Source: a virus | Lineage: Duplodnaviria; Heunggongvirae; Uroviricota; Caudoviricetes | Reading direction: 5' to 3' (one strand) | Length of the DNA stretch: 42,037 nt | IMG/VR virus record: IMGVR_UViG_2721755721_000007 | In this document: positions 1 through 42,037 of the stretch, piece after piece | Numbering within the stretch: position 1 is the first letter of the stretch | How the letters are laid out: each line of letters starts with the position of its first letter | Made by a program: the position numbers and the translations under genes | Notes under the pieces: generated by a model | What the model saw: only the letters and a program-made list of their open reading frames with translations | Told to the model about the DNA's origin: nothing | Databases searched by the model: none

Positions 1-585
1 CTATTCGATAATGGGTACTGTTGGCCATTCAATATCCGGTGCAGTTGTTGTATTAACACGGTTCAGCAACACCCGATACTTTTTCCAGGCTTCCAGCAAC
101 AAGGTTTCTTCCTCCGTTGCGATTTCCAGATCTACAGCATCCTGAAGTGGCGCAATATGCTCACTGGCTACCTGCATCAGGCTGTTTTTTGTTTCTTCTG
201 CCTCCCGGATCCGGAACAGTTTTTCTGCTTCCGTATCCTTCACCCAGGCTGTGCCGTTCCACTTCTGATATTCCCCTCCCGGCGACAACCAGGTAACATT
301 TTCCGGTAACGGACCGAGTTCAGAAATAAATAACGCGTCGCCGGAAGCCACGTCATAAACCGTTTTACCCCGATGGTCTTCAACGAGATGCCACGATGCC
401 TTATCACTGTTGAAAACAGCCACGAAGCCTGCCGGAATATCTGGTGGTGCAATATCGGTACTGTTTGCTGGCAGACCTGTATGAGGCGGAATATATGCGT
501 CACCTTCACCAATAAATTCATTAGTTCCGGCCAGCAGATTATAAATTTTTATGGTCCGTGCTTGTTCACTCATTCTGAATGCCAT
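1..585 (-). CDS. tfa: Tail fibre assembly protein Tfa (194 aa, complete)
   Basis: Protein is near-identical to lambda Tfa as I remember it (MAFRMSEQ...); stop codon at window position 1-3. Not database-verified. Confidence 0.9.
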
Positions 586-3500
586 TATGCAAGCCTCACA
601 ATATAGTTAAATGCGATGTTTTTGACGGTGTTTTCCGCGTTACCCGCAGCGTTAACGGTGATGGTGTGTCCATGTGAGCCAATCGCAACGGAGTGCGTAT
701 GAGCACCAATACCGACAGTATGTGCATGTGCGCCTGCGCTTGCAGCAGTGCCGGACAGCGAGTGGGTATGAGCACCATCTGATGATGTCTTCCCTGCATT
801 ACGAGTCTGGCCACTACCGCTTGTTGTGCTCATAATCCCCGCGCTTGGATTTGAAATCGCGGTATAACCATTAGGGAAAATGCTCGTGTTCGTGCCACCA
901 AATGCACCGGAACTCTTGTGTTGGTGCGCGCCGGCACTATTTGCGGTCCCGCTAATACTATGGGTATGCGCCCCGGTGTTATTCGTGGATTTAGTGCCGT
1001 AATCAAACGACGATGTGGTTTTCGTCCCCAAATCAGTACTGGATGCGCTGGCGCTGTGGGTATGCGATTTTATGCCGTCCTGTTCCTGAGACAATACGGC
1101 ACGACCACTGGCGGGCTTGCCCTTAATCGTCCAGCCACGCATATCAGGGATCACGCCTGACGGATAAGCGGCTGCAAGTTTCGGGTAGGCAGATTTGTCA
1201 AAAGTCTGCCCCTGCATCAGGGCATAACCAGACGGAACGGTATCTGATGGCCACGGGATTGGTGCGCCGACTGGGTAGCTTTCTGGTGGAAGATTTTTCG
1301 AGGTATAAACTTCTGCCCAGTCTTCCTCAAAACCATAACCGTCTCTTGAAGAACGGTAGAACAGACCACCATTTCTGTAATGCGCCTTCATCTGCAGGGT
1401 CCGGCAACTTCCGACTCCGGTATAGAAGTTAACCAGAATATAGCTGTCGCCAGAGCGGGTGACATTGTAAGCGCCTGATTCGGCATTCCAGGGAACGCCC
1501 CCATCCGCATCGGCATACGTATCCGTTGCTCTTCTGGCAAAAGCAGCAACATGCGCAGCGGTTAAAGTGATATCAGTAGAACCATCAAACGAAACACCAG
1601 ATATTTTTATTGCTGTCTGAAGTTTCGTAGCTGTATCAGAATTTCCCTTAATCCCCTTAGGCGAATTAAGTGGTGTATTGATCGTCACTTCACCTGTTGC
1701 GTTATTTACAGCAAATGGTCGAAGACCGTTCCAGCCACCGTACTGGTCGCCTTTATCAGTCATGAGCAAGTAAGTATTTGCTCCATCATTTCGCCATATG
1801 ACACCGTAATCGCCTGCAATCATCCTTAACGCGTTCTGACTACGGACAATAACTTCATCATTAGCGTAAATCTTATTCCCGCTAATATCTGACTTACTCA
1901 AAACAGGATACGAACTATAAAATCCATTACCTTGTTTAAAATCTAAAATTAAATTTACAGCAACTGATTCAGAATAAGGATCAGTTGCACCAAATTTATA
2001 AGTTGTTTCAGCAACAACATAATCAGAAGCAGGTGCAGTAACGGAGAGTCCTTCTTCTAAAAAAACCTCTACGGGAAATGCCCCACCTTCTATATAGAAT
2101 ACGCTGTCTACGGTATCGCCTTTATTACTCATCAGAATGGAATGAATAGCGCGTTCCGATGATGAATAAGCCCAGAACATACCACAGGCATAGCTACCCC
2201 GGTCCGTCCAGCCGCCTGCGCAAACAAAACCATTAAACTCACAGTTATTCATTCTGTGATTAGCTGTGCGACTTGGCGTTGAAATGACAACGCGGGATGC
2301 TCGATGGCTGTCATTCCTTTTTATCACTAACGGATAATATTTACCTTCCAGGACACCCGCCGGGGCATTTACCACAACGTATCGCATCCCCTTTTTCTGA
2401 TCCACTTCACCTTTGCTGTAAACATTAATGTTACTCAGGAAGCGGTCCTTGTCGGGAATATCAGCACCGTTCTGGTCTTTCTGCAGACGTTTCTCTGCAT
2501 TGTCATAGGCTGCTTTTACTGCCTTTGGCGTTGCCGCCAGCGTTTCAGACGTGCTGTTGGTCGCACTGCTGAGCTGTACTACCCCCTTTTTCGTCGTGCT
2601 CGCATCCTCAAGCGCCACGGCGGATGCAATATCCTCTGCACGTTTTGCCGCTGTCTCAGCGCGCGTTGCCGCGGATTCCGCCGTACTTTTGCTCTGTGCT
2701 GCCGCCGTCGCACTGCCAGCTGCCTCTGTCGCCTTCGTGGATGCTGTCGTGGCGCTGCCCTTCGCTGCTGACGCCTGTCTGGTCGCCTCATCTTTTAAAG
2801 CAGACGCCGATGATGCCGATGACGCCGCCGAACTGGCTGACGATGCGGCAGCCGTTTTTGAGGATTCTGCACGGGTTTCCGACGCTTTCGCGTTCGTTTC
2901 GGATGTCTTCGCTGCGGAAGCTGACCTCGCTGCTGCGCTGGCCTGTTCAGTGGCTTCGCCAGCCTTCGTTGTGGCTGTTGAAGCAGACGATGCGGCACTT
3001 TCTGCCGACTTTCCGGCAGCGGTGGCACTGGCTGAGGCCTGCCCGGCACTTGTTGATGCGGCACTGGCAGATGATGCAGCCGCTGTTTTTGAGCCTGCCG
3101 CAGCTGAGGCACTCTGTCCCGCTGCCGTTTCAGAAGACCTGGCGTTCGTCTCGGACGTTTTTGCCGCCTTCGCGGAATTTCCTGCCGCCGTTGCCGAGGA
3201 AGCGGCACTACTGGCGCTCGAGGATGCGTTCGTTTCTGATGATTTTGCCGCCTCTTTTGAAGCCGCCGCATCCCGGGCTGAGGTGGCAGCTTCTGACGCT
3301 TTCGTGGTCGCGGTGGATGCAGAAGTGGCTGCTGATTGTTGTGACGCTGCAGCATTCGTTTCTGACGTTTTCGCGGCACTGGCACTGGTAGCTGCCGCGC
3401 TTTTTGAGGACTCTGCAGCGGCAGCACTTTTTGATGCTTCAGTGGCCTTTGTTGATGCCGTTCCTGCGCTGGAAGTCGCTGACTGAGCCGACGACGCGGC

Positions 3501-3989
3501 CTGTCCGGCTGACGTGCTGGCTGCGCGTGCTGAGCCTGCAGCATCAGTCGCATGGGTTGCCGCCTCACGGGCTGATGTGCTGGCATCACTGGCTGACTTC
3601 TTCGCGGCTGCCGTGTTCTGTGCCACCGCGGACGCGTTACGCGCCACCTCTTCCACCATCAGTTCAAAACGGCGCAGTGCCTCAGGACGGGCATCATCCT
3701 CCGTCATGGCACCGAGAAAATCATTCAGCGTACCGGGTCGGGAATCTTCATACACGGTGATGGTCCCGGCATGTGACGGCGGGAATCCCTCCACCAACAG
3801 AATAACGCTGTACTGCCCGTACTCAACGTCCATGCTGTAACGCCCGGCTTCATCCGGATTTTCTGAGGCCAGCGTGTTCACCACCACCGTGGTGCTGTTA
3901 CGTTTTGCTTTCAGCTGGATTGTGCAGTTCTGTACCGGTTTTCCTGTGCCGTCTTTCAGTACACCTGAAATCTTTACTGCCATATTCAC
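585..3989 (-). CDS. stf: Side tail fibre protein Stf (1134 aa), with expanded Ala/Ser/Thr repeats and an extra central domain
   Basis: N-terminus [26 protein letters not shown] and C-terminus ...[27 protein letters not shown] match lambda Stf; longer than the lambda protein as I remember it. Confidence 0.9.
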
Positions 3990-3992
3990 CCC

Positions 3993-4020
3993 ACAAAAAA
4001 GCCCGCCTGAACCGGCGGGC
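3993..4020 (-). terminator. Intrinsic terminator downstream of lom
   Basis: On the minus strand: GCCCGCC-ggttca-GGCGGGC stem-loop followed by UUUUUU. Confidence 0.6.
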
Positions 4021-4047
4021 TGTCATAACACTGTGTTACCTGGCTAA

Positions 4048-4647
4048 TCAGAATTTATAACCGACACCCACGATGAAACCGTCAGTGCGCCAGTCACCAC
4101 TGCCGGAGCCTTCATAAGCAATATCAATGGCCACGGATTCGGTCGGGTTAAACTGCACGCCAGCCCCCCACGCCAGAGACGTGTTGCTGTGGCGACCGTC
4201 ATCACTTCCGGTCAGCACATCGTGCTTTTTCCCCTTGTTGTCAGTTACGCGGAGATAATCCCCGGAGAAAGTCGACACACGGCTGTAAGCCACACCCGCC
4301 ATCGCATACGCGCTGAACCATTCATTTACGCGCACAGACGGCCCCGCCATTACGCTGAACCAGCGGTTACGAACGGAATCTTCATGCCAGCGGGTATCGC
4401 TGTAACGGGTCAGCTGGCGATTCTTGTCTCCTGCATAGCTGAATGACGTCACCAGCCCCAGTGTGTCCGTAAACTCATAACGGTATTTCACGTTAATCCC
4501 GTTCAGATCATCACTGCCGGGGACGTTCGTCGAGGCATGAAGATACCCCGCGCTCAGCGTGGACTGATGTTCAGACGCCCATGCAGGCGCACCGGATACG
4601 GCCAGACAAATGGCTGCGGACAAAATTGCTGCACAAACTTTACGCAT
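4048..4647 (-). CDS. lom: Outer membrane protein Lom (Ail/Lom family), 199 aa
   Basis: Signal peptide plus beta-barrel protein ending in ...GVGYKF; matches lambda Lom from memory. Confidence 0.9.
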   Translation of the reverse strand: MRKVCAAILSAAICLAVSGAPAWASEHQSTLSAGYLHASTNVPGSDDLNGINVKYRYEFTDTLGLVTSFSYAGDKNRQLTRYSDTRWHEDSVRNRWFSVMAGPSVRVNEWFSAYAMAGVAYSRVSTFSGDYLRVTDNKGKKHDVLTGSDDGRHSNTSLAWGAGVQFNPTESVAIDIAYEGSGSGDWRTDGFIVGVGYKF

Positions 4648-4669
4648 AATTACCTCTCGCTTTTCTGCA

Positions 4670-4695
4670 ATAAAAAAGGCGTCATTCCTGACGCC
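4670..4695 (-). terminator. Intrinsic terminator downstream of J (tJ-like)
   Basis: Minus-strand hairpin GGCGUCA-ggaa-UGACGCC followed by UUUUUUAUU. Confidence 0.5.
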
Positions 4696-4717
4696 CTTTA
4701 TTGGGGTTATAAATATT

Positions 4718-7700
4718 TCAACGAATACTGATGCCGGAAGCGGCTTTTTTGGTCACAATCACCGTACAGTCGGTGATATTGCCTGCCCCCTGATTGCCTT
4801 TCTGGAAAATCTTAAACTCCAGAGTGACGCTTCCCCTGCCACTCGGCATATCAATAACTGCACTGTAACTACCGGGAATGGCCCCTTTAGTTTCTCTGGA
4901 TGCGATTAATACGCCGTTTTTGCGAACTTCAAAACCATAACCCGTGTATCGCGTGCCTCCTGGGTTATTTCCGCTCCCCGGATCGTCATACGCTATACCG
5001 TTAAAAATAATGGGCGGAATAATAATCTGGCGGTCAAAGTTATGATCATCGCTGATGGTGACTGTAACCGTACCGTTTGGTGTTTCCGTGTTACCCCACG
5101 TACCGACTTTTTTCGGGAAGGCTTTTGATACAGCTTTAACGAAATCTCCTCTGACCTGGGTCGCCTCCAGCATGCCCTTAATCGTACAGTTCTGGTTAAT
5201 CGTGACATTGTTGAGCGTTCCTGAGTTCGCATTCACACTGCCACTGATATCCGCATTTTTCGCCGTCAGTCTCCCGTCTGATGTCAGGGAAAATGCCGGA
5301 GGATTACCGCCGCTGGTAATGGTGGGGGCCGTCAGGCGTTTCAGGAACACTTCATTCATGAATATCTGATCGCCCTGACCAACAAACATCGGCTTTGTGT
5401 TGCCATTCGCAGGATTAATCATCGCAATCCTGTCTGCCGCCAGCAGCACCTGACTCTGCATGCCGTCGGGGGTGTTCTCAATACCGGCACCGATACCCGC
5501 AATATAAAGGCGTCCGTCCTGCATCTGCTGCAGCTTCACAGCCCACATGCTGTTCAGGTTATTATTTGTATCAACCTGAACTTTCTGTATCTGCTGGATC
5601 GCTGCACTCTGGTCTTCCAGTTTCTTATTGACGGTCTGTGTGATTTCATTGCTGACATCCGTAATGGACGTCCTGATTTCAGCCAGGTCAGGCGCAAGCT
5701 GACCGTTATCAATCTGCGTCCACAGCTCCTGAGCCAGATGGGTTTTCCCTATCTCGCCTTTGAAAAAATCCAGATAGCCGGATGCATCATCACTCGGCTG
5801 ACCAACAGCCTCCACGAATGCCGATTTGCCAACGGTGTTCACACTGCGGATATAAAAGTAATAATCATGGCCCGGTTTGATATTGATACTGGCGGCTATC
5901 CAGTACAGCGCCGTACCAAGATAGCGCGCTGTGGTTTCAACCTTCCTGATATCGGTAATCCGCTTTTCCGAGAACCAGAACTCAAACTGTACCGTCGGGT
6001 CATAAACGGCAAGATGCGGCGTGGCGGTTATCTGAAAATAGCCCGGCGTCAGCTCAATCCTCGACGGTGCTGCCGGTGCGGCAATCCGGAACGATACCGA
6101 CGCCGGATCGCCCTGCTGCCCCCACGCATTTACCGCCCGGACTGTCAGCCTGTAGTTCCCCAGCGCCAGTTGCCTGAAGCGGTATGTGGTTTCCGTCGTC
6201 CGGGCCGTGCTGACCAGCCGCTCACTGCCGTCGTCCGCTGTTACGGTCAGACGGAGCAGGAAGCTCACCCCCTTCACCACCTTCGGCGTGTCCCAGCGCG
6301 CCAGCACCTGATATTCCCCGCTGTCTGCGGTGACTTCGGCAGTCAGGTGCTGCACCGCTGGCGGCGTGACACCATTCACCGTGCCGCTCTGGTCGCCGTC
6401 AAAGTGCGCCCCGTTATCCACGATGGCCTCTTTTTCCGGTACATGCTGCACGGCGGTGATGGCATACGTGCCGTCATCGTTCTCACGGATACTCACGCAG
6501 CGGAACAGGCGCTGGCGCAGCGTCGGCAGCTTCAGCCCCCATACGCTGTATCCGGCAACGCCGTCAGGAACACGGCTCACTTTCACCTTCACGCCGTCGG
6601 TGACGGACTGGACCTCCACGCTGACCGGACTCCCCTGCCCGTCAACCAGGCTTATCAGCGTGGTACCGGAAGATGGCAGCGTGATTTCACGGTCGAGCGT
6701 CAGCGTCCGGGTCTGGCTGTTCACCGCCAGCACGCGCCCGCCGGTGCTGATACCGGCATAGTCATCATCGCAGATTTCAATGACATCGCCCGGTACATGG
6801 CGAAGCCCTTCGGCACCCACGCTGAAGTCCACGGTCTGCGTCTCCAGCAGCTCCGTTTTAATCAGCCACAGCCCGGCGCGGTGTGCCTGCCCCCGGCTGG
6901 TACAGCCAAAGGCATCCATCTTCGTGACGTTACGACCGTAACGGAGAATGGCCTGCGTGTCCTCCACAAGCTCTGTCGCCGTCTCCCAGCCGTTATCCGG
7001 GTCAATCCAGTTCACCTCAACGGCATTATGGCGGTCTTTCAGGGCGCTGAAACTGTAGCGGAACGGCGCGCCATCATCCGGCATCACCACATTACTGCGG
7101 TTATAGGTCCACACCTTATCCGACGGTCGGTCCTGCACGAACGTCAGCGTCTGCCCGTTCCATACCGGCATACAGCGCATCGCCGAGCAGAAATCGCTGA
7201 GCACATCCCACGCCTTACGCTGTGTGGTCAGCCAGGCATTACAGGTGATGCGCGGCTCCGTGCCGCCAAAGCCGTCCGGCACTGACTGGTCGCAGTACTG
7301 GCCGATAAGATACAGCGCCCATTTATCCACATCCACCGCACCAAGACGTTTCCCCATGCCGTAGCGCGGATGGGTCAGCATATCCCACAGACACCAGGCC
7401 GGGTTGTTGCTGTATGCCGGTTTAAACGTTCCGTCCCAGATACCGCTGTATTGCCGCGTCTGCGGGTTATAATTCGACGGCACCTGCAGAATACGCCCGC
7501 GCAGATGATAATTACGGCTCACCTGCTGGCTGCCGAACTGCTCCGAGTCCACCTGCACGCCGACCAGTGCCGTGTTCGGGTAGCACTGTTTCACATCGAT
7601 AATTTCGGTGTATGACGACCAGAGCGTTTTGTTCTGCAGCTGGTCTGTGGTGCTGTCCGGCGTCATCCTGCGCATCCGGATATTAAACGGGCGCGGCGGC

Positions 7701-8215
7701 AGGTTATCCACCACCACCGAGGCCAGATACTGTGAAGTGGTTTTACCCTTAATGGTGATGTCTTTTTCCGTCACCCAGCCACCGTTACGTTGTATCTGAA
7801 CCAGCAGGCGGACTTCCGATGGATTCCTGTCCCCCTTTGAGGTGGTTTCCACCAGTGCCTGCACGCCGAAAGTAAAACGCAGACGGTCAATGTTTGCCGA
7901 CGTGATGGTCCGGGTGATCGGCGTGTCATATTTCACTTCTGTACCGAGCACCGTCTCGGAGCCGGAGGATTCAAATCCCTCCGGCGGTGTCTGCTCCTGC
8001 TCACCGGCCCGGAACACCACCGTGACGCCGGATATATTGGTATTCCCCTCACTGTCCAGCACCGGCGTACTGTTCAGCAGCACGCTTTTTAATCCATCCA
8101 CCGGACCTTCAACCGGCCCTTCGCTGATGGCATCGATCACACTCAGCAGCTGCGTGGACTTCAGGTTATCTTTCGCTTCGCGCGGGGTATGCCCCTTACT
8201 GCTGCCTTTACCCAT
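4718..8215 (-). CDS. J: Tail tip / host-specificity protein J (1165 aa) with divergent C-terminal receptor-binding region
   Basis: First ~800 aa near-identical to lambda J ([20 protein letters not shown]...); a central segment and the last ~130 aa differ from lambda J as I recall it. Confidence 0.9.
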
Positions 8216-8275
8216 TCGTCATGCTCCATAAACGATAAAACCGCCCGGAGGCGGTTTCACATAAAACATTTTGCA

Positions 8276-8947
8276 TCAGCGACCAATCACCACAACCTGA
8301 CCACCGTCCCCTTCGTCTGCCGTGCTGATCTCCTGAGAAACCACGCGTGACCCCACGCGCATTTCACCGTACAGAACCGGCAGAACATTGCCCTGGGCAA
8401 CCATGTTATCCAGTGAGGAGAAATAGGTGTTCTGTTTGCCGTTATCCGTTGTCTGTGTACGGGGAGTTCTGGCTTTCGGTGCCAGCATCTGCGCCACACC
8501 ACCGAGCACCATACTGGCACCGAGAGAAAACAGGATGCCGGTCATACCACCGGCCCCAATGGCTGCCCCCCATGCTGCAAGGGTGGCTCCGGCGGTAAAG
8601 AATGATCCGGCAATGGCGGCAGCCCCCAGGACAATCTGGAATACGCCACCTGACTTGGCCCCGGCGACTCTGGGAACAATATGAATCACAGCGCCATCAG
8701 GCAGAGTCTCATGTAACTGCGCCGTTAACCCGGACGTGCTGACGTCCCGCCCGGCAATCCGTACCTGATACCAGCCGTCGCTCAGTTTCTGACGAAACAC
8801 CGGGAGCTGTGTGGCCAGTGCGCGGATGGCTTCAGCCCCCGTTTTCACACGAAGGTCGATGCGGCGGCCAAATCGTTGCAAATCCCCGTAAAGGCAGATG
8901 CGCGCCATGCCCGGTGACGCCAGAGGGAGTGTGTGCGTCGCTGCCAT
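8276..8947 (-). CDS. I: Tail tip assembly protein I (223 aa)
   Basis: MAATHTLPLASPGMARICLYGDLQRFGRRIDLR... matches lambda gpI. Confidence 0.9.
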   Translation of the reverse strand: MAATHTLPLASPGMARICLYGDLQRFGRRIDLRVKTGAEAIRALATQLPVFRQKLSDGWYQVRIAGRDVSTSGLTAQLHETLPDGAVIHIVPRVAGAKSGGVFQIVLGAAAIAGSFFTAGATLAAWGAAIGAGGMTGILFSLGASMVLGGVAQMLAPKARTPRTQTTDNGKQNTYFSSLDNMVAQGNVLPVLYGEMRVGSRVVSQEISTADEGDGGQVVVIGR

Positions 8948-9588
8948 TTGTCGGTATACCTCTCTCGTTTGCTCAGTTGTTCAGGAATATGGTGCAGCAG
9001 CTCGCCATCACCACAGTAAATGGCGGCATGATTCGGCACCGATGAACCAAAACAGCACAGCAGCACATCGCCCGGTTGTGCTGATGACAGCGGCACCTGA
9101 TACAGCCCTGTGGCCTCCAGATTATCCAGATAGAGATTCTGACCGTGACGCCACCAGTCATCCCCGCGATGAAAATCCGGCATCTCAATCCCCGCCAGAT
9201 GATAAGCATCCCGGAACAGCGTGTAACAGTCCGTCACCCCGTGCTCAAAGCGCCGCCCGGTGAGATGCGGCACACAGCGGAACTTATGAATCGCCCCCCG
9301 GCAGACCAGCAACCACGGCAAATCACTCTGCACCTGCAGCCGCCGGTCGGCCTCACTCAGCCAGGGCAGACCACCGGGGTGGCTGTGGACCAGCGCCACA
9401 ATCTCACCCTGCATCTCTGCCCGCAGCCAGTCCTCCGGCGACATCCGGAAATACTCCTCCGGCTCACCAGAGATATTCACGCAGGGAAAATATCTTTCCC
9501 CTTCCGGCGTTCTCACCACGAAGCCGCACGACTCCGCTGGCGCACATCGCCGGGCGTGCGCCAGAATCGCTGATTCTGTCTGTGTCAT
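8845..9588 (-). CDS. K: Tail tip assembly protein K
   Basis: MTQTESAILAHARRCAPAESCGFVV... matches lambda gpK. Start is uncertain: an internal Met (codon 49) would give the 199-aa form. The 3' end overlaps I in another frame. Confidence 0.85.
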   Translation of the reverse strand: MTQTESAILAHARRCAPAESCGFVVRTPEGERYFPCVNISGEPEEYFRMSPEDWLRAEMQGEIVALVHSHPGGLPWLSEADRRLQVQSDLPWLLVCRGAIHKFRCVPHLTGRRFEHGVTDCYTLFRDAYHLAGIEMPDFHRGDDWWRHGQNLYLDNLEATGLYQVPLSSAQPGDVLLCCFGSSVPNHAAIYCGDGELLHHIPEQLSKRERYTDKWQRRTHSLWRHRAWRASAFTGICNDLAAASTFV

Positions 9589-9593
9589 GGGAT

Positions 9594-10292
9594 TTACTGC
9601 GAAAGTTTGTTAATGGAAAGGAAGCCGCCAAAGTTGCCGACGTTATTGCGAAACTTACAACCGCTCAGGCATTTGCTGCATTTATCCTTCGTGATATCGG
9701 ACGTTGGCTGGTCATATTCATCCGCGACAGCCGGACCGCTATAACCGCACTCGTCACCGCGATAGGTCCAGGTGCAGGTGTTGGCCAGCATGATACGTCC
9801 CGGAAAAACAGCGCCATCCGTTTCCGTCGGCGTGGACAGTACAAAGGAGGCACTCACCGCGCTCAGTTCGCTGCACTGCTCAATGCGCCAGCGGCTGATC
9901 ACCTCCTGCTCCGGATCGGCGTAACTGTTTCCGTTGACGAAGTTCACCGCATCCAGAAAACGGGCGTAAACCTTACGCCGGACCACCGTTCCGCCGACCA
10001 GACTCTGCATATCTTCCGCCATCCCGGTGACCATACCGTACAGGTTAGAAACCGTCAGCGTGGGGCGCGTACTGGTGCCTTTGCCATTCAGTTCAAAACC
10101 GCTCCCCTGAATGGGATACGGCTGATACTGTCGCCCCTGCCAGGTGACCGGCTCACCTTTTTCGTTCTGCTCATTACAGAAAAAATAACGTTCTCCACCG
10201 ACCTCTGTCAGGTCGATTTCCCAGAGCACCACGCTGGCCGACTGCTCCGCACGGGTGCATTCATTCAGTGTTTCCTGCCGGATATCCTGCAT
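9594..10292 (-). CDS. L: Tail tip complex protein L (232 aa)
   Basis: MQDIRQETLNECTRAEQSASVVLWEIDLTEVGGERYFFCNEQNEKGEPVTWQGRQYQPYPIQG... matches lambda gpL. Confidence 0.9.
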   Translation of the reverse strand: MQDIRQETLNECTRAEQSASVVLWEIDLTEVGGERYFFCNEQNEKGEPVTWQGRQYQPYPIQGSGFELNGKGTSTRPTLTVSNLYGMVTGMAEDMQSLVGGTVVRRKVYARFLDAVNFVNGNSYADPEQEVISRWRIEQCSELSAVSASFVLSTPTETDGAVFPGRIMLANTCTWTYRGDECGYSGPAVADEYDQPTSDITKDKCSKCLSGCKFRNNVGNFGGFLSINKLSQ

Positions 10293-10621
10293 CAGTTCAC
10301 CACCTGTTCAAACTCTGCGCTGAACTCAACACGCAACATACTGACCCGCGACGACCATTTTGCGCAGGTCACCTTTATCTGCCGCCACTCATAAGGCGGC
10401 GTCCACAGAAAGGATTTCCAGCCCCCGTGCTCTTCCAGAAACGACTCCAGTACCGTGGCCTCCTCACGGGGGACAGAAAGCGTCACGCTGTACGTTTTCA
10501 GGTTGGCATTCAGCCCGGCAGGCGCTCGCTGAGAATAGCCATCACCAAAGCGCACCTTTCTTACAGAAGGGACCGAAGCCACATCCATACCGGGTTTCAC
10601 TTTCCAGCGGAAGGTCTTCAT
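10292..10621 (-). CDS. M: Tail tip complex protein M (109 aa)
   Basis: MKTFRWKVKPGMDVASVPSVRKVRFGDGYSQRA... matches lambda gpM. Confidence 0.9.
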   Translation of the reverse strand: MKTFRWKVKPGMDVASVPSVRKVRFGDGYSQRAPAGLNANLKTYSVTLSVPREEATVLESFLEEHGGWKSFLWTPPYEWRQIKVTCAKWSSRVSMLRVEFSAEFEQVVN

Positions 10622-13179
10622 CGTCCACCTCCGGAGAACAGGCCACCATCACGCATCTGCGTCTGAATTTCATCACGGGCACCCTTGCGGGCCATGTCAT
10701 ACACCGCCTTCAGAGCAGCCGGACCTATCTGCCCGTTCGTGCCGTCGTTGTTAATCACCACATGGTTATTCTGCTCAAACGTCCCGGACGCCTGCGACCG
10801 GCTGTCTGCCATGCTGCCCGGTGTACCGACATAACCGCCGGTGGCATAGCCGCGCATCAGCCGGTAAAGATTCCCCACGCCAATCCGGCTGGTTGCCTCC
10901 TTCGTGAAGACAAACTCACCACGGTGAACAATCCCCGCTGGCTCATATTTGCCGCCGGTTCCCGTAAATCCTCCGGTTGCAAAATGGAATTTCGCCGCAG
11001 CGGCCTGAATGGCTGTACCGCCTGACGCGGATGCGCCGCCACCAACAGCCCCGCCAATGGCGCTGCCGATACTCCCGACAATCCCCACCATTGCCTGCTT
11101 AAGCAGAATTTCTGTCATCATGGACAGCACGGAACGGGTGAAGCTGCGCCAGTTCTGCTCACTGCCGGTCAGCATCGCCGCCATATTCTGTGCAATACCA
11201 TCAAAGGTCTGCGTGGCTGCACTTTTTACCTGCGACATACTGTCCGTGGCGCTCTCTTCCCACTCACTCCAGCCGGACTTCAGGCCTGCCATCCAGTTCC
11301 CGCGAAGCTGGTCTTCAGCCGCCCAGGTCTTTTTCTGCTCTGACATGATGTTATTCAGCGCCAGCGGATTATCGCCATACTGTTCCTTCAGGCGCTGTTC
11401 CGTGGCTTCCCGTTCTGCCTGCCGGTCAGTCAGCCCCCGGCTTTTCGCATCAATGGCGGCCCGTTTTGCCCGTTGCTGCTGTGCGAATTTATCCGCCTGC
11501 TGCGCCAGCGCGTTCAGGCGCTCCTGATACGTAACCTTGTCGCCAAGTGCAGCCAGCTGGCGTTTGTACTCCAGCGTCTCATCTTTATGCGCCAGCAGGG
11601 ATTTCTCCTGTGCAGACAGCTGGCGACGTTGCGCCGCCTCCTCCAGTACCGCGAACTGACTCTCCGCCTTCCACAAATCCCGGCGCTGCTGGCTGATTTT
11701 CTCATTTGCTCCGGCATGCTTCTCCAGCGTCCGGAGTTCTGCCTGAAGCGTCAGCAGGGCAGCATGAGCACTGTCTTCCTGACGATCGCCCGCAGACACT
11801 TTCACGCCGGACTGTTTCGGCTTTTTCAGCGTCGCTTCATAATCCTTTTTCGCCGCCGCCATCAGCGTGTTGTAATCTGCCTGCAGGATTTTCCCGTCTT
11901 TCAGTGCCTTGTTCAGTTCTTCCTGACGGGCGGTATATTTCTCCAGCGGTGTCTGCAGCCGTTCGTAAGCCTTCTGCGCCTCTTCGGTATATTTCAGCCG
12001 TGACGCTTCGGTATCGCTCTGCTGCTGCGCATTTTTGTCCTGTTGAGTCTGCTGCTCAGCCTTCTTTCGGGCGGCTTCAAGCGCAAGACGGGCCTTTTCA
12101 CGATCATCCCAGTAACGCGCCCGCGCTTCATCGTTAACAAAATAATCATCCTTGCGCAGATTCCAGATGTCGTCTGCTTTCTTAAACGCAGCCTCTGCCT
12201 TAATCAGCATCTCCTGCGCGGTATCAGGACGACCAATATCCAGCACCGCATCCCACATGGATTTGAATGCCCGCGCAGTCCTGTCTGCCCAGGTCTCCAG
12301 CGTGCCCATGTTCTCTTTCAGGCGGCGGGTCTGGTCATCAAACCCTTTCGTTGCGGCCTCGTTCGCCGCCTGCAATGCCCCGGCTTCATCGCCGGAACGC
12401 TGCAACTGAGCAACATACGCAATCTGCTCCGCCGTCACGTTATGGAACTGGCGTGCCATCGCCGTCAGCCCCGACGTCGGGTCTGTGGTCAGCTTCCCGA
12501 AGGCTTCAGCGACCTTGTCCACCTCCACGCCGGATGCAGAGGAGAAACGCGCCACACTCTGGCTGATGGACGCAATCTGAGCCTCACCGCTTACCCCCGC
12601 CTTAACCAGTGCGCTGAGTGACTCGCTGGTCTGGTTAAACGTCAGCCCTGCCGCCTGCCCGGCTCTGGACAGGACCAGCATACGATCTGCCGTCAGACCC
12701 GACTGATGACCGGAAAGGACCAGCGTTTTGTTGAAATCGGACAGGGTTGAGTTGCCCTGATACCAGGCATACGCCAGCGCACCGGTCGCCACCGCCAGCG
12801 AGGTGGCCCCCACCATCGGCAGGGTGATCGCACCGGCAAGCCCCCTGAACATGGGGATCATCCCGCCGAAGGAGTCCTTCACCTGCCCCCCCTGTTGCAG
12901 CAGGATCAGCCACGGACTTTGCCCGCCTGCAAGCTGCGTGGCCACGTCGGTGAACTGTGCAGGCAGCATACGCATGGCGGCTTTATACTGCCCGACGGAA
13001 ATCCCCGCTTTCTGTGCAGCCAGCGCCTGTCGGCTCAGCGACTGTTCAACGACTGCCGCTGTTCTTTTCGCATCACTTTCCGTACCGGAAAAATGACGCC
13101 TGACTCTGGCCATCTGCTCGTCAAATCTGGCCGCATCCAGACTCAAATCAACGACCAGATCGCCTACAGGTTCAGCCAT
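10618..13179 (-). CDS. H: Tail tape measure protein H (853 aa)
   Basis: Length and sequence (MAEPVGDLVVDLSLDAARFDEQMARVRRHFSGTESDAKR...) match lambda gpH; coiled-coil-rich. Confidence 0.9.
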   Translation of the reverse strand: MAEPVGDLVVDLSLDAARFDEQMARVRRHFSGTESDAKRTAAVVEQSLSRQALAAQKAGISVGQYKAAMRMLPAQFTDVATQLAGGQSPWLILLQQGGQVKDSFGGMIPMFRGLAGAITLPMVGATSLAVATGALAYAWYQGNSTLSDFNKTLVLSGHQSGLTADRMLVLSRAGQAAGLTFNQTSESLSALVKAGVSGEAQIASISQSVARFSSASGVEVDKVAEAFGKLTTDPTSGLTAMARQFHNVTAEQIAYVAQLQRSGDEAGALQAANEAATKGFDDQTRRLKENMGTLETWADRTARAFKSMWDAVLDIGRPDTAQEMLIKAEAAFKKADDIWNLRKDDYFVNDEARARYWDDREKARLALEAARKKAEQQTQQDKNAQQQSDTEASRLKYTEEAQKAYERLQTPLEKYTARQEELNKALKDGKILQADYNTLMAAAKKDYEATLKKPKQSGVKVSAGDRQEDSAHAALLTLQAELRTLEKHAGANEKISQQRRDLWKAESQFAVLEEAAQRRQLSAQEKSLLAHKDETLEYKRQLAALGDKVTYQERLNALAQQADKFAQQQRAKRAAIDAKSRGLTDRQAEREATEQRLKEQYGDNPLALNNIMSEQKKTWAAEDQLRGNWMAGLKSGWSEWEESATDSMSQVKSAATQTFDGIAQNMAAMLTGSEQNWRSFTRSVLSMMTEILLKQAMVGIVGSIGSAIGGAVGGGASASGGTAIQAAAAKFHFATGGFTGTGGKYEPAGIVHRGEFVFTKEATSRIGVGNLYRLMRGYATGGYVGTPGSMADSRSQASGTFEQNNHVVINNDGTNGQIGPAALKAVYDMARKGARDEIQTQMRDGGLFSGGGR

Positions 13180-13606
13180 ACCGGACTCCTCCTGCGATCC
13201 CTTCTGATACTGTCATCAGCATTACGTCATCCTCCGTCATGTCCGCCACATCCGGGGAAGCGGGGATAACTTCATTCCCGTCCGGGCCAAAGCGGACACC
13301 TCCGGCAAGCCCTGCCGCTTTCTGCATCAGCACATCATCTTCAGGCTCTTCGTCAGCCTCGCGCCGGTTCAGCAGACTGAAATCCAGCGGATGCATATCC
13401 GGATCGCTGAAAAACAGGCTGAGCACGGTGTACGTCAGCCCGGAAAAGTGCATATCCAGCAGAACATCATGAAAATAATGGGTACTGTAAAAGCGGTGCC
13501 AGTCGGCATACTCCGTGGATGACATCCCGGCAAGCATGGCACGCCAGTCGGGTCGCCCCATCTCACGCGCCAGTTTCAGGGCAAAACTCAGCTCACCGTC
13601 GAACAC
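13172..13606 (-). CDS. T: T frame of the tail assembly chaperone gpGT (made as a G-T fusion by -1 frameshift)
   Basis: ORF in the -1 frame overlapping the 3' end of G; sequence matches the lambda T region. Confidence 0.8.
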   Translation of the reverse strand: MFDGELSFALKLAREMGRPDWRAMLAGMSSTEYADWHRFYSTHYFHDVLLDMHFSGLTYTVLSLFFSDPDMHPLDFSLLNRREADEEPEDDVLMQKAAGLAGGVRFGPDGNEVIPASPDVADMTEDDVMLMTVSEGIAGGVRYG

Positions 13607-14010
13607 TTTCCCGCAGAAACAGGCTCTGCGGGCCCGGCGTCCTCTGCCTGTTCAGGGGCATTATTCACCACAAACTCATACATACCAGACAGCCGGTACA
13701 CCACGTTTTCAGCATGAGAAATTGCCTCTGTGGGCCAGGTGGTAAGCACTTCCTGCTCAATCTGTTTAACGGCTTCATTCATGGAAGGCTGCTTTGTCTT
13801 CTGCGGATGGTTATGCCACAGGGACATCGCCACCAGAAACGCGCCGGTTCTGATGGCGTCTTCCACAGTAAACTTCCGGTTGCTGTCTGACTCCGCCTGT
13901 TCTGCCTGCCGTTTCATCAGGGCGAGATGCTCAATACGCTGCAGGGCTGACAGTTCAGAAAGCGTGACGGTCACACCGTTATGTTCAAATGATTCGGTTT
14001 TCAGGAACAT
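13588..14010 (-). CDS. G: Tail assembly chaperone G (140 aa)
   Basis: MFLKTESFEHNGVTVTLSELSALQRIEHLALMKRQAEQAE... matches lambda gpG. Confidence 0.9.
   Translation of the reverse strand: MFLKTESFEHNGVTVTLSELSALQRIEHLALMKRQAEQAESDSNRKFTVEDAIRTGAFLVAMSLWHNHPQKTKQPSMNEAVKQIEQEVLTTWPTEAISHAENVVYRLSGMYEFVVNNAPEQAEDAGPAEPVSAGKCSTVS
13605..13611 (-). other. Programmed -1 ribosomal frameshift slippery heptamer (G GGA AAG) for gpG/gpGT
   Basis: Plus strand reads ctttccc at 13605-13611, i.e. GGGAAAG on the coding strand, at the G/T overlap as in lambda. Confidence 0.75.
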
Positions 14011-14025
14011 CTCTGACTCTCCGGA

Positions 14026-14796
14026 TTAACTGGCGGTGACGGTGATTTCTGCAACCGCAGCAAACTCACCATTACCGGATACAATCGGAATGTTGACCTT
14101 GCCTGCAGCAACGCCATTCACGGTGATGGTCATACCACTGACCGACACGGTGGCTTTTGTTTTATCCGCTGACACCGCACGGAAGCTCTTGTCGGTTGCG
14201 CCTTCCGGCTGGAATGCCACGGTCAGCGTGGTGCTCTGCCCTTTCACCACCGAAGTGCTGGCAGGCGTCACGGTCATGCCGGTTGCCGCTGTTACCGTGC
14301 TGCGATCTTCTGCCATCGACGGACGTCCCACATTGGTGACCTTCACCGTGCGGGTAATCACTTCCTTCGCCGTCACCGCCTTACCGATACTGCTGACCCA
14401 GCCACGGAACACATCGACCGTGCCGTTCGGGAAGCGGATTTTATAGGCACGGGTATCACCTTCATTAAACCACGCCAGCAGCGCCTGCTGCCCCTGCTCT
14501 CCGGGCATCCACGCCAGCGTGAAGCTGGTATCTCCGGCAGATTTCTGCCCCTGCCCGGTCGCAGTCCAGTCTGCATCTTTATCATCGAGATAGCTGTCGT
14601 CATAGGACTCAGCGGTCAGTTCGCCGGGCGTCAGGTCTTTAACTTTTGCCAGACGCGACCAGTCAACGTCTGAAAGCGGGTTCGCATAAGGGTCACCGCT
14701 CCCCTTATAAACCCACAGGGTGGTCCCGGCACCTTTCACCGGCATTGTAGGATTTGGTACAGGCATAGCGTCCTCACATTTCATAGGTAATGACAT
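14026..14796 (-). CDS. V: Major tail protein V (256 aa), with C-terminal Ig-like domain
   Basis: [49 protein letters not shown]... matches lambda gpV. Confidence 0.9.
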
Positions 14797-15169
14797 AAGT
14801 CAGATCGGCTGAACTCCACAGGCCCGCATCATCGTCGCGCCGGTAGTCATAGCCACTGGCCACCATACTGGTGATCAAATCTGACAGTGCCGGGATATCG
14901 CTCATCACCGGATAAATCCGGGACTCCATCCACGCATCCAGCTCTGAATCCGGCACCTGAGCAGGCAGGAAAACTTCAATATGCAGCTCCGCCTGCCAGG
15001 TATCGCTGTCCAGCTCTTCGCCCGTGTATTCAGCGCCGGTGAGATAAACGGCAATTGCCGGAAAATCTTCCTCATCAAAAACAGCGGGGCGACCATCAAA
15101 AAGCGTCGCCCCGGTGTCATGCTTCTCCAGTGCATCCAGTACGGCTGCACGGAGTTCAGTATGTTTCAT
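14774..15169 (-). CDS. U: Tail terminator protein U (131 aa)
   Basis: [51 protein letters not shown]... matches lambda gpU. Confidence 0.9.
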
Positions 15170-15744
15170 CGCTTTATTACCATCCTCAGTTGATGCTGCA
15201 GCGCATAGCCCAGCTCTTTCGGAAGACGCTCACGCCGTATCCGCTCAATATTCTGTTTAAACGCCGTGGTCAGCGGCACCGCCATCGGGATTTTCACCAC
15301 ATCAATGGGGTAACGGTTTTTCCCGGCCACACGCTGCATGACATGCCAGCGGCCATGTTTCAGTTGCTGAATAAACGCGCCGGGAATACGACGGTTTCCC
15401 ACCACAAGCACGCTGCCGCCACCTTTCAGGGCTGAACGCTGCCCCTTTTTACGACGCCTGCGTCGGGACAGGACAATCCGCGCGTTACCCAGCTTTATTA
15501 CGGGCAAATCCCCCCGGTTAACCTTGATTCTGGCCTGCGGATTTTTGACCGTGGCCCTTTTCAGCCTGGCCCTTTCCTTTACCAGTTTCCGGCGTACCTT
15601 TGTCTCACGGGCAACCTGTGACGCCGACTGCGATATCGCGGATGAAGCAACGCGGTTAATGGCCATTGCGGCGGCACCGGGCACCGCCGCTCTGCTGATA
15701 CGACTGAGGTTTTCAACGGCCTGCTCAAGACCTTTTATGGCCAT
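15166..15744 (-). CDS. Z: Tail completion protein Z (192 aa)
   Basis: MAIKGLEQAVENLSRISRAAVPGAAAMAINRVASSAISQSASQVARETKVRRKLVKERARLK... matches lambda gpZ. Confidence 0.9.
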   Translation of the reverse strand: MAIKGLEQAVENLSRISRAAVPGAAAMAINRVASSAISQSASQVARETKVRRKLVKERARLKRATVKNPQARIKVNRGDLPVIKLGNARIVLSRRRRRKKGQRSALKGGGSVLVVGNRRIPGAFIQQLKHGRWHVMQRVAGKNRYPIDVVKIPMAVPLTTAFKQNIERIRRERLPKELGYALQHQLRMVIKR

Positions 15745-15755
15745 ACATCCCCCTT

Positions 15756-16109
15756 TCAGCGGCGACGGTTAACGGCAGGCGGTACGCCCCGCCCAAGCCA
15801 GAGATGACAGCTTCCGCCATCATCCGGCGAAATCCGGTCTATCCAGAAGTTTTCCTCACCGATGGTCAGCGTGTCGCCGCGCCGCAGCTGCCGCACATCA
15901 TCAGTCCGGACAAACAGGGACGGGCTGGAGCCTTCAACGCGCACGCCCTGTCCGGCATAGCTGATATTTTCAGGGTCATCAAAAACACCACGTATCACAG
16001 CACCGGACTGCTCACCGGATGTCATGGTGGCTGACGTTCCCATGTACCCGCGTATCGTTTCATCGGCGCGGGCAATGGCAGCATCGAACAGGTTATCGAA
16101 ATCAGCCAC
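15756..16109 (-). CDS. FII: Head-tail joining protein FII (117 aa)
   Basis: MADFDNLFDAAIARADETIRGYMGTSATMTSGEQSGAVIRGVFDDPENISYAGQGVRVEGSSPSLFVRTDDVRQLRRGD... matches lambda gpFII. Confidence 0.9.
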   Translation of the reverse strand: MADFDNLFDAAIARADETIRGYMGTSATMTSGEQSGAVIRGVFDDPENISYAGQGVRVEGSSPSLFVRTDDVRQLRRGDTLTIGEENFWIDRISPDDGGSCHLWLGRGVPPAVNRRR

Positions 16110-16120
16110 AGCGCCTCCCG

Positions 16121-16516
16121 TTATTGCATTCTGGCCAGGCCGCGCTCTGTCATTTCAGCTGACACACCGGCAGAGACACGGAACGCCGTTCCCGGCAGCA
16201 CAAATGCCACAGCCTCATCCCGCGTGGCGTGAAGTGCATCAGTATGCAGCGTCACCAGTGCCACAACCGTGACCAGATCAGCCGTATCAGTCACGGTATC
16301 CGGCTGCGCTGATACAACCTCATTTTCATGTCCGGTCAGCGCATTTTCCGGGCTGACAGATGTGTCCTGACCGGCAGCGTCATCCGTGTCATCAAGCTCC
16401 TCTTCCAGCTCTGCCACACGGAGCACCAGTTCTTCTTTCGTCCCCGTCAGGCTGACATCACGGTTCAGTTGCTCACCCAGCACCTGAAGACGGGCAATCA
16501 GTTCATCTTTCGTCAT
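16121..16516 (-). CDS. FI: DNA-packaging accessory protein FI
   Basis: MTKDELIARLQVLGEQLNRDVSLTGTKEELVLRVAELEEELDDTDD... matches lambda gpFI; the tracked ORF has an upstream extension and I take the MTKDEL start. Confidence 0.85.
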   Translation of the reverse strand: MTKDELIARLQVLGEQLNRDVSLTGTKEELVLRVAELEEELDDTDDAAGQDTSVSPENALTGHENEVVSAQPDTVTDTADLVTVVALVTLHTDALHATRDEAVAFVLPGTAFRVSAGVSAEMTERGLARMQ

Positions 16517-16557
16517 AGACTCCTCCACAGAGAGAAAATGGCCCCGAAGGGCCATGA

Positions 16558-17338
16558 TTACGCCAGTTGTACGGACACGAACGCATCAGGGTCAGCCAGC
16601 AGCATCAGCGGTGCTGACTGAATCATGGTGAACTCACGCGCCGGATCGCCGGTGGTCACCCAGTTTTTCGGGTAGCGGGCAGAGGCGTTAATACCTTCGC
16701 GCTGTGCGTCCGCATCCTGAATGCAGCCATAGGTGCGCAGACCGCGTGCCTGAGAGTTCCCCAGCACCATCGTGTTGTCCGGAAGGAAGTTCTTTTTGAC
16801 GTCGTTTTCCACGTACTGTCCGGAATACACGACGATCGCCGTATCGCCATACATCCCCTTATAGGACACCGCTTCGCCCAGGTCTTTTACCGCTGTCTCC
16901 AGCTCGGAATTAGAGCCGCGACGGGTATCCAGCTTCTCCTTGACGGCTTTGAAGGAACGGAACAGCGCCCAGCCTTTCGGATCAAACACGATGATATTCA
17001 CCACTCCGCTGGCGTTCAGCGCATAGGCTTCGATATCGTCGGTCGGGTCATACGTGGACTTGTCACGCTTGCTCCACTCCGTACCACCGGACTGTGTGAT
17101 GTTGTTCGCCGCACTGCGGCCCATATCCACCTCAACCGGATCGAAGGCTTCACCGGTCATGGTGTATTTGCCCTTAAGCACAGCAGAAACTGCCTGCATC
17201 TCTTCGACCTGAGCAATGGCCAGCTCTTCGTCTCGCATGTTCTGCATGATGATGCGACGGCGGCGGTAAGCCGGGTCCGCCAGATTCTGCGGATCTTCAT
17301 CCGGCAGGCGACGCAGGGTCATCTGCGGATTCACCTCA
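16558..17338 (-). pseudogene. E: 3' fragment of major capsid gene E (lambda gpE residues ~83-341), separated from its 5' part by the island
   Basis: Encodes (E)VNPQMTLRRLPDEDPQNLADPAYRRRRIIMQNMRDEELAIAQVEEM...FVSVQLA, matching lambda gpE from residue 83 to the end; no credible start or RBS (the tracked start is a GTG inside the E frame). Confidence 0.9.
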
Positions 17339-17348
17339 TGCTTCGGCT
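17339..17348. repeat. 10-bp att core / direct repeat TGCTTCGGCT (island right junction)
   Basis: Identical 10-mer at 31235-31244; flanking sequence differs, and E gene sequence resumes exactly at the repeat. Confidence 0.75.
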
Positions 17349-17482
17349 ACATGAGTCAAATATGAAAGGATGTGAATGATTTGATTACGTTTTAGCTATA
17401 GAATTGAAATGGAAAATCCTTGAATGCAATACAACGTGCAATACATGGATGAAAACCATCACTCATTTAACAAGAGGAATCT

Positions 17483-18388
17483 ATGCGCTCACCCAACAGA
17501 ATGCATGAACGCTCAACATTTTATAAGTATATGTCGTTGAATACCGCGAAGATTGTTCTTGATTCATGCAGCCTTAGATGGAGTTCTCCGGTCCTATTTA
17601 ATGACCCTTTTGATGTTCCAAGAGAAGTTATGCCTGGTATTAACGAAATTAATATTGGCAAAGCTTTAGCCCGCAAGTTAATAGCGGAGTTGATTACCCC
17701 CAGAGAAGACATACAAAATTTAAACCCTAGAATTAGAACAATGCTAAGTGATTTCCAAAAGTCATTTCCTTTAGGCATACCCGCAGGATTAATTGAAAGA
17801 TTTCAAGAAATGGTAAACATTCCACCAGTTGGGATTGGCGCTCCTGCGGCAATACAAGAAATGAAAGATGTCTGGCGAGGAATGCTTAATAACAGAAGGA
17901 TTTTGTGTTTATCTGAGAGCCCTATAATCACTCCTATGTGGAATCACTATGCCGATAAATATAAAGGTATAGTTATCGAATTGGATTGTGTAGACTTTCT
18001 GGATAGCGCTTGGTTAATAGCCAAACCTATGAAATACACAGATGAAATGCCTCTAACTCACACTGCTGAAGGGATGGCCGAGTTGCTTTTCATGCCAGAC
18101 AATAAGTCAATTGAATATATCAATAATGAGATAATATTCATAAAAACAGAAGAATGGGCATATGAAAGAGAGTGGAGAATTTCAACCTACGCTAGGCCAA
18201 ATAGCACTGGTCAATATAGCGACTTAAAATTTCACCCTTTTGAGTTAAAATCTGTAATACTTGGTCCTCTTTTTGATGCCAGCGAGTTCGATGAAGTCGC
18301 ATCACTAGTTAAAATGTATCCAAGAGCGAAATTATTTAAAAGTTCATTTGGGAACGACAGAAAAATATCCATAGTACCACTACCTTAA
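17483..18388 (+). CDS. DUF2971-like protein (301 aa), island cargo gene
   Basis: N-terminal motif FYKYMSLNTAKIVLDSCSLRWSSPVLFNDPFD resembles the DUF2971 signature as I recall it. Good RBS (GAGGA 7 nt upstream of ATG). AT-rich relative to neighbours. Function unknown. Confidence 0.6.
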   Translation: MRSPNRMHERSTFYKYMSLNTAKIVLDSCSLRWSSPVLFNDPFDVPREVMPGINEINIGKALARKLIAELITPREDIQNLNPRIRTMLSDFQKSFPLGIPAGLIERFQEMVNIPPVGIGAPAAIQEMKDVWRGMLNNRRILCLSESPIITPMWNHYADKYKGIVIELDCVDFLDSAWLIAKPMKYTDEMPLTHTAEGMAELLFMPDNKSIEYINNEIIFIKTEEWAYEREWRISTYARPNSTGQYSDLKFHPFELKSVILGPLFDASEFDEVASLVKMYPRAKLFKSSFGNDRKISIVPLP

Positions 18389-18418
18389 AAGGTCAAATGC
18401 TTTTGACAAATAAAATCT

Positions 18419-18445
18419 ATCGCCAGTTTTACTGGCGACTTTTAA
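18419..18445. terminator. Bidirectional intrinsic terminator between the convergent DUF2971 and terS-like genes
   Basis: Hairpin CGCCAG-tttta-CTGGCG flanked by A/T-rich runs on both strands. Confidence 0.45.
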
Positions 18446-18494
18446 GCAACAAAGAACCACCTAAGCACTCTTCCTACCTATGGTTTCATTTGTT

Positions 18495-19046
18495 TTAACT
18501 TCGCTGATTATCCTTGATATACCTTTCAGCCATATCTGGAATGTTATCTGAGATCTGGTAAGCTCGAATAAATGCTTTACTGACCTCCATCTTAATGAAG
18601 TCCTGATACCGTTTTTCCATGCCAGGAAACTGTCGACAGATCGCAAGTGGAAGACTATCAATGATTGCTCCAACTTCCCCAGTTAATTTCGACAAGGCAT
18701 AAGTCGCAAATGCAGTGTCAATTACCTCACCTGTTTCGCTGGCATTCTTCAGTTCCTGTGCGTCGGCCTGCGCACGCGTAAGTCGATGGCGTTCGTACTC
18801 AATAGTCCCTGGCTGGAGATCTGTCTCGCTGGCCTGCCGCAGTTCTTCAACTTCCCGGCGCAGCTTTTCGTTCTCAATTTCAGCATCCCTTTCGGCATAC
18901 CATCTTATAACGGCGGCAGAGTCATAAAGCACCTCATTACCCTTGCCACCGCCTCGCAGAACGGGCATTCCCTGTTCCTGCCAGTTCTGAATGGTACGGA
19001 TACTCGCACCGAAAATGTCAGCCAGCTGCTTTTTGTTGACTTCCAT
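18495..19046 (-). CDS. Island terminase small subunit, Nu1-like (183 aa): N-terminal ~100 aa near-identical to the prophage Nu1, C-terminal ~80 aa divergent
   Basis: MEVNKKQLADIFGASIRTIQNWQEQGMPVLRGGGKGNEVLYDSAAV... matches the prophage Nu1 (36879..37424) to about residue 100, then diverges but stays alignable. Confidence 0.85.
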   Translation of the reverse strand: MEVNKKQLADIFGASIRTIQNWQEQGMPVLRGGGKGNEVLYDSAAVIRWYAERDAEIENEKLRREVEELRQASETDLQPGTIEYERHRLTRAQADAQELKNASETGEVIDTAFATYALSKLTGEVGAIIDSLPLAICRQFPGMEKRYQDFIKMEVSKAFIRAYQISDNIPDMAERYIKDNQRS

Positions 19047-19267
19047 TGTTCATTCCACGGACAAAAACAGAGAAAGGAAACGACAGAGGCCAAAAAGCTC
19101 GCTTTCAGCACCTGTCGTTTCCTTTCTTTTCAGGGGGTATTTTAAATAAAAACATTAAGTTACGACGAAGAAGAACGGAAACGCCTTAAACCGGAAAATT
19201 TTCATAAATAGCGAAAATCCGCGCGCCTGACGCCCCGTAGCCTGTCAGATCGCCGGAAAGGACCCGC
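18739..19267. repeat. ~0.53 kb segment near-identical to the prophage nu1 5' half plus cosB (copy of 37117..37643)
   Basis: Aligns base-for-base with 37117..37643 apart from a few substitutions and a divergent cosN block. Confidence 0.85.
19060..19240. other. Island cos site: cosB-like Nu1-binding repeats identical to the prophage, cosN region altered
   Basis: R-site-like GGAAACG repeats as in lambda cosB. At the cosN position (19225-19236) the island reads cgcctgacgccc where the prophage reads aggtcgccgccc (5 of 12 differ). Confidence 0.7.
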
Positions 19268-19291
19268 CAGCCAGAGCGGGCCCTAATTTCA

Positions 19292-19675
19292 TCAACCAAT
19301 CAGCTTATAGCGACCATCCCGTGCATTGCGGCGTACACGCTCAATCTTGAGGCATAGCGCCGCATCTGGCTTTTTTGGGACAGGTACGCGGCAATATTCA
19401 GAAGCGCGAGGAATATTATTTATCCAGTCGATCACTTCACTTAAATACCAGGCCTTACGCCCTTCCGTAACCTGCACACGCTCCGGGAACTCTCCACTAG
19501 CCTCAAGGTTTAGCAGTGTACGCCGACTCAGGGTTGTAATTTCCATCACCTGATTCATATCAACAAGGCGCTCGCTTAAACACATTTTGTCAGCGATAGC
19601 TTTTAATTCCTCTACAGCTGGATTCGGGTACATCATTTCGGCAATTGGCTTAAGGTCATTGTAATCATTTTGCAT
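19292..19675 (-). CDS. AlpA/excisionase-like HTH DNA-binding protein (127 aa)
   Basis: C-terminal half MEITTLSRRTLLNLEASGEFPERVQVTEGRKAWYLSEVIDWI resembles the phage AlpA-family HTH. Confidence 0.55.
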   Translation of the reverse strand: MQNDYNDLKPIAEMMYPNPAVEELKAIADKMCLSERLVDMNQVMEITTLSRRTLLNLEASGEFPERVQVTEGRKAWYLSEVIDWINNIPRASEYCRVPVPKKPDAALCLKIERVRRNARDGRYKLIG

Positions 19676-19686
19676 TGTATCCCCCT

Positions 19687-20028
19687 TTACACACGAGCCA
19701 GCGGCTGAACAGAAATACCTGAGCCAACAAACGCTGCAATCTTTACTGACAGTTCTTTTACAGACTCAGGCCAGTTCAGAGCATCAACATTTAAGACACC
19801 TGTCTTATAGACCTGAGCCTGTGTTTTTTTCGCGGTGTCGATTTGTACAGCGGAAACATAAACCGCTTTACCTACGCTCGAACCATCCCATACCACCAGT
19901 GCACCTGTTGCATCTTCCTGCATCAGTGGCGTAAATGCAGGAATTACCCCTTTATTAGCTGAAAATATCCCCAGCGTAGTCACCAGTGCTTCAGTGCCAG
20001 CCATGAGTTCAGTGTAATGAGTAGCCAT
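19687..20028 (-). CDS. Head decoration protein, lambda gpD homologue (113 aa), island-encoded
   Basis: TPLMQEDATGALVVWDGSSVGKAV... aligns with lambda gp[28 protein letters not shown]; similar length. Confidence 0.7.
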   Translation of the reverse strand: MATHYTELMAGTEALVTTLGIFSANKGVIPAFTPLMQEDATGALVVWDGSSVGKAVYVSAVQIDTAKKTQAQVYKTGVLNVDALNWPESVKELSVKIAAFVGSGISVQPLARV

Positions 20029-20037
20029 TGCTCCCCC

Positions 20038-21078
20038 TTAGCCAATGCGAACGGTAACAAAACGATTGATGCGGGCCGGTATTGGCTGTGGTGCTGAATG
20101 TGTCTGCACATATTCAATAGCCGGATCACCAGGCACAATATAGTTTTTCGGTGCAAGTTCGGCTTTAGTCAGCCCCATTCGGATTAGCTCCGGATCCTGA
20201 ATACCGCCATAGGCGACAATCCCCTGAAGAGCCGTATTGCCAAGCACCATCAAATCAGGATCAAGGAAATGTTTTTCAGTTCCGTCCTCGTCGGTATAAC
20301 GCCCGCTGTAAACAACAATCGCAACATCGCCCATATATCCTTTAAAACTCACCGAATCACCAAGGTCTTTAAGGGCCGTTTCCAGTTCGGAATTAGAACC
20401 ACGACGGGTATCCAGAGCCTCTTTTATCGCTCTGAATGAACGGTATTTCTTCCATACATTACCGCCCATAATGATGATATTAGTGACGCCCTCACTAAAT
20501 TCTGCGTAGCTCTCAATATCATCATTTGGATCAAAAGTTTCTTTATCCTTACCTGACCACTCAGTACCGCCAGACTGAGTGATGATATTTTGTGGTTTAA
20601 TATTCCAGTCCAGCTCATAACGTTCAATACCATCGCCCTCAATGATATTTTTCCCCGTTGTGATTGCCTGAACGGCAAGCCATTCAATACGTGCACGAAT
20701 AGCTTTAGCTTGATTTACAATCGCCTGTTTAACTTTAATATTACGCGCCCCAAAAGCATTGTATTGCTCAGGTGATACACCAGCAGGGCGCACAGCTAAC
20801 TTATTTGGATCAATGCTGCTTTTCGGCTTCATATAGCCTGGACGAATTGTTTTTGATTCGTACCCTTCGTCACGTGAAACTTTACTACCCACCATAGGAG
20901 AACAAAACGCTGCAATTGGGATATTTGGATCGTCGATTGTATCAAGAATAATATCGCGCGATCCAAACATTACCGAGCGAGTAAAAAACAAACTGGTAAA
21001 CAACGCATTTAGTTGTTTTTGTACATCTACAGCATTAACCACCTGTACAAGCTGGGTAGGCGAATATAAATCAACCAT
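20038..21078 (-). CDS. Major capsid protein homologue, lambda gpE family (~346 aa), island-encoded
   Basis: About 50% identical to lambda gpE over the C-terminal two-thirds (ITQSGGTEWS..., DTRRGSNSELETA.KDLG, GDVAIVVYSG). Start taken at MVDLYSPTQ, with AAGAGG 6 nt upstream; the tracked ORF extends a further 71 codons. Confidence 0.85.
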   Translation of the reverse strand: MVDLYSPTQLVQVVNAVDVQKQLNALFTSLFFTRSVMFGSRDIILDTIDDPNIPIAAFCSPMVGSKVSRDEGYESKTIRPGYMKPKSSIDPNKLAVRPAGVSPEQYNAFGARNIKVKQAIVNQAKAIRARIEWLAVQAITTGKNIIEGDGIERYELDWNIKPQNIITQSGGTEWSGKDKETFDPNDDIESYAEFSEGVTNIIIMGGNVWKKYRSFRAIKEALDTRRGSNSELETALKDLGDSVSFKGYMGDVAIVVYSGRYTDEDGTEKHFLDPDLMVLGNTALQGIVAYGGIQDPELIRMGLTKAELAPKNYIVPGDPAIEYVQTHSAPQPIPARINRFVTVRIG

Positions 21079-21252
21079 ACGCATCCTCTTTGCATTCATT
21101 AAAAATAATTGTGGATATATGCTATCACCGATATTTGTCATGCGAACACATGCAACCGAGTGCAATGTTGTATAAAGTTTTGGGGTGACAACTTCAGTGC
21201 GGACAATTAGTGTTAATATCTTCACTCCCTTTGGTCGGGATTTATGTAGCAT

Positions 21253-21283
21253 GCCGGAAAATTTATTTTTTCCGGCTTTTTTT
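21253..21283 (+). terminator. Terminator-like hairpin oriented against the island late operon
   Basis: GCCGGAAAA-tttatt-TTTTCCGGC followed by TTTTTTT on the plus strand, in the SSB/capsid-homologue intergenic region. Confidence 0.4.
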
Positions 21284-21294
21284 ATTGGCAATAT

Positions 21295-21744
21295 TTAAAA
21301 CGGGATATCATCTCCCCATTGCTCATTATCTCCCTCTGGTGGCTGGCTTCCTTGCTGATCTGCCTGTTGTTTTGCTCTGTTCAGTGCGTCAGTAGCCTGC
21401 CCCTGTTGGCCTTTTTTGCCGCCCGGTCGCACCGATCGCGCACTGATTACGCTGTCTGCGATAACCTGCCAGCCCTGCCGCGTTTCGCCGTTCTGTCCAG
21501 TCCACTGGCTCATCTGCATGTTACCCGCCACGCTCAGGAGTTCGCCTTTGTGATGCTTTGCCAGCGCGTCGGCTTGTCTGCCAAACGCCAGGACAGATAA
21601 CCACAACGTCGCCAGACCGTCATCCGACTGACTGCAGGGCAGTGATACCGCCATACGCGCCAGCGTCATGGGGGTGCCCTTGCTGGTCTGTTTTGTCTGC
21701 GGGTCGTCCACCAACCGCCCGTAAACTGATATTTGCGCCGTCAT
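21295..21744 (-). CDS. ssb: Single-stranded DNA-binding protein (149 aa)
   Basis: OB-fold-like N-terminus, Gly/Gln-rich linker and the acidic C-terminal tail ...WGDDIPF typical of bacterial and phage SSB. Confidence 0.8.
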   Translation of the reverse strand: MTAQISVYGRLVDDPQTKQTSKGTPMTLARMAVSLPCSQSDDGLATLWLSVLAFGRQADALAKHHKGELLSVAGNMQMSQWTGQNGETRQGWQVIADSVISARSVRPGGKKGQQGQATDALNRAKQQADQQGSQPPEGDNEQWGDDIPF

Positions 21745-21998
21745 GCTGCCTGCTCTCCGGACTTAATATTGATTGTTGTCACTTCCTCCGCTTCAGCAAT
21801 CTCCCGTTCGGTCAGCGTGGCAAAGTTTGCAGCCGCCGTTGTCATGAATGCGCTTATCAGTTCGGGATGTGCTTTCGCGTATCCTTCCCCGGCGTTGCGG
21901 TCTATTGCCTTAATCGCCACCCTTAGCCAGTGTTCAGCCATATCAAGGGCGCGGTAATGTGGCTTTATATGTTTGTTCAGTTTTCCTGATGTGTGCAT
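21741..21998 (-). CDS. Hypothetical protein (85 aa)
   Basis: ORF tightly coupled to ssb (4-nt overlap); no recognised motif. Confidence 0.4.
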   Translation of the reverse strand: MHTSGKLNKHIKPHYRALDMAEHWLRVAIKAIDRNAGEGYAKAHPELISAFMTTAAANFATLTEREIAEAEEVTTINIKSGEQAA

Positions 21999-22039
21999 TT
22001 TTATTTTTACCCCCTCGTTTAAAAAGTTTTTTGTGCACC

Positions 22040-22277
22040 ACCACCTTGTCTACCTTGTCTACCTGATTAGTTATCAGGCCAGTAATGGCGCGGGTTTCAG
22101 GGAGGTAGACAGCCCCAAATAGCTGTCTACCTCATCTCTACCCGTCTCCTTACCTGTCTACAAAAATGGGTAGATAAGGTAGATAACAGGTAGACAGTGA
22201 AAAATAGTTATCTACCTGCATTAATACATTGAAATAAAAGTATTTTCTTTCAGTCAGGTAGACAAGGTAGATAACCA
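22040..22277. repeat. Iteron array, putative island replication origin
   Basis: At least 10 copies of an 8-bp GGTAGA(C/T)A motif in both orientations within ~240 bp, immediately 3' of the primase-helicase gene. Confidence 0.75.
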
Positions 22278-22287
22278 TTGCCATTTT

Positions 22288-24039
22288 TTATAAAAACGCA
22301 TCGCAATCATCAGTAGTCGTTGCGTTGGTCTGCGTGACTCCCTTAACTTTTCGCGTAATATATTCATATCCGTAAACTTTCGCCGCTGACCTCATAGCCT
22401 TTCCGAACTCATTCACGCTCAAACATTTCCCCTTTCCTGTGTATGCCATGAAGGCCATATAGACACGGTAAAGGCTGTTTCTGGTCGTGTACTTCACGGT
22501 GTCACCACCACCGCCCATCATTAGCCCACGAGCTTCCTCCAGAAACTCCAGCGCCGCGCAAAGCTCAACAACCGGATCCGTTTGCTGCTTTATTGCCAGA
22601 GCTTCATCACCGTCACGCTGTTCCAGTAATAAAGCCCGTGCCTTTTCAGGGGCAGCAAAATTAGCCAGCAAGCGGCGGATAATTACGGGGATTTCTGCCG
22701 CTATCTTTTCCGGTAATTCCTTGTCTTTTTCGTCCTCCCTTACAATGTTGTCGAACCGGAAAATCACCCGACGGCGTGACACACCTCCGGCCCGTTCGGT
22801 AAAGATCATCGGGTCGTTATTGGTTGCCAGTACCACCGCCCTTATTATCGTCGTGAATCGCTTCTCATATTTCGGGTTAATTTCAACGGGATCGCCTCCC
22901 GTGATTTTCTTGATGCCCGTGCCTTCCCCCGTATATTTCGGCTGATCGGCAAGGACGATAAGACGACTCCCGACAACCTGCGCGCGCCCTCCTGCATCAT
23001 CGAGTGATGTCATCTCCGCGCTTACGGTGTTCTGTTTGCCAGCAAGCAGGGTGGCAATATGGGTAAATGTACTCTTACCGCTTCCCCCGTCTCCGGTGGC
23101 CTCAATGAACATCTGCCAGTCGTAGCGGTTCGCCATAATCATGTATAACGCGGCACATATACGCATCATCTTACGCGGGTCTTTTCTTGCAGCATGTTCA
23201 AGCCATTTATGGAAATTTGGCGCATTATCGCGGATGTTTTCCCCTGCTACTGGTGGCGTGTACTCAATGCCATTGTGCGTGGTGCTCCAGTGCTCCGGCG
23301 AGTGCGGAGAAAATTCCCCCGTTTTCAGGTTAAGCACACCATTAGTGAACGGTAGCAAATCACCGGACGGCTCCCCCATGGGGTCGGCAATAACTTTTAA
23401 CGCTTCCACGGCGTTATTGATTACACGTTTGCTGAACGTGGCCCTGTGCTCTGAATAGATCGCCACCATTTCGCGGCTCAGCTCCATTGTGCTGACCGGA
23501 CACCATACCCCGCCGCGCCATACGTGGACGATTTCACTTTCTGCATGAACACACACACCATCAAAGCGATCGGCAAGTAGTTGTGCACGTTCACTGTCTG
23601 CCATCTGTGAAAGTTGCGCCTTTTGCTTCGTCGGAAGATTAAGCACCAGACTTTCCCCACGCTCGCATTCCTCTTTGAGTCGCGGCAACTGCTCGGATAA
23701 ATCCACTGGGCTGGTGTCAGTAATCCCCGCGTATTCGTGTACGGTCTTCACTCCAGCCACAGCCAGTAACGTAACAATCTGCGTCATGCTGTGCTCTGTG
23801 ATATGTCCTGCGCGGTAAACACGCACACACTGACGATCTTCATCAATGATCCGGTAATCGGTGATATTTTTCAGTTGCTCATCAGCCAGCACGACAGGCG
23901 GCACATCGTCGGCGGCAATATGTTTACCCGCCCATTCCCGCCACTCTTTCGCATGGCTCCACGCATCACTACCTGCAAAGATGATTACCTCTGTCAGTCT
24001 GTCGCGTGGCTGTTTTTTTAAGTTCGGTGCCAGTTTCAT
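22288..24039 (-). CDS. Primase-helicase (P4/D5-like, SF3 helicase domain), 583 aa
   Basis: Walker A GDGGSGKST and layout typical of the P4-family primase C-terminal domain; positioned as a PICI pri-rep gene next to the iterons. Confidence 0.8.
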   Translation of the reverse strand: MKLAPNLKKQPRDRLTEVIIFAGSDAWSHAKEWREWAGKHIAADDVPPVVLADEQLKNITDYRIIDEDRQCVRVYRAGHITEHSMTQIVTLLAVAGVKTVHEYAGITDTSPVDLSEQLPRLKEECERGESLVLNLPTKQKAQLSQMADSERAQLLADRFDGVCVHAESEIVHVWRGGVWCPVSTMELSREMVAIYSEHRATFSKRVINNAVEALKVIADPMGEPSGDLLPFTNGVLNLKTGEFSPHSPEHWSTTHNGIEYTPPVAGENIRDNAPNFHKWLEHAARKDPRKMMRICAALYMIMANRYDWQMFIEATGDGGSGKSTFTHIATLLAGKQNTVSAEMTSLDDAGGRAQVVGSRLIVLADQPKYTGEGTGIKKITGGDPVEINPKYEKRFTTIIRAVVLATNNDPMIFTERAGGVSRRRVIFRFDNIVREDEKDKELPEKIAAEIPVIIRRLLANFAAPEKARALLLEQRDGDEALAIKQQTDPVVELCAALEFLEEARGLMMGGGGDTVKYTTRNSLYRVYMAFMAYTGKGKCLSVNEFGKAMRSAAKVYGYEYITRKVKGVTQTNATTTDDCDAFL

Positions 24040-24335
24040 TTTTTGCCCCTGAATGCGTTAATCATGCTTTTCATTTTCTGGATGTTTCCCCGCGCTTTTT
24101 CCCTGCTGATGGGCTTACTGCGGGGTGCGGCATATACCAGGGAAAAATCACGCCGGAACTGATAAACAGGCATCACGCAGTCATAGCTATACCCCTCACG
24201 GCGGTAAGTGATGCGCCGTTCTGCCACGCCTTTAATCGTTACTGTGCCGCCGTATTTATCGCGGTAAATATCGCCGTTCATAAATTCAGGCCGAGCGGGG
24301 CCGCTGGCAATAAAGCCAGAATTTTTCATTTCCAT
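24036..24335 (-). CDS. Hypothetical protein (99 aa), translationally coupled to the primase
   Basis: ATGA overlap with the downstream primase start; no recognised motif. Confidence 0.45.
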   Translation of the reverse strand: MEMKNSGFIASGPARPEFMNGDIYRDKYGGTVTIKGVAERRITYRREGYSYDCVMPVYQFRRDFSLVYAAPRSKPISREKARGNIQKMKSMINAFRGKK

Positions 24336-24352
24336 ATTATTTATTCCTCGAC

Positions 24353-24574
24353 TTAACTCGACTTATTTGATAGCAGGGCACTATTTATTGCGTCATTGAG
24401 TTTTTCTGCTGATTCATCAATAAGTGACAACAGGCCATAAGCAATATTTGCATCTTCATTGTCATTTATGCAATCAAGCCACATATTTAATATTGCTTTT
24501 GCTGAATTATTTAAAGTTAATGAACTTTCTGCACATGCTAACAATTTAAAAAAGACTTCCCGTTCTGTATTCAT
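24353..24574 (-). CDS. Hypothetical small protein (73 aa)
   Basis: Part of a head-to-tail run of small ORFs in the island early operon; AT-rich. Confidence 0.35.
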   Translation of the reverse strand: MNTEREVFFKLLACAESSLTLNNSAKAILNMWLDCINDNEDANIAYGLLSLIDESAEKLNDAINSALLSNKSS

Positions 24575-24766
24575 TTAATCCCCCACCAGCTTACTTTCTT
24601 CCTCAATCAGGAAACTAGCGACACTTCCCGAAAGGCGCGCCAGTAGGCTCGCCAGCGCGGATATATCAGCATCTGTAATTTTGTTCGGGTATACCTCAAG
24701 AAGGCGGCAAATAATTTCTGTCTGGTGCGCACGTTCAGCGGCTTCGTGTAATGTGATTTCCTGCAT
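24575..24766 (-). CDS. Hypothetical small protein (63 aa)
   Basis: Tightly packed ORF in the same operon. Confidence 0.35.
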   Translation of the reverse strand: MQEITLHEAAERAHQTEIICRLLEVYPNKITDADISALASLLARLSGSVASFLIEEESKLVGD

Positions 24767-24951
24767 TAATGCACCTCTTTTAATTCATACACTGCTGAAA
24801 TAATGACTTGTGATAAGCCATATTCTGATGATTCGCTTCTCACCGCAGCAATAGCCGTCTGAACATTAACAGCCTTCACGTTCTGAGTGATACCAATTGT
24901 GTGGCCCAGTGGGTTAACAGCTCGGGCAAATACACGGAAGGTTTTAAGCAC
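24766..24951 (-). CDS. Hypothetical small protein (61 aa)
   Basis: Tightly packed ORF in the same operon. Confidence 0.35.
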   Translation of the reverse strand: MLKTFRVFARAVNPLGHTIGITQNVKAVNVQTAIAAVRSESSEYGLSQVIISAVYELKEVH

Positions 24952-25207
24952 GGCACACCTCCTGACGAATACGGGCGGCGAATATCATCACGTAGCCAGT
25001 TGGGGATTGCTGGCGGGCTTCCTGTTCGCTGGCGGCCTCGATGTGTATTACGCGTGGTTGTGCGGTGCTCAGGGCGATAAAACGCCAGATGTATTTATTC
25101 AGGTTGTGCGAATCCCGCCCTTGCGGGTGTGTGGTATGATTTCTCATAGCTACCTCGATACTGTTGCTATCGTTGGTGGTTAGACGCCCTGTATGTGTTG
25201 CGAGCAC
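24944..25207 (-). CDS. Hypothetical small protein (up to 87 aa; start uncertain)
   Basis: First ORF of the leftward operon, divergent from the RHH gene; an internal Met (MRNHTTHPQ...) is a possible alternative start. Confidence 0.35.
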   Translation of the reverse strand: MLATHTGRLTTNDSNSIEVAMRNHTTHPQGRDSHNLNKYIWRFIALSTAQPRVIHIEAASEQEARQQSPTGYVMIFAARIRQEVCRA

Positions 25208-25244
25208 TGCAGGGCGTTGTTATATAGCAATAAAACATGATAAG

Positions 25245-25286
25245 GTGTGTACCTATCAAGAATCATACTAAGCAATAGGTACACAC
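25245..25286. promoter_or_regulatory. Perfect 12-bp inverted repeat (GTGTGTACCTAT-N18-ATAGGTACACAC) abutting the RHH start codon; putative operator
   Basis: Read directly; arms at 25245-25256 and 25275-25286, lying in the divergent intergenic region between the early operon and the RHH gene. Confidence 0.55.
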
Positions 25287-25481
25287 ATGTCAACTATCAT
25301 TCAACGTGATAAACAACCGAAAGGTGCAGGTAAAGCACCAGCATTCCAAGTCCGTATTAACCCAGAATTAAAAGAACAAATGGTTAATGTCGCTGCCAAA
25401 GAAGGGATGAGCTTAGGTAACTGGCTAAAAGAACTGGCTCGTGCCGAACTAATAAAACAAGGAATAACACCTAAAGGCTGA
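25287..25481 (+). CDS. Small ribbon-helix-helix (CopG/Arc-like) DNA-binding protein, 64 aa
   Basis: Predicted beta-strand FQVRINPELKEQM followed by helices VNVAAKEGMSLGNWLKELARAEL; typical RHH layout. Confidence 0.6.
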   Translation: MSTIIQRDKQPKGAGKAPAFQVRINPELKEQMVNVAAKEGMSLGNWLKELARAELIKQGITPKG

Positions 25482-25504
25482 TAATTTGCATAAAGGATTC
25501 TTCT

Positions 25505-26854
25505 ATGACAACAAGTCACAAAATGCTAGAAATCAGTAAAGAACAATTTGATGTATTTTTCTATGGTCGTACACCATACGTAAAAACCTTTTCGGAGGAA
25601 ATCTGTTGGTTCAAATTTATAAAGGATGATGTCACGATCTTAGCAACAATTGTTTTTTGTAAAATAGATAATGATTACAACGCTATATTTCTAGGTAGGG
25701 ATTTAGATAAAAAATTTAGAGCGATTAAAGTAATTGTATCCCGTGAATCTAAAGATGATTTAATTACTGATATGGAAAAAGCCATACCAGAGCTATTATC
25801 ACTACACAAGAACGGTTGTTTTATACAGGGTGACGAATCAGAGTCGGCATTTTCAATATTCCTAGCCAAAGTTCCAGAACATAAAAAAAACGTTTATCTA
25901 AGAATGCTACTTGAGGAACCCAAACACTATCCTGCATTTATTGTTATGCAAGAGTTAGCTTATTGGTGTAAAGATCCTGATGGAATATTCATCAGAGATT
26001 TCCAGAGTGCTTCATTTAACTCTCGCTTATTCGAACTTTATCTAAACGCAGTTTTCTACGAAATGGATTTCGTAATATGCAGAGATTATGCTCAACCTGA
26101 TTATATTATCTCAAAAAATGGCATTGATATTGCTGTAGAAGCTGCCACAGTTGCAGAACAAGAGGAACCTACCGAGAAATTGATACTTGATCATGAGGCA
26201 GTAGAAGATCTTCAGAGATATGTAAAAGAACAAATGCCATTCAAATTTGCCCGCACTCTATTAAAGAAAGTTAGGCATAAACCTGAACCCTTAAAATTAT
26301 GCTATTGGGAACTAGATCATACAAAAGGAAAGCCTTTCATTATTGCTTTACACGATTACTCACGCAGATTTTCGATGAGTATATCAATGCCAGCACTACA
26401 AAGCTATCTGTATGGTGTAGATATGGATTCTGGAAGTAAAATTGAACAACATTTATTTGAAAATCGAAGTATACAATCTAATTTTTTCGGCTCTAATAAA
26501 AATGAGAATGTCTCAGCCATATTACTTGCGACACATGCCACCATCCCAAAATTTGATAGGATGGGAGTAGTGGCAGGGATTGAACAAAAAAATGTCAAAT
26601 CCATCGTTAGAGGTATTAAAACTGATGAAGGCTGTACCCCAATGCCTTTTACTGCTCTTGTCAATGCACCTTCATATCAAGAACCATGGTGTACAGCAAT
26701 ATACATGTTTCATAATCCGAAGGCATTAAATCCTATACGCCCTGAATTATTCCCAAGAGTTATTCATATTTTTGAAGAAGATGGAGAAATAGTTCAATAC
26801 TTACCACCTAATTATATAATCTCATCAACTACGCACGTATTTGAATTTAAGTGA
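25505..26854 (+). CDS. Orphan protein of unknown function (449 aa), co-oriented with and 24 bp downstream of the RHH gene
   Basis: Long uninterrupted ORF in a markedly AT-rich segment; no Walker A, HEPN, or other motif I can recognise. Confidence 0.6.
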   Translation: MTTSHKMLEISKEQFDVFFYGRTPYVKTFSEEICWFKFIKDDVTILATIVFCKIDNDYNAIFLGRDLDKKFRAIKVIVSRESKDDLITDMEKAIPELLSLHKNGCFIQGDESESAFSIFLAKVPEHKKNVYLRMLLEEPKHYPAFIVMQELAYWCKDPDGIFIRDFQSASFNSRLFELYLNAVFYEMDFVICRDYAQPDYIISKNGIDIAVEAATVAEQEEPTEKLILDHEAVEDLQRYVKEQMPFKFARTLLKKVRHKPEPLKLCYWELDHTKGKPFIIALHDYSRRFSMSISMPALQSYLYGVDMDSGSKIEQHLFENRSIQSNFFGSNKNENVSAILLATHATIPKFDRMGVVAGIEQKNVKSIVRGIKTDEGCTPMPFTALVNAPSYQEPWCTAIYMFHNPKALNPIRPELFPRVIHIFEEDGEIVQYLPPNYIISSTTHVFEFK

Positions 26855-26905
26855 TTTCAAATCCTATGGGTTTACCCCATAGGATTACATCCACTGTCTA
26901 AATTC

Positions 26906-27127
26906 TTACCACTCTCCCCTAATCCATGCCTGCACTTCTGAAAGACGATATGCAACAGCAGTGGAACCAATCTTGATCCGCTTAGGAAATTTTCCTTCCT
27001 TCTCCAGCTTCCAGCGTGTGCTGTTCGCAAGAGTGGTTAGCTCCCGACATTCTTTCTCACGGATCATACGATCGATATTAGGAATGTACTCCAGACCCTT
27101 TTTATCGACAATTGCCATTTTTTTCAT
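26906..27127 (-). CDS. alpA: AlpA-family transcriptional regulator (73 aa)
   Basis: MKKMAIVDKKGLEYIPNIDRMIREKECRELTTLANSTRWKLEKEGKFPKRIKIGSTAVAYRLSEVQAWI is a typical AlpA HTH. Confidence 0.8.
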   Translation of the reverse strand: MKKMAIVDKKGLEYIPNIDRMIREKECRELTTLANSTRWKLEKEGKFPKRIKIGSTAVAYRLSEVQAWIRGEW

Positions 27128-27176
27128 GTTAACCAGCCTTTTGTTTGTAAGCGACTCGTCAGAACCGTATTGATAT

Positions 27177-28748
27177 TTACTGAGAGCTCAGATCAACTTT
27201 CCAGGGCAACAGATCGCGTACCCGGTTTGCCGGCCAGTCCTGGATATGTTCAATGACGTAACGCAGCCACTTTTCTGGCTCCACATTGTTCAGACGGCAT
27301 GTGCCGATCAGCGAGTACAACACCGCCGCATGTTCACCACCGCTGTCGGAACCCGCGAACATCCAGTTTTTCCGGCCTACGGCCACTCCCCGTAAGGCGT
27401 TCTCTGCGATGTTGTTGTCGATTTCCACCCAGCCATTACTGCAGTACACGTTCAGTGCATCCCACTGTTTCAGCAGGTATGCGAACGCTTTTGCCGTATC
27501 TGAGTGACGCGACAGTGTTTTCATCTGTTGCTGTATCCAGTCATACAGTGACTGCATCAGTGGCGCGGCTCTGGCTTTTCTTGCCGCCAGACGCTGTTCT
27601 GCTGAACAGCCCCGGACCTCTGCCTCGATGGCATACAGTTCACCGATACGCTGCAGGGCTTCCGTGGTGATGTAGGTGGGCGCTCTTGCATGCACATCGT
27701 GGATTTTTCTCCGGGCATGAGCCATACACGCGGCTTCCGTTATTCTGCCGGATTCGTATAACGCCCGGTAACCACCGTAAGCATCGGCCTGAAGCACACC
27801 GCTGTAACCGGCCAGGTGATTTTGTGGATGGATACCTTTCCGGTCCGGACTGTACGCGAACCAGACCGCCGGGGGCATCTGTGAACCGGCGTTACGGTCA
27901 TCACGGACGTAGACCCACAGCCGGGCTGTCCGGGTTTTACCGCTGCCCGGCTCCTGGACCGGGACGGGGATATCATCAGCATGGACTTTACCGGGCATCA
28001 GCACATACTGGCGCAGGACGTCATACAGCGGCTCCAGCAGTTCAGCAACAGCACCTGTCCAGCGCCCCAGTGTGGCACGGCTCAGCTCCACTCCCTGACG
28101 ACGGTATATTTCTGACTGGCGGTATAACGGCAGATGGTCTGCATATTTCCCGGTGACAACATGGGCCAGAAGCCCCGCTCCGGCATAACTGCGTGCAATG
28201 GGTTTTGAAGGTACTGGTGCCTGCACGATATGGTCGCACCGGCAACAGGCCTGTTTCGGACGTTGTGTTTCGATAACCTTAAAGGCGCTGCTGATAAGCT
28301 CCAGTTGCTCTGACACATCACATCCCAGAGAACTGAGTTCACCACCACAGGCAGGACAGCATTCCTCTTCCGGCCGGATAACCCGGGTTTCACGGGGAAG
28401 TGAGGCCGGTAACGGTTTACGGGCTGAAGACTGGCGCAGGGCGGATGGCAGTACCGGGTCATATTGCTCACCCAGCGTTTCCGCCATTTCTTCCTGAAGT
28501 GCGCTGATTCGCTCCTGTGCTTCCTGTATCTGCCGTTCGGTTTTTGCACGAAGTTTTTCTGAGCTTTTACCGAACTGCATACGTTGCAGTTTCGCAACCA
28601 GCGCCTTCAGCCGGTTGATTTCGGAAGCATAAGCCGCCACCCGCTGTGAGAGCAGGCGGTTGTATTCAGCCATCTGGCGGATGGTGTCCTGTTGCGTCTG
28701 CAACAGTGCCCGCAGGCGGGCGTTCTCATGAGCAAGTGAGGTGTCCAT
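27177..28748 (-). CDS. IS66-family transposase TnpC (523 aa)
   Basis: Leucine-zipper-like N-terminus, CxxC...CxxC zinc-finger region and DDE core typical of IS66 TnpC. Confidence 0.85.
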
Positions 28749-28767
28749 ATCCTCACTTTACAACGGG

Positions 28768-29115
28768 TTATATGCGGATTCCAGCGCGTTCCGTTCGTTT
28801 CGGGTGCTTCCAGTTGATACCTTCAAGAAGCATGGATAACTGAGCCGGAGTAAGGTGCACCTTGCCGTCACGGGTGACTGGCCAGACGAAGCGGCCCCGC
28901 TCCAGGCGTTTGGTGAAGAGGCACAGTCCGTCACTGTCAGCCCACAACACTTTTATCTGGTCACCCCGGCGTCCGCGGAAGATGAACAGGTGTCCGGAGA
29001 ACGGGTCATCCTTCAGGACGTTCTGAACTTTTGATGCCAGGCCGTTAAAGCCATTTCGCATATCGGTGATACCTGCAACCAGCCAGATACGCGAACCTGC
29101 AGGGAGAGATATCAT
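28768..29115 (-). CDS. IS66-family TnpB (115 aa)
   Basis: MISLPAGSRIWLVAGITDMRNGFNGLASKVQ...HLFIFRGRRGD is the conserved IS66 Orf2. Confidence 0.85.
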   Translation of the reverse strand: MISLPAGSRIWLVAGITDMRNGFNGLASKVQNVLKDDPFSGHLFIFRGRRGDQIKVLWADSDGLCLFTKRLERGRFVWPVTRDGKVHLTPAQLSMLLEGINWKHPKRTERAGIRI

Positions 29116-29792
29116 CAGTGGCTGCTCCCTTTTATTTCGCGGATAAGTGTCTGTAATAACGCCGGCGTCAGTTTACCTTTAAGCCTGAGAGTTCCGGCCG
29201 GCAGAACCAGCTCACAACACAGACTGTCGGACGGTGTATTTATCTGCTCTGGTTCCTGTGCGGGGGCCGGGATTTTATTATCCGGCTCCGGCGTTAACGT
29301 CACGGGAAGCAGTGCCGGCATATTTTTTCCGGAAGGCAGCAGGCCACCTTTCCGGTATTGATGGCGCCAGTTGAAGAGCAGGTTATCGTTGATTCCGTTT
29401 TCCCGGGCGATCTGCGCCACACAGGCTCCGGGCTGTAGTGACTGCTCCACTAAGGCGATTTTAAACTCATAAGGGAAGTTGGGCCGCCGGGGACGTTTTT
29501 TTACCACGGGGGCTTCGGATATAACGGTGCTTTCAGGACGTACGACTGGTACCGTGGAAAATTGTCCGTAAAGGCAGGCATCAAGTTCCTGCTCCGACAT
29601 GCCTGCGGGCAAAGGCCACGAAAGGCCAGCTCTCCGAAAGCGCACGAACATACTACAAACTGTTGATTTTGGTACACTCAGGCGACGCCCGGCCACAACC
29701 CGGGGTAAATGTTCTTCAAAGTGAAGACGTAAAGCTTCAGTGATCCAGGTCCGGTGTTTCATACGATAGTGTCCATTAAAAATGATGGACAT
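29115..29792 (-). CDS. IS66-family TnpA/Orf1-like HTH protein (start uncertain; tracked ORF 225 aa)
   Basis: Contains the HTH motif PGACVAQIARENGINDNLLFNWRHQYRKGG typical of IS66 Orf1; the long N-terminal extension may not all be translated. Confidence 0.6.
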   Translation of the reverse strand: MSIIFNGHYRMKHRTWITEALRLHFEEHLPRVVAGRRLSVPKSTVCSMFVRFRRAGLSWPLPAGMSEQELDACLYGQFSTVPVVRPESTVISEAPVVKKRPRRPNFPYEFKIALVEQSLQPGACVAQIARENGINDNLLFNWRHQYRKGGLLPSGKNMPALLPVTLTPEPDNKIPAPAQEPEQINTPSDSLCCELVLPAGTLRLKGKLTPALLQTLIREIKGSSH

Positions 29793-31072
29793 TATTTTTG
29801 TAGAGCCGGAGGAAACAGACCAGACGGTTTAAATGAGCCGGTTACCTTTTGTTTGAGGATTGTCACTTTTGAATCAGCACCTGCGATGCTATTGAGATAT
29901 GTAGTCCAGAGTTCCAGAGCATCCAGTTTTTTAGCCATAAACTTACTCCGGTTGTAAACACCTGCCACGCCAGGTAGCGCATGGCCTAACAGTTGTTCTA
30001 CTACATAAAATTCAACACCGAGATCACTTAGATGAGTAGATAGCGTTCTTCTAAGGTCGTGTAGTGACCATTGTTTTTCATGGCCCAAACGTTTACCGAT
30101 TTTCCCCCCAATCTTGCTTACGCTTTCTCTAATTCGCAGACTTCCCAGCACATAACCAGTATGTTTTGTCTCTTCGTGAACATCCGTTACCCACTGTCGT
30201 AGAATTTCAGGTACTGGTCTGACGATTTCAACACCAGTTTTTGAGTGATCTTTTGGTACAGTCCAAACCCAACTTTCGAGATCCCATTCGCTCCATTCTG
30301 ATAATCGGGCTTCACTCATTCGACATCCAAATACTGTACAAAGCACAAACATTTTTCGCGTGTATTCAGACATTAGTTTTAAATCAGGCTCGACAAAAAT
30401 TGCCTTCCAGAGCTGGCCGAGTTCGGCTTCATCCAGAACCCGATCCCGCTTACCTGCAATCTGCCCCACATCACTCATGCGCAAATCCTTTAAAGCATCA
30501 CACGTCGCGTACTGGCGTACCCGACAAAAACGAAGAGCTAATTTAGTGTCAGAAAAAACATACGCCGCCATAACTGGTGCATTACGTTTAATTCGGTCAA
30601 AACAGTCCAGCCATTCATATAGGTGAGTGTCATTTACGGGCAAATGACCGATATAGGGAAAGATATGCTTTCGAAATCTGCCAAGCGTTACAGCATGAGT
30701 TTTACGACGCACCTTACAGTAATTTTCATACCAGTAATTTAGTGCATCCTCCACTGTGACCGGCTTTAAGCGTTCTTCAGCCTGAATCTTAATCTGGATA
30801 CGCGGATCACGTTTGTCAGCCAACCAACCACGGCACTCGTCGCGCTTTTCCCTTGCCTGTTTGAGTGACATATCAGGATATTTACCCAACGTTAGCCAGA
30901 CCGGAGCAGCCCGGCCACCTGCTAACCTGTAGAAGAAAACAAAGCTCACAGCCCCTTTAGTACTCACACGAATAGAAAGCCCCTTTCCATCAGCAATGGT
31001 GATCTGCTTTTCTCTGGGTTTCCCCAGATATCCTTTAAGCGCTTTGTCGCTCAGTTTGTTCTCGCCAGCCAT
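29792..31072 (-). CDS. int: P4-type tyrosine integrase; native 3' end interrupted by the IS66 at ~29846
   Basis: H-x-x-R box (HDLRRT), LLGH and a conserved Tyr in GVYNR near the C-terminus. Start taken at MAGENKLSDK. The reading frame runs into the IS, adding ~18 foreign codons. Confidence 0.85.
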   Translation of the reverse strand: MAGENKLSDKALKGYLGKPREKQITIADGKGLSIRVSTKGAVSFVFFYRLAGGRAAPVWLTLGKYPDMSLKQAREKRDECRGWLADKRDPRIQIKIQAEERLKPVTVEDALNYWYENYCKVRRKTHAVTLGRFRKHIFPYIGHLPVNDTHLYEWLDCFDRIKRNAPVMAAYVFSDTKLALRFCRVRQYATCDALKDLRMSDVGQIAGKRDRVLDEAELGQLWKAIFVEPDLKLMSEYTRKMFVLCTVFGCRMSEARLSEWSEWDLESWVWTVPKDHSKTGVEIVRPVPEILRQWVTDVHEETKHTGYVLGSLRIRESVSKIGGKIGKRLGHEKQWSLHDLRRTLSTHLSDLGVEFYVVEQLLGHALPGVAGVYNRSKFMAKKLDALELWTTYLNSIAGADSKVTILKQKVTGSFKPSGLFPPALQK

Positions 31073-31234
31073 TTTTAGCCCCAAAAAGCAATACAAGCTG
31101 CAATACAGAGATGATTGCAACACACAGATAACGAGGAAAATTCAGTGAAAGCACCAGATAAACTTATTCTTTATTATCAAAAGATTAAGTGTAAAAACCA
31201 GCAACTACACGAAAGCCTCAGAAAGCCATGCTAA

Positions 31235-31244
31235 GTGCTTCGGC
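31235..31244. repeat. 10-bp att core / direct repeat TGCTTCGGCT (island left junction)
   Basis: Identical to 17339-17348; capsid gene E sequence resumes on the far side. Confidence 0.75.
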
Positions 31245-31480
31245 TTGACATATCCCGGTGTAAATTCAGAGGTGGAGCCGCCACGGGAGCGGATAACCTC
31301 ACCGGAAACAATCGGCGAAACGTACAGCGCCATGTTTACCAGTCCCGGAATTTGTGAGAGATAGACTTTCTCCGTGGTGAAGGGATAGCTCTCACGGAAA
31401 AAGAGACGCAGAAACAGCGGATCAAACTTAAATTTCTTCTCATTTGCCGCCAGCAGCTGGGCGGTTGTGTACATCGACAT
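31235..31480 (-). pseudogene. E: 5' fragment of major capsid gene E (codons 1-82), reading into island DNA to a stop at 31205
   Basis: MSMYTTAQLLAANEKKFKFDPLFLRLFFRESYPFTTEKVYLSQIPGLVNMALYVSPIVSGEVIRSRGGSTSEFTPGYVKPKH matches the lambda gpE N-terminus, then 9 foreign codons (LAWLSEAFV). Confidence 0.9.
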
Positions 31481-31535
31481 AAAAAAATCCCGTAAAAAAA
31501 GCCGCACAGGCGGCCTTTAGTGATGAAGGGTAAGG

Positions 31536-31868
31536 TTAAACGATGCTGATTGCCGTTCCGGCAAACGCGGTCCGTTTTTTCGTCTCGTCGCTGGCAGCCT
31601 CCGGCCAGAGCACATCCTCATAACGGAACGTGCCGGACTTGTAGAACGTCAGCGTGGTGCTGGTCTGGTCAGCATCAACCGCCAGAATGCCAACGGCAGT
31701 ACCGTCGGTGGTGCCATCCCACGCAACCAGCTTACGGGTGGAGGTGTCCAGCATCAGCGGGGTCATTGCAGGCGCTTTCGCACTCAATCCGCCGGGCGCG
31801 GTTGCCGTATGTGCCGGGTCACTGTTGCCCAGCGGCTGGTAATGGGTAAAGGTTTCTTTGCTCGTCAT
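31536..31868 (-). CDS. D: Head decoration protein D (110 aa)
   Basis: [43 protein letters not shown]... matches lambda gpD. Confidence 0.9.
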
Positions 31869-31877
31869 AAACATCCC

Positions 31878-33177
31878 TTACACTGGTGTGTTCAGCAAAT
31901 CGTTAACGGCATCAGATGCCGGGTTACCTGCAGCCAGCGGTGCCGGTGCCCCCTGCATCAGACGATCCAGCGCAGTGTCACTGCGCGCCTGTGCACTCTG
32001 TGGTGCAGCTGCCAGAATGCGGCGGGCCGTTTCCACGGTCATACCGGGGGTTTCTGCCAGCACGCGGGCCTGTTCTTCGCGTCCGTGAGCCTCCTCACAG
32101 TTGAGGATCCCCATAATGCGGCTATTTTCTGCCGCAACCGCAGCGGTGATCTGCGCGTTCACGTCCGGCTGCGCCGCGCTGGCGTTTTCGCCCTCCGTCG
32201 CTGGCACCACGTCAGTAACGTCAGTCTGCGAAGCAGTGGCTGAAACAGTTGTTGATTGAGTCTCTTTGGTCATTCGTCCTCCTGAGAGACGGGATTTACG
32301 CGCATCCAGTGCATCACGCATGACGGTGATCGCATCGGTGCTGTTAACAAGTTCATCAGCCAGTCCGGCATCAATGGCCTCCTGACCGCTGTACACTGCA
32401 GCCTCGGTATCCAGCACAGCCTGCACAGACAGGCCGGTATATGCCGACACCTTCTGCGCAAACATCTGGCGGGTTGCGTCCATCCGGGACTGCAGTGTCT
32501 CCCGGACGTCATCCGGAAGATGGCTGTAGGGATTGCCATCCACCTTATGGCTGCCGCTGTAAATCAGCGTGATTTCCACACCCTGTTTCTCCAGGGCAGC
32601 ACCGTAATTACTGTGAGCCATCATGACGCCGATGGAGCCTGTCCGGGCGGTCTGCGTGACCAGACGCCGGGAGGCGGCACTGGCAAGCAGCTGACCTGCA
32701 CTGCAGTTCATGTCGTTGGCCAGCGCCCATACCGGTTTTATGTCTCGCACACGGGCGATGATGTCAGCGCAGTCAAATGCCCCCGCCACCATTCCGCCTG
32801 GCGTGTCCATATCGAGCAGAATGCCGTCCACCATCGGGTCGCTGGCAGCCTGTTGCAGACGGGCGATAATGCCGTTGTAACCGGTCATCCCCGAGTACGG
32901 CTGCAGCGCCCGCGTCCGGCTGACCAGCGTGCCGGACACCGGCAGCACGGCGATGCCGTTCATGACCTGATAACTGCGGGCCTGTCGTGGTCCGTCATCA
33001 TCACCGGATAATGCCAGCGTCGCGAGTGCCTCCTGGGCAGTCAGGCTGTCGCCGGACACCGCATCCGTCAGGCGGCTGATCCCAAGCTGGCCTGCAAGCG
33101 CACAAAAGAAAACCCGCGCATAGGCGGGTTCAAGCATCAGCGGCTCATTAAAGGCCATGCTGGCAATATGCGGGAGA

Positions 33178-33197
<20 letters not shown>
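31878..33197 (-). CDS. C: Capsid assembly protease C (S49 family); the scaffold Nu3 is expected in-frame within its 3' part
   Basis: (M/V)TAELRNLPHIASMAFNEPLMLEPAYARVFFCALAGQLGIS... matches lambda gpC; start taken at codon 50 of the tracked ORF. Confidence 0.85.
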
Positions 33198-36878
<3,681 letters not shown>

Positions 36879-36904
<26 letters not shown>

Positions 36905-37424
36905 TCAGCAACCCCGGTATCAGTTCATCCAGCGCGGCTGCTTTGTTCATGGCTTTGATGATATCCCGTTTCAGGAAATCAACATGTCGGTTTTCCAGTT
37001 CCGGAAAACGCCGCTGCACCGACAGGGGGATCCCGTCGAGAATACTGGCAATTTCACCTGCGATCCGCGACAACACGAAAGTACAGAATGCGGTTTCCAC
37101 CACTTCAGCGGAGTCTCTGGCATTCTTCAGTTCCTGTGCGTCGGCCTGCGCACGCGTAAGTCGATGGCGTTCGTACTCAATAGTCCCTGGCTGGAGATCT
37201 GCCTCGCTGGCCTGCCGCAGTTCTTCAACCTCCCGGCGCAGCTTTTCGTTCTCAATTTCAGCATCCCTTTCGGCATACCATTTTATGACGGCGGCAGAGT
37301 CATAAAGCACCTCATTACCCTTGCCACCGCCTCGCAGAACGGGCATTCCCTGTTCCTGCCAGTTCTGAATGGTACGGATACTCGCACCGAAAATGTCAGC
37401 CAGCTGCTTTTTGTTGACTTCCAT
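36879..37424 (-). CDS. nu1: Terminase small subunit Nu1 (181 aa)
   Basis: Matches lambda gpNu1 over its full length. Confidence 0.9.
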
Positions 37425-37439
37425 TGTTCATTCCACGGA

Positions 37440-37620
37440 CAAAAACAGAGAAAGGAAACGACAGAGGCCAAAAAGCTCGCTTTCAGCACCTGTCGTTTCC
37501 TTTCTTTTCAGGGGGTATTTTAAATAAAAACATTAAGTTACGACGAAGAAGAACGGAAACACCTTAAACCGGAAAATTTTCATAAATAGCGAAAACCCGC
37601 GAGGTCGCCGCCCCGTAACC
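37440..37620. other. Prophage cos site (cosB R-sites, cosN, cosQ side)
   Basis: Sequence matches the joined lambda ends as I remember them; the 12-nt cohesive-end sequence is present as its reverse complement AGGTCGCCGCCC at 37602-37613, between Rz-side DNA and nu1. Confidence 0.8.
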
Positions 37621-37812
37621 TGTCGGATCGCCGGAAAGGACCCGCAAAATGATAATAATTATCATCTGCATGTCACAACGTGCATCTACGCCATCAAACC
37701 ACGTCAAATAATCAATTATGACGCAGGTATCATATTAATTGATCTGCATCAACTTAACGTAAAAACAACTTCAGACAATACAAATCAGCGACACTAAATA
37801 CGGGACAACCTC

Positions 37813-38046
37813 ATGTCAACGAAGAACAGAACCCGCAGAACAACAATCCGCAACATCCGCTTTCCTAACCAAATGATTGAACAAATTAACATCGCTCTTG
37901 ATCAAAAAGGGTACGGGAATTTCTCAGCCTGGGTCATTGAAGCCTGCCGCCGGAGACTGTGCTCAGAAAAAAGAGTTTCTCCTGAAGCAAACAAAGAAAA
38001 GAGTGACATTACTGAATTGCTCAGAAAACAGATCAGACCAGATTGA
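37813..38046 (+). CDS. Hypothetical protein (77 aa), homologue of a small lambda right-end ORF
   Basis: MSTKNRTRRTTIRNIRFPNQMIEQINIALDQKGYGNFSAWVIEACRRR matches a small ORF near the lambda right end from memory. Confidence 0.6.
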   Translation: MSTKNRTRRTTIRNIRFPNQMIEQINIALDQKGYGNFSAWVIEACRRRLCSEKRVSPEANKEKSDITELLRKQIRPD

Positions 38047-38087
38047 AGCAATTTAGATAATCGTGCAGACTACGCCCCTCATATCAC

Positions 38088-38513
38088 ATGGAAGGTACTA
38101 CAATGGCTCAGGTTGCCATTTTTAAACAAATATTCGATAAAGTGCGAAATAATTTAAACTATCACTGGTTTTATTCTGAACTAAAACGTCACAATGTCTC
38201 ACATTACATTTACTATTTAGCTACAGAGAATATTCATCTTGTTCTTGAAAACGATAATACGGTTTTAATAAAAGGACAGGGTAAGGTTGTAAATGTAAGA
38301 TTTTCAAAAAATAAATGCCTTATAGAAGCCACCTTAAAAGGATTCAAATCAGGAGAGTTATCATTTTACGAATACAGGAAAAATCTTGCTACAGCAGGGG
38401 TTTTCAGATGGATTACAAATATCCACGAAAACAAAAGGTATTACTATACCTTTGATAATTCATTACTCTTTACTGAGAACATTCAGAACACTACACAAAT
38501 ATTTCCGCACTAA
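38088..38513 (+). CDS. Hypothetical protein (~136-141 aa), homologue of a lambda right-end ORF
   Basis: MAQVAIFK...[15 protein letters not shown]...[26 protein letters not shown] matches the ORF next to bor in lambda from memory; start is either 38088 or the MAQVA Met at 38103. Confidence 0.6.
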
Positions 38514-39004
38514 ATCATAACGTCCGGTTTCTTCCGTGCCAGAACCGGACTCGCTGGCATGATGAAATATGTGTACCCGGTAACCCCGGTGTGCATCGTT
38601 TTTGATTATTCCCGCACACTCGCGCAGAAGGAGTTCCCCGTCGGGCTACGGTCTCTGTTAATACGGGAATACGGCGACGATACAGCGCATGATGTGTCAG
38701 GCTTGAATACCTTTATCCTTTAAAAGGGATATCAGTTAAGTTATCCCGTGTAGGGTATAAACCATTATCAAAGCCACTCTGTAGGAAGTGGCTTTTGTAA
38801 TGGCAATAAAAAGCCCCGCGAATGCGAGGCTAAATCCTGGTATTTGTAATGACTGGCTCTTATCTCAACGCAGCCCCTTACCGCGCGCAAAATGCTCAAT
38901 ATCAAGCATCAGCAATGAGATGTTTAATCTGGATTCACTCCAGAAGTGAGCACCACCCTGTCTACAGAGCCAGATGTGAAGGATGATGAGTAAAATTATC
39001 GCTA

Positions 39005-39472
39005 TCATCGAAGGCATTGCGTCCTGATGTATTCCTGAAGCGTTCTCAGTGCTGTTTGGTCGCGGATAATTCCGTCCCGGACACCGAGAACGTTTCGTCC
39101 AGCAACTGGAGAGAGTTCGACGGTGGCATCATTGCCCATGCCGGAGGCGCTGGAGGTTTCGGCTGAGGATGGCACAGGGCATTTTCCTTTGACGAGCACC
39201 CGACCACCATTATCAAGCTTGCGCCGAAGAGCATCATTTTCAGCTTTCGCATCAGCTAACTCCTTCGTGTATTTATCATCGAGTGCATCAGCATCACGCT
39301 GGCGCTGCTGCATGTCAGTAATGGTGGCGTTCGCCTTCTCCAGTTCACTGGCCTTGTTATCGCGCTGTTCTTTGTAGGCGATTGCATTATCACGGTAATG
39401 ATTAACAGCCCATGACAGGCAGACGATGATGCAGATAACCAGAGCGGAGATAATCGCGGTTACCCTGCTCAT
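39005..39472 (-). CDS. Rz: i-spanin Rz
   Basis: [41 protein letters not shown]... has the lambda Rz N-terminus with a divergent C-terminus; start overlaps the R stop (ATGA). Confidence 0.85.
39046..39252 (-). CDS. Rz1: o-spanin Rz1 (lipoprotein), embedded in Rz in the +1 frame
   Basis: [19 protein letters not shown] with a lipobox Cys, then a Pro-rich stretch [11 protein letters not shown], as in lambda Rz1. Confidence 0.8.
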
Positions 39473-39966
39473 TGTTGCCCCCACAAACAGACCTCACGCT
39501 CAATCTCACGACGAGTCATCAGGCCTTTCCATTGCTTACCGCCAGCGTATGCCCAGCGACGTAGCTGGTCACATGCGCCCTTGATATCGCCCTGGTTTAT
39601 TTTGCGAAGAAGAGTAGATGTTCTGAAATTGCCTGCGCCCACGTTATAGACGAACGAGTAAAGAGCGCCGCGCGTTGTTTCCGGTATATCGACTTTGATG
39701 TACGGGTTAATTTGTCTGGCTACCGTGGCAAGGTCTTTATTCAGGAGGGCTTTGCATTCTGCTTCGGTATACGTTTTACCGGGAATGATGTCTTTTCCTG
39801 TATGCCCGTGACATACAGTCCATACGCCAACGATATCTTTGTATGGTATGTAGCTGACACCTTCCAGACCATCGTTACCACTTGGGCCAGTGATTAACAC
39901 TGATGCTATAGCAATTGCTCCGCCACCAATAGCAGCAGCAACGGCTTTTCGTAATGATGGAGGCAT
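39469..39966 (-). CDS. R: SAR endolysin (GH24 lysozyme with N-terminal signal-anchor-release domain), P21 R-like, 165 aa
   Basis: [44 protein letters not shown]... is near-identical to the P21 endolysin as I recall it. Confidence 0.85.
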
Positions 39967-40097
39967 TATTCACCTCTCGCAGCCTTGCGCTTATCTTCTT
40001 TAATCTTGAAATAAAGGTTTGTCAGGTACGTCAGCAGGCCAAATACCAAGCTACCCAGCACACCTATTGCTGCCCACTGTGAGGGCGTGACTTTATC
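39966..40097 (-). pseudogene. S: 3' remnant of a pinholin S gene (P21 S-like), 5' part displaced by the IS66 insertion
   Basis: Encodes ...[43 protein letters not shown], matching the P21 holin C-terminal half; upstream codons are IS terminal sequence. Confidence 0.8.
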
Positions 40098-40182
40098 GTA
40101 AGCGTAAACTGACCGCCGTATGTAGCCATCAGACGAGAATTGGTAACTTAGACGCCCATCTGATATAGACGGACATCTAAGT

Positions 40183-40537
40183 ATGGAATTACAGGACTGG
40201 CGAAAAGAACCTCGTAAAAACTATTCGAATGAATTCAAACTTCGTATGGTGGAACTGGCATCACAACCTGGAGCTTGTGTTGCACAGATTGCACGTGGAA
40301 AATGGCGTCAATGATAATGTTATTTTCAAATGGCTCAGGCTCTGGCAGAACGAAGGGCGTGTTTCGCGGCGTCTTCCGGTAACGACCTCTTCTGACACTG
40401 GCGTTGAATTATTACCTGTAGAAATAACGCCGGATGGAGCAGAAAGAACCTGTGGCGGCCATTGCGCCGTCTTTATCCACTTCCACTCAGACCAGAGTCA
40501 GTGCCAGTTCCTGCAAGGTGGAATTCCGTCACGGTAA
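40183..40537 (+). pseudogene. IS66 tnpA/orf1 with a frameshift
   Basis: Frame 1 gives [43 protein letters not shown]; the conserved continuation ...NVIFKWLRLWQNEGR lies in another frame, consistent with a 1-nt insertion near 40300. Confidence 0.7.
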
Positions 40538-40606
40538 CATGACGCTGGAAAATCCATCGCCAGAGCTGCTCACAGTGTTGATCCGTGAACTGACCGGGAG
40601 GGGAAG

Positions 40607-40957
40607 ATGATCTCACTCCCATCAGGTACCCGTATCTGGCTCGTTGCCGGCGTTACCGATATGCGTAAATCCTTCAACGGACTGGGAGAACAGGTACAAC
40701 ATGTGCTGAATGATAATCCCTTCTCCGGTCACCTGTTTATCTTCCGTGGCCGACGGGGTGACACCGTCAAAATTCTTTGGGCTGATGCTGATGGTCTGTG
40801 CCTGTTCACCAAACGCCTGGAGGAAGGCCAGTTTATCTGGCCTGCGGTACGTGACGGCAAGGTATCCATTACCCGCTCGCAACTGGCAATGCTCCTCGAT
40901 AAGCTGGACTGGCGTCAGCCAAAAACATCCAGCCGTAACTCACTGACAATGTTGTAA
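40607..40957 (+). CDS. IS66-family TnpB (116 aa)
   Basis: MISLPSGTRIWLVAGVTDMRKSFNGLGEQVQ...HLFIFRGRRGD is the conserved IS66 Orf2. Confidence 0.85.
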   Translation: MISLPSGTRIWLVAGVTDMRKSFNGLGEQVQHVLNDNPFSGHLFIFRGRRGDTVKILWADADGLCLFTKRLEEGQFIWPAVRDGKVSITRSQLAMLLDKLDWRQPKTSSRNSLTML

Positions 40958-40987
40958 AAAACTCCTGACCGCATTATAAAAACGGTC

Positions 40988-42037
40988 ATGAGTCAGAAAT
41001 ACCTCATTCGCATCGCAGAGCTGGAAAGGTTGCTCTCTGAGCAGGCTGAAGCCCTCCGTCAGAAAGACCAGCAACTGAGTCTGGTTGAAGAGACGGAAGC
41101 CTTCCTGCGCTCTGCACTGACACGTGCCGAAGAAAAGATCGAAGAAGATGAACGGGAAATAGAACATCTGCGGGCTCAGATAGAAAAACTGCGCCGGATG
41201 CTGTTCGGTACCCGTTCTGAAAAACTGCGTCGTGAAGTTGAACTGGCTGAGGCTCTGCTGAAACAACGTGAACAGGACAGCGATCGTTACAGTGGGCGGG
41301 AAGACGATCCTCAGGTTCCCCGCCAGTTGCGACAGTCGCGCCATCGTCGTCCGTTACCGGCACACCTTCCCCGTGAAATACACCGCCTGGAGCCAGAAGA
41401 AAGCTGTTGCCCGGAGTGTGGCGGTGAGCTGGATTATCTGGGGGAAGTCAGCGCTGAACAGCTGGAACTGGTGAGCAGTGCCCTGAAAGTGATCCGCACA
41501 GAACGGGTAAAAAAAGCCTGTACAAAATGTGACTGTATTGTTGAAGCACCGGCGCCGTCCCGCCCGATAGAGCGTGGTATCGCGGGCCCCGGATTACTTG
41601 CCCGCGTGTTAACGGGAAAATACTGCGAACATCTGCCACTGTATCGTCAGAGTGAAATCTTTGCCCGCCAGGGTGTCGAACTGAGCCGGGCCTTACTCTC
41701 CAACTGGGTTGACGCGTGCTGCCAGTTAATGACACCGGTGAATGATGCCCTGTACCGTTATGTAATGAACACCCGCAAGGTTCACACTGATGACACACCG
41801 GTAAAGGTACTGGCACCGGGTCAGAAAAGGCGAAAACAGGGCGTATCTGGACGTATGTCCGGGATGATCGCAATGTGGGTTCGTCATCTCCTCCAGCGGT
41901 CTGGTTCGCGTACTCGCCGAACCGGCAGGGGAAACACCCGGAGCAACACCTCCGCCCCTTCCGGGGTATCCTGCAGGCGGATGCGTTCACAGGTTACGAC
42001 AGGTTGTTCAGTGCAGAACGTGAAGGTGGTGCACTGA
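40988..42037 (+). pseudogene. IS66 tnpC, frameshifted near 41830 and truncated by the window end
   Basis: Matches IS66 TnpC up to ~LAPGQ; the conserved continuation [26 protein letters not shown]...GILQADAFTGYDRLF is in a different frame. Confidence 0.7.

Follow-up and report, generated by a model that had tools for sequence, protein, structure and literature searches.

The 13.9-kb insert that splits the capsid gene (E) of a prophage resembling lambda, within the 42,037-nucleotide stretch of DNA analyzed here (the window), was identified with high confidence as an HE-PICI (a phage-inducible chromosomal island, or PICI, embedded in its helper) of the published E:Phage_cap_E:80 group. It is a close relative of Eco567.11capE, placed by its integrase at a 10-bp core in E, with a life cycle as proposed below and a probable impairment of this particular copy. 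The preliminary description of the window had already proposed a satellite site-specifically integrated in its helper prophage's capsid gene, and this is supported. The element has the orientation of the late operon, and empty sites that match are widespread. The novelty implied there did not hold, because the same site and the same 10-bp core were published in 2023 as HE-PICI 11capE, with 201 instances at exactly this position (PMC10111431). The arrangement is already known and common in E. coli, and the window is one more example.

[quoted passage not shown] The window illustrates how such a composite decays, through IS66 hits on the integration module of the satellite and on the helper holin gene, and what it may carry, namely PD-T7-1 and a DUF2971 candidate, together with a chimeric terS of full length that goes unmentioned in the main text of PMC10111431. 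These details are of use for annotation and as possible packaging leads; the overall picture is unchanged.

The split capsid gene and its attachment site

Gene E lies on the minus strand and is interrupted at codons 79-82 by an insert of 13,887 bp, or 11,189 bp when the internal IS66 (2,699 bp) and its target duplication are subtracted. Both values agree with the clean interruption by about 13.9 kb and the IS66-free size of about 11.2 kb in the preliminary description. From the ATG at 31480 the E frame runs to GYVKPKH, continues through 9 island codons, and stops (ORF 31205-31507, minus strand), with no replacement sequence at the junction that would restore the gene; it picks up again as NPQMTLRR in the ORF at 16558-17334 (minus strand). 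The helper gene is accordingly present as an N-terminal fragment (31246-31480, minus strand; codons 1 to about 79, to which the core adds codons 79-82) and a C-terminal fragment (16558-17338, minus strand). Joining 16558-17348 to 31246-31507, which removes the insert and one repeat copy, restored an unbroken E of 341 residues (MSMYTT...VSVQLA) that matched Pfam Phage_cap_E over profile positions 1-328 (E residues 5-339). The whole layout was seen again in four other loci (L001-L004), in which RefSeq annotates the equivalent E fragment as a "major capsid protein" pseudogene without the C-terminus.

The insert is flanked by a direct 10-bp repeat, TGCTTCGGCT, of which the window holds exactly two copies (chance expectation, 0.10). 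The identity of the flanking repeats and the position of the left copy (17339-17348) stand as first described, whereas the right copy lies at 31236-31245, one base away from the 31235-31244 originally given. In the orientation of the island, the int-side core is attL (AGCCGAAGCA; 31236-31245, minus strand) and the distal core is attR (17339-17348, minus strand); the supplement to PMC10111431 lists an identical identity block for many HE-PICIs of the E:Phage_cap_E:80 group. The core spans E codons K79-H82. These are the features of the E:80 site. The target is the cognate of lambda gene E, a late gene, and is entered near position 80 of the Phage_cap_E profile, here at codons 79-82; the element is co-oriented with the late gene, and AGCCGAAGCA is the identity block at both ends. 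All of the core island genes are on the minus strand, co-oriented with E and the helper late operon.

A tyrosine integrase gene with Arm-DNA-bind_3 and Phage_integrase domains was found by profile search at 29792-31072 (minus strand). As expected from the preliminary description it is close to one junction, with its ATG at 31072 located 163 bp inside rather than about 140 bp. Residues 1-409 are native, and the last 2 residues are swapped for 17 read from the IS66 end, which turns a native protein of 411 residues into one of 426. Over the native part, 408 of 409 residues are identical to the integrase of the NRG857c 11capE element, which by sequence would make it a member of the 11capE subclade. 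The doubled arm motif specific to HE-PICIs (tgTGTATTGCantgTGTATTGCa) had two exact matches in the window versus 0 expected: TGTATTGCAGCTTGTATTGC at 31088-31107 (minus strand), with its near edge 133.5 bp from the core center, and TGTATTGCACGTTGTATTGC at 17426-17445 (minus strand), with its near edge 82.5 bp from the core center. The corresponding distances published from the attP center are 132 ± 2 bp, on the downstream side, and 81 ± 2 bp, on the upstream side (PMC10111431). The integration zone also contains an AlpA-family helix-turn-helix gene (26906-27127, minus strand; domain match), the presumed excisionase or regulator. No minus-strand terminator-like site was found between the E fragment and int, and promoter and terminator scans there were not above shuffled expectation; therefore, the scans around int were set aside as evidence.

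The remainder of the island follows the four-zone order of HE-PICIs (Integration, Bro/dynamic, Replication, Late), with int and alpA, then a dynamic zone, then primase, SSB, and iterons, and finally capsid, decoration, alpA, cos, and terS. The dynamic zone carries a full-length homologue of the PD-T7-1 anti-phage defense protein (25505-26854, plus strand; E = 1.3e-153), a small Arc/HicB-like ORF upstream of it with weak matches (25287-25481, plus strand), and a small repressor or Icd-like protein of phrog_6196 (24944-25207, minus strand), which is also its RefSeq name in L001. A Bro-N protein was not detected in this zone, in which PD-T7-1 and the repressor/Icd-like ORF are present instead. 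Domain matches identified a DUF4222 protein (24036-24335, minus strand) upstream of the gene for a primase-helicase with D5_N, DUF5906, and Pox_D5 domains (22288-24039, minus strand), as well as a single-strand DNA-binding protein, SSB (21295-21744, minus strand). A cluster of 10 GGTAGAYA iterons over both strands at 22047-22275, with no copies elsewhere in the window, forms a putative origin. The late zone holds a second AlpA-family regulator (19292-19675, minus strand; domain and PHROG matches), and a DUF2971 protein that matches PADLOC defense candidate PDC-S31 is carried as cargo at 17483-18388 (plus strand). Every item of content listed in the preliminary description (int, alpA, primase-helicase, iterons, SSB, cos, terS, capsid homologues, and IS66) was thus recovered, with two AlpA-family genes, and no tail or lysis ORFs appeared in the ORF list of the island. 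An IS66-free size of 11.2 kb, inside the range of about 10-15 kb for Gram-negative PICIs, together with int, alpA, a primase and origin, and packaging signals is the makeup of such an element.

Proposed life cycle and IS66 insertions

Precise excision of 11capE after mitomycin C treatment has been demonstrated. Upon SOS induction of Eco567.11capE, prophage and satellite first excise as one composite, which replicates, and about 1 h later the satellite excises precisely and E is restored; this was shown by qPCR and deep sequencing for the type element only, and no virions could be recovered in that study (PMC10111431). In the window, the tyrosine integrase recombined the satellite attP with the core AGCCGAAGCA in prophage E, leaving the satellite co-oriented with the helper late operon. 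Helper late transcription that passes through D and the 5' part of E may continue into int and alpA and trigger excision, after which the satellite would use its primase and its iteron origin to replicate. The helper terminase, acting at the lambda-type cos of the satellite, would package satellite DNA, perhaps in capsids that the E and D homologues of the satellite make or modify. As long as it stays integrated, the satellite would block helper capsid synthesis and be co-inherited with the helper. Read-through activation, packaging, and capsid remodeling are putative steps for the type element as well.

This copy carries an IS66-family insertion sequence (tnpA, tnpB, and tnpC; 27147-29845, minus strand), recognized by domain matches and by the duplicated target CCTTTTGTTT(G) at 27137-27147 and 29845-29855. 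It was inserted after int codon 409, and its other end reaches to within 20 bp of the alpA start codon on the upstream side, which puts 2.7 kb between int and alpA. The end of a second IS66-family element (GTAAGCG at 40098) takes the place of the first 28 codons of the helper holin, and this element is located between the helper late genes and their promoter region. A search of complete E. coli genomes (n = 5,426) recovered neither the internal IS66 junction nor the IS66/holin junction, and both insertions are therefore considered recent. Two rows with 100% coverage for the IS66/holin junction proved to be two pieces 375 to 480 bp apart that had been joined and did not represent the same junction. 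The IS66/int junction likewise had no exact match in the genome contig collection, a result of little weight in a set with one genome per species.

The hits on the integrase tail, the int-alpA spacing, and the helper holin have probably impaired this satellite copy. They may even have made both the copy and its helper nonfunctional, in which case the life cycle described above does not operate in this genome. Carried to its end, this would make the composite a fossil, an HE-PICI integration in origin with both partners now dead, incapable of satellite excision and of normal helper lysis or late transcription; what remained of the island's role would be that of a fixed vehicle for defense genes only (PD-T7-1 and DUF2971). 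The positions of the two IS66 elements fit such a state, as do the presence of defense cargo and the report that many HE-PICI helpers look truncated (PMC10111431). On the other hand, the integrase is intact through residue 409 and so retains the surroundings of its C-terminal tyrosine, the ORFs for alpA, primase, SSB, capsid, and terS are open, the remaining late genes of the helper are open too, the insertions are recent, and a superinfecting helper could still mobilize the island. We regard a wholly dead composite as plausible but lean against it, and we retain the reading of an HE-PICI with a probably impaired copy.

Capsid homologues, cos, and terS of the satellite

The satellite encodes its own major capsid protein, 42% identical to helper E (20038-21078, minus strand), and a head-decoration protein 38% identical to helper D (19687-20028, minus strand). 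In the satellite E gene, the DNA equivalent to the attachment site has diverged (AAGCCGAAAAGCAGC versus AAGCCGAAGCATGAG). The satellite cos site was located at 19047-19270 (minus strand). From cosN to the start of terS, a region that is cosB by position, the satellite DNA equals that of the helper except for three bases; the cosN overhang itself (GGGCGTCAGGCG at 19235-19224, versus GGGCGGCGACCT at 37613-37602 in the helper) differs at 5 of 12 positions. The adjoining terS is a full-length chimera of the Nu1 family (18495-19046, minus strand; Pfam E = 3.6e-84), in which identity to helper Nu1 is 98% over residues 1-100 and 40% over residues 101-178. For the C-terminal half, no sequence among 50,697 phage records exceeded 45% identity. 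The protein gave E = 1e-58 against lambda TerS (6hn7_B); its match to RppC was marginal (E = 0.038).

The variant cosN pattern was present at 57 loci of the viral contig collection, most of them with the satellite capsid/decoration/alpA block. Three loci paired it with a helper-type Nu1; in two of these the beginning of gene A was present as well, and one (L060) carried genes A and B in full together with an E site that was not interrupted. The notion that variant cosN is exclusive to satellites was dropped on account of these three loci. In the genome contig collection the pattern matched only by chance, in unrelated taxa of high GC content, and these matches were discarded.

Some E:80 HE-PICIs, including this one, could conceivably use a packaging strategy unlike that of Rpp or of the terS-less type element. 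The chimeric TerS and variant cosN would bias the terminase to satellite DNA or hinder helper packaging, and satellite E and D would supply the capsid while helper E is split. We consider this unlikely; if true, it would amount to a satellite-favoring terminase or to packaging interference with the helper. The Nu1-like half would, under this scheme, hold the residues of the DNA-binding domain, and the satellite-specific half those for oligomerization and TerL binding. Neither Nu1 nor HDPD was found in the searched portions of the supplement to PMC10111431.

Occurrence and comparison with known systems

The search for empty and other occupied E sites suggested in the preliminary description yielded both among the 5,426 complete E. 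coli genomes: the uninterrupted 198-bp site was present in 3,103, many with 100% matches, and the occupied int-side junction was present in 173. An IMG/VR contig, IMGVR_UViG_2695420718_000005, shows 99.97% identity across 10.5 kb. These counts, along with the limited similarity of the two E genes, led us to reject a transposon target duplication, an assembly artifact, and homologous recombination. That the insert is bounded by short direct repeats could indicate a transposon-like element whose 10-bp repeat is a target-site duplication and not a recombinase crossover core. This is very improbable, given that the island ends have no terminal inverted repeats and the only transposases are those of the internal IS66. 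Moreover, identical 10 bp occur at the identical codon in the 173 genomes and the 201 published cases, the integrase arm motifs are conserved at fixed spacing, and a 99.8%-identical integrase has been shown to excise precisely to attP and attB (PMC10111431). The chimeric assembly raised initially as a refutation, or a recombination between helper E and its satellite homologue, either of which the presence of two E-family genes within 14 kb might invite, has next to no probability, because the same junction is found in 173 independent complete genomes, the two genes share only one 136-bp stretch (74% nucleotide identity) far from the junctions, and the junctions sit in noncoding island DNA outside the island capsid gene.

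The integrated HE-PICI resembles satellite phage P4 in size (about 11 kb), in its integrase of the P4/PICI branch, and in its D5-type primase-helicase, AlpA-family regulator, and defense-cargo hotspots. It differs in having a lambdoid helper and not P2, and a phage late gene as its target and not a tRNA gene. No homologues of Sid, Psu, or Delta were detected in Pfam or PHROG scans, and no P4-like C4 or isrK (CI) immunity RNA was found in an Rfam scan of 16500-32000, which gave no hits at all at E ≤ 0.1. The comparison with P4 made at the outset therefore holds for size and approximate likeness; the layout is that of a PICI.

Like SaPIbov5 (with its Ccm), PmCI172, and the capsid-forming PICIs (cf-PICIs), the element has its own homologue of a helper-type major capsid protein, to which it adds a decoration protein. 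The capsid homologues of SaPIbov5 and PmCI172 are linked to small capsids (PMC8569155); the family in the window is not known to redirect capsid size, and EcCICFT073 with lambda packages only phage-sized DNA. Whereas cf-PICIs build capsids alone, this element is not self-sufficient for capsids because genes for a portal, a protease, a head-tail connector, and a large terminase are all absent; of a full head module it has only the major capsid protein, the decoration protein, and terS.

The cos PICIs of the Rpp type, among them EcCICFT073 (Fillol-Salom et al. 2018, 2019; PMC6092414, PMC6739421), share the Gram-negative PICI layout (int, alpA, primase, and origin), a late zone in which cos is followed by a small DNA-binding packaging gene, and lambdoid helpers. 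EcCICFT073 is integrated in the chromosome and keeps helper cosN and cosQ, with an unrelated cosB that is read by Rpp. In contrast, the element in the window has cosN-terS DNA close to that of the helper, including a helper-like cosB region, a cosN overhang with 5 of 12 positions different, and a true Nu1-family terS after cos.

The closest known system is Eco567.11capE (Tommasini, Mageeney & Williams 2023, NAR Genom Bioinform, PMC10111431). Its core, AACCCAAGCA, is as in the E allele of its own helper and differs from that of the window; many E:Phage_cap_E:80 members in the supplement have the same identity block as the window, "agccgaagca", with a near-identical attL flank. The primase module of Eco567.11capE is only 74 to 79% identical, over short stretches, and its terS retains about 13 native codons, after which HEPN and DUF262 cargo begins. 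In the window, by contrast, the Nu1-type terS is full-length and accompanied by DUF2971 cargo, the dynamic zone carries PD-T7-1, and IS66 is inserted. The two share the target gene, codon, and orientation, an integrase at 99.8% identity, equally spaced doubled TGTATTGC arm motifs, the same zone order, and a capsid-decoration-alpA-cos block that is 98% identical in nucleotides.

Interruption of capsid gene E

The late region of the lambda-like prophage was found on the minus strand, with tail fibre genes near position 1, Nu1, cos and lysis genes at its other end (about 37 to 40 kb), and capsid gene E in two pieces. The N-terminal fragment started with an ATG at 31480, read ...TPGYVKPKH and then passed through nine codons of foreign DNA to a stop, while the C-terminal fragment restarted at ...NPQMTLRR... 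and ended at 16558. The 10-mer TGCTTCGGCT, corresponding to codons K79 to H82 of E, occurred only twice in the window (0.10 copies expected), at 17339-17348 and 31236-31245. Removal of the interval and one repeat copy yielded a single 341-aa ORF that matched Pfam Phage_cap_E end to end. These results bore out the preliminary description of an E gene interrupted by an insert with direct 10-bp repeats, including the position of the left repeat; the right repeat had been placed one base off. The insert measured 13,887 bp (11,189 bp without its internal IS66-family element) and had a GC content of 44%, whereas that of the prophage around it was 55%.

A 15.5-kb query spanning this region recovered the same layout in many complete Escherichia coli genomes at 98-99% identity; these relatives lacked the IS66-family element and had a different dynamic zone, and in their RefSeq annotation two "major capsid protein" pseudogene halves lay on either side of the island. 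With a 213-bp probe (at least 80% coverage), the occupied integrase-side junction was detected in 173 of 5,426 complete E. coli genomes. An assembly artefact was rejected because both the layout and this junction recur in complete genomes. The preliminary description had made its case depend on an intact empty site, and such sites were abundant: a 198-bp reconstruction matched uninterrupted sites in 3,103 of the 5,426 genomes, many at 100% identity.

Gene content and membership in the E:Phage_cap_E:80 group

Each component listed in the preliminary description was present in the insert. Read along the minus strand, which is the island's orientation, the first gene encoded a tyrosine integrase, its ATG 163 bp inside the junction, followed by the IS66-family element (27147-29845) and an AlpA-family HTH gene. 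A small Arc/HicB-like ORF on the opposite (plus) strand lay beside the gene for a 449-aa homologue of the PD-T7-1 defence protein (25505-26854, plus strand; full-length match, E = 1e-153). Minus-strand genes then resumed with a repressor/Icd-like ORF and several small ORFs, a DUF4222 gene, a D5_N/DUF5906 primase-helicase gene (22288-24039), an iteron cluster (22047-22275; ten copies of GGTAGAYA, with none elsewhere in the window) and, 3' of the iterons, an 85-aa ORF and an SSB gene. Genes for a major capsid protein of the E type (42% identity with helper E) and a decoration protein of the D type (38% identity with helper D) came next, and after them another AlpA-family gene, a cos site of lambda type and a terS of the Nu1 family (18495-19046). 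The last gene, on the plus strand, encoded a DUF2971 protein (17483-18388; PADLOC candidate PDC-S31).

The preliminary description's satellite within its helper's capsid gene was correctly identified, but the implied novelty was not upheld, since the arrangement, including site, core and arm motifs, was published in 2023 (Tommasini, Mageeney and Williams, NAR Genom Bioinform; PMC10111431). As judged from sequence, the island has all the testable defining features of an HE-PICI (helper-embedded PICI), and it belongs, in IS-damaged form, to the published E:Phage_cap_E:80 group. That paper reports 201 instances at this site and another 290 at 13 other late-gene sites, and estimates HE-PICI carriage at about 5.4% of E. 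coli genomes. It describes a 10-bp identity block common to attL and attR; the block given in its supplement for many members of the group, agccgaagca, is the reverse complement of the window repeat, and the attL flank listed there is nearly identical to that of the window. For the HE-PICI-specific doubled motif tgTGTATTGCantgTGTATTGCa, the published distances from the attP centre are 81 +/- 2 bp on the upstream side and 132 +/- 2 bp on the downstream side (PMC10111431). It had exactly two matches in the window, both on the minus strand (17426-17445 and 31088-31107), whose near edges lay 82.5 and 133.5 bp, respectively, from the core centres. When compared with the type element, Eco567.11capE (NC_017634.1, 1198300-1211500; locus L004), the integrase was identical at 408 of 409 positions over its native length, and the capsid-decoration-alpA-cos block showed 98% nucleotide identity. 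Integration, dynamic, Replication and Late zones followed one another as published. The paper considers self-integration unlikely (PMC10111431), in agreement with the divergence of the island's capsid gene at the core-equivalent position (AAGCCGAAAAGCAGC against AAGCCGAAGCATGAG).

The primase-helicase gene and its counterpart in the type element (4930-6750 in L004) were different alleles, with short stretches matching at about 74-79% nucleotide identity; the protein encoded in the window was 47% identical to those of many IMG/VR relatives. With 98-99% identity in the integrase and capsid blocks but another allele of the primase module, this satellite family is a modular mosaic. Both opposite-strand accessory slots held defence or defence-candidate genes (PD-T7-1 and DUF2971/PDC-S31), whereas the distal slot of the type element holds HEPN and DUF262 genes in place of DUF2971. 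Related islands carried SWIM and DUF2971, HEPN and DUF262, or hypothetical proteins in the same slots. In the helper, the segment between cos and the lysis genes (37813-38513) contained a YlcI/YnfO-like 77-aa ORF and a 141-aa ORF; RefSeq places YlcI/YnfO and DUF1398 moron-type genes at this position in related prophages.

Insertion sequences in satellite and helper

The IS66-family element within the island (2,699 bp) was flanked by duplicated CCTTTTGTTT(G) and inserted after integrase codon 409, so that the last two residues (AG) were swapped for 17 IS-derived residues; the alpA start codon lay 20 bp downstream of its end. The insertion junction was found in none of the 5,426 complete E. coli genomes. 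It was present in an IMG/VR contig (L052, IMGVR_UViG_2695420718_000005) that matched window positions 16737-27216 at 99.97%, IS end included; the strain behind this contig is probably the same or very closely related.

A second IS66-family element began with GTAAGCG at 40098 and ran past the right window end (40098-42037), with a frameshifted tnpA, tnpB (40607-40957) and tnpC (from 40988) on the plus strand. It lay inside the helper holin gene (essD/S type), leaving the last 43 codons, and between the late genes and the side from which late transcription would come. The helper is thus probably lysis-defective, given the truncated holin, and its late operon is probably cut off from upstream transcription by this element. 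With one insertion at the end of the integrase gene and another in the holin gene, both partners may therefore be crippled, which fits the degraded appearance reported for many HE-PICI helpers (PMC10111431).

Proposed life cycle and packaging module

The island contained no replacement 3' end for E, so that while integrated it prevents the helper from making its capsid protein, and it is necessarily co-inherited with the helper; the preliminary description had anticipated both consequences. For the type element, mitomycin C treatment is reported to make the whole prophage-satellite composite excise and replicate before a delayed, precise satellite excision that restores E, as followed through attP and attB counts from qPCR and deep sequencing (PMC10111431). 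As that paper proposes, helper late transcription would pass through D and the 5' part of E and on to int and alpA, so that the satellite would excise late, after passive co-replication. Once excised, the satellite would replicate from its iteron origin with a primase and SSB of its own, and helper terminase would package it at its own cos. By likeness to SaPIbov5 Ccm and PmCI172 (PMC8569155), the satellite E and D homologues might redirect capsid size; with lambda, EcCICFT073 packaged phage-sized DNA only, and the authors reported that they could not recover 11capE particles (PMC10111431).

The type element is described as lacking terS (PMC10111431), and about 13 native Nu1 codons remain in it. 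Full-length Nu1-family terS genes were found in the window island and in islands such as the related L001. The satellite TerS and helper Nu1 (36879-37424, minus strand) were 98% identical over residues 1-100 and 40% identical over residues 101-178, a pattern that identifies the satellite terS as a chimeric Nu1. Across 50,697 phage records, its C-terminal half matched nothing at more than 45% identity; no solved-structure homologue was found for it either, PDB chain matches being limited to residues 1-98. Identification as Rpp was rejected (lambda TerS, E = 1e-58; RppC, only E = 0.038). Among related IMG/VR loci, terS was absent, of the chimeric type, or of a distant Nu1-like type (36% identical).

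The 12-nt cosN overhang of the satellite, GGGCGTCAGGCG (19224-19235, minus strand), differed at 5 of 12 positions from the canonical helper overhang, GGGCGGCGACCT (37602-37613, minus strand). This variant was kept in all four islands examined besides that of the window (L001 to L004) and occurred in 57 IMG/VR loci, most with the satellite capsid block. Three IMG/VR loci had it next to Nu1 of the helper type: L026 and L071, which also contain the start of gene A, and L060, in which Nu1, A and B are complete and the E site is uninterrupted. A satellite-specific cosN was rejected on these grounds, and the packaging-module difference is therefore a lead rather than a finding; the chimeric terS and variant cosN may have a packaging role in this subgroup. 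The DNA from cosN to the terS start, cosB by position, equalled that of the helper except at three bases. In Rpp-type PICIs, cosN is kept and cosB is changed (PMC6092414, PMC6739421), whereas the window island shows the reverse.

What the first reader, a model, noticed from the sequence alone, without database searches (positions are those of the whole stretch)
17483..18388. DUF2971-like cargo gene at the island edge: candidate single-gene anti-phage or accessory function
A 301-aa protein with the N-terminal signature FYKY...FNDPFD sits alone on the opposite strand between the island terS and the att junction. This is the position where satellites commonly carry variable cargo such as defence systems. 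It is in an AT-rich segment with its own RBS and a bidirectional terminator. I cannot assign a biochemical function.
Basis: partly seen in the sequence, partly recalled or inferred. Interest (0 to 1): 0.7.

Follow-up and report, generated by a model that had tools for sequence, protein, structure and literature searches.

The report
ART-fold defence cargo on embedded satellite
A 301-residue DUF2971 protein with a predicted ADP-ribosyltransferase fold sits as swappable cargo at the 3' edge of a phage satellite embedded in a lambdoid prophage's capsid gene; it is most likely an untested single-gene anti-phage protein from an already-predicted family, not a new kind of system.

The parts
17483..18388 (+). 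DUF2971 / PDC-S31 gene, 301 aa, predicted ADP-ribosyltransferase-fold cargo protein
17473..17478 (+). Shine-Dalgarno sequence AGAGGA, 4 nt upstream of the ATG
   Evidence: Sequence. Conserved in the Klebsiella orthologous island.
18419..18439 (.). G+C-rich hairpin between the convergent DUF2971 and terS genes. Terminator-like on the - strand; weaker U4 tail on the + strand.
   Evidence: Scan. Fold z-scores -4.66 and -4.73.
17339..17348 (.). att core TGCTTCGGCT at the island's 3' junction, inside prophage capsid gene E
   Evidence: Exact 10-bp repeat with 31236-31245. Matches the 10-bp identity block reported for 11capE (PMC10111431).
17426..17445 (+). Doubled GCAATACA motif (att arm). Cargo-specific DNA begins just after it, at about 17449.
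   Evidence: The motif is conserved in five islands whatever their cargo.
16558..17334 (-). C-terminal 258-aa fragment of prophage major capsid protein E, split by the island
   Evidence: phrog_6020 E 1.7e-158, profile positions 84-340.
18495..19046 (-). Island Nu1-type small terminase, convergent neighbour of the cargo gene
   Evidence: phrog_57 E 1.3e-65.
25505..26854 (+). Second AT-rich opposite-strand cargo gene of the same island: PD-T7-1 homologue in the 5' slot
   Evidence: PADLOC PDLC04073 E 1.3e-153, full length. GC 34.5%.
29845..31123 (-). Island tyrosine integrase. Its last 2 codons are replaced by the IS66 insertion.
   Evidence: Pfam. 409/409 aligned residues identical to the 411-aa integrase of sister island L018. 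Present with the junction in 174 E. coli genomes.
31236..31245 (.). att core at the island's 5' junction
31088..31107 (+). Doubled GCAATACA motif on the integrase-side arm
31205..31507 (-). N-terminal fragment of prophage capsid protein E
   Evidence: Pfam Phage_cap_E profile positions 1-78.

Best explanation
The gene encodes a stand-alone anti-phage protein with no antitoxin partner. It is carried as exchangeable cargo in the 3'-end immunity slot of a helper-embedded PICI satellite.

**Proposed mechanism.** The protein is an NAD+-dependent ADP-ribosyltransferase. Its catalytic core is beta1 with K15, beta2 with S34/S35, the R139-ILCLSE strand, the PMW-x-HY156 helix, and [E/Q]228-x-E230 at the start of a strand. 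The closest folds are the nucleic-acid-modifying ARTs DarT and Tpt1. It is transcribed on its own, antisense to the helper and satellite late operon, so it would be made in the uninduced lysogen. I propose it is kept inactive until a superinfecting phage is sensed, probably through the two poorly conserved modules (helical insert 55-137 and C-terminal 263-301). It would then ADP-ribosylate phage or host nucleic acid, or less likely a protein, halting phage transcription or replication in an abortive-infection manner.

**Shown computationally:** gene anatomy, slot variability, family membership, ART fold and invariant residues.

**Inferred:** catalytic activity, the defence phenotype, a nucleic-acid target, and sensing by the variable modules.
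For: **Family**
- PADLOC PDC-S31, E 3.4e-31, over aa 9-289. This is one of 145 candidates found embedded in BREX, DISARM, type I RM or Hma loci (bioRxiv 10.1101/2024.01.29.577857).
- Pfam DUF2971, the domain of Aristaios, a 316-aa single-gene Abi system that blocks phage transcription (PMC11381338, PMC13064643).

**Fold**
- AF2 pLDDT 94.9, pTM 0.86.
- An independent study assigns DUF2971 to the ART superfamily near DarT and AbiGi (PMC12522546).

**Active-site-like conservation**
- K15, S34, D41, D44, Y156, Y185, K221, E230 and R232 are invariant or nearly so in 72 close sequences and 128 diverse ones. Position 228 is E in 124 and Q in 4, the canonical [E/Q]xE.
- Core segments are 75-80% conserved. 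The two peripheral modules are 41-46% conserved.

**Slot**
- Islands with the same integrase carry an AbiJ/Abi_C gene, DUF3892 or an unknown gene here, in the same orientation.
- The 5' slot holds PD-T7-1 in this window (E 1.3e-153), a TIR/PDC-S35 protein in L018, and another DUF2971 in L002.
- PICIs are reported to carry immune genes at their 5' and 3' ends (PMC11364771).

**Autonomy**
- Homologues are solitary with unrelated neighbours, on satellites, at a P2-like prophage end, in a lambdoid prophage beside SIR2 and HD genes, or in integrase islets with HEPN_AbiV or CbtA.
- 645 representatives at E<=1e-30; the 150 best-scoring are nearly all stand-alone proteins of about 300 aa.
Against: - No experiment exists. 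PDC-S31 is explicitly untested.
- Aristaios is from a Gram-positive host and I could not compare sequences directly, because only a BioProject is given.
- I found no sequence-level link to any ART. The PDB profile search was empty. The Pfam scan of all members hit only DUF2971. hhalign against a DarT profile was non-significant, even with the inserts removed and a broader profile of Neff 6.1. Foldseek was non-significant.
- The motif-I position is Lys, not the canonical His or Arg.
- My motif map rests on secondary structure and conservation, not on a residue-level superposition.
- There is no antitoxin or hydrolase partner and no recognisable promoter, so control of a potentially toxic enzyme is unexplained.
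- Only about 32 of 174 capE islands carry the gene.
Confidence: 0.6

Rival explanations
1. The defence role is the same but the chemistry differs. The ART-fold core acts as an NAD+ glycohydrolase that depletes NAD+ on infection, as TIR and SIR2 effectors do, or it ADP-ribosylates a protein such as RNA polymerase or a translation factor rather than nucleic acid.
For: - The K / S-S / [E/Q]xE pattern looks like the R-S-E clade of protein-modifying ARTs.
- Aristaios affects phage transcription (PMC13064643), which is compatible with a protein target.
- NAD+-depleting TIR and SIR2 genes occupy equivalent slots or neighbouring positions.
Confidence: 0.2
2. It is a satellite life-cycle or helper-interference factor rather than general immunity. 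For example, it might modify helper DNA or RNA or the packaging machinery to favour the satellite, or control the helper prophage in which the island is embedded.
For: - The gene sits next to the satellite's terS and capsid module and to the att site.
- It has kept this slot and orientation in capE islands of E. coli, Enterobacter (88% identity) and Klebsiella (71% identity), which suggests more than transient cargo.
Against: - It is transcribed antisense to the late and satellite operon and is insulated by a hairpin.
- It is absent from about 80% of islands with the same integrase, which carry unrelated cargo there.
- Close homologues occur with no satellite at all, on P2-like and lambdoid prophages and in integrase islets.
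Confidence: 0.1
3. It is a host-directed or inter-bacterial toxin or effector (a virulence or competition factor), or a purely selfish addiction toxin, with no anti-phage role.
For: PMC12522546 predicts that about 18% of DUF2971 proteins are effectors and found the family through Legionella effectors. ART folds are common in secreted toxins.
Against: - Among the contexts sampled I saw no secretion-system, Rhs or immunity-gene neighbours.
- The protein is a compact, stand-alone cytoplasmic-looking protein of about 300 aa, with no delivery domain in the model.
- The slot and its neighbours are defence-rich.
- There is no adjacent immunity or antitoxin ORF and no Rfam RNA.
Confidence: 0.05
4. It is a catalytically dead ART-like scaffold (a pseudo-enzyme), or the gene is not expressed and is silent AT-rich cargo.
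For: Motif I is Lys instead of His or Arg. No consensus promoter is present. There is no sequence similarity to active ARTs.
Against: The ExE glutamates and about 30 other positions are strictly invariant across sequences that are only 38-88% identical, and across 128 representatives clustered at 50%. That argues for strong purifying selection on an active site. The RBS and the full-length ORF are conserved across genera.
Confidence: 0.05

Closest known systems
PADLOC PDC-S31 (phage defence candidate, single gene; Payne et al., bioRxiv 10.1101/2024.01.29.577857)
   Same: Full-length HMM match (PDLC04990, E 3.4e-31, aa 9-289 against profile positions 5-246 of 259; four further PDC-S31 models also hit). 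Single-gene architecture. Found next to other defence genes.
   Different: PDC-S31 is a prediction by 'guilt-by-embedding' and has never been tested. Here the gene is not embedded in a BREX, RM or Hma locus. It sits in a satellite's 3' cargo slot.
Aristaios (Lactococcus plasmid pUCCL641, 316 aa; PMC11381338)
   Same: Pfam DUF2971. Single-gene system of about 300 aa. The predicted structure resembles an ADP-ribosyltransferase. Carried on a mobile element.
   Different: Gram-positive host and a plasmid rather than a satellite. Direct sequence identity is not measured, but it is certainly low, because a tblastn of my protein against plasmids listed no Lactococcus among the top organisms. The Aristaios phenotype (Abi, block of Skunavirus transcription) is experimental. 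Nothing is known for this protein.
DarT of DarTG toxin-antitoxin systems (PF14487; PDB 7omv, 7yk3, 8baq)
   Different: No detectable sequence homology. No DarG macrodomain or NADAR antitoxin partner. Lys instead of His in motif I, and ExE instead of a single Glu. Two large helical inserts and an extra C-terminal module.
Tpt1/KptA RNA 2'-phosphotransferase, NAD+-binding lobe (PDB 7yw4)
   Different: Tpt1 is a housekeeping tRNA-splicing or RNA-repair enzyme that also has a separate RNA-binding lobe. No sequence similarity. The mobile-element context argues against a housekeeping role.
PICI 5'/3' immunity hotspots (Fillol-Salom et al. 2022, as cited in PMC11364771) and helper-embedded PICIs of the 11capE type (PMC10111431)
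   Same: The island has int, alpA-like, pri, capsid, head-decoration and terS genes. It is integrated in capsid gene E through a 10-bp identity block with a doubled arm motif. Cargo sits at both ends.
   Different: The HE-PICI paper does not discuss defence cargo. The observation that both ends of capE islands are defence hotspots with opposite-strand cargo (DUF2971 / AbiJ / DUF3892 at the 3' end; PD-T7-1 / TIR / DUF2971 at the 5' end) extends the known PICI rule to this subclass.

Membership tests
Pfam DUF2971 (PF11185) | HMM score above the gathering threshold | tested here: met
   36.9 bits against a cut-off of 22, E 9.3e-9, full profile 1-89 on aa 152-233. All 72 aligned homologues also match.
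PADLOC PDC-S31 | Match to the family HMMs over most of the protein | tested here: met
   PDLC04990 E 3.4e-31, aa 9-289 against profile 5-246/259. PDLC04994, 04991, 04992 and 04993 also hit. PADLOC's own coverage and E-value cut-offs were not available to me.
PADLOC PDC-S31 | Genomic association with defence genes (the basis of the candidate call) | tested here: met
   PD-T7-1 on the same island. Homologues lie beside HEPN_AbiV and SIR2_2 + HD. Alternative cargo in the same slot is AbiJ-like. This is a small sample, not a statistical enrichment.
PADLOC PDC-S31 / anti-phage system in general | Experimentally demonstrated protection against phage | not testable with these tools
   PDC systems are described as untested.
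ADP-ribosyltransferase superfamily | Split beta-sheet ART fold | tested here: met
ADP-ribosyltransferase superfamily | Motif III catalytic Glu ([E/Q]-x-E) at the start of a core strand | tested here: met
   E230 is invariant (128/128). Position 228 is E in 124 and Q in 4. The strand is 230-236 in the model. Structural equivalence to the catalytic Glu of known ARTs is inferred, not superposed.
ADP-ribosyltransferase superfamily | Motif I His (H-Y-E clade) or Arg (R-S-E clade) on beta1, and motif II Tyr or Ser-Thr-Ser | tested here: inconclusive
   Beta1 carries an invariant Lys15, not His or Arg. Candidates for motif II are S34-S35 on beta2 and the invariant Y156. PMC12522546 reports a poorly conserved motif-I His, a strictly conserved Tyr and ExE for DUF2971.
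ADP-ribosyltransferase superfamily | NAD+ binding and ADP-ribose transfer | not testable with these tools
   Needs biochemistry.
DarT / DarTG (PF14487) | Sequence homology to DarT | tested here: not met
   No PF14487 hit even at E<=10 for any of 72 members. hhalign of DUF2971 profiles against a 33-sequence DarT profile gave probability <=0.4% in every variant.
DarT / DarTG (PF14487) | Adjacent DarG (macrodomain or NADAR) antitoxin | tested here: not met
   No co-oriented neighbour. The flanks are the att arm and a terminator. Homologues have unrelated neighbours.
Aristaios | DUF2971 domain in a single-gene system of about 300 aa with an ART-like predicted fold | tested here: met
   against the description in PMC11381338.
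Aristaios | Direct sequence homology to the Aristaios protein (same subfamily) | not tested
   The sequence was not obtainable. Only BioProject PRJNA1086404 is given.
Helper-embedded PICI, 11capE type (context of the gene) | Tyrosine integrase next to a split lambdoid capsid gene E, a 10-bp attL/attR identity block and a doubled arm motif; int, alpA and pri present | tested here: met
   Capsid E fragments at 31205-31507 and 16558-17334. Core TGCTTCGGCT twice and doubled GCAATACA twice. Integrase, AlpA-like and primase genes. Compared with PMC10111431.
Tpt1/KptA | N-terminal RNA-binding lobe with the catalytic Arg-His-Arg-Arg tetrad | not tested
   The only link is fold similarity to the 120-residue chain 7yw4_A. 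No sequence similarity.

The most novel reading that the evidence does not exclude
The DUF2971/PDC-S31 proteins may be a large, unstudied class of free-standing nucleic-acid ADP-ribosyltransferases: about 645 clusters in the close subfamily and more than 20,000 in the wider family. They would work like DarT but need no antitoxin, because the variable helical insert and C-terminal module auto-inhibit the enzyme until a phage cue is sensed. In helper-embedded satellites, their antisense placement at the distal end of the satellite, in the path of helper late transcription, would let helper induction silence the toxin. The satellite and its helper would then escape their own abortive-infection gene.
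Probability: 0.15. Interest if true: 0.65.

Novelty: new member of a known kind. Interest (0 to 1): 0.4.

Why it matters
If the gene does protect against phage, it would be the first tested Gram-negative member of DUF2971/PDC-S31. That family has thousands of members on plasmids, prophages and satellites, and only one distant relative, Aristaios, has a phenotype. The gene would also give a tractable E. coli model for two questions: how a single-chain ART is kept harmless without an antitoxin, and what it modifies.

The comparison also shows that helper-embedded PICIs follow the PICI rule of carrying immunity genes at both ends. Their cargo here includes PD-T7-1, TIR, AbiJ-like and DUF2971 genes. 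This makes their still-unannotated slot occupants, such as the 438-aa protein in NZ_OW968288 and the DUF3892 protein in NZ_CP172134, cheap candidates for new defence genes.

None of this overturns current understanding.

Tried and rejected
- NCBIfam: no hit.
- Profile search of PDB sequences: only spurious helical matches.
- Foldseek against PDB: nothing significant, with DarT1 top at E 0.27.
- Foldseek against viral BFVD models: nothing significant, so no resemblance to known phage ARTs such as Alt or Mod.
- Pfam scan of all 72 family members at E<=10, looking for DarT, AbiGi or Tox-ART hits: only DUF2971.
- hhalign of the family profile against DarT: tried against a DarT fragment, against a 33-sequence DarT profile, with both helical inserts excised, in local, global and low-mact modes, and with a broader 128-sequence profile. 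All were non-significant. The published sequence-level DarT link (PMC12522546) is therefore not reproduced here.
- Aristaios sequence for a direct comparison: not available in the text. A tblastn against plasmids listed no Lactococcus among the top organisms.
- Deposited phage genomes: only four weak, partial matches, so this subfamily is not typical phage cargo in INPHARED.
- Rfam over the island: no RNA family, so no known RNA antitoxin or sRNA.
- Sigma-70 promoter scan: no consensus promoter upstream. Alignment of upstream regions showed conservation of att-arm elements and the RBS only.
- DarTG-like two-gene toxin-antitoxin reading: rejected, because there is no partner gene.
- Housekeeping Tpt1-like enzyme: rejected, because of the mobile, patchy, AT-rich context.

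Full report
**1. The observation**

A Shine-Dalgarno AGAGGA lies 4 nt upstream. The gene is 37.9% GC, against 48% for the island backbone and about 57% for the surrounding prophage. It is the only + strand gene in a run of - strand genes. A 9-bp G+C-rich hairpin at 18419-18439 separates it from the convergent Nu1-type terS gene (18495-19046). The hairpin is a strong outlier against shuffles on both strands (z about -4.7). It passes the terminator consensus only on the - strand, and the + strand tail has four U. No sigma-70 consensus promoter was found upstream. Pfam confirms DUF2971 (36.9 bits against a cut-off of 22). "Bidirectional terminator" is plausible but only half-supported.

**2. Context**

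The window is a lambdoid prophage on the - strand: Nu1, gpA, portal, gpC, gpD, then tail genes. Its major capsid gene E is split into an N-terminal fragment (31205-31507) and a C-terminal fragment (16558-17334) by an island of about 13.9 kb.

The island encodes, in order:
- a tyrosine integrase;
- an AlpA-like HTH protein;
- a primase;
- an SSB-like protein;
- its own E-like capsid and D-like decoration proteins;
- a second AlpA-like protein;
- a Nu1-like terS.

The two junctions share the 10-bp core TGCTTCGGCT (17339-17348 and 31236-31245), and each arm has a doubled GCAATACA motif. This is the helper-embedded PICI of the "11capE" type. It is described as integrating in capsid gene E through a 10-bp identity block, with 201 instances found (PMC10111431). 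The DUF2971 gene is the last gene of the island, about 135 bp from the att core.

Aligning this junction from five islands shows that the att core and the doubled motif are conserved whatever the cargo. Cargo-specific DNA starts right after the motif, at about 17449.

**3. Start codon**

RefSeq annotates the gene from Met50 (252 aa, WP_001117802.1). I consider that wrong, for four reasons:
- Homologues from other genera align over 98-100% of the 301 aa.
- Residues 1-49 include invariant positions: K15, Y16, L31, W33, S34, S35, P36, N40, D41, P42, D44, P46 and R47.
- The AF2 model places two core strands there, with pLDDT 93-98.
- The Klebsiella island conserves AAGAGG-N5-ATG and the first codons.

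**4. What the protein is**

*Sequence libraries*
- PADLOC candidate family PDC-S31: E 3.4e-31 over aa 9-289.
- phrog_1762, unknown function: E 1.2e-67.
- NCBIfam: nothing.

PDC-S31 is one of 145 candidates that Payne et al. derived from genes embedded in BREX, DISARM, type I RM or Hma loci. They state explicitly that these are untested.

*Family size.* The family is large. An exhaustive profile search finds 20,324 representative clusters at E<=1e-3 and 645 at E<=1e-30. The 150 best-scoring are almost all stand-alone proteins of about 300 aa matched end to end.

- then SopF, TreX, scabin, CARDS, and pertussis, cholera and diphtheria toxins and PARPs.

This agrees with two publications. One survey assigns DUF2971 to the ART superfamily next to DarT and AbiGi (PMC12522546). 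The other describes the DUF2971 protein Aristaios as ART-like (PMC11381338).

*Conservation.* The pattern fits an enzyme with variable sensing or specificity parts.
- The core strands and their loops are 75-80% conserved.
- The helical insert 55-137 and the C-terminal module 263-301 are 41-46% conserved.
- In a broader set of 128 representatives, K15, D41, D44, W153, Y156, Y185, K221, E230, R232 and G261 remain invariant.
- Position 228 is E in 124 and Q in 4, the classical [E/Q]-x-E of ART motif III.

*My motif map* is inferred from secondary structure and conservation, not from a superposition:
- beta1 FYK15Y at the motif-I position;
- S34-S35 on beta2 and/or Y156 as motif II;
- E228-x-E230 as motif III.

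**5. Limits of the ART assignment**

- I could not reproduce any sequence-level link to known ARTs. The PDB profile search was empty.
- Pfam at E<=10 gave only DUF2971 for all 72 members.
- Foldseek was not significant, although DarT1 with NAD+ ranked first.
- hhalign against a 33-sequence DarT profile was non-significant in every variant. I built that profile from PDB-derived sequence. The variants included inserts excised and a broader query profile.
- The motif-I residue is Lys rather than His or Arg.

The protein is therefore not a member of the DarT family, and it has no DarG-type partner. The claim is that it has the ART fold and probably works like a DarT-type or Tpt1-type enzyme.

**6. 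Evidence that it is defence cargo**

*The 3' slot is variable.*
- The integrase with its capsid junction occurs in 174 of 5,426 complete E. coli genomes. The full DUF2971 gene occurs in 32.
- Sister islands with a 100% identical integrase carry other cargo at this edge, in the same opposite-strand orientation. L018 has an Abi_C/AbiJ-like protein (Pfam 1.3e-23, PADLOC AbiJ 2.2e-21). L019 has a DUF3892 protein. L002 has a 438-aa protein with no hits.
- Chromosomal PICI relatives have small hypothetical genes of about 93 aa there.

*The island's other end behaves the same way.* The slot between the YlcI-like gene and the int-proximal HTH gene holds:
- in this window, a full-length PD-T7-1 homologue (E 1.3e-153), one of the 21 systems selected experimentally in E. 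coli (bioRxiv 10.1101/2022.05.12.491691);
- in L018, a CAP12/Pycsar-type TIR protein (PDC-S35);
- in L002, a different DUF2971 protein, 21% identical to this one.

*The literature* states that PICIs encode immune systems at their 5' or 3' ends (PMC11364771).

*Homologues elsewhere are solitary, with unrelated neighbours, on mobile or variable DNA:*
- the same capE slot in Enterobacter (88% identity) and Klebsiella (71% identity) islands;
- the Ogr end of a P2-like prophage;
- a lambdoid prophage early region beside SIR2_2 and HD genes;
- integrase islets with HEPN_AbiV or CbtA;
- next to a Gp49/HTH pair in Thiobacillus.

Distant DUF2971 paralogues are common on enterobacterial plasmids, with 506 records.

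*A validated relative.* Aristaios is an experimentally validated single-gene abortive-infection system that interferes with phage transcription.

**7. Most likely mechanism (confidence about 0.6)**

The protein is a stand-alone NAD+-dependent ADP-ribosyltransferase expressed in the lysogen from its own transcription unit. It is silent until a superinfecting phage is sensed. It then modifies nucleic acid (the DarT/Tpt1-like option, favoured by the fold ranking) or a protein, stopping phage transcription or replication at the cost of the cell. The fold, the invariant residues, the slot variability and the family membership are shown computationally. Catalysis, the defence phenotype, the target and the sensor role of the variable modules are inferred.

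The antisense orientation relative to the helper late and satellite operon, together with the insulating hairpin, suits a gene that is expressed independently of satellite induction. It raises the untested idea that late transcription could silence it during induction.

**8. Rivals**

- The same defence role with other chemistry, an NADase or a protein ART (0.2).
- A satellite life-cycle or helper-interference factor (0.1). Retention of the slot across genera favours it. Its absence from most sister islands and its presence outside satellites argue against it.
- A secreted effector or an addiction toxin (0.05).
- A pseudo-enzyme or a silent gene (0.05). Strict invariance of about 30 residues across divergent sequences argues against it.

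**9. Novelty and score**

Every element is already in the literature:
- HE-PICIs (2023);
- PICI end-located immunity (2022 and 2024);
- DUF2971 as ART-like (2024-25);
- a DUF2971 Abi system (2024);
- the PDC-S31 prediction (2024).

This locus is a new, untested member of a known kind. Two things are mildly new. Both ends of capE helper-embedded PICIs are documented as defence slots with opposite-strand cargo. The conserved K / S-S / Y / [E/Q]xE signature with two variable modules is also defined for this subfamily. Interest is 0.4. It is a sound candidate for a first Gram-negative DUF2971 defence gene and for studying an antitoxin-less ART, but it is not surprising to a specialist.

Noticed in passing
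window 25505-26854 (+): The island's second AT-rich (34.5% GC), opposite-strand cargo gene is a full-length PD-T7-1 homologue (PADLOC PDLC04073, E 1.3e-153; it also hits PD-T7-5). It lies in the integrase-proximal slot between a YlcI-like gene and the AlpA-like HTH gene.
   Followed up: partly
window ~27128-29844 (ORFs 27177-28748, 28768-29115, 29115-29792, all -): An IS66-family element (TnpA/TnpB/TnpC) is inserted exactly between the island integrase and its downstream AlpA-like HTH gene (26906-27127). The integrase loses only its last 2 residues and gains a short IS-encoded tail. This may uncouple int from the HTH gene and affect excision.
   Followed up: partly
window 17483-17629; RefSeq WP_001117802.1 in NZ_CP027461.1 (L001 16296-17054): PGAP starts this gene at Met50 (252 aa). 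That removes two core beta-strands and the invariant K15, WSSP and NDPFD motifs. The conserved RBS, the conserved N-terminus in Klebsiella and Enterobacter, and the AF2 model all indicate that the 301-aa form is correct.
   Followed up: yes
window 16558-17334 and 31205-31507; island ~17339-31245: The whole island is a helper-embedded PICI of the 11capE type that splits the prophage major capsid gene E. It carries its own E-like (20038-21291) and D-like (19687-20028) genes. This is a known configuration (PMC10111431). The integrase and junction occur in 174 of 5,426 complete E. coli genomes.
   Followed up: yes
L002 (NZ_OW968288.1) 7429-8745 (+) and 17254-18075 (-): A sister capE island lacks terS and carries a 438-aa protein with no Pfam or PADLOC hit in the 3' slot. 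It also carries a different DUF2971 protein (272 aa, 21% identical to this one) in the integrase-proximal slot. Both are untested defence candidates.
   Followed up: partly
L018 (NZ_CM187539.1) 5016-5777 (+) and 13352-14227 (-); L019 (NZ_CP172134.1) 5195-5482 (+): Sister islands with an identical integrase carry an Abi_C/AbiJ-like gene (3' slot) and a CAP12/Pycsar-type TIR protein, PDC-S35 (5' slot). Another carries a 95-aa DUF3892 protein in the 3' slot, a possible new small defence or regulatory cargo.
   Followed up: partly
window 18419-18439 (- strand reading): The hairpin with a U-rich tail on the - strand ends the satellite's co-oriented gene block. It lies in the path of helper late transcription towards the capsid E C-terminal fragment and the tail genes. 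While the island is integrated it could attenuate late read-through, unless Q antitermination overrides it.
   Followed up: no
window 18495-19046 (-): The island's Nu1-like terS gives a PADLOC hit to mad1 (mads_1, E 2.4e-11) over its N-terminal HTH (aa 3-54). This is probably shared HTH similarity and has no defence meaning.
   Followed up: no
window ~37500-38600, ORF 38088-38513 (+): Another AT-rich patch (GC about 37%) in the prophage, just past Nu1, holds a + strand 141-aa ORF with no PADLOC hit. In related prophages this position holds morons such as iss.
   Followed up: no
window 17849-17856: A third copy of GCAATACA, the att-arm motif, lies inside the DUF2971 coding sequence. It is probably chance in AT-rich DNA.
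   Followed up: no

Follow-up and report, generated by a model that had tools for sequence, protein, structure and literature searches.

The window, by which we mean the whole stretch of 42,037 nt that was analysed (IMG/VR record IMGVR_UViG_2721755721_000007), holds a lambda-like prophage on the minus strand, in the order cos, Nu1, A, W, B, C, D, E, FI ... J. Its capsid gene E is split: nt 1–272 lie at 31507–31236 and nt 268–1053 at 17343–16558, with both pieces being matched by the Pfam model Phage_cap_E. Between the two parts sits an island of 13.9 kb (17339–31245, minus strand) that has 10-bp cores, TGCTTCGGCT (= AGCCGAAGCA on the gene strand), at 17339–17348 and 31236–31245. The first part of the island consists of a tyrosine integrase, a 2.7-kb IS66-family insertion, AlpA, the PD-T7-1 defence gene, small ORFs and DUF4222. 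There follow a D5-type primase, SSB, a gpE-like and a gpD-like protein, an AlpA-like HTH protein, cos, terS and a convergent DUF2971/PDC-S31 gene.

The integrase gene (29792–31123; Pfam Phage_integrase and Arm-DNA-bind_3) points inward and is now separated by the IS66-family element from that of AlpA (26906–27127; Pfam Phage_AlpA), an insertion at the int/alpA junction that may have immobilised this copy of the island. The late genes of the island lie together upstream of its cos at 19292–21291 on the minus strand and were assigned from Pfam and from the annotation of relatives: a gpE-like major capsid protein (ORF 20038–21291; annotated as 346 aa in relatives), a gpD-like decoration protein (19687–20028) and the AlpA-like HTH protein (19292–19675). 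Between the convergent terS and DUF2971 genes there is a terminator-like hairpin (18419–18439, minus strand; a 9-bp stem and then a T-run), the sole match of the scan, though with shuffled sequence giving 1.7 matches on average it is weak evidence alone.

The packaging genes of the prophage, which is the putative helper, are all on the minus strand. They comprise its cos (37425–37643), with cosB, the cosN overhang GGGCGGCGACCT at 37602–37613 and cosQ at 37637–37643; Nu1 (36879–37424; the 181-aa small terminase TerS), the donor of the 5′ half of the island terS considered below; and TerL (gpA, 641 aa; 34979–36904), the sole large terminase in the window. The TerLs of phages and prophages with, between them, three different cosN alleles are identical to it at 635–639 of its 641 residues.

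Helper-embedded PICIs (HE-PICIs) were described by Tommasini, Mageeney & Williams in 2023, with Eco567.11capE (11capE) of Escherichia coli NRG857c as prototype (PMC10111431). The present island has the attributes of their site group E:Phage_cap_E, namely a split E with the core at both junctions and all late genes on the E strand, together with the inward tyrosine integrase, AlpA and the four-zone layout of D5_N/DUF5906 primase, SSB, gpE-like, gpD-like and Nu1-like proteins, with no tail genes, and it is colinear with 11capE. The region considered here is the packaging module of one such capsid-E helper-embedded PICI, and satellite/helper composites of this kind were already known. An assembly artefact as the source of the arrangement is ruled out since composites of the same kind recur in many independent complete genomes.

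The two islands share their site and 10-bp core in a lambda-like capsid gene E, their cosN allele and the gene order int, alpA, accessory genes, primase, SSB, gpE-like, gpD-like, HTH and cos. They part company downstream of cos. In 11capE terS is lost after about codon 12, leaving only a 64-aa ORF and then HEPN/DUF262 genes, whereas the island of the window has an intact chimeric terS, DUF2971 and a cosB converted to that of its helper, in addition to PD-T7-1 and the IS66-family insertion. The discoverers of 11capE, which they reported without terS, noted no more than a match of 258 bp (90%) to the cos of the helper, and the main text of their paper makes no mention of the cosN allele or of a TerS chimera (PMC10111431).

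The island cos and its variant overhang

The island has a complete cos of the lambda family on the minus strand: cosQ (GGGTCCT, 19259–19265, identical to that of the prophage), a 12-bp cosN with conserved flanks whose cohesive end GGGCGTCAGGCG lies at 19224–19235, and next to terS a cosB (19047–19223) with R3 at 19170–19185, R2 at 19111–19126, the I1 region between these two, and R1 at 19071–19086. All these subsites align base-for-base with those of the prophage, the overhang excepted. An earlier note on this DNA had pointed to some 0.53 kb of the island as near-identical to the 5′ half of the prophage nu1 plus cosB, and so it proved in a BLAST comparison: 18736–19267 aligns with 37114–37645 over 532 bp without gaps, at 97.4% identity with 14 mismatches. 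Starting at cosQ, the block takes in cosN and all of cosB (R3, R2, R1) and reaches as far as codon 102 in the Nu1-family gene. Of the 14 mismatches, eight are crowded into one 30-bp stretch around cosN (permutation p ~5e-6). Five of the eight are in the overhang, at bp 6, 8, 9, 10 and 12, which is the five-in-twelve difference that the note had counted; another is at bp 18 and two are in the cosQ–cosN spacer.

What is one to make of cohesive ends that differ at five positions within an otherwise near-identical recognition module? The reading offered in the note was that a helper recognition module had been combined with a private cosN, and/or a private TerS–TerL interface, that biases cleavage or packaging toward the island. 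The distribution of the allele gives this some encouragement. Among the islands compared, 11 of 12 have the variant whatever cosB/TerS module follows it, with the helpers having the lambda allele in 12 of 12 cases, and in the window the variant persists though the conversion tract that brought in helper cosB ends only ~20–50 bp away. However, the allele is not unique to islands when their cosN is compared with the cos of other lambda-like phages. The exact variant is present at 57 IMG/VR loci, three of which (L025, L059 and L070) are cos sites of prophages in which the Nu1 and TerL that come next are 99–100% identical to those of the window helper; the same sequence presumably serves as cos for lambda-like prophages with virtually the same terminase. 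In one of the three (L059) the head-gene cluster is uninterrupted and in another (L025) the upstream flank is common with the helper. The cosN of phage PhiR46_1, GGGCGGAAGGCG, is the same as that of the island at bp 8–12, and its TerL is identical to that of the helper at 636 of 641 residues. Conversely, two islands, A37 and L193, carry the lambda allele. In species-representative genomes scanned for TACGGGGCGNNAGGCGCGC, nearly all of the matches among the 80 of 117 loci listed were chance ones in GC-rich genomes. We know of no case in which a TerS alters the nuclease specificity of TerL, which also counts against a private cleavage site.

The nature of the changes points the same way. Natural polymorphism of cosN among lambda-like phages (N15, gifsy-1, mEp213/LLS) is commonly at bp 7–12 (PMC4669245; PMC12315714), with flanks and cosQ conserved, and the island allele is likewise concentrated there; it differs from these cases in its five positions including bp 6 and in being strongly tied to one island family. 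Mutations in cosN's right half have minimal effect on cleavage while those in the left half are severe, and there is no cosN specificity between the lambda and N15 terminases (PMC4669245). Four of the five island changes are in the tolerant half, bp 7–12, with only G6T falling outside it, and for this reason the helper TerL most likely tolerates the variant. The variant is ancestral within the island family and no component of the chimera in the window, and an allele both ancestral and tolerated would not be a specificity device. The difference, striking in the raw sequence, is probably ordinary polymorphism, and a cosN private to the island or a private terminase interface that favours the island seems to us highly improbable. 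The portions available to us of the lambda cosN literature (PMC4669245, PMC12315714) contain no description of the island allele.

The island small terminase

The product of island terS (18495–19046, minus strand; 183 aa, intact ORF) is a Nu1-family small terminase, matched by the whole family model Phage_Nu1 (PF07471) over residues 1–162 with E=3.6e-84. Residues 1–98 match lambda TerS almost exactly (PDB 6HN7_B; also 1J9I); a PADLOC match of the N-terminus to ‘mad1’ reflects just the shared HTH. Codons 1–102 (18741–19046), which specify the winged-HTH DNA-binding domain and a long helix, differ from prophage Nu1 at four of 306 nt, and the corresponding residues only at K48R and A75T. Beyond codon 102 the two genes remain colinear yet are sharply diverged: over codons 103–183 (18495–18740), the oligomerisation and presumed TerL-binding region, there are 113 mismatches in 240 nt (53% DNA identity). 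At the protein level the C-halves are ~40% identical (34/85 from the LKN motif), somewhat below the 45–50% of the earlier estimate, and over the last ~40 residues, where TerL is presumed to bind, identity is only ~30% by our own count from the translations. None of the solved structures extends past about residue 100 for any Nu1-family protein.

Where does the C-half come from? It has no mismatch in 240 nt to sister islands, its best match among 50,697 phage genomes is 40% at the amino acid level, and in IMG/VR it is found solely in islands, all of which marks it as satellite-specific. Among 5,426 complete E. coli genomes, 32 carry it with an identity of 99.6% or more. Nine relatives reached E <= 0.001 in a 5.8-billion-protein collection, and each is a ‘terminase small subunit’ entry that is short or partial. 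Homologues from Klebsiella were considered as representing donor phages and rejected, the contexts examined being truncated remnants beside defence genes without phage terminase operons. A search for this C-half ahead of a TerL in a phage or viral contig gave nothing among the 50,697 phage genomes, nor did TerL follow it at the IMG/VR loci checked (including a 14-locus set, with three loci left out); the island itself carries no large terminase. A related E-embedded island (L200/L201) has the native form at full length: its TerS, of 170 aa, differs in the winged-HTH domain and goes with a cosB of the island's own, and the C-half of this protein is 81% identical to that in the window. The junction of the chimera lies inside a motif, RLTxAQADAQELKNA, that is conserved across all these TerS proteins. 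To judge from these sequences the window terS is, as the note had it, a true chimera, with a lambda-type Nu1 from residue 1 to about 100 joined to a satellite TerS lineage.

Exchange and loss across composites

Thirteen composites, the present one and twelve others, were compared. The default arrangement is the variant cosN, an island cosB that is lambda-like and ~7–15/171 mismatches from those of helpers, and a TerS starting MEANKK (184/2aE, 95-3322 and 980-2). Four others (MLI106K3, 382634_2f, E1 and SCU-102) have this default with a common W22* stop. In the window cosB has been converted to that of the helper; A37 shows a wholesale swap to the 21-like module of its helper; NRG857C keeps only 12 terS codons; and K56-43-un, PK8275 and C 237-04 have a private cosB with a private 180-aa TerS.

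The cosB of the window island has one mismatch in 171 to that of its own helper, 3–7 to those of other helpers and 9–11 to those of sister islands, from which it follows that transfer was from helper to island; the proposal that the helper recognition module had been gained by recombination is in this respect upheld. The 5′ half of the 184/2aE terS is similarly 1/306 from its own helper versus 5–17/306 from other helpers. The A37 case is more drastic. There the helper packages with another specificity, its cosB and DNA-binding domain being 21-like, and the island is identical to that helper in cosN, cosB and codons 1 to ~75, after which the usual island C-half resumes. MLI106K3 and E1 also have 21-like helpers, and their islands have lambda-like cosB and an inactivated terS. 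A general tendency for islands to be most like their own helpers was not significant in a permutation test on the six lambda-type composites (p = 0.4 for cosB, 0.2 for the terS 5′ half and 0.11 for both), and for that reason we claim only discrete conversion events. What the comparisons point to are separate captures from helper to island, in the window, 184/2aE and A37, that were episodic and not a matter of continuous concerted evolution.

Matching of satellite TerS C-type to helper TerL type was also considered, and was rejected as a third type of island TerS sits in helpers of both kinds, those with lambda-type TerL and one with a TerL only 65% identical. The segment downstream of cosN is a mosaic hotspot, with variable cosB, variable or absent TerS and variable defence cargo, the last being DUF2971/PDC-S31, HEPN plus DUF262, or Abi.

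Several features invite the view that terS is a neutral relic, the decaying leftover of a gene either captured or ancestral, whose helper-like 5′ half is a by-product of homology-driven gene conversion of consequence at most for cosB, with packaging wholly by helper Nu1 and gpA. Among 18 non-redundant loci with the island-type C-half, seven have the same W22* and 11 are intact; ~30 of the ~50 IMG/VR islands with the variant cosN are without a TerS-like ORF, eight having the chimeric and nine the third type; and to these are to be added the NRG857C deletion and the truncated Klebsiella copies. Moreover, cosB adjoins the region coding for the DNA-binding domain, so their co-conversion is expected anyway. 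Island terS is accordingly optional in the family, and dispensable for persistence. That the gene is often lost also weakens the notion of a packaging bias via its C-terminal interface, however satellite-specific and invariant the C-half, and with the same DNA-binding domain and the same cosB in island and helper no discrimination between island and phage is apparent. On the other hand, the ORF is intact here and in the majority of the 18 copies; its C-half has been under purifying selection over the E. coli–Klebsiella divergence (omega 0.31 over 81 codons and 0.07 over 49 codons); and the sister islands in lambda-type helpers whose private cosB is accompanied by a private TerS, still intact, would need a TerS of their own. 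We therefore regard a relic without function as rather unlikely, if a reading to be taken seriously.

A possible route into helper capsids

The account that we favour, though by a modest degree of confidence, is that the helper terminase packages island multimers, with the chimeric TerS being an optional adaptor that recruits TerL and not an essential part. The mosaic of cos and terS is read directly from the sequence; the steps that follow are modelled on lambda and PICI biology. Excision and replication would give island concatemers, to whose cosB sites R3, R2 and R1 dimers of TerS would bind. These dimers could be of helper Nu1, of the chimera or of both, the DNA-binding domains of the two being practically identical. 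Helper gpA would nick island cosN, and about three island units (3 x 13.9 kb = 41.7 kb) would then fill a phage-size head, with packaging ending at cosQ/cosN. Packaging of multimers into full-size heads has been shown experimentally for the related PICI EcCICFT073 (PMC6092414) and has a further precedent in PMC10111431. It is only for 11capE in NRG857c that excision and replication were shown, with virions of its helper not being detected by its discoverers (PMC10111431). The contribution of the satellite-type C-half would be to recruit helper TerL. Most likely it still does so, as the sister islands that have private cosB and TerS, and are without TerL, sit in lambda-type helpers, on whose TerL their TerS would have to rely.

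A system that comes to mind is the cos1/Rpp system of EcCICFT073, also an E. coli cos-type PICI with a lambda-like helper, where the gene downstream of cos encodes a TerS-related winged-HTH protein and helper TerL is needed (PMC6092414, PMC6739421, PMC9026076). In its packaging site it is the reverse of the window: there cosN and cosQ are conserved and cosB is unrelated to that of the helper (PMC6739421, PMC9026076), whereas here cosB is that of the helper and it is the overhang that differs. Rpp (139–154 aa) lacks a TerL-binding tail while the window protein is a full-length Nu1 homologue, to which RppC has only a weak match (E=0.038), over the HTH. That PICIs encode homologues of terS was already known (PMC6092414). 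Could the chimera nevertheless act by interference, heterodimerising with Nu1 through residues 1–102 and poisoning or retargeting terminase assembly by its divergent C-half? This would be an Rpp-like effect, though without a change of cosB. Residues 1–98 correspond to the dimer part of lambda TerS and to the RppC heterodimer interface (PDB 6HN7; PMC6739421; PMC9026076), and the C-half diverges in just the regions of oligomerisation and TerL binding. But with island cosB the same as that of the helper, island packaging would suffer just as much from such poisoning; no experiment hints at it and the gene is frequently lost. Interference strikes us as improbable. A Ppi-like blocker was not identified in the window island.

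The small terminases of the staphylococcal SaPIs are satellite-encoded and have their own DNA specificity in pac-type (headful) packaging. The likeness to the present case is in a satellite small terminase that would use the helper large terminase, and it best fits the relatives with private cosB and TerS, in which a satellite-specific site is also present. The window chimera differs in having the DNA specificity of the helper and in using cos rather than headful packaging. To our knowledge satellites have two established routes into helper capsids, a private TerS with its site in SaPIs and Rpp retargeting to a private cosB in E. coli PICIs. The family considered here presents a third and more fluid situation, with cosB and the DNA-binding half of TerS being swapped with the helper while the C-half stays constant.

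A larger idea, tentative and in our own estimation doubtful, is that a dedicated TerL-capturing C-domain takes on cosB and DNA-binding domain of whichever helper by recombination, with the variant cosN perhaps insulating island chromosomes. If true this would be modular tracking of helper packaging specificity, and it would account for the ability of embedded satellites to follow helpers of differing specificity. As to insulation, cohesive ends mismatched at five of 12 positions could keep island and helper chromosomes apart; for instance, DNA whose packaging began at the island cos and ended at that of the helper in an unexcised composite (~45 kb, packageable) could be non-cyclisable.

The observation from which this analysis started has thus been confirmed and its interpretation partly supported. 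We have not found described in the literature the chimeric make-up, the satellite C-half lineage, the swapping of modules across specificities or the island-tied cosN allele. Should the C-half serve to capture TerL, it would offer a natural means of mapping the unsolved lambda TerS–TerL interface. A laboratory parallel is provided by the lambda-21 hybrid phages, with chimeric TerS whose N-half has one specificity and C-half another, joined mid-protein (PMC9026076). The A37 island and its helper are natural examples with a 21-like N-half. The window protein differs from the laboratory hybrids in being a natural chimera of a satellite, with a C-half from a satellite lineage that has no cognate TerL.

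Packaging modules of islands and helpers

In the E. coli A37 composite (L010, NZ_CP029327; packaging segments at 19477-20246 and 3920-4706) the helper carries a 21-like cosB and a 21-like Nu1 DNA-binding domain, the latter fused to a lambda-like Nu1 C-half, and the island embedded in it has an exact copy of the helper's cosN, cosB and DNA-binding domain while retaining the satellite C-half of its TerS. A third packaging module lies at 19500-20480 in K56-43-un, PK8275 and C 237-04 (L203-L205), and is present also in the loci L023 and L040. Here the variant cosN known from the other islands is followed by an unrelated short cosB, and the proteins encoded are a 180-aa TerS-like one (WP_000766228), whose winged-HTH domain is different, and the product of a 91-aa ORF; the TerL of the accompanying helpers is lambda-type or 65% identical. 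Some 640 E. coli genomes contain stretches with 80-90% identity to this module; these stretches are possibly ordinary prophage terminase regions.

Not all island copies of terS are intact. Codon 22 is changed from TGG to TAG (W22*) in 7 of the 18 non-redundant copies, namely L009, L011, L013 and L014 and, from IMG/VR, L020, L038 and L060, and since the change is identical in all of them it points to a single spreading lineage in which terS is inactivated or amber-interrupted. In MLI106K3 and E1 the interrupted island gene occurs together with a helper whose cosB specificity differs, being 21-like.

Helper defects and possible movement of a cosN allele

Helpers have lesions of their own. The cosN of the helper in E. 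coli 184/2aE (L001), near locus position 31570, reads AGGCGGCGACCT, with G replaced by A at the first overhang base, within the functionally sensitive left half, which suggests that this helper is packaging-defective. Several others are visibly defective too, among them 95-3322 by a stop in its protease gene and A37 by a TerL that is annotated as frameshifted. The ‘island’ cosN allele, GGGCGTCAGGCG, is not confined to islands: it is the own cos of three lambda-like prophages from IMG/VR (L025, L059 and L070), where it adjoins lambda-type Nu1 and A. Given their use of it, recombination may also carry the allele from islands into helpers.

Capsid genes, defence cargo and IS66-family elements

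The island, which interrupts the helper E gene, also has genes for a gpE-like major capsid protein and a gpD-like decoration protein of its own (window 19687-21291, minus strand); a 119-bp patch of its E gene (20326-20443) is 75.6% identical to helper E (16843-16960). Its anti-phage defence cargo comprises, on the plus strand, a homologue of PD-T7-1 (25505-26854; PADLOC E=1e-153, with no match in Pfam) and a DUF2971 protein resembling the candidate system PDC-S31 (17483-18388; E=3e-31). In sister islands the same two positions are occupied instead by HEPN plus DUF262, Abi, TIR or a second DUF2971.

Between alpA and int, now apart, lies a 2.7-kb IS66-family element (27148-29844) with TnpA-like, TnpB and DDE transposase ORFs, flanked on both sides by the repeat CCTTTTGTTTG and absent from the sister islands. 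It has displaced the last few codons of int, whose ORF therefore runs into the element, and the insertion may hamper excision in this island copy. A second IS66-family-like stretch (40229-42037; ORFs 40229-40537, 40607-40957 and 40988-42037) is close to the window's right end, and over a 260-bp match its segment 40606-40863 is 76.5% identical, in inverted orientation, to the TnpB region of the island element (28859-29116).

Follow-up and report, generated by a model that had tools for sequence, protein, structure and literature searches.

A helper-embedded PICI with its own capsid and decoration genes in capsid-then-decoration order

Satellites that carry capsid or decoration genes

The founding element of the helper-embedded PICIs, 11capE (Eco567.11capE) of E. 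coli NRG857c, was described by Tommasini, Mageeney & Williams in 2023 (PMC10111431). It interrupts E in a lambdoid prophage, where the identity block measures 10 bp, and has its own capsid gene; 201 instances were mapped at the same insertion site (PMC10111431). By qPCR and deep sequencing, 42-98% of the composite copies had lost the island by precise excision, with E restored, at 2-3 h after mitomycin C (PMC10111431).

A second relative, EcCICFT073, is a stand-alone PICI that does not lie in a prophage gene and has Rpp instead of a full-length TerS. Its c1499 codes for a capsid protein and c1500 for a head decoration protein, in the same order as in the island reported here (PMC6092414) and, as here, ahead of the cos/packaging gene. 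When a lambda lysogen carrying EcCICFT073 was induced, every packaged DNA was phage-sized, and deletion of c1499 or c1500 did not relieve the interference with lambda (PMC6092414). In transfer by the resident prophage, the c1499 and c1500 deletions gave 3.8e3 and 8.7e3 transductants per ml, compared with 8e3, and the authors report no c1499 phenotype (PMC6092414). When the post-ori genes of EcCICFT073 were expressed singly from pBAD, lambda was inhibited by c1503 (rppA) only, and deletion of c1503 fully restored plaquing (PMC6739421). The crystal structure of the CFT073 capsid protein is available as PDB entry 3BQW ('putative capsid protein of prophage (E. coli CFT073)', released in 2008).

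Three further systems are useful for comparison. SaPIbov5 is likewise a cos-type satellite, and its Ccm is homologous to the HK97-fold capsid protein of the helper; with Ccm the capsids are small and the helper is blocked, whereas no such effect was seen with the E. coli PICI relative, and Ccm has no sequence relationship to the island capsid protein, which has a cognate decoration protein. The cf-PICIs, like the island, have their own capsid protein, but carry the full set of portal, protease, connectors and terminase. In satellite P4, Psu is a satellite-coded decoration protein that stabilises the satellite particles; it decorates capsids made of helper protein, P4 not being known to have a capsid protein gene of its own, and its fold is unrelated to that of the island decoration protein.

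The type of island described below, its own capsid gene and the idea of a backup copy are thus already known from publication: PICI capsid and decoration genes were reported in 2018 and helper-embedded PICIs in 2023, and a PICI capsid crystal structure has been available since 2008.

An island within the helper E gene

The window, i.e. the whole stretch of DNA analysed (42,037 nucleotides), contains an island of 13.9 kb (17349-31235) inside the E gene of a helper prophage, at codon ~82. The GC content of the island DNA is 0.37-0.57 per kb, mostly 0.43-0.52, and that of the tail genes ~0.57. A 10-bp direct repeat, AGCCGAAGCA, is found at both island/E junctions, where this att core sits in the invariant PGYxKPK-coding segment of helper E; the island's tyrosine integrase accounts for the insertion there. 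The helper features that frame the island are:

36879..37424, minus strand: helper Nu1
31536..31868, minus strand: helper gpD, upstream of E' (phage-type D-then-E order)
31236..31480, minus strand: helper E', codons 1-82, frame intact up to the att core
31236..31245, minus strand: attL core AGCCGAAGCA at the E'/island junction
17339..17348, minus strand: attR core AGCCGAAGCA at the island/'E junction
16558..17340, minus strand: helper 'E, codons 82-341, intact

When E' and 'E are joined across one copy of the repeat, an uninterrupted 341-aa gpE results. Judged by its reading frames, helper E is split and both halves are undecayed. A first reading of the window from its sequence alone (below, the sequence-only reading) had the island destroying the helper's own E; the gene is instead interrupted at the 10-bp core with its halves intact, and excision of 11capE is known to restore E (PMC10111431). 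The helper late operon runs on the minus strand as Nu1-A-portal-C-D-E', is interrupted by the island and continues as 'E-FI-tail genes; the island, capsid pair included, is co-oriented with it.

Along the island, in the order of transcription, we found:

29792..31072, minus strand: island tyrosine integrase (Pfam), its last 2 aa replaced by 17 aa via an IS66 insertion
27148..29844, minus strand: IS66-family element with three ORFs, between int and the first alpA
26906..27127, minus strand: first AlpA-type HTH gene, in the integration zone
21295..24039, minus strand: replication zone (Pfam), with a D5_N/DUF5906 primase (22288-24039), an 85-aa ORF and an SSB (21295-21744)
20038..21078, minus strand: island major capsid protein, 346 aa (Pfam Phage_cap_E, E=2.1e-41)
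19687..20028, minus strand: island head-decoration protein, 113 aa, gpD/SHP family (Pfam HDPD, E=4.4e-15)
19292..19675, minus strand: second AlpA-like HTH protein, 127 aa (Pfam Phage_AlpA, E=7.6e-9)
19047..19291, minus strand: island cos region, aligned to the helper cos region
18495..19046, minus strand: Nu1-like small terminase, 183 aa, full length (Pfam Phage_Nu1, E=3.6e-84)

Transcription order thus starts with the integrase, the AlpA-type HTH gene, accessory genes on the opposite strand, small ORFs, primase and SSB, and ends with capsid, decoration, second AlpA-like gene, cos, the Nu1-like TerS and an opposite-strand DUF2971 gene. One of the accessory genes matches the PD-T7-1 defence and the DUF2971 protein is PDC-S31-like; among the small ORFs, one is DUF4222 and one Icd-like by annotation in a sister island (L001), to whose integrase that of the present island is 99.5% identical. 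The assignments to integrase, AlpA-like, primase, SSB, Nu1-like TerS and DUF2971 come from a Pfam scan of the named island ORFs; for the first AlpA ORF, the ORFs of IS66 and the small ORFs we relied on the list of ORFs and on how RefSeq annotates the sister island.

Using the helper proteins as tblastn queries, we found no match for portal or TerL up to 12 kb from the island capsid gene; the single protease match in the same range was the helper's own gene, with none inside the island, and matches for tail and FI genes were confined to helper DNA outside it. An Rfam scan of the island gave no match and no C4/isrK immunity RNA. Of the head and packaging set, the island therefore has capsid, decoration and TerS only, with no portal, protease, connectors or large terminase among its genes, which sets it apart from the cf-PICIs; that it is not self-sufficient in forming capsids had been proposed from the sequence, and both tblastn and Pfam agree. 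Its zones follow the order of the helper-embedded PICIs, namely int/AlpA, a putative Bro/accessory zone, primase/SSB and Late, without tail genes.

To place the island within this family, we compared it protein by protein with the 11capE locus of NRG857c. The identities were:

Decoration protein: 100%
Second AlpA-like protein: 100%
Integrase: 99.8%
Capsid protein: 99.4%
SSB: 95%
Primase: 48%

The two elements have the variant cosN and the att position in common (the same E codons and 10-bp block), with the att core reading AACCCAAGCA in NRG857c and AGCCGAAGCA in the window. 11capE has a 64-aa Nu1 stub and HEPN/DUF262 cargo; unlike it, the window island has a full-length Nu1-like TerS, the PDC-S31-like DUF2971 protein, PD-T7-1 and the IS66 insertion. 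These comparisons place the island in the published family of helper-embedded PICIs, within the E:Phage_cap_E_80 group. Among 5,426 complete E. coli genomes, coverage of a 201-bp probe for the E'/int junction was found in 173, and coverage of the capsid-decoration pair (over at least 80% of its length) in 395.

The capsid-decoration pair and its gene order

The sequence-only reading had described a gpE homologue of ~346 aa with about 50% identity in its C-terminal two-thirds, followed by a gpD homologue, i.e. E-then-D instead of D-then-E. Each of these points was borne out. The 346-aa protein passes the gathering score of PF03864 (142.5 bits against a cutoff of 22.9) and the decoration protein that of PF02924 (56.3 bits against 29.1). 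The capsid ATG at 21078 is preceded, 7 nt upstream, by the ribosome-binding site AAGAGGA, and the closest capsid homologues (at least 70% identity) are 346-347 aa long; because of this binding site and these lengths we take 346 aa to be the correct length. An in-frame TTG start at 21291, which would give a capsid ORF of 417 aa, was dropped, as it is the ATG that has the ribosome-binding site and a homologue-like length.

Aligned along its whole length with lambda gpE, the island capsid protein shows 42% identity (E=1e-86; 42.3% by tblastn to J02459), with only 12 gap positions. The identity to helper E is uneven: it is 28% in residues 1-141 and rises to 50% in residues 142-346. Between the island decoration protein and helper D it is 38%. 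In a PDB sequence search with the capsid protein, 3BQW came first (E=2.4e-121; the CFT073 protein is 54% identical to that of the window) and lambda gpE next (E=6e-77), while the decoration protein matched phage 21 SHP (1TD0, E=6e-16) and lambda gpD (E=1e-11), scoring closer to SHP by sequence.

The sequence-only reading had suggested structure prediction against gpE as a check. An AlphaFold2 model of the capsid protein, built on a 49-sequence alignment, had a mean pLDDT of 78.5 with a low-confidence stretch at residues 60-74, and gave a TM of 0.91 to 3BQW and of 0.87 to the lambda gpE monomer 7SJ5, a W308A mutant; the predicted fold is thus the same as that of gpE. At the position aligned with gpE W308, the satellites have Y or W and the phages W. 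The model says that the capsid protein would have an HK97-type, gpE-like fold with nothing missing, which is uninformative on capsid size. For the decoration protein, we took the sequence matches to the solved SHP and gpD structures as sufficient evidence of the fold. The island pair hence has its Pfam families and folds in common with lambda gpE/gpD and phage 21 SHP, but differs from lambda in its opposite gene order and in capsid residues 1-141, with their 28% identity to helper E.

The gene order was compared across loci by tblastn synteny. In the window, the island has the capsid gene (21078-20038) and then the decoration gene (20028-19687), whereas the helper has D and then E'. Capsid-then-decoration was found in 14/14 satellite loci (one element being seen twice), and D-then-E in 54/54 phage-type loci with an adjacent decoration gene, which are non-independent because many of them are identical lambda copies. 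The satellite loci have an int, primase and/or AlpA-like gene nearby, and any portal, protease or TerL belongs to the helper DNA around them, the one exception being a fis island with its own S49 protease; in the phage-type loci, portal, protease and TerL lie alongside wherever the fetched contig was long enough. On this synteny, capsid-then-decoration order is a trait of the Gram-negative PICI lineage, and in every locus examined it served as a simple marker separating satellite from phage copies. It does not arise by circular permutation of the lambda map, an explanation that we rejected since E-D-cos-Nu1 is not a cyclic permutation of cos-Nu1-D-E.

Clustering of the capsid proteins agrees with this division: a satellite clade, 50-100% identical to the window capsid protein and 40-47% identical to lambda gpE, is separate from a phage clade. 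Recent capture of the module from a sequenced phage was also considered and rejected, as the best of 50,697 phage records searched by tblastn was lambda E itself, at 42.3%.

The settings of the satellite loci are diverse. E. coli islands lie beside tRNA-Pro and in the clpS/cspD region; beside fis there is one Serratia and one Lelliottia island, the latter with a gpC-like S49 protease after the capsid-decoration pair. In Edwardsiella, an island within the portal gene of a prophage carries the module, as does a further island embedded in a gpA terminase gene, and a scan of genome contigs added four more loci, in Kluyvera, Superficieibacter, Cedecea and Kosakonia. What this contig scan mostly returned was phage-type E, including many lambda-identical copies in unrelated taxa that are probably contamination.

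Within the module, the gaps are 9 nt from the capsid to the decoration gene and 11 nt from there to the second AlpA-like gene, all on one strand, and the three genes form a conserved trio that is also present in the Serratia fis PICI. The late zone runs capsid, decoration, AlpA-like and then cos and the gene in the TerS position. The capsid and decoration reading frames are intact and full length in 14/14 satellite loci. For the capsid gene, pairwise Nei-Gojobori dN/dS across genera was 0.05-0.2, and for the decoration gene ~0.12-0.2, both obtained at large, saturated synonymous divergence; by this measure both genes are under purifying selection. Taken from gene content, order and conservation, the pair is shown to be a conserved late-zone capsid module of a Gram-negative helper-embedded PICI of the 11capE family.

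A metagenome scaffold (L009/P0043) carries a hybrid gene in which helper E (1-~235) is joined to the island capsid gene (~236-346). Such a hybrid was found in 0/5,426 complete E. coli genomes; because of this absence it is probably an assembly chimera, and we rejected it as a sign that the parts are exchangeable.

Possible roles of the pair

The puzzle posed by these genes is that a diverged capsid protein and its cognate cement are kept by purifying selection across genera despite deletions that gave no phenotype. Our working model, towards which we lean with some reserve, is that the pair may act as an auxiliary supply of shell protein from the satellite lineage, making normal-sized heads on helper parts, and is not Ccm-like. 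Since a scan of 17300-22400 found no promoter-like site on the minus strand (and promoter and terminator counts did not exceed those in shuffled sequence, making the scan uninformative), the expression route is one that we infer: the pair would be expressed late, by read-through of the helper late transcript while embedded and/or through an island AlpA-type regulator. The pair would yield a shell subunit of the gpE fold together with a trimeric cement of its own, and with the portal, protease/scaffold, terminase and tails of the helper these could be assembled into phage-sized heads. While E is still split, the embedded pair would be transcribed with the helper head genes, and the island capsid gene would be the only complete major capsid gene in cis until excision restores E; where helper gpE is available, the island supply would be dispensable.

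A structural role is favoured because the decoration protein co-travels with the capsid protein in every satellite locus examined, and because one fis PICI adds a gpC-like S49 protease. That a shell comes with its cognate cement is favoured because the most diverged part of the capsid protein is its N-terminal 141 residues. In the lambda capsid structure, the N-arm and E-loop, which contact the decoration protein, fall in these residues. The location of the embedded pair on the helper late-operon strand also leads us to favour the model. Because the c1499 and c1500 deletions had no effect in EcCICFT073, any structural role would be at best conditional. Two further observations run against the working model: with 28% identity over the N-terminal 141 residues of the capsid protein, its fit to the helper scaffold and portal is only putative; and plaque-forming particles were not recovered from the 11capE/50icd composite (PMC10111431).

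The sequence-only reading had instead pointed to the SaPIbov5 precedent, on which the island capsid protein would redirect assembly to small capsids, with room for a single island genome but not for that of the helper. Besides Ccm, there is Pasteurella PmCI172, which has a capsid homologue and forms small capsids (PMC6092414), and a small T number would be in keeping with a unit of 11-14 kb. However, the DNA packaged in the presence of EcCICFT073 and lambda was all phage-sized, and loss of c1499 or c1500 was without effect; the gpE alignment has few gaps and the fold is the same, and a lambda head would hold three or four island units. We now consider size redirection very improbable.

The EcCICFT073 results argue against size redirection and equally against a poison, at least for a capsid protein 54% identical to that of the window. 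A poison of helper or competitor assembly, or a bait for capsid-sensing defences, would account for a capsid gene under purifying selection though dispensable for transfer, and the island does carry defence cargo in PD-T7-1 and the PDC-S31-like DUF2971 protein. Yet of the post-ori genes expressed from pBAD it was c1503 alone that inhibited lambda, with plaquing restored by its deletion, and a co-conserved decoration protein would be needless for either poison or decoy. Such a role also strikes us as very doubtful.

Tommasini et al. raised the possibility that the capsid gene is a backup (PMC10111431). In its dedicated form, the pair would exist to replace the interrupted helper E and would supply the sole capsid protein of the lysogen, the latter point being one that the sequence-only reading also allowed. 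Helper E is indeed split by an island bearing an intact homologue on the same strand, and the IS66 element between int and alpA might impair excision. Against this, only the last 2 aa of the integrase are altered here, the E halves are undecayed and 11capE excises precisely in 42-98% of copies. Moreover, the module is also present in PICIs at chromosomal sites (fis, tRNA-Pro and clpS/cspD), and those that interrupt portal or TerL have the module but no spare of the gene that they interrupt. Because PICIs at chromosomal, portal and terminase sites all carry the pair, it is not an adaptation to the disruption of E and backup of E is not the general reason for the module; as its dedicated purpose we find it unlikely.

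It could also be that the pair is a decaying relic, i.e. captured phage genes without current function, as the absence of a phenotype in EcCICFT073 might suggest. The dN/dS of 0.05-0.2 across genera, the intact frames in all 14 loci and the presence of the pair in 395 of the 5,426 complete E. coli genomes contradict this, and we give it hardly any credence.

The cos region and small terminase bear on a further reading. A 559-bp stretch of the island is 95.7% DNA-identical to the helper cos-Nu1 region. Where an EcCICFT073-type cos PICI has rpp, there is here a full-length Nu1 homologue beside a cos-like region with a variant cosN. The island TerS is 72% identical to helper Nu1 overall, near-identical in its N-terminal ~100 aa and diverged in its C-terminal part. 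The island cosN 12-mer at 19224-19235 is the variant GGGCGTCAGGCG and that of the helper is GGGCGGCGACCT, while the segment downstream, at the position of cosB, is near-identical to the helper's.

It is conceivable, if quite unlikely in our estimate, that the embedded island runs a partly orthogonal set in cis, consisting of its own shell and cement, a chimeric TerS and the variant cosN. The chimeric TerS would combine a helper-type DNA-binding half with a divergent TerL-binding half, and the cohesive ends of the variant cosN would not anneal to helper ends. Because E is split until late excision, the first proheads would then consist of satellite capsid protein only. If true, this set would give the satellite temporal priority over the helper. 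The variant cosN GGGCGTCAGGCG is identical in three E-embedded islands with differing flanks, and the chromosomal PICIs keep the canonical cosN.

Cohesive ends and small terminase

The cohesive-end 12-mer of the island was compared with that of the helper prophage, and the two sequences differ at five positions:

19224-19235, island cosN 12-mer, GGGCGTCAGGCG
37602-37613, helper cosN 12-mer, GGGCGGCGACCT

Despite the change in cosN, the segment downstream of it at the cosB position is near-identical between island and helper. The variant cosN is common to the E-embedded islands of two further strains (the sister island L001, and 11capE in NRG857c, L010), where the flanks are unlike. Canonical cosN is retained in the chromosomal PICIs (L002-L005).

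The island also carries its own small terminase gene:

18495-19046, minus strand, full-length Nu1-like small terminase

Residues 1-100 of its product are near-identical to helper Nu1, and 559 bp of the cos-Nu1 region align between island and helper at 95.7% DNA identity. On sequence, this N-terminal likeness points to recent exchange. The C-terminal, TerL-binding part has diverged from that of helper Nu1, and overall identity is 72%. The full-length protein distinguishes this island both from 11capE, which has a 64-aa stub at the small-terminase position, and from the stand-alone E. coli PICI EcCICFT073, which has Rpp there.

Attachment core and integrase end

Both copies of the att core have the sequence AGCCGAAGCA:

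31236-31245, att core
17339-17348, att core

The core sits within the codons for PGYxKPK, a motif that is invariant, or nearly so, in both the satellite and the phage clades of gpE-family capsid proteins (alignment A2). In NRG857c the core is instead AACCCAAGCA; in each case, and at both junctions, the core has the synonymous codons of its own helper. At the homologous place, the sequence of the island capsid gene itself is AAGCCGAAAAGCAGC.

An insertion element lies at the 3' end of int:

27148-29844, minus strand like int, IS66-family element of three ORFs

The insertion replaces the final 2 aa of the int product with 17 aa, and the element lies 20 bp ahead of the start codon of the first alpA. 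Excision control may be affected by this insertion.

Capsid modules in other satellites

In more distant satellites, an ORF of 68-75 aa either runs directly up to the capsid gene or overlaps its start:

12179-12385 in L002
8789-9001 in L006
8774-9001 in L007
7721-7927 in L008

These four ORFs had no Pfam match. The 11capE-type islands lack the ORF; a non-coding gap of 216 nt, containing a hairpin, precedes their capsid gene instead. The fis-adjacent island of Lelliottia (L007, 9001-11752) has a longer module, in which an S49 (gpC-like) protease follows the capsid and decoration genes, an addition that may represent a step towards capsid autonomy.

On a metagenome scaffold (L009, 2801-4180; protein P0043), D is followed by a hybrid capsid gene and then by the island decoration gene. 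The hybrid joins residues 1-~235 of helper E to residues ~236-346 of the island capsid protein, with the junction inside a 135-bp conserved stretch. Since no such hybrid was found among 5,426 complete E. coli genomes, the hybrid gene is probably an assembly chimera.

Among the genome_contigs hits (L022-L038), short contigs assigned to unrelated taxa (Bradyrhizobium, Paenibacillus, Kitasatospora and others) also carry lambda-identical copies of the E region, most likely reflecting lambda DNA contaminating those assemblies.

Accessory genes

PADLOC models matched a protein from each of two loci on the opposite strand:

25287-26854, plus strand, accessory pair of a 64-aa ORF and a 449-aa protein
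17483-18388, plus strand, DUF2971 protein at the right end of the island

The 449-aa protein matches the PD-T7-1 model (E=1e-153). Judged by ORF sizes, the pair appears to recur (451 aa and 64 aa; L006, 2663-4235) at the equivalent place in the portal-embedded island of Edwardsiella. The DUF2971 protein matches the candidate defence family PDC-S31 (E=3e-31).

Follow-up and report, generated by a model that had tools for sequence, protein, structure and literature searches.

An SF3 helicase-initiator and a P4-like iteron origin in the putative replication zone of a satellite embedded in a lambdoid prophage

The satellite in the capsid gene

The stretch of DNA analysed here (the window; 42,037 nucleotides, IMG/VR virus record IMGVR_UViG_2721755721_000007) contains a lambdoid prophage whose capsid gene E is split by a large insertion. 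Tail and head genes flank this insertion on the same strand, and its int, alpA and rep genes all lie on the minus strand. Apart from the origin, the relevant features are as follows.

17339..31245, minus strand: whole satellite, 13.9 kb, putative helper-embedded PICI in capsid gene E
31205..31507: split E fragment, Phage_cap_E positions 1-78 (Pfam)
16558..17334: split E fragment, Phage_cap_E positions 94-328 (Pfam)
17339-17348 and 31236-31245: att identity block, 10 bp, TGCTTCGGCT
27148-29844: IS66-family insertion, 2.7 kb, at the int/alpA junction just upstream of alpA
24036..24335, minus strand: DUF4222 gene (Pfam DUF4222, 9e-24), its stop overlapping the Rep start by 4 bp
22288..24039, minus strand: Rep ('Pri-Rep'), 583 aa, P4-alpha-family initiator and SF3 helicase (Pfam, TIGR01613, PDB 7OLA, EcCICFT073)
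23665..24039, minus strand: N-terminal domain of Rep, aa 1-125, compact alpha/beta, hypervariable between alleles, no recognisable primase motifs
22306..22581, minus strand: C-terminal winged-helix origin-binding domain of Rep, aa 487-578 (phmmer to 1KA8)
21741..21998, minus strand: orf85, 85 aa, between origin and ssb (PHROG 1231, function unknown, 3e-48)
21295..21744, minus strand: satellite SSB, 149 aa: OB fold over aa 4-99, then a linker rich in Gln and Gly, with GDDIPF as the tail
18736-19267: copy of the helper cos/Nu1 region

The att site was placed from the identity block together with Pfam coordinates, and joining the sequence at this block yields a 1053-nt in-frame ORF for a lambda-like E protein. 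Between the att copies, the satellite encodes int, alpA, the Rep-ori module and SSB, plus homologues of capsid, decoration and Nu1 genes; its cargo consists of PD-T7-1, a DUF2971 protein and the captured helper cos/Nu1 segment. The integrase is a tyrosine recombinase that carries an Arm-DNA-bind_3 domain, and the DNA around its gene is 97.6% identical to an element of E. coli EC4, which is of the same kind and occupies the identical site. A blastn search of the window with the helper E gene of CFT073 returned no match. An Rfam search detected no P4 CI/isrK-type RNA in the element, the sole match being IS009 at 44-242.

The organisation of helper-embedded PICIs and the site class E:Phage_cap_E:80 have been published, with 201 such elements catalogued at the same capsid-gene site (Tommasini, Mageeney and Williams 2023, PMC10111431). 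Judged by its site, att block and zones, the satellite belongs to this class, with insertion at about codon 80. Like Eco567.11capE (PMC10111431), it is a co-oriented insertion into a lambda E cognate near codon 80, has a 10-bp att block and is divided into four zones: int/alpA, a variable zone, replication (Primase/DUF5906 and SSB), and a late zone that carries its own capsid gene. It differs from the published helper-embedded PICIs in its own cargo and in the IS66-family insertion at int/alpA. The latter parts alpA from its upstream sequence, changes the last int codons and may keep the rep operon from being induced.

The proposal of an earlier note on this DNA, that the insertion is a phage satellite equipped with an initiator and origin of its own, is borne out by the restoration of E at the att block, by the int, alpA and SSB genes, and by synteny with the PICI EcCICFT073. 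In 33 E. coli genomes, the module is present with at least 99% identity; of 5426 complete genomes, 345 carry at least 80% of it.

Initiator, iteron array and adjoining genes

Rep matches the Pfam families D5_N (1.3e-15), DUF5906 (SF3 P-loop, 6e-10) and, at its C-terminal end, Pox_D5 (6e-4). Its score against TIGR01613 is 102.6 bits, below the cut-off of 108.7, and this match is restricted to the helicase part (aa 229-469). It also matches PDB 7OLA (DNA primase, 4e-15), which we take to be the structure of SaPI5 PriRep5. The motifs GDGGSGKS (Walker A, at 316), LIVLAD (360), TNN (406) and RRR (422) are present, and the catalytic motifs are invariant among 31 homologues. A D5_N domain is thus combined with an SF3 helicase in which Walker A and B, motif C and the arginine finger are intact, as expected for the P4 alpha type. 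The C-terminal domain resembles PDB 1KA8, the C-terminal fragment of P4 alpha that contains the origin-binding domain (phmmer E 2.2e-7). The full-length AF2 model of Rep was poor (pLDDT 52); the N-terminal domain alone was usable and was remodelled separately.

At least ten copies of GGTAGA(C/T)A in both orientations had been claimed for the region beside rep. The whole window contains exactly ten exact copies of GGTAGAYA, six on the plus and four on the minus strand, and every one of them lies within 22047-22273. In 100 dinucleotide-preserving shuffles of the entire 42 kb, the expectation was 1.15 copies per window with a maximum of five, and none of the shuffles reached ten, which rules out a chance origin of the repeats. 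Two further iterons with one mismatch each (22135-22142 and 22155-22162) belong to the array. Since an A directly precedes nine of the ten exact copies, the true unit is taken to be AGGTAGAYA. The rep stop codon is followed after 14 bp by the array, whose reported position immediately 3' of the helicase gene is therefore correct on the coding (minus) strand. It can be divided into two units.

22169..22273, minus strand: origin unit A, with P4 ori layout when read on the coding strand
22257-22273, minus strand: unit A, two tandem iterons
22217-22256, minus strand: unit A, 40-bp spacer, 77.5% A+T, predicted melting site
22209-22216, minus strand: unit A, single inverted iteron, followed by a 12-bp spacer
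22169-22196, minus strand: unit A, three tandem iterons
22047..22162, minus strand: origin unit B, mirrored, crr-like
22155-22162 and 22135-22142, minus strand: unit B, the two degenerate iterons
22124-22131 and 22104-22111, minus strand: unit B, inverted iteron pair with a 12-bp spacer
22064-22103, minus strand: unit B, 40-bp spacer, 50% A+T
22047-22063, minus strand: unit B, two tandem iterons

The order and spacings of unit A match the annotated type-1 repeats of P4 ori (NC_001609 9310-9413). As in a PICI origin, two tandem iterons on one side and one plus three on the other enclose the A+T-rich 40-bp spacer. By sequence comparison, the layout as a whole is that of P4 ori with a crr-like unit after it. 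The iterons and the spacer block of unit B, CGCCATTACTGGC, are invariant across the window, EcCICFT073 and the Shigella relative, whereas the bases around them differ.

No DnaA box (TTATNCACA, up to one mismatch) was found at 22000-22300, GATC sites or clusters are absent from the origin, and its only IHF-like site is weak, with one mismatch. Iteron plasmids of the DnaA-dependent RepA/pi type have DnaA boxes beside their iterons and a WH1-WH2 Rep without a helicase; the window differs on both counts, its initiator being an SF3 helicase. A scan of the array region for sigma-70-like promoters and for terminators detected neither, which is neutral with regard to a regulatory function of the repeats.

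Upstream of rep, the DUF4222 gene occupies the same position as in EcCICFT073 (72% identity) and, in further E. coli genomes, also adjoins initiators of other types; these comparisons identify it as a conserved upstream partner of the initiator. On the other side of the array, orf85 shares 78% identity with its positional counterpart in EcCICFT073 and also occurs in Shigella L003. It shares a 4-bp ATGA overlap with ssb, which suggests translational coupling. The SSB matches Pfam SSB over aa 4-99 (2e-15), TIGR00621 with 67 bits (cut-off 54) and SSB structures in the PDB (best 4e-11). With its OB fold and the C-terminus EQWGDDIPF, which supplies the D-D-I-P-F tip, it belongs to the SSB family. 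The earlier description of an SSB with a canonical DDIPF tail therefore stands as to identity and tail but not as to position: the gene lies outside 22040-24039, and orf85 separates it from the array.

Related replication modules

The closest characterised relative is EcCICFT073, the model gram-negative PICI (PMC6092414). It shares the gene order DUF4222, Rep, origin, orf85 and SSB, followed by capsid E-like and decoration D-like genes. Its Rep is 80% identical over the full length (583 versus 584 aa), its 289-bp origin lies immediately 3' of rep with the same iteron, GGTAGAYA, and the same iteron layout, and its SSB (68.5% identity) also ends in GDDIPF. The differences concern the N-terminal 150 aa of Rep, which are only 38-60% identical, the origin spacers, which have diverged (about 75% identity over 300 bp), and the SSB linker, the lengths of which differ by 13 aa. 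In addition, PerC and a further ORF separate ssb from the capsid gene in EcCICFT073, which sits beside phoQ on the chromosome, whereas the window satellite lies inside a prophage gene. EcCICFT073's pri-rep-ori segment drives plasmid replication; deletion of rep or ori abolishes or reduces it, with loss of the intergenic ori region reducing it (PMC6092414, Fig. 2b; Fillol-Salom et al. 2018).

The comparative set was small, consisting of five relatives and P4; a search of genome contigs with the Rep protein gave three loci. In all five relatives, the array is found at the same place and reads two tandem iterons, 35-40 bp, one inverted iteron, 11-14 bp, three tandem iterons and then more iterons, with a second tandem pair last. 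Their iterons are not the same octamer:

Shigella: 77% identity, iteron GGTAGAYA
Serratia: 51% identity, iteron GTGAACAG
Morganella: 51% identity, iteron ATGAACAS
LR881103: 41% identity, iteron GGTGAACA
P4: iteron GGTGAACA

The identity of the C-terminal domain of Rep groups these proteins by iteron type and not by similarity of the helicase core. Between the window Rep and the TGAACA group, the C-terminal domain is 30-34% identical, while the core is 58-60% identical to two members. This covariation and the homology to 1KA8 suggest that the C-terminal domain of Rep recognises the octamer iterons.

The likeness to P4 extends over protein and origin. P4 alpha has the same D5_N and SF3 core (44% identity in the core) and the 1KA8-like C-terminal winged helix. 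Its iterons are also octamers, and unit A has the exact P4 ori layout (two iterons, 35-40 bp of A+T-rich sequence, one inverted, 12-14 bp, three). Unit B resembles one crr repeat, and the array, like crr, lies just 3' of the initiator gene. However, P4 alpha possesses a zinc ribbon and a Toprim domain, neither of which occurs in the window Rep, and the iteron is GGTGAACA in P4 but GGTAGAYA here. Whereas the window joins its ori-like and crr-like units into a single 230-bp locus, about 4.7 kb separates the two in P4, which has no SSB gene, unlike the window satellite.

The Rep/PriRep proteins of the SaPIs (Qiao et al. 2022, PMC9371898) likewise have an SF3 helicase and a C-terminal winged helix that reads iterons immediately downstream of rep, and in SaPI origins, too, iteron sets flank an A+T-rich centre. 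The likeness of these Reps nevertheless stops at the helicase core, where identity is about 25%. SaPI iterons measure 5-6 bp as opposed to octamers, and the SaPIs, which are elements of gram-positive bacteria, combine Rep with a primase that is either separate or fused.

Proposed replication of the satellite and the possible source of its primase

The region is very probably the replication zone of a gram-negative PICI, represented here by a helper-embedded copy inside a lambdoid prophage's major capsid gene E. By homology and comparison with related elements, induction would lead to expression of the unidirectional operon running from int and alpA to DUF4222 and rep, and Rep, as an SF3 protein of the P4 alpha family, would bind the AGGTAGAYA iterons via its C-terminal winged helix. 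Rep oligomers on both iteron sets may then melt 22217-22256 without a separate loader, the helicase loading itself as in SaPI Reps and P4 alpha. The unwound strands would be coated by the satellite SSB, the DDIPF tail of which may provide a link to host Pol III and primase. This tail is the motif by which E. coli SSB binds its replisome partners; the roles assigned here to the SSB tail and to DnaG are drawn from general knowledge of E. coli. Priming would most likely be performed by host DnaG, because the zinc-ribbon and Toprim domains that P4 alpha has are missing from Rep. As long as it is embedded in the prophage, the satellite would also be copied passively by helper replication, and its autonomous replication is suggested by homology.

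In Eco567.11capE, the sole helper-embedded PICI tested, the composite replicates before the satellite excises; once it had excised, two of three replicates gave an attP:attB ratio of about 1, indicating weak or undetectable replication, and the third a ratio of 1.6-1.9 (PMC10111431). Because of the two ratios near 1, autonomous replication may be weak in the helper-embedded subclass. Both these ratios and the pre-excision replication would fit a module that is intact but minor in this context, with copying mainly passive along with the helper prophage. The copy described here would be especially prone to this, as its IS66-family element at 27148-29844 cuts off alpA and alters the C-terminus of int. 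We nevertheless regard this as rather unlikely: every ORF of the module is intact, many genomes carry copies that match the module at 99.9% identity, the catalytic motifs of Rep and the iterons are conserved, the third replicate of Eco567.11capE exceeded unity, and the module of the close relative EcCICFT073 is functional. It is far less probable still that the repeats are no origin at all but are used by another protein (e.g., AlpA, orf85 or terminase) as operator, partition or packaging sites. A regulatory role for some copies is conceivable, as the array lies just upstream of the orf85, ssb and capsid genes. Yet the iteron sequence co-varies with the C-terminal domain of Rep, the layout is that of P4 ori, the origin is free of DnaA boxes and GATC sites, and removal of the equivalent intergenic region of EcCICFT073 reduces replication. 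A packaging site was rejected, since that signal lies elsewhere, in the cos/Nu1 copy at 18736-19267.

The earlier term "P4/D5-type primase-helicase" holds for the helicase, the C-terminal origin-binding domain and the origin layout but not for the primase half. Because the zinc ribbon and Toprim of P4 alpha are missing in Rep, the label is unproven. Database names likewise point to a genuinely bifunctional enzyme like P4 alpha, for which host primase would be unneeded, but such an enzyme appears doubtful. The TIGR01613 match is below cut-off and covers only the helicase part. Zn_Ribbon_Prim and Toprim_3 (Pfam), found in P4 alpha and the Morganella homologue, are absent even at E ≤ 1 from the window Rep, the EcCICFT073 Pri-Rep and the Serratia and LR881103 proteins, all of which are about 200 aa shorter than the P4 alpha/Morganella form. 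The EGYATA motif is a mark of P4-type primases; in a MAFFT alignment, A22 of Rep stands in place of the Glu in the AEGYATA stretch of P4 alpha, and a conserved DxD motif is absent after the third strand. The stretch VIIFAGSDAW, which MAFFT suggested as a degenerate EGYATA Toprim motif, was rejected as such when profile-profile comparison of the Rep N-terminus with the P4 primase region proved not significant (E 0.47), leaving a weak fold resemblance. A Foldseek search against viral structures gave one marginal match to an uncharacterised protein as well as weak Toprim or primase matches.

There is also a tentative reading to which we give somewhat less than an even chance. The short-form Rep lineage, including the EcCICFT073 "Pri-Rep", would have lost its primase, and its N-terminus would be a dead Toprim-like remnant turned adaptor (e.g., for a host or helper factor). 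The primase would be borrowed, with DnaG the likeliest candidate, possibly via the DDIPF tail of SSB, and the PICI origin would be a fusion of P4 ori and crr units.

The element class (helper-embedded PICI) and the module (gram-negative PICI pri-rep-ori) have already been published, and the discovery value is small, as functional tests exist for a homologue with 80% identity and identical iterons. In annotation, the block of about 14 kb that splits the prophage capsid gene is to be listed as a satellite and not as prophage cargo, and its origin and probable melting site are fixed to the base. The name "DNA primase" across this protein family goes back to the helicase part only. Researchers on satellite replication may be interested in an origin layout that P4 ori and crr also have, and in the absence of the primase domains. 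If true, the fusion of the two P4 units would contradict the published claim that this origin organisation is common to no other known replicon.

Layout of the satellite and its helper prophage

The lambda-like prophage occupies the minus strand, with tail genes up to ~16555, head genes at 31536-37424 and lysis genes at ~39000-40000. Near the left window end, beside the side-tail-fibre region, an Rfam match to the IS009 sRNA lies at 44-242 (-) (230 bits; gathering score 117). Gene E, for the major capsid protein, is in two pieces: an N-terminal one (31205..31507; Pfam Phage_cap_E positions 1-78) and a C-terminal one (16558..17334; positions 94-328). A 10-bp identity block, TGCTTCGGCT, is found at 17339-17348 and 31236-31245, and a junction made at this block restores a 1053-nt in-frame ORF for a lambda-like E protein. 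Between the two blocks lie the satellite genes, in the order of the minus strand.

Genes of the satellite
29792..31123, tyrosine integrase
27148-29844, IS66-family element
26906..27127, alpA
25505..26854 (+), PD-T7-1 defence gene, cargo slot
Icd-like gene and three small ORFs, between the cargo slot and DUF4222
DUF4222, then Rep, iteron array, orf85 and SSB as one consecutive block
22288..24039 (-), Rep, 583 aa; Pfam D5_N, DUF5906 (SF3 P-loop), C-terminal Pox_D5
21741..21998 (-), orf85, 85 aa, downstream of the array
21295..21744 (-), SSB, 149 aa; Pfam SSB 2e-15, TIGR00621 above cut-off, C-terminal end GDDIPF
within 20038..21291, capsid E homologue
19687..20028, decoration-protein D homologue
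19292..19675, second AlpA-like gene
18495..19046, Nu1-like small terminase
17483..18388 (+), DUF2971 gene

This organisation is that of the helper-embedded PICIs (HE-PICIs) of Tommasini, Mageeney and Williams (2023; PMC10111431), whose model is Eco567.11capE. Published features of the class are an att identity block of 10 bp and four zones (integration; variable; replication, with "Primase, SSB and DUF5906"; late), and 201 instances are catalogued at the site named E:Phage_cap_E:80. The E gene of a prophage in E. coli EC4 harbours an element at the same site, its integrase adjoining the N-terminal E fragment. Its core is 98.8% identical to window 19060-25207 and 99.9% identical over 21200-24400.

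The cargo gene 25505..26854 (+) encodes an anti-phage defence protein, PD-T7-1, of full length (449 aa; PADLOC PDLC04073, E 1e-153), and a HicB-like 64-aa ORF (25287..25481) lies just upstream; the EC4 element carries SWIM and DUF2971 genes in this slot instead. The window's own DUF2971 protein has a PADLOC match to PDC-S31, a candidate defence family (3e-31); its gene fills the second of the variable cargo slots, which is at the attR end. The helper cos/Nu1-5' region is duplicated in the satellite (532 bp, 97.4% identity; 18495-19267 (-) and 37114-37645), which makes the Nu1-like small terminase a chimera: its N-terminus is like that of the helper protein, its C-terminus is not. The copied segment probably serves the satellite as packaging signal, a case of late-gene capture.

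Iteron array and its relatives

All 10 exact GGTAGAYA copies of the 42,037-bp window, in both orientations, fall within 22047-22273. Dinucleotide-preserving shuffles of the whole window gave a mean of 1.15 copies and never attained 10, which bears out the dense array of at least 10 GGTAGA(C/T)A copies described in an earlier note. Its placement immediately 3' of the helicase gene is likewise confirmed, the first iteron following the Rep stop codon after 14 bp on the minus strand. Two further iterons have one mismatch (22135-22142 and 22155-22162), and an A directly precedes 9 of the 10 exact copies. The first spacer (22217-22256) is 77.5% A+T and the second (22064-22103) 50%; neither DnaA boxes nor GATC sites were found in the origin.

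The closest experimental counterpart is EcCICFT073, the model gram-negative PICI (E. coli CFT073, NC_004431, ~1377930-1388654). Both elements share the gene order DUF4222, Rep, origin, orf85, SSB and, further along, capsid E-like and D-like genes. Identity is 80% for Rep (584 aa in EcCICFT073, annotated "DNA primase family protein"), 78% for orf85, 72% for DUF4222 and 68.5% for SSB, which also ends in GDDIPF. The 289-bp intergenic origin region of EcCICFT073 carries GGTAGAYA iterons in identical order. In a three-way alignment with a Shigella copy, the iterons are invariant and many spacer positions have diverged. With the EcCICFT073 rep-ori segment, a temperature-sensitive plasmid persists at the restrictive temperature; deletion of rep or ori abolishes or reduces plasmid maintenance (Fillol-Salom et al. 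2018, PMC6092414). The cloning experiment proposed in the earlier note has thus already been done on a close homologue. By homology, that note's main interpretation of the inserted element as a self-replicating satellite is upheld.

The sequences downstream of Rep homologues were compared for six sequences, including the window.

Octamers downstream of Rep homologues, with Rep identity to the window
Shigella flexneri: 77%; GGTAGAYA
Serratia aquatilis: 51%; GTGAACAG
Morganella morganii: 51%; ATGAACAS
"phage vB_KppS-Ant", LR881103: 41%; GGTGAACA
P4 (NC_001609, annotated type-1 repeats): 44% (core); GGTGAACA

In all relatives compared, the array directly follows the stop codon, and the octamer varies within a common layout. 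Read along the coding strand, this layout begins with two tandem iterons, a gap of 35-40 bp, a single inverted iteron, a gap of 11-14 bp and three tandem iterons; after more iterons and a spacer of ~36-60 bp, the array ends with two tandem iterons of opposite orientation. The first unit has the iteron order, orientations and spacings annotated for P4 ori (NC_001609 9310-9413: 2 / 35 / 1 / 14 / 3). The second resembles one 120-bp crr repeat of P4, and the whole array has the position of crr, directly 3' of the initiator gene.

Identity in the C-terminal, putative origin-binding domain sorts the Rep homologues by iteron type. Within this domain, identity among the four TGAACA-type proteins is 45-50%, and the window Rep is only 30-34% identical to them; in the helicase core, it reaches 58-60% with the Serratia and Morganella proteins and 44-45% with P4 or LR881103. 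Such a grouping is suggestive rather than statistical at n=6, but it is the pattern that would be expected of an initiator with cognate iterons.

LR881103.1 ("Escherichia phage vB_KppS-Ant", 16.5 kb), deposited as a phage, combines int and a short-form Rep, whose GGTGAACA origin is of P4 type, with genes for capsid, portal, connector and terminase; the tail module is absent except for one gene annotated as tape-measure protein. It looks like a capsid-forming PICI-type satellite.

Rep and the replication module

The label of P4/D5-type primase-helicase given to Rep in the earlier note is right for its helicase half. The helicase motifs are intact (GDGGSGKS at 316, LIVLAD at 360, TNN at 406, RRR at 422) and invariant among 31 homologues, and aa 487-578 match the origin-binding winged-helix domain of P4 alpha (PDB 1KA8, E 2.2e-7). 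The primase half is not supported. Pfam finds Zn_Ribbon_Prim and Toprim_3 in the long forms, P4 alpha (777 aa) and the Morganella homologue (794 aa), and neither, even at E<=1, in the window Rep, EcCICFT073 Pri-Rep or the Serratia and LR881103 proteins. Aligned with the long forms, the window Rep and other 583-588-aa forms lack ~200 N-terminal residues, and the TIGR01613 match is restricted to aa 229-469, below the family cut-off. The AEGYATA motif has, in the older literature, a role in P4-type primases. In a MAFFT alignment, the near-invariant A22 of Rep aligns with the Glu of AEGYATA in P4 alpha, and no conserved DxD motif follows this region. Aa 1-150 (23590-24039, -) are the most variable part, with 38-60% identity to EcCICFT073 against 82-100% for the remainder, and this domain is mosaic and hypervariable in E. 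coli, clustering of 120 homologues at 92% giving 19 variants. On balance, these comparisons favour a loss of primase activity in the short-form lineage. The N-terminal domain would then be a Toprim-like remnant at most, and the replicon would depend on the host for priming.

An SSB with a DDIPF tail had also been placed behind the array; protein and tail are present, but outside 22040-24039, the span assigned to the module, and orf85 intervenes. The orf85 product (PHROG 1231) has no known domain. The gene is conserved between origin and ssb, is translationally coupled to ssb, and occurs both in EcCICFT073 and in a Shigella element without SSB.

The DDIPF tail of E. coli SSB contacts the replisome. 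Homology and comparison support a scheme in which the C-terminal winged helix of Rep would bind iterons on both sides of the A+T-rich spacer, the segment serving as origin. By analogy with SaPI Reps (PMC9371898) and P4 alpha, melting at 22217-22256 may proceed without a loader, the SF3 hexamers loading themselves. The satellite SSB would coat the unwound strands, and its tail may touch the host replisome. An embedded satellite is also copied passively with its helper, and little further replication followed excision in two of three replicates (Tommasini et al., PMC10111431).

Distribution and the copy in this prophage

At least 80% of 21295-24335 is found in 345 of 5426 complete E. coli genomes, 33 of which carry it at >=99% identity. 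The 301-bp origin is >=99% identical in 76 genomes, and a ~75%-identical allele, the level of the EcCICFT073 origin, occurs in ~330 more. In other E. coli genomes, the place of Rep between DUF4222 and orf85/SSB is taken by "helicase RepA family" or "DUF927" initiators. This agrees with published allelic variation of the initiator among E. coli PICIs, and suggests that an initiator and its origin are swapped as a cassette between conserved flanks. The class of element, the module and its function are known from the literature; new here are only the base-level origin anatomy, its match to P4 ori plus a crr-like unit, and the lack of primase domains in "Pri-Rep".

The replication module of this copy is itself intact. 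The IS66-family element (an HTH transposase ORF, an IS66 Orf2-like TnpB and an IS66 DDE transposase), bordered by CCTTTTGTTTG on both sides, sits at the int/alpA junction. It replaces the last two int codons with 19 others, changing the Int C-terminus from KQKAG (stop) to KQKVTGSFKPSGLFPPALQK (stop). Lying 10-20 bp upstream of the alpA start codon, it separates alpA from its upstream sequence. The insertion could block induction of the rep operon, in which case the satellite would be trapped at its site and capsid gene E would stay split.

Follow-up and report, generated by a model that had tools for sequence, protein, structure and literature searches.

The 449-aa protein encoded downstream of a small ribbon-helix-helix (RHH) gene is an allele of PD-T7-1, a validated single-gene anti-phage system. 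It is carried on an exchangeable cassette behind the RHH gene of a phage satellite. With a probability of roughly 0.7, we propose a two-layer organization, in which an autonomous PD-T7-1 cassette is combined with an Arc-like repressor that acts on its own gene and on the early operon of the satellite. This model gives a testable account of satellite silencing and of the expression of defence cargo. The positions of the relevant features in the window, that is the whole stretch of 42,037 nucleotides analysed, are given in Table 1. The first-pass annotation had placed the two ORFs and the perfect inverted repeat of 12 bp correctly. Annotation as PD-T7-1 should replace that of a hypothetical protein accompanied by a "HicB antitoxin".

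Table 1 Features of the RHH/PD-T7-1 locus and of its satellite (window coordinates)
Feature	Position	Strand	Basis or comment
Primase	22288..24039	-	ORF list and domain match
First gene of the leftward early operon	24944..25147	-	Icd-like annotation in RefSeq relatives
Candidate extended -10 (TGaTAAGGT) of the rightward RHH/cargo promoter	25238..25246	+	Deduced from a conserved motif
Operator left arm, GTGTGTACCTAT	25245..25256		Position conserved, sequence covarying (59/68 loci)
Leftward candidate promoter, -10 TAGTAT	25265..25270	-	Lies in the palindrome loop, 17 nt from the -35
Operator right arm, ATAGGTACACAC	25275..25286		Contains the Shine-Dalgarno-like AGG of the RHH gene
RHH ORF, 64 aa	25287..25481	+	ORF call; satellite backbone gene, proposed repressor
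Leftward candidate promoter, -35 TTGACA	25288..25293	-	Embedded in RHH codons 1-3 (ATG TCA AC.)
Exchangeable cargo cassette	25478..26906		From the RHH stop codon to the alpA stop codon; GC 0.345
RHH/PD-T7-1 linker, 23 nt	25482..25504	+	Shine-Dalgarno AAGGA at 25493-25497
PD-T7-1, 449 aa	25505..26854	+	Intact ORF; ORF call and PADLOC match
11-bp stem-loop	26860..26886		Between convergent PD-T7-1 and alpA
alpA (AlpA-family regulator/excisionase)	26906..27127	-	Pfam Phage_AlpA, E 2.7e-15; right-hand anchor of the cargo slot
int	29792..31123	-	ORF list and domain match

The 449-aa protein is PD-T7-1

The 449-aa protein matches the PADLOC profile of PD-T7-1 (PDLC04073) with an E value of 1.3e-153 and a score of 510 bits, residues 7-447 being aligned with positions 1-448 of the 452 in the profile. 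The first-pass annotation had seen no recognisable motif in this protein. That holds for Pfam and NCBIfam, where no match was found at E up to 1, but not for PADLOC and PHROGs. The same annotation had called the gene the least explained coding sequence of the window, a description that is superseded as to identity and still fair as to molecular mechanism.

PD-T7-1 was described by Vassallo et al. 2022 (PMC9519451) and validated in E. coli ECOR46. The prototype (RCQ85672.1; gene 2183-3533, cloned segment 2138-3835) was active when cloned alone on a low-copy plasmid. It protects against T7, against T-even phages, for which protection is stronger, and against a Teseptimavirus. The clone extended only 45 bp upstream of the gene and lacked both the palindrome and the RHH gene, so that PD-T7-1 needs no RHH protein. 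The prototype and the window ORF share the 449-aa length and nothing substantive distinguishes them, both being single genes in an E. coli mobile-element context.

A decayed or untranslated gene had been envisaged in the first-pass annotation. Elsewhere such decay occurs: the copy of E. coli SCU-316 is frameshifted past codon 27 and annotated from an internal start, and several members of the cluster are partial. In the window, the ORF is intact, has a Shine-Dalgarno sequence and is as long as the prototype. Its homologues cover 100% of the protein at 60-99% identity, and the identical protein occurs on 187 contigs. With an intact ORF and full-length homologues, we rejected the pseudogene reading, which is hardly conceivable here.

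PD-T7-1 is composed of an N-terminal alpha/beta domain (about residues 1-110), a predicted PD-(D/E)xK-like core and a C-terminal beta-rich part. Residues E177, P198-D199, E212 and K255 are invariant in 47 sequences. The remote homology search suggested in the first-pass annotation was informative with HHpred, whose nuclease hints at residues 171-219 overlap E177, D199 and E212, but not with Foldseek, which returned no significant match of the model in the PDB. A profile search of PDB sequences gave no match either, and no curated nuclease family was significantly matched by profile in Pfam, NCBIfam or the PDB sequences. E212 is followed by A213 and by Ala, Val or Ser at position 214. The canonical ExK lysine is therefore missing from its position, and the invariant K255 may substitute for it. 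We regard the assignment of the core to PD-(D/E)xK nucleases as weak and the corresponding activity as putative. PD-T7-5 and PHROG 8571 have the core in common with PD-T7-1, from about 111-118 to 424-444 (E 7e-39 and 7.5e-90), but lack its N-terminal domain of ~110 aa.

A cargo slot in a helper-embedded satellite

The island is a helper-embedded PICI (HE-PICI) inserted in a lambdoid prophage, whose major capsid gene it splits. The PD-T7-1 cassette occupies its 5' accessory slot, between the RHH gene and alpA/int. int, alpA and primase all lie on the minus strand; after the Icd-like gene, the early operon continues with small ORFs, DUF4222 and the primase. Integration in a late gene is seen from the prophage gpE cognate, which is in two pieces (31205..31507 and 16558..17334). 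The island has captured the late genes Phage_cap_E and Nu1, including a cos/Nu1 copy of 559 bp (95.7% identity), and a truncated capsid gene is annotated beside int in RefSeq relatives. The site E:Phage_cap_E for HE-PICI integration was reported by Tommasini, Mageeney and Williams 2023 (PMC10111431). Like the present island, the HE-PICIs of that study have an int-alpA-primase set, are co-oriented with the lambdoid gpE cognate that they interrupt, and carry cos and the captured late genes capsid E, decoration and Nu1. The named genes are described there as unidirectional, and the counter-oriented RHH/cargo pair is not discussed. The window copy additionally has an IS66-family insertion at the int/alpA junction.

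Homology to a related locus carrying a different, 241-aa cargo stops at 25477 and restarts at 26907. Base composition changes as well. The GC content is 0.345 in the 449-aa gene and 0.41 in the RHH gene, to be compared with 0.446 in alpA, 0.461 in the early small genes, 0.45 in int and 0.52 in the window. Thus, the AT-richness that had been attributed to the pair is strong only in the 449-aa gene, the RHH gene being near the island backbone. In other loci, the same slot contains Avs5, UzuA (Uzume), methyl-directed restriction enzymes (mREase_II), HNH or PemK, or is empty; in distant loci the cargo limits rest on ORF orientation, because BLASTP with the alpA and int copies of the window was too insensitive for mapping. 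The RHH gene itself, followed in 80 loci from other genomes, stands alone or ahead of unrelated cargo. It is a satellite backbone gene and not part of the cargo.

The 23-nt linker leaves no space for a terminator, which implies that RHH and PD-T7-1 would be co-transcribed. Cargo linkers in the other loci examined are mostly 19-40 nt long with a Shine-Dalgarno sequence, and 5 of 17 are longer (64-94 nt). Beyond PD-T7-1, the stem-loop facing alpA has fold energies of -18.9 kcal/mol on the plus strand (z -4.1) and -21.6 kcal/mol on the minus strand (z -4.95). It has no U-tract and is probably a bidirectional transcript end or a stabiliser.

Variable AT-rich slots flanked by core genes, next to int/alpA and filled with defence cargo, are likewise found in the PICI 5' accessory region and in the defence hotspots of P2 and P4. 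Immune systems are reported to lie at the 5' or 3' ends of PICIs (PMC11364771). What sets the present slot apart is its left anchor, a conserved gene for a regulator, in whose operon the cassette would form the second cistron. No description of such a regulator-anchored second-cistron cassette was found in the searchable literature.

The distribution of the two genes bears on a second proposal of the first-pass annotation, a toxin/antitoxin-like or defence module. The defence part was borne out by the identity of the 449-aa protein, but the two genes are not a module, since RHH mostly occurs without PD-T7-1. A type II toxin-antitoxin or two-gene defence module, with RHH as antitoxin and autorepressor that neutralises or controls a 449-aa effector, is indeed what the RefSeq label "HicB family antitoxin" would suggest. 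Pfam scores of the RHH protein for Arc and HicB are both slightly under the gathering score (HicB 20.3 bits for a cut-off of 21). In addition, the two genes are tightly adjacent, and homologues with 60-75% identity lie behind an RHH gene in Buttiauxella, Edwardsiella, Enterobacter and Serratia. Against this, RHH is found without cargo or with many unrelated cargos, most of the 80 loci having either no downstream gene or an unrelated one. Only 2 of the 962 E. coli genomes that have the RHH 5' region also have the 449-aa gene, and the swapped segment opens at the RHH stop codon. Conversely, PD-T7-1 functions when cloned without RHH, its homologues in defence islands stand alone, and those outside Enterobacterales have no RHH gene. 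No HicA or other toxin domain was found among the neighbours, and 64 aa are too short for the HicB N-terminal domain. With no conserved cognate toxin and no dependence on an antitoxin, we rejected this module as very improbable.

The RHH protein resembles P22 Arc

The 64-aa protein has the RHH (Arc/MetJ) topology and is similar to a solved member of this class. Its AlphaFold2 model shows an extended segment followed by helices 26-38 and 43-57. Search for similar structures using Foldseek placed Arc at the top (1myl, TM 0.84 on the target). Fourteen of the top 15 matches are RHH proteins, the exception being the anti-CRISPR AcrIF25, and most lower matches are also RHH proteins. At the profile level, residues 12-59 match residues 2-49 of P22 Arc (E 7.6e-5), and the protein also matches PHROG 228, Arc-like repressor (E 1.2e-5). 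In the alignment, A19, Q21 and R23 correspond to Gln9, Asn11 and Arg13 of Arc, the residues that contact the bases in the crystal structure of Arc bound to its operator (PDB 1PAR). The RHH family is limited to Enterobacterales.

An Rfam scan of the island at E up to 1 revealed no family and, in particular, no P4-type CI/C4 (C4/isrK) immunity RNA. The candidate immunity factor that is left is a protein repressor. Nothing relevant on RHH regulators of PICIs was found in literature searches.

The palindrome covaries with the RHH protein

The two arms of the palindrome are perfectly complementary around an 18-nt loop. As already noticed in the first-pass annotation, the repeat abuts the RHH gene, the last base of the right arm directly preceding the ATG. 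Taken by itself, the palindrome is weak evidence, because at least one perfect inverted repeat (12-nt arms, loop up to 60 nt) occurs in 10.5% of Markov-simulated 42-kb windows (expectation 0.145 per window). We consider it real because it is conserved across loci. Of 68 distinct loci from other genomes, 59 have an inverted repeat at this place, immediately before the RHH start codon. Complementarity at arm positions 1-10 reaches 95.9% across loci, against 4-20% when the register is slid, and compensating double changes occur at positions 3-6. Within the window, no extra operator copies were found beyond chance.

Arm sequences also follow the RHH protein. Given as class counts, which overstate the independent events because the loci are phylogenetically related (about 4-5 operator/residue classes in all), operator GTACGTAC is found with RHH residues PTFQIRI (35/35), GTGTGTAC with PAFQ (8/8), GTATAGAC or GTATGGAC with P[LMI]F[NS]V (4/4), and GTGTACAC or GTGCACAC with PPFHM (6/6). 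The arm classes map one-to-one onto the residues at RHH positions 19 and 21, the equivalents of Arc Gln9 and Asn11. They constitute a natural specificity table for an Arc-like repressor. Sequence-specific binding of the RHH protein to the operator half-sites through its beta-sheet is putative, with indirect support from this residue mapping.

An RNA hairpin in the RHH leader, acting by sequestration of the Shine-Dalgarno/start region or by termination, would also account for pairing that is kept by compensating changes. Folded as RNA, the full repeat reaches -16.9 kcal/mol (z -4.96), and the right arm that abuts the ATG contains AGG. Such a hairpin leaves unexplained why arm sequences track the RHH beta-strand residues. 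Moreover, G-U pairs are not favoured among the non-Watson-Crick exceptions (G/T 9, A/C 9, other 6). The candidate rightward promoter described below would place the transcript start in the left arm, and from 25253 onwards no hairpin is predicted (-1.4 kcal/mol, z +0.65); a leftward transcript would have one arm only. On the covariation, the lack of G-U bias and the transcript starts, we rejected the hairpin as improbable.

Two opposed candidate promoters would share the operator

The leftward candidate promoter has 10 of 12 consensus matches. Its -35 TTGACA is kept in 65 of 68 distinct loci, and a -10 element (A2, T6, at least 3/6 matches, 16-19 nt spacing) is present in 62 of 68. The -35 overlaps the beginning of the RHH gene, where TCA encodes Ser2 in 52 of 55 loci and codon 3 varies freely at its third position. 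The right arm falls within the 17-nt spacer, and the left arm spans about +2 to +13.

On the other strand, 49 of 59 loci have TGnTAnnGT at the position of the candidate rightward -10, where it reaches 2 nt into the left arm. The left arm therefore overlaps the final two bases of this candidate rightward extended -10. The -35/-10 scanner, whose model excludes extended -10 promoters, missed it. Both promoters are candidates from consensus or motif matches, the rightward one being deduced from the conserved motif. Because the arms span the leftward spacer and start, with the -35 kept by codon choice, the two promoters would share the operator. A cassette-borne promoter, TGATAATTT, was also considered at the RHH stop codon. 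We do not put it forward as general because the motif does not recur in other cargo linkers.

Published models attribute the control of these satellites to other factors. In GN-PICI models AlpA is the activator, and the models covered have no repressor at the position of RHH; for HE-PICIs, read-through of helper late transcription was proposed as the driver. In keeping with these models, and with the overlap between the left arm and the rightward -10, RHH could control its own rightward operon only, setting the cargo dose and having no part in satellite immunity, while the early operon would depend on AlpA or on helper read-through. This we judge unlikely, as the right arm sits in the leftward spacer and the left arm over the leftward start site, the leftward -35 is kept through codon choice (65/68 loci), and RHH is retained in cargo-free islands. 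Repression of the divergent early operon, one of the two readings of the first-pass annotation, is better supported by the promoter/arm overlap, the -35 conservation and the covariation, and stays a proposal.

A proposed repressor operon as a possible socket for defence genes

In the two-layer model, RHH dimers would read both palindrome arms through beta-strand residues A19, Q21 and R23. On its right arm, the operator would fill the spacer between the two hexamers (TTGACA-17-TAGTAT) of a strong promoter that is directed leftward and would drive the early/replication operon. On its left arm, it would cover the leftward start site as well as the -10/+1 region of the rightward RHH promoter. Occupancy of the arms would thereby keep the early operon silent and make the RHH transcript autoregulated. 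PD-T7-1, with its own Shine-Dalgarno sequence and no terminator before it, would ride the RHH maintenance transcript, so that defence would be expressed during satellite quiescence, as are rexAB behind cI in lambda. Since 45 bp of upstream DNA sufficed in the ECOR46 clone, PD-T7-1 may have its own weak promoter or may have been driven from the vector in that clone.

The principle is that of lambda cI-rexAB, defence being placed on the repressor operon of a quiescent element, but the proteins are unrelated to RHH and PD-T7-1, and co-transcription is here predicted from the linker. The closest parallel for the switch itself is Arc/immI of P22. Arc represses both Pant and Pmnt. The fold is the same, the operator likewise lies in overlapping opposed promoters, and the base-reading positions align. 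Unlike Arc, the RHH protein has a conserved 17-residue N-terminal tail, belongs to a satellite, and is predicted to bind two sites separated by 30-33 bp centre to centre, in place of the single 21-bp tetramer-bound Arc operator.

More tentatively, and at somewhat less than even odds, the RHH gene and the palindrome may form an undescribed maintenance (immunity) switch of many enterobacterial PICI/HE-PICI satellites. Its specificity classes, at least four and co-evolving, would then define "immunity groups". The repressor transcript would serve as an expression socket for defence cassettes (PD-T7-1, Avs5, Uzume, restriction enzymes and many unknown genes) swapped via RHH-alpA recombination. In a PADLOC scan of the slot cargo proteins, 22 of 27 were unmatched at E <= 1e-5. 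New defence genes can conveniently be mined from this slot behind the RHH gene.

Identity of the 449-aa protein

The product of the 449-aa gene can be securely assigned, at the sequence level, to the phage-defence protein PD-T7-1. The first-pass annotation had called it an orphan, a label that the full-length PADLOC match shows to be wrong. This match extends over the whole length of PD-T7-1 (E 1.3e-153, residues 7-447 against 1-448 of 452); PD-T7-5 (E 7e-39) and PHROG 8571 (E 7.5e-90) match from about residue 111-118 onward only. No Pfam or NCBIfam match was found. PD-T7-1 (protein RCQ85672.1, gene 2183-3533) comes from E. coli ECOR46 and was identified through a functional selection. The validation fragment, 2138-3835, includes just 45 bp 5' of the gene. 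PD-T7-1 protects against T7, and its protection against T-even phages is stronger (PMC9519451). A separate study reported PD-T7-1 protection against a Teseptimavirus. The exact protein of the window is recorded on 187 contigs as "hypothetical protein". Its homologues (n=177, nearly all 445-500 aa) are found in Enterobacterales, Pseudomonas, Burkholderia and other hosts. In E. coli SCU-316 (locus L001, 6406-7757) the copy is frameshifted past codon 27, so that the protein annotated in RefSeq is 360 aa long and begins at an internal start codon.

Assignment of PD-T7-1 as a predicted nuclease is plausible but weak. HHpred searches by the original authors gave weak Hjc, PDDEXK and RmuC matches over residues 171-219 (PMC9519451). 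E177, P198-D199, E212 and K255 are invariant among 47 aligned sequences, and invariant residues fall on this same segment; the canonical ExK lysine is absent from the signature. The AlphaFold2 model is confident (pLDDT 92.5, pTM 0.91). Foldseek on the predicted structure, proposed earlier as a check, gave no significant match, nor did a profile search against the sequences in the PDB; the model has no close solved relative.

A capsid-splitting island

An island that fits the published helper-embedded PICI (HE-PICI) type splits the gpE-type major capsid gene of the lambdoid prophage that makes up the window. Besides int, alpA, primase and SSB genes, the island has its own Phage_cap_E capsid gene, a decoration gene and a Nu1 homologue. 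The latter, together with a copy of the prophage cos/Nu1 5' region, implies cos-type packaging by the helper. The island Phage_cap_E homologue is 47.5% identical to the prophage C-terminal capsid fragment.

Features of the island and of its host prophage
Feature	Position	Description
Major capsid gene, two parts	31205..31507 and 16558..17334	gpE-type
Island	about 17426-31107	~13.7 kb, between capsid-gene halves
Candidate att core	17426-17445 / 31088-31107	20-nt direct repeat, 90% identity
DUF2971 gene	17483-18388 (+)	301 aa, GC 0.379
Nu1 homologue	18495..19046	full small terminase, Pfam E 3.6e-84
cos/Nu1 5' copy	18709-19267 vs 37087-37645	559 bp, 95.7% identity
Second AlpA-family gene	19292-19675 (-)	127 aa, Pfam Phage_AlpA E 7.6e-9
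Inverted repeat	22102-22133	perfect, 12-nt, GAGGTAGACAGC N8 GCTGTCTACCTC
Inverted repeat	22203-22279	imperfect, 37-nt
Left arm	25245-25256	GTGTGTACCTAT, 18-nt loop to right arm
Right arm	25275-25286	ATAGGTACACAC, last base directly before RHH ATG
Predicted leftward promoter (-)	25293-25288 and 25270-25265	TTGACA, 17-nt spacer, TAGTAT
RHH gene	25287..25481 (+)	64 aa
PD-T7-1 gene	25505..26854 (+)	449 aa
Stem-loop	26860-26886	stable, between cargo and convergent alpA
alpA	26906..27127 (-)	
IS66-family element	27148-29844	ORFs of 225, 115 and 523 aa
Low-GC patch	37501-38500	GC 0.33-0.42
ORF in low-GC patch	38088..38513 (+)	141 aa

An exchangeable cassette behind a backbone gene

Both plus-strand ORFs of the pair are present as first described. 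Its AT-richness holds for the 449-aa gene (GC 0.345) but not for the ribbon-helix-helix (RHH) gene, whose GC of 0.41 is near that of the island backbone (0.44-0.46). Genome comparisons identify the 449-aa gene as a cassette and the RHH gene as part of the backbone. Among 962 complete E. coli genomes matching the RHH 5' region, two carry the 449-aa gene. Strains N1420 and RM14723 have the same RHH gene (nucleotide identity ~92% and 90%, respectively) and carry an unrelated gene of 241 aa behind it; homology to the window stops at 25477 and restarts at 26907, so that the exchanged unit is delimited by the stop codons of RHH and alpA. Scanning one genome per species gave 80 loci, where RHH is followed directly by alpA/int or by 1-5 plus-strand genes of many unrelated families. 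Cargo includes Avs5, UzuA, methyl-directed restriction enzymes, an HNH protein and a PemK toxin; most cargo proteins matched no PADLOC model. The same slot holds PD-T7-1 homologues (60-75% identity) in Buttiauxella, Edwardsiella, Enterobacter and Serratia.

More distant PD-T7-1 homologues occur without RHH: some in defence islands adjoining Mrr, Shedu, PRTase-CE or OLD-TOPRIM/UvrD genes, one in a Laribacter prophage and one fused to a reverse transcriptase within an operon. The pair had also been read as a toxin/antitoxin-like module. This reading, like any obligate two-gene module, is ruled out by the RHH-free ECOR46 clone and homologues, and by the occurrence of RHH with unrelated cargo or none.

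In Serratia marcescens (loci L085-L087), the RHH ahead of PD-T7-1 (63% identity) is a divergent one of 59 aa, and its palindrome differs (TGTGTAATTACACA). This island is degraded and adjoins PIN-TPR-GreABC and HetE-N genes, with which it probably forms a defence cluster. In Pseudomonas fluorescens HK44 (locus L088, 4748-7410), a 469-aa homologue (53% identity) overlaps an upstream 418-aa RVT_1 reverse transcriptase by 4 bp; in some lineages the PD-T7-1 protein may therefore be the effector component of a defence system built on an RT.

An Arc-like protein and its putative operator

The RHH family profile matches P22 Arc along almost its entire length (E 7.6e-5). The AF2 model of RHH shows an extended segment followed by two helices; its best Foldseek matches are Arc, and most other matches are RHH proteins too. 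In the profile alignment, A19, Q21 and R23 correspond to Arc Gln9, Asn11 and Arg13, the base-contacting residues in the Arc-operator structure (1PAR).

The perfect inverted repeat noted upstream of the RHH gene was confirmed. Chance would give 0.145 perfect 12-nt inverted repeats with a loop <=60 nt per simulated 42-kb window, so that the repeat is by itself just suggestive. An inverted repeat is kept at the same place, directly 5' of the start codon, in 59 of 68 distinct loci. Arm positions 1-10 are 95.9% complementary, versus 4-20% with the register slid, and changes at positions 3-6 are paired on both sides. Arm classes follow the beta-strand residues: GTACGTAC occurs with P-T-F-Q (35/35), GTGTGTAC with P-A-F-Q (8/8), GTATAGAC or GTATGGAC with P-[LMI]-F-[NS] (4/4) and GTGTACAC or GTGCACAC with P-P-F-H (6/6). 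This pattern is explained by a putative protein operator, whereas a hairpin in RNA does not explain the match between arm class and beta-strand residues. The non-complementary exceptions (G/T 9, A/C 9, other 6) show no G-U bias.

Earlier publications cover PD-T7-1, HE-PICIs and the accessory regions of PICIs, and immune systems have been reported at the 5' or 3' ends of PICIs (PMC11364771). Neither a conserved RHH/operator switch anchoring the slot nor its specificity classes were found described in the PICI literature searched.

Predicted promoters and a proposed switch

The promoter scanner found a near-consensus minus-strand promoter whose -35 lies within RHH codons 1-3, with the spacer filled by the right arm and the start region under the left arm. 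TTGACA is kept in 65/68 loci and the RHH Ser2 codon is TCA in 52/55, beside a wobble position free to vary, which indicates constraint at the DNA level. A TGnTAnnGT motif extending into the left arm is conserved in 49/59 loci and is a candidate extended -10 of the rightward RHH transcript. No Rfam immunity RNA was detected in the island.

These data are most economically explained by an Arc-like repressor that is autoregulated and would silence the leftward early/replication operon. Cargo would be translated off the same rightward transcript as RHH, given a linker of 23 nt that includes a Shine-Dalgarno sequence. Most of the 17 other cargo linkers examined are of similar length, and 5 measure 64-94 nt. 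The first-pass suggestion that RHH represses the divergent early operon is supported by the comparative evidence of operator and promoter conservation.

Additional features

A low-GC patch lies beside the prophage cos/Nu1 end; its 141-aa ORF matched no PADLOC model. The IS66-family element sits at the int 3' end/alpA junction, where it replaces the last int codons and parts alpA from int; compared with E. coli SCU-316, whose copy is uninterrupted, ~11 bp are duplicated. At the opposite island end, a second AT-rich, counter-oriented cargo gene encodes a DUF2971 protein, for which PADLOC gives a match to its candidate system PDC-S31 (E 3.4e-31). The second AlpA-family gene adjoins the decoration gene at the island late end. 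Two inverted repeats just 3' of the primase gene may form the island replication origin.

Follow-up and report, generated by a model that had tools for sequence, protein, structure and literature searches.

The 11capE family of HE-PICI satellites is characterised by an att site that is a 10-bp identity block (PMC10111431). Excision of the element has been demonstrated experimentally in the founder of the family, strain NRG857c, and excision together with replication upon helper induction has been shown for NRG857c only (PMC10111431). According to a hypothesis of Tommasini et al. 2023, late transcription of the helper, being antiterminated, reads into the satellite (PMC10111431). AlpA acts as master activator in the model Gram-negative PICI, EcCICFT073: the helper switches alpA on, and deletion of alpA abolishes transfer (Fillol-Salom et al. 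2018, PMC6092414). The insertion sequence ISCro1 is known from the afa promoter region of the afa/dr locus of E. coli ST131, where the afaA transcript is down by 2.5 log2 (PMC8764528).

The window analysed here is a stretch of 42,037 nucleotides from a Caudoviricetes record (IMGVR_UViG_2721755721_000007). Both the satellite family and ISCro1 were already known, and the analysis is chiefly of use for annotation, identifying the island as a helper-embedded PICI from a described family and its IS as a standard ISCro1.

An 11capE-type satellite in a lambdoid capsid gene

From its position, att sites and gene content, the island is assigned to the 11capE type of helper-embedded PICI satellites, inside lambdoid capsid gene E. 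It is delimited by the following features:

16558..17338, minus strand: helper major capsid gene E, 3' fragment
17339..17348, unstranded: att core TGCTTCGGCT, far end of the satellite, the matching copy
17349-31235: satellite, 13,887 bp in length, or ~11,179 bp once the IS is taken out
31236..31245, unstranded: att core TGCTTCGGCT, int end of the satellite, within helper capsid gene E and in agreement with the 10-bp 11capE block
31246..31480, minus strand: helper major capsid gene E, 5' fragment, interrupted by the satellite
Expected attB junction, plus strand: GGATTCACCTCA-TGCTTCGGCT-TGACATATCCCGGTG
Expected attP junction, plus strand: GCCATGCTAAG-TGCTTCGGCT-ACATGAGTCAAATATG

Satellite genes and the split gene E share a strand: the island interrupts a prophage late gene, runs in its direction and supplies no replacement for the split gene. 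The 10-bp att identity block falls in gene E and both att cores are intact; an integration zone of int with its adjacent alpA, a replication zone with a primase (Pfam hits) and a size of 11,179 bp without the IS, within the 10-20 kb range, likewise agree with 11capE. The int-alpA region is 99% identical to that of NRG857c. The satellite also encodes a full-length Nu1-like small terminase gene, and among its cargo are homologues of defence proteins PD-T7-1 and PDC-S31. In the helper, the holin gene is cut at ~40098 by a second IS, ISEc23, which is oriented opposite to the late operon and interrupts that operon upstream; its presence suggests general IS-driven decay. The part of the window from 21906 to 32127 (10,222 bases) is identical to E. 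coli CP010238.1.

ISCro1 at the junction of int and alpA

It is close to certain that a single intact ISCro1 lies in the last int codons of this 11capE-type satellite. The affected region comprises:

26906..27127, minus strand: alpA, 73 aa, Phage_AlpA; the identical protein is listed in 1076 assembly-collection blocks
27138..27146, unstranded: target-site duplication, alpA-side copy (C)TTTTGTTT, present in single copy at IS-free loci
27147..29846, minus strand: intact ISCro1 (IS66 family), 2699 bp if its end is GGTTAC (29845), 2700 bp including the next C
28748..27177, minus strand: tnpC, DDE transposase, 523 aa, with DDE_Tnp_IS66 (E 2.5e-103), zf-IS66, LZ_Tnp_IS66 and DDE_Tnp_IS66_C
29115..28768, minus strand: tnpB, 115 aa, Pfam TnpB_IS66 (E 5e-40)
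29792..29115, minus strand: tnpA, 225 aa, Pfam HTH_Tnp_1
29846..29854, unstranded: target-site duplication, int-side copy (C)TTTTGTTT
29792..31072, minus strand: chimeric integrase ORF, 426 aa, with residues 1-409 native (29847-31072) and the last 17 plus the stop codon from the IS end

A sequence-only reading of the window had reported an intact IS66-family element, and proved right in almost all particulars: tnpA, tnpB and tnpC are co-directional and have IS66-type domains, the two ends (left GTAAGCG..., right ...GGTTAC(C)) are imperfect inverted repeats in which the left end, GTAAGCGACTCG, aligns imperfectly with the reverse complement of the right end, GTAACCGGCTCA, and a sequence search matched 2700 of the 2700 bases of 27147-29846 at 100% identity to many E. 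coli loci. The name was taken from the RefSeq annotation of the matched loci ('IS66-like element ISCro1'). At least 80% of the ISCro1 query is present in 2182 records, the best match being at least 99% in 1781. This copy is a common E. coli element, and its presence here is an ordinary strain-specific insertion.

The 8-bp duplication claimed by the same reading is present as TTTTGTTT at 27139-27146 and 29847-29854, and becomes one of 9 bp, CTTTTGTTT (27138-46 and 29846-54), if the boundaries found in six other copies are applied to the IS. That boundary rule (GTAAGCG...GGTTAC, 2699 bp) derives from six 100%-identical E. coli copies of ISCro1, with 8-bp duplications that all start with C; these were sampled for target sites instead of relying on a scan of contigs for ISCro1 ends, which returned two unrelated short contigs. 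Comparison with the empty site confirms a direct duplication of about the 8 bp expected of IS66/ISCro1 elements. The target duplications at the seven ISCro1 sites have nothing in common past the leading C.

When the IS is removed in silico, the sequence reads ...AAACAAAAGGCTGGTTAA-C-ATG, and the int stop codon is separated by one base from the alpA ATG; the restored stop had been placed 2 bp away, which is correct as a difference of coordinates. The IS-removed sequence is the empty site, contiguous in 181 of 5,426 complete E. coli genomes, where int ends ...ILKQKAG-TAA one nucleotide before the alpA ATG. Nine of the ten loci with identical AlpA, NRG857c among them, have the IS-free int-alpA arrangement, with the exact empty site and the duplicated bases in one copy. 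Comparison with IS-free copies of the island, which the earlier reading had proposed as a check, thus supports its claim that int and alpA were originally adjacent: adjacency is ancestral, and by far the commoner state. Neither IS junction was found in any other complete genome searched, and the alpA-IS junction had no match among the metagenome contigs scanned. The 100% identity of ISCro1 to copies elsewhere points to a recent insertion, and by these comparisons it entered the lineage of this strain only.

On the alpA side, 19 bases separate the IS end (27147) from the A of the alpA start codon (27127), a distance of 20 positions, as originally given, and the ATG is 49 nt downstream of the tnpC stop codon. 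On the int side, the ORF (ATG at 31072, minus strand) extends 55 nt into the IS, and the replacement of the last two int codons was also read correctly: the native Ala-Gly and stop have given way to 17 IS-derived codons, VTGSFKPSGLFPPALQK, and the chimeric stop overlaps the tnpA ATG (29792..29790) as TAATG. Residues 1-409 are identical to those of the 411-aa Int proteins from IS-free loci, and the catalytic part, with its Tyr within GVYNRS at residue 373, is unchanged. No conserved block besides the catalytic motifs was found when the int 3' end was aligned across relatives at 90% and 65% identity. The chimeric Int, from either possible start, has no exact-sequence match on record, and its ORF is not called as a gene in the source genome annotation.

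Predicted consequences for alpA and the satellite

Relatives with 90% and 65% nucleotide identity have retained the geometry of int stop, 1 nt and alpA ATG. Such a conserved gap fits a bicistron, and the suggestion of the sequence-only reading that int and alpA were probably co-transcribed stands as the favoured arrangement, given a spacing that persists even in the 65%-identical relative; its further suggestions, that the IS likely perturbs the induction circuit and may have immobilised the island, are not established by the sequence. EcCICFT073 has, between int and alpA, a 365-bp intergenic region with a separate alpA promoter, whereas the gap here is 1 nt and holds no separate AlpA-activated promoter. 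Since that spacer is absent, the EcCICFT073 circuit is not simply transferable, and its alpA promoter model was rejected for this island.

The native DNA left upstream of alpA amounts to 19 bp, which holds the AAGG ribosome-binding site (the Shine-Dalgarno region is kept). This is too little for a promoter, so that alpA is left with no adjoining native promoter or upstream signals. At the IS end, neither an outward nor a hybrid promoter scored above background, the best score being 4.16 against a 99.9th percentile of 5.16 for the window. One promoter-like site remains to be listed:

31166..31195, minus strand: promoter-like site upstream of int, TTTACA-18-AAGAAT, a consensus match only

It is the sole minus-strand promoter consensus match within 26700-31300. 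In the IS-free sequence, a promoter-like site inside int, 367 bp upstream of alpA, scores well, also as a consensus match only.

The explanation that we favour, with a confidence slightly above even, is that a recent ISCro1 splits the tight int-alpA pair of an 11capE-type satellite and thereby weakens its activation. All native upstream signals of alpA but 19 bp are now 2.7 kb away; AlpA would be made only from transcripts that cross the whole IS, and any translational coupling of alpA to int would be lost. Dependence on read-through and loss of coupling would therefore delay AlpA and reduce its amount once the helper is induced. Excision and activation of the satellite, and hence repair of the helper capsid gene, would be weakened, not necessarily abolished. 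ISCro1 probably weakens the switching on of the satellite, and functional impairment is predicted as the somewhat likelier outcome. We take the event for ordinary decay of a prophage-satellite composite through IS activity rather than for an evolved regulatory device; the ISEc23 in the helper holin gene and the related islands in TUM9757 and S43, which have lost or truncated int beside IS elements, fit this view.

A possible reading, of which we are doubtful, is that the insertion is nearly neutral, alpA being co-transcribed through the co-oriented IS with int or with the antiterminated late transcript of the helper, and the satellite remaining inducible and transferable. The tnpA, tnpB and tnpC genes are co-oriented with int and alpA, giving the order int-tnpA-tnpB-tnpC-alpA, and no minus-strand terminator-like site was found across 26700-31300, thus none between int and alpA. 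Transcription of alpA by read-through is therefore still possible, and so immobilisation of the island is unproven. Read-through, notably from antiterminated helper late transcription, could still supply alpA, and if antitermination does read into the satellite, an additional 2.7 kb in the same orientation may be of little consequence. By lambda packaging limits, three satellite copies with the IS (3 x 13.9 kb = 41.7 kb) would still fit a lambda-size head. Also counting against impairment are the unaltered ribosome-binding site, both att cores and Int residues 1-409 with the catalytic region, the read-through of late transcripts proposed for the 11capE family (PMC10111431), and the continued transfer of EcCICFT073 after a tetA cassette had increased its size (PMC6092414). 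However, transcription downstream of ISCro1 was ~6-fold lower in the one case studied (PMC8764528), the conserved 1-nt coupling with int is gone, Int bears a 17-residue foreign tail that may affect it, and the helper late operon is itself broken upstream, where ISEc23 sits in the holin gene in the opposite orientation.

We consider it quite unlikely that the int/alpA boundary is a preferred or selected IS target, at which insertions lock the satellite and the helper capsid gene and domesticate the defence cargo. Of the related islands, that of TUM9757 has an independent ISCro1 in the same orientation 21 bp away and has since lost int, and S43 has ISKpn26 ~135 bp upstream of a frameshifted alpA. 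The PD-T7-1 and PDC-S31 homologues in the cargo would suit such a role. Yet these are three cases only, all from junction-centred searches and thus subject to biased ascertainment, 181 other copies are intact, the seven ISCro1 duplications share the leading C alone, and a whole-island query for IS insertions elsewhere in related islands was swamped by 2193 records sharing PICI modules and yielded no tally, so that the idea stays anecdotal. Its broadest form is a long shot: the last ~150 bp of int would be a recurrent landing or retention site for IS elements in helper-embedded satellites, locking satellite and helper, domesticating defence genes and wiring IS transposase genes into the late transcription unit of satellite and helper. 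If it were true, transposition could couple to phage induction, as the stop of the int ORF overlaps the tnpA start.

That the IS-containing arrangement is ancestral or an assembly artefact has next to no probability and was ruled out, since the 181 complete genomes and 9/10 AlpA-identical loci have precisely the empty site, where the duplicated bases occur once, the identity of the IS to other copies indicates a recent event, the clean target duplication is a real transposition signature, the source record is a contig of 4,797,106 bases, and nothing was found in favour.

If ISCro1 does block AlpA production, the satellite would be unable to leave the helper capsid gene and both elements would be stranded. 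The locus would then be a small concrete example of insertion sequences eroding prophage-satellite composites, and a natural mutant for testing the expression of int and alpA as one unit.

Comparison with known systems

The copy of ISCro1 described here has the same sequence as ISCro1 elsewhere (100%, full length), the same tnpA-tnpB-tnpC order, the same GTAAGCG end and a direct target duplication; this duplication is 9 bp under the delimitation of the six other copies, which have 8-bp duplications, and the element itself is no different. As in the afa/dr case, the same IS lies upstream of a gene, the transcription of which drops in that case (PMC8764528); there, however, ISCro1 lies 440 bp away from the start codon, within a divergent promoter region, whereas here it is between two coupled genes, 19 bp away.

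Like EcCICFT073 (PMC6092414), the satellite has the order int, alpA, Icd-like, DUF4222, primase, SSB, capsid and decoration genes, but EcCICFT073 is integrated in the chromosome and this satellite in a prophage. With the 11capE HE-PICIs (Tommasini, Mageeney and Williams 2023, PMC10111431) it shares its location in and co-orientation with the lambdoid capsid gene E, the 10-bp identity block, a size of ~11.2 kb without the IS, and int, alpA, primase, SSB and its own E-like capsid and decoration genes. Unlike 11capE as described, without terS (PMC10111431), it has the full-length Nu1-like small terminase gene, and unlike other 11capE satellites it has different cargo genes and ISCro1 between int and alpA.

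Insertion of ISCro1 between int and alpA

The integrase gene int and the regulatory gene alpA of the island, a satellite lying within capsid gene E of a lambdoid helper prophage, are separated by an IS66-family element. Positions 27147-29846 of the window are identical over 2700 of 2700 bases to loci annotated 'IS66-like element ISCro1', which are spread over many unrelated settings on chromosomes and plasmids; 2182 records contained at least 80% of the ISCro1 query, and the best match was at least 99% in 1781. The termini, GTAAGCG... and ...GGTTAC(C), are imperfect inverted repeats, and the three genes have the expected domains:

29792..29115, minus strand, tnpA
29115..28768, minus strand, tnpB
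28748..27177, minus strand, tnpC

The sequence-only reading had described an 8-bp target duplication, and TTTTGTTT is indeed present on both sides of the element (27139-27146 and 29847-29854). Six other 100%-identical copies in E. coli genomes are best delimited as GTAAGCG...GGTTAC, and by that boundary the duplication in the window becomes 9 bp, CTTTTGTTT, a small correction of length. The duplications of those six copies (CCTTCAAG, CTACAACT, CAGCGACC, CGGCCATC, CTCTGATA and CATCATCC) are 8 bp long and all begin with C, adjoining the GGTTAC end. Either ISCro1 prefers targets with C at this position, or the C is part of the element, which would make the duplications 7 bp long.

In silico removal of the element and one repeat copy yields ...ATCCTCAAACAAAAGGCTGGTTAA-C-ATGAAAAAAATG, in which Int ends ...KVTILKQKAG and its TAA stop is followed by one base and the alpA ATG. 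An identical 73-aa AlpA is encoded at nine loci of other assemblies, all with exactly the restored sequence and with a 411-aa Int ending in KQKAG. A 482-base query spanning the restored junction has an unbroken match in 181 of 5,426 complete E. coli genomes. Neither IS junction was present in any of the complete genomes searched, and the alpA-side junction matched no metagenome contig. One AlpA-identical locus, CP010238.1, has the IS and is the same as the window at 10,222 of 10,222 bases; among the IS-free relatives compared, the nearest shows 99.6% identity over 6.6 kb. Hence the insertion is real, recent and strain-specific, and the ancestral state is IS-free, with int and alpA adjacent as the earlier reading had supposed.

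Consequences for int and alpA

The chimeric Int keeps residues 1-409, among them the RHRH-Y motifs with Tyr373, and exchanges its terminal Ala-Gly for a 17-residue IS-encoded tail. Its new TAA stop overlaps the tnpA ATG (TAATG, 29790-29794), and therefore ribosomes finishing Int would stop right at the first start codon of the transposase operon. The genes now follow one another on a single strand as int-tnpA-tnpB-tnpC-alpA, and the tnpC stop is 49 nt from the alpA start. Upstream of alpA, only 19 bp of native DNA remain; the AAGG ribosome-binding site is among them, but they are too short to hold a promoter. Consensus scans of the int-alpA strand across 26700-31300 detected a single promoter-like site, upstream of int, and no terminator-like site; a permissive scoring scan for a promoter in the IS end facing alpA gave nothing above background. 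A perfect long hairpin at 26855-26900, AATCCTATGGG-N-CCCATAGGATT, without a T-run, lies between alpA and a convergent PD-T7-1-like gene and may be the boundary of the int-alpA transcript.

With alpA shifted 2.7 kb from int, its expression would depend on read-through of the IS, and any translational coupling of alpA to int would be lost. Deletion of alpA abolishes transfer of EcCICFT073, the model Gram-negative PICI (PMC6092414), relatives of AlpA are excisionases (PMC10111431), and in the one studied case, where ISCro1 had inserted into a promoter region, the downstream transcript was lowered by 2.5 log2 (PMC8764528). Because this role of AlpA and this precedent must be set against the points that argue against a complete block, weakened or delayed satellite induction appears most likely, with a near-neutral effect as a serious rival. 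Several points speak against a complete block: ISCro1 is co-oriented with int and alpA and has no detected terminator-like site, the alpA ribosome-binding site and the att sites are intact, and helper late transcription has been proposed to enter 11capE-type satellites by read-through (PMC10111431). The immobilisation suggested earlier is unproven. What alpA has lost is its local native signals.

Other insertion sequences

In a related satellite of strain TUM9757 (NZ_CP128931.1, 9202-14610), ISCro1 has inserted independently and in the same orientation 21 bp deeper into the 3' end of int. Nested inside this copy is another IS66-family element, flanked by an 8-bp duplication of its own. The outer ISCro1 is without a matching duplication and its far flank is unmatched, and int is therefore missing. 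In S43 (NZ_CP010237.1, 3993-5493), a related satellite remnant with a frameshifted alpA, the IS5-like ISKpn26 lies in the 3' end of int, about 135 bp upstream of alpA. These two cases show the aftermath of such insertions and hint at recurrence near the int-alpA junction, on which the searches that found them were centred and toward which they are hence biased.

A second IS66-family element, ISEc23(-like), begins with gtaagcgtaaac and occupies about 40098-42037 on the plus strand, opposite to ISCro1, extending past the window end. It cuts the helper holin gene directly upstream of the lysozyme gene (39966..39469). All late genes, those of the satellite included, lie on one side of it and the expected late promoter on the other.

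The satellite among known PICIs

The island is a helper-embedded PICI of the 11capE type, a described family (Tommasini, Mageeney and Williams, PMC10111431). Without the IS it measures 11,179 bp, and it encodes Int, AlpA, Icd-like and DUF4222 proteins, a D5-type primase, SSB and cargo, together with its own E-like capsid protein, decoration protein, second AlpA-family protein and Nu1-like small terminase. The cargo genes are on the strand opposite to the rest of the satellite.

Features of the satellite and its helper
17349-31235, island, between two copies of the 10-bp core TGCTTCGGCT
31480..31246, 5' piece of the lambda-like major capsid gene E, split by the island
17338..16558, 3' piece of the same gene
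17483-18388, plus strand, 301-aa DUF2971/PDC-S31 candidate defence protein, at the far end of the satellite
18495-19046, minus strand, full-length Nu1-like small terminase of the satellite
19292-19675, minus strand, second AlpA-family protein, 127 aa (Phage_AlpA, E 8e-9), in the late zone after the decoration gene
25287-25481, plus strand, HicB-like ORF (weak match), adjoining the PD-T7-1-like gene
25505-26854, plus strand, 449-aa cargo protein matching defence protein PD-T7-1 (E 1e-153)
36879-37424, minus strand, small terminase of the helper

The spacing of stop, one nucleotide and ATG is kept in the OkiPb01716 island (90% identity) and, as TGA-T-ATG, in the TW10828 satellite (65% identity, different late gene), whereas 365 bp separate int from alpA in EcCICFT073, where alpA has a separate promoter that AlpA and the helper both activate (PMC6092414). 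Because the 1-nt geometry is conserved, the earlier suggestion that int and alpA are probably co-transcribed is well founded for the 11capE-type family, to which the EcCICFT073 promoter model should not be extended.

The original observation is confirmed and its interpretation supported in part: ISCro1 and the satellite family are both already described, and the event is an ordinary IS insertion, specific to the strain, whose regulatory cost is plausible. Strain SCU-316 has a near-identical IS-free satellite copy within the same capsid gene. The 10-bp identity block in the description of 11capE (PMC10111431) agrees with the island's core, and NRG857c, the founder strain, is 99.2% identical to the window over the restored int-alpA region. 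The small terminases of satellite and helper share 72% identity overall, with residues 1-100 nearly identical and the C-terminal half diverged. The founder 11capE was described without terS, and other copies have a mere remnant at that position, whereas the copy in the window has a full-length Nu1-like gene.

Follow-up and report, generated by a model that had tools for sequence, protein, structure and literature searches.

Results

Lysis genes at the end of the window

The window (the whole stretch of 42,037 nucleotides analysed here, from viral contig IMGVR_UViG_2721755721_000007) closes with a group of minus-strand lysis genes abutted by an insertion sequence, the genes of which face the opposite way. 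The minus-strand region is recognizable from its gene content as the downstream end of a lysis cassette of the phage-21/DLP12 type, with a pinholin, a SAR endolysin and Rz/Rz1. The features are listed in Table 1.

Table 1. Positions of the lysis genes, the ISEc23 element, the capsid gene pieces and the embedded PICI within the window
Feature	Position	Strand	Match	State
Lambda-E-type capsid gene, C-terminal piece	16558-17334
Helper-embedded PICI, 13.9 kb	~17349-31245			Within lambda-E-type capsid gene
Lambda-E-type capsid gene, N-terminal piece	31205-31507
Rz i-spanin gene	39005..39484	minus	PF03245, E = 5.7e-29, profile positions 1-125/126	Intact
Rz1 o-spanin lipoprotein gene	39046..39252	minus	PF06085, E = 3.8e-21, profile positions 1-41/41	Intact
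R21/RrrD-type SAR endolysin gene, 165 aa	39469..39966	minus	PF00959, E = 8.9e-46	Intact
P21-type pinholin (essD/S21 family)	39966..40097	minus	PF04971, E = 1.7e-20, profile positions 25-63/64	3' remnant
ISEc23 (IS66 family), element positions 1-1940 of 2532	40098..42037	plus	Alignment to intact copy	Right end outside window
tnpA	40183..40610	plus		Split into three frames by two extra G (40297, 40436)
tnpB, 116 aa	40607..40957	plus	PF05717, E = 1e-36; identical to reference TnpB	Intact
tnpC (DDE transposase), 5' 60%	40988..42037	plus	PF13007, PF13005, PF03050	Frameshift at codon 280

The endolysin gene has its own ribosome-binding site, and its product carries a Gly/Ala-rich N-terminal SAR segment (residues 8-27) followed by the triad E35-D44-T50 (E-X8-D-X5-T). 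It differs from DLP12 RrrD (PDB 4zpu) at 4 of 165 residues (~97.6% identity, E = 3e-109), with residues 1-60 identical, and it matches phage 21 R21 (PDB 3hde) over its full length (E = 2e-108). The exact protein was found in 8,772 collection blocks. These features identify it as an R21-type SAR endolysin, a type that has been defined experimentally, and release from the membrane is predicted for the present protein.

The Rz reading frame comprises 159 amino acids with a GTG start, or 155 when begun at the ATG at 39472 as annotated in relatives, and it differs from each of two relatives by one conservative residue. Rz1 is identical in sequence to its relatives, has the lipobox VVGC and lies nested out of frame within Rz. 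Full-length PF03245 and PF06085 matches, with Rz1 embedded in another frame of Rz, are the arrangement of a two-component spanin. The sequence-only reading, which described the SAR endolysin and Rz/Rz1 as intact, was thus borne out for these three genes.

The pinholin gene is incomplete. What is left of it overlaps the endolysin start and consists of the stop codon and 43 of 71 codons (D29 to E71), which encode the loop, TMD2 and the C-terminal tail. Its match to PF04971 (‘Bacteriophage P21 holin S’) takes in the last two thirds of that family's sequence. Codons 1-28, including M1, M4 and TMD1, are missing; P21-type pinholins are characterized by a dual start and by two TMDs, a SAR-like TMD1 and a pore-forming TMD2, of which only TMD2 is left here. 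On this evidence, the sequence is a gene remnant and not a functional member of the PF04971 class II holins. An intact gene of 71 amino acids is present in strain 600468 (L004), where the protein begins MKSMDK... and contains the dual-start motif of phage 21.

To place the break, a 1.2-kb query from the cassette was compared with E. coli genomes. More than 1,100 genomes were matched, with identities of up to 99.9%, and in every matching genome the alignment breaks off at window position 40097/40098, the point at which identity to intact essD-rrrD cassettes ends. The left end of the IS66-family element (GTAAGCG...) begins at 40098, directly at the holin break. An identical 35-nt holin/IS junction was found in two independent IMG/VR contigs, indicating that the junction is real and inherited. 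It was found in none of 5,426 complete E. coli genomes (0/5,426), and the left junction was also not found in metagenomes or species-representative genomes.

The insertion sequence is a consensus ISEc23 copy

The element starts at 40098 with the left inverted repeat GTAAGCGTAAACTGACC and has the tnpA-tnpB-tnpC order and the leucine-zipper, zf-IS66 and PF03050 domains of the IS66 family; two of the three genes are frameshifted here. RefSeq labels it ‘IS66-like element ISEc23 family’. The start of tnpB overlaps the tnpA stop in an ATGA at 40607, and the out-of-frame tnpC ORF ends exactly at the window end. The left repeat, TnpB, and TnpA and TnpC after repair all match the named ISEc23. The other GTAAGCG inverted repeat, at the right end, was located in a sister contig with the same holin/IS junction (L016+L023; repeat at 8625-8638 of L016).

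When aligned to an intact copy (L001 4001-6532), the window's ISEc23 showed 0 substitutions and three 1-bp indels in 1940 bp. Two are additional G residues in tnpA, at 40297 (GG 40297-40298) and 40436 (GG 40436-40437). In the third, an A5 run in tnpC has lost one A, leaving A4 at 41825-41828 (codon 280). Deletion of both G residues yields a 141-aa TnpA identical to the RefSeq reference, and removal of the indels likewise restores the TnpC prefix exactly. The sequence-only reading had placed frameshifts in tnpA and tnpC at about 40300 and 41830; both are present, and the second tnpA insertion had been missed.

These indels are private to the window's copy to different degrees. None of the three occurs in the sister contig, where tnpA, tnpB and tnpC are intact (141, 116 and 537 aa). 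Among tnpA segments from 8,069 ISEc23 copies in the 5,426 E. coli genomes, neither +G was present, as follows from a best full-length match of 98.9%. Neither was found in IMG/VR, and the first was also absent from species-representative genomes. The wild-type sequence stands at the first +G site in 25 viral contigs, and 24 of 24 other ISEc23 copies in viral contigs show the same gaps against the window's insertions. An exact-product look-up returned no record of the frameshift-specific tnpA ORFs (43, 102 and 58 aa). The 349-aa frameshifted TnpC, in contrast to these, was found in six contigs, each time at an unrelated locus away from any holin; such recurrence of the -A allele in a few other genomes makes at least that change biologically plausible.

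An old, decaying element would not be expected to show three private indels and zero substitutions. The copy is, to judge by this comparison, a consensus ISEc23, and its earlier description as degenerate does not hold, given that the indels are missing from the sister with the same junction. We lean modestly towards sequence errors rather than very recent slippage mutations as their source. This explanation is itself imperfect, since it is odd for errors to cluster three times in 1.6 kb when both the surroundings and a second multicopy IS look clean: the neighbouring sequence has no indels over more than 25 kb, the 2.7-kb ISCro1 copy in the window shows 0 differences, and over 8,968 bp compared with ET665, the complete relative nearest to the window's prophage, there were 25 substitutions and no indels.

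A serious competitor, to which we give somewhat less than an even chance, is that all three frameshifts are real, leaving a dead ISEc23 copy fixed in place and the holin disruption irreversible. All three sites are slippage-prone (G to GG twice, A5 to A4), the -A allele is seen in other genomes at other loci, and the rest of the assembly looks accurate, so that a local high error rate amounts to special pleading. On the other hand, indels with zero substitutions are no spectrum of neutral decay, and no other of more than 8,000 copies has either +G. Furthermore, the sister has the same insertion with an intact element, and outside the IS it shows just 2 substitutions relative to the window, and no indels, over 13.6 kb (1 substitution in 6.1 kb of flank). 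Even if real, the frameshifts would be very recent. That they are programmed recoding features rather than defects is effectively refuted by the population comparison: some IS families do use programmed -1 frameshifting and the tnpC site lies within an A-run, but in thousands of ISEc23 copies these indels are missing and both TnpA and TnpC read through uninterrupted, each tnpA change is a +1 insertion at a site that is not slippery, and IS66-family expression depends on the ATGA coupling that is present here.

The far side of the element

Just one junction lies in the window, so two flanking holin halves cannot be observed there. The sister contig is the sole close relative that reads through the element; it ends 373 nt past it, inside ydfD. 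Beyond its right inverted repeat (...GACGCTTAC) the sequence continues with GAGCAGCCGGATAATG..., at codon 51 of a RecE-like exonuclease gene, and then enters ydfD. This far flank, consisting of the 5' part of the exonuclease gene and ydfD, shares the strand of the lysis genes. The exonuclease/ydfD region belongs to the early-left region of a Qin/Rac-type prophage and is intact in strain G3/10 beside rspB. The three reference ISEc23 copies (L001-L003) are 2532 bp long with perfect 8-bp target duplications, whereas the sister's copy is without one (left ACTTTATC, right GAGCAGCC).

In ET665 the early region is of the lambda type (exo-bet-gam) and lies on the opposite strand, so that the sister's flank implies inversion, or recombination between prophages, by way of ISEc23 and not a simple insertion. 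Taking the right side from the sister contig, we conclude that the junction probably represents an IS-mediated rearrangement that cut the cassette from the late promoter. If the genome of the window matches the sister, the 5' holin fragment is not adjacent, and R-Rz-Rz1 is severed from Q/pR'. The claim that the holin is split by an IS66-family element is accordingly upheld as to the knock-out at the left end of ISEc23, while the split itself is unproven, because the sister shows exonuclease and ydfD without a duplication. The sequence-only reading proposed to look for the 5' holin fragment beyond the window end; in the sister's read-through, exonuclease/ydfD stands there instead, although the far-side join could be a short-read mis-join, as the flank sequence is repeated among prophages.

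A tentative alternative, which we rate at roughly one chance in three, is a simple insertion of ISEc23 within an otherwise complete holin gene, with the 5' 31 codons and the duplication ACTTTATC beyond the window and the sister's flank either mis-joined or a strain-specific later event. The sequence expected at the right junction would be GACGCTTAC-ACTTTATC-GAGCAGCTGTAAAAACC (right end of the IS, 8-bp duplication, 5' part of the holin). Past the right inverted repeat, ACTTTATCGAGCAGCTG would stand instead of the exonuclease sequence GAGCAGCCGGATAATG; written further, the right end would read GACGCTTAC+ACTTTATC+GAGCAGCTG, with the holin 5' part being ATGAAATCCATGGATAAG... Each of the three reference copies is a simple insertion flanked by an 8-bp duplication, and the sister ends shortly past the element in prophage-repeated sequence, where short-read assembly graphs typically tangle. 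Against it, the sole available read-through shows a different flank, and neither junction occurs in any complete E. coli genome. The combination of IS end, ACTTTATC and holin 5' part gave 0 matches in viral contigs and 0 in metagenomes, a weak negative. The reciprocal join was also sought: the 3' side of the exonuclease with the IS left end gave 0 matches in viral contigs. The exonuclease/IS junction was absent from the 5,426 complete E. coli genomes.

It was also observed that the sister's right flank GAGCAGCC matches 7 of the 8 holin bases that follow the break (GAGCAGCT). None of the recombination schemes that were tried explains GAGCAGCC versus GAGCAGCT.

Expression of the holin remnant

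Leaving the IS end, the reading frame continues into the holin remnant without a stop for at least 36 codons. No in-frame ATG, GTG or TTG was found upstream of an internal GTG at 40061, which lies inside TMD2, and outward promoter-like sites in the IS end were no commoner than in shuffled sequence. A fusion ORF running from the IS into the remnant was ruled out, as the open frame has no start codon. With 43 remaining codons and no usable start, no pinholin would be expected from the remnant.

It is extremely unlikely, in our judgement, that TMD2 and the tail are expressed from a non-canonical start or from GTG 40061 as an unregulated mini-pinholin. The open frame would permit it, and published truncation work found TMD2 to be enough for at least transient pores (bioRxiv 10.1101/2021.04.20.440580). 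In that same study, however, pores without TMD1 were unstable, and in the present sequence the open stretch offers no start codon, the GTG has no spaced Shine-Dalgarno sequence, and a promoter signal was not found.

The capsid gene carries a helper-embedded PICI

The lambda-E-type capsid gene of the prophage is also in two pieces (Table 1). The sequence-only reading had noted a disrupted capsid gene. The interruption is not the window's other IS66-family element but a 13.9-kb PICI with genes for a P4-type integrase, AlpA, a D5-type primase, SSB, its own E-like capsid, a D-like decoration protein and a Nu1-like product, flanked by a 10-bp identity block (TGCTTCGGCT). The other IS66-family element, ISCro1, lies inside the PICI at the last two int codons and is missing from the sister contig. 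Related islands occur at the same capsid site in ET665 and in many IMG/VR contigs.

The insert belongs to the published capE class of helper-embedded PICIs. It resembles Eco567.11capE (Tommasini, Mageeney & Williams 2023, PMC10111431) in its capsid-gene site, int, alpA, primase and own E-like capsid, and differs from it in bearing ISCro1 at the very 3' end of int. PICIs of the capE type have been shown experimentally to excise precisely on induction, restoring the helper capsid gene (PMC10111431), so the disruption is reversible by design. The conclusion that the prophage is unable to form its own capsid is thereby undercut, and the apparent capsid defect is better read as a reversible helper-embedded PICI integration than as IS damage.

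Discussion

Taken together, we consider it highly likely that the window ends in the downstream part of a lysis cassette that has lost its pinholin at an ISEc23 copy of consensus sequence, with endolysin and spanins intact and with a probable rearrangement at the junction. Loss of the pinholin would remove membrane depolarization at a programmed time, and holin-timed, saltatory lysis would be lost with it. If the remaining genes are still transcribed, the SAR endolysin could still be released spontaneously and, together with Rz/Rz1, bring about late and gradual lysis. Transcription of R-Rz-Rz1 is doubtful, given that the sister's far side carries exonuclease and ydfD and neither the holin 5' end nor Q/pR'.

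A passage of PMC9239132 (citing Xu et al. 2004) describes SAR endolysins as leaving the membrane spontaneously at a low rate without a holin, leading to later and more gradual lysis. The remark in the sequence-only reading that such an endolysin can lyse without a holin is in line with that passage. Since spontaneous release would be combined with intact spanins, on which disruption of the outer membrane depends, ‘lysis cassette inactivated’ is too strong a phrase; one of four genes has been lost. We infer that ‘holin lost, timing lost, expression uncertain’ is the accurate wording.

In one further scenario, a real IS fusion would have set the holin-less R21-Rz-Rz1 directly downstream of the co-oriented early-left genes dicB-ydfD-exo' of a Qin/Rac-type prophage, the order seen in the sister contig. 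Endolysin and spanins would then share transcripts with DicB, a division inhibitor, and YdfD, a lysis protein, forming a re-wired lysis unit that needs no holin, and real frameshifts would lock the arrangement. We regard this as very improbable. The loss of the pinholin at ISEc23, with a probable rearrangement, remains our preferred interpretation.

The value of these observations is mainly corrective: ISEc23 should be annotated with three suspect positions, and the holin as a 3' remnant. If the sister's far-side junction holds, the locus would add one more case of IS copies rearranging prophage regions.

The feature can be compared with several known systems. ISEc23 itself is the closest reference for the element, from which the window's copy differs by the two G insertions in tnpA and the A deletion in tnpC. 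IS insertions that disrupt genes of defective lambdoid prophages are known from E. coli and Shigella; IS629 and ISEc8 in prophages of O157 are examples. As in IS-disrupted lambdoid prophages generally, a late gene has been lost to an IS and IS copies offer sites for rearrangement, and nothing of substance differs here; the feature is ordinary prophage decay of a kind already known. What sets it apart from these is the rarity of the holin/ISEc23 junction, seen in 2 IMG/VR contigs and in none of the complete E. coli genomes. Among lysis systems, the gene order and overlaps are those of the phage 21 cassette (S21, R21, Rz/Rz1) and of essD-rrrD-rzpD/rzoD in DLP12. Unlike in those cassettes, the pinholin of the window is without codons 1-28, comprising both starts and TMD1, and it is thus the timing component of this well-known arrangement that is missing.

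Window boundaries

Both ends of the window fall exactly on stop codons, CTA at 1-3 being that of a minus-strand gene and TGA at 42035-42037 that of the frameshifted tnpC ORF, which suggests that the window is a provirus call trimmed to the limits of genes. The contig itself probably runs on past the window end.

The ISEc23 copy in the lysis cassette

In tnpC of the ISEc23 element that truncates the holin gene, the loss of one A from a run of five leads to a product of 349 aa. The same A5-to-A4 change was found in at least six other assemblies (L055-L060) and in three complete E. coli genomes, in each case in ISEc23 at an unrelated locus. Either the site is prone to recurrent slippage, or a defective variant is spreading. 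In tnpA, the G inserted at 40436 creates a new ATG, which opens a 58-aa ORF made up of this start and the C-terminal 57 residues of TnpA; the overlap with the tnpB start (ATGA) is kept.

The far side of such an element was observed in L016 (6107-9011), a part of the sister contig IMGVR_UViG_2695420728_000009, where an ISEc23 copy has the same holin junction as the window. There it adjoins a RecE-like exonuclease gene at codon 51, together with ydfD, both on the strand of the lysis genes. No target duplication was found for this copy; the 8-mer on its right flank, GAGCAGCC, matches the holin bases expected past the break, GAGCAGCT, at seven of the eight positions.

The island in the capsid gene

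The lambda-E-type major capsid gene of the prophage is interrupted by a 13.9-kb helper-embedded PICI that belongs to the capE class known from the literature and has the 10-bp identity block TGCTTCGGCT on both flanks. The features of this region and of ISEc23 are listed in the table below.

Features of the PICI region and of ISEc23
Feature	Window coordinates	Remarks
Capsid gene fragments (prophage)	16558-17334 and 31205-31507	
Identity block	17339-17348 and 31236-31245	
PICI	17349-31245	
PICI gene content		int, AlpA, D5 primase, SSB, D-like decoration gene, Nu1-like gene, DUF2971 gene
PICI's own E-like capsid	20038-21291	
449-aa ORF	25505-26854 (+)	
ISCro1 (IS66 family)	27148-29844	identical to a reference copy
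58-aa ORF	40434-40610	
tnpC frameshift	41825-41828	

The 449-aa ORF, which lies in the variable zone of the PICI between the primase region and int, runs opposite to the remaining PICI genes and has no Pfam match. ISCro1 is inserted at the final two codons of the PICI integrase gene, with a 9-bp duplication, CTTTTGTTT, on its two sides, and the integrase tail AG* gives way to 17 other residues. It is not present in the sister contig; another contig, UViG_2695420718_000005, ends 69 nt into ISCro1, so its strain seems to carry the insertion too.

In the sequence-only reading the prophage appeared unable to form its own capsid. The disruption of the gene stands, and a lasting loss of the capsid is not supported. 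Upon induction, capE-class islands are excised and the capsid gene is restored (PMC10111431); the cause of the capsid “defect” is thus not an IS, and by analogy with these islands it would be reversible.
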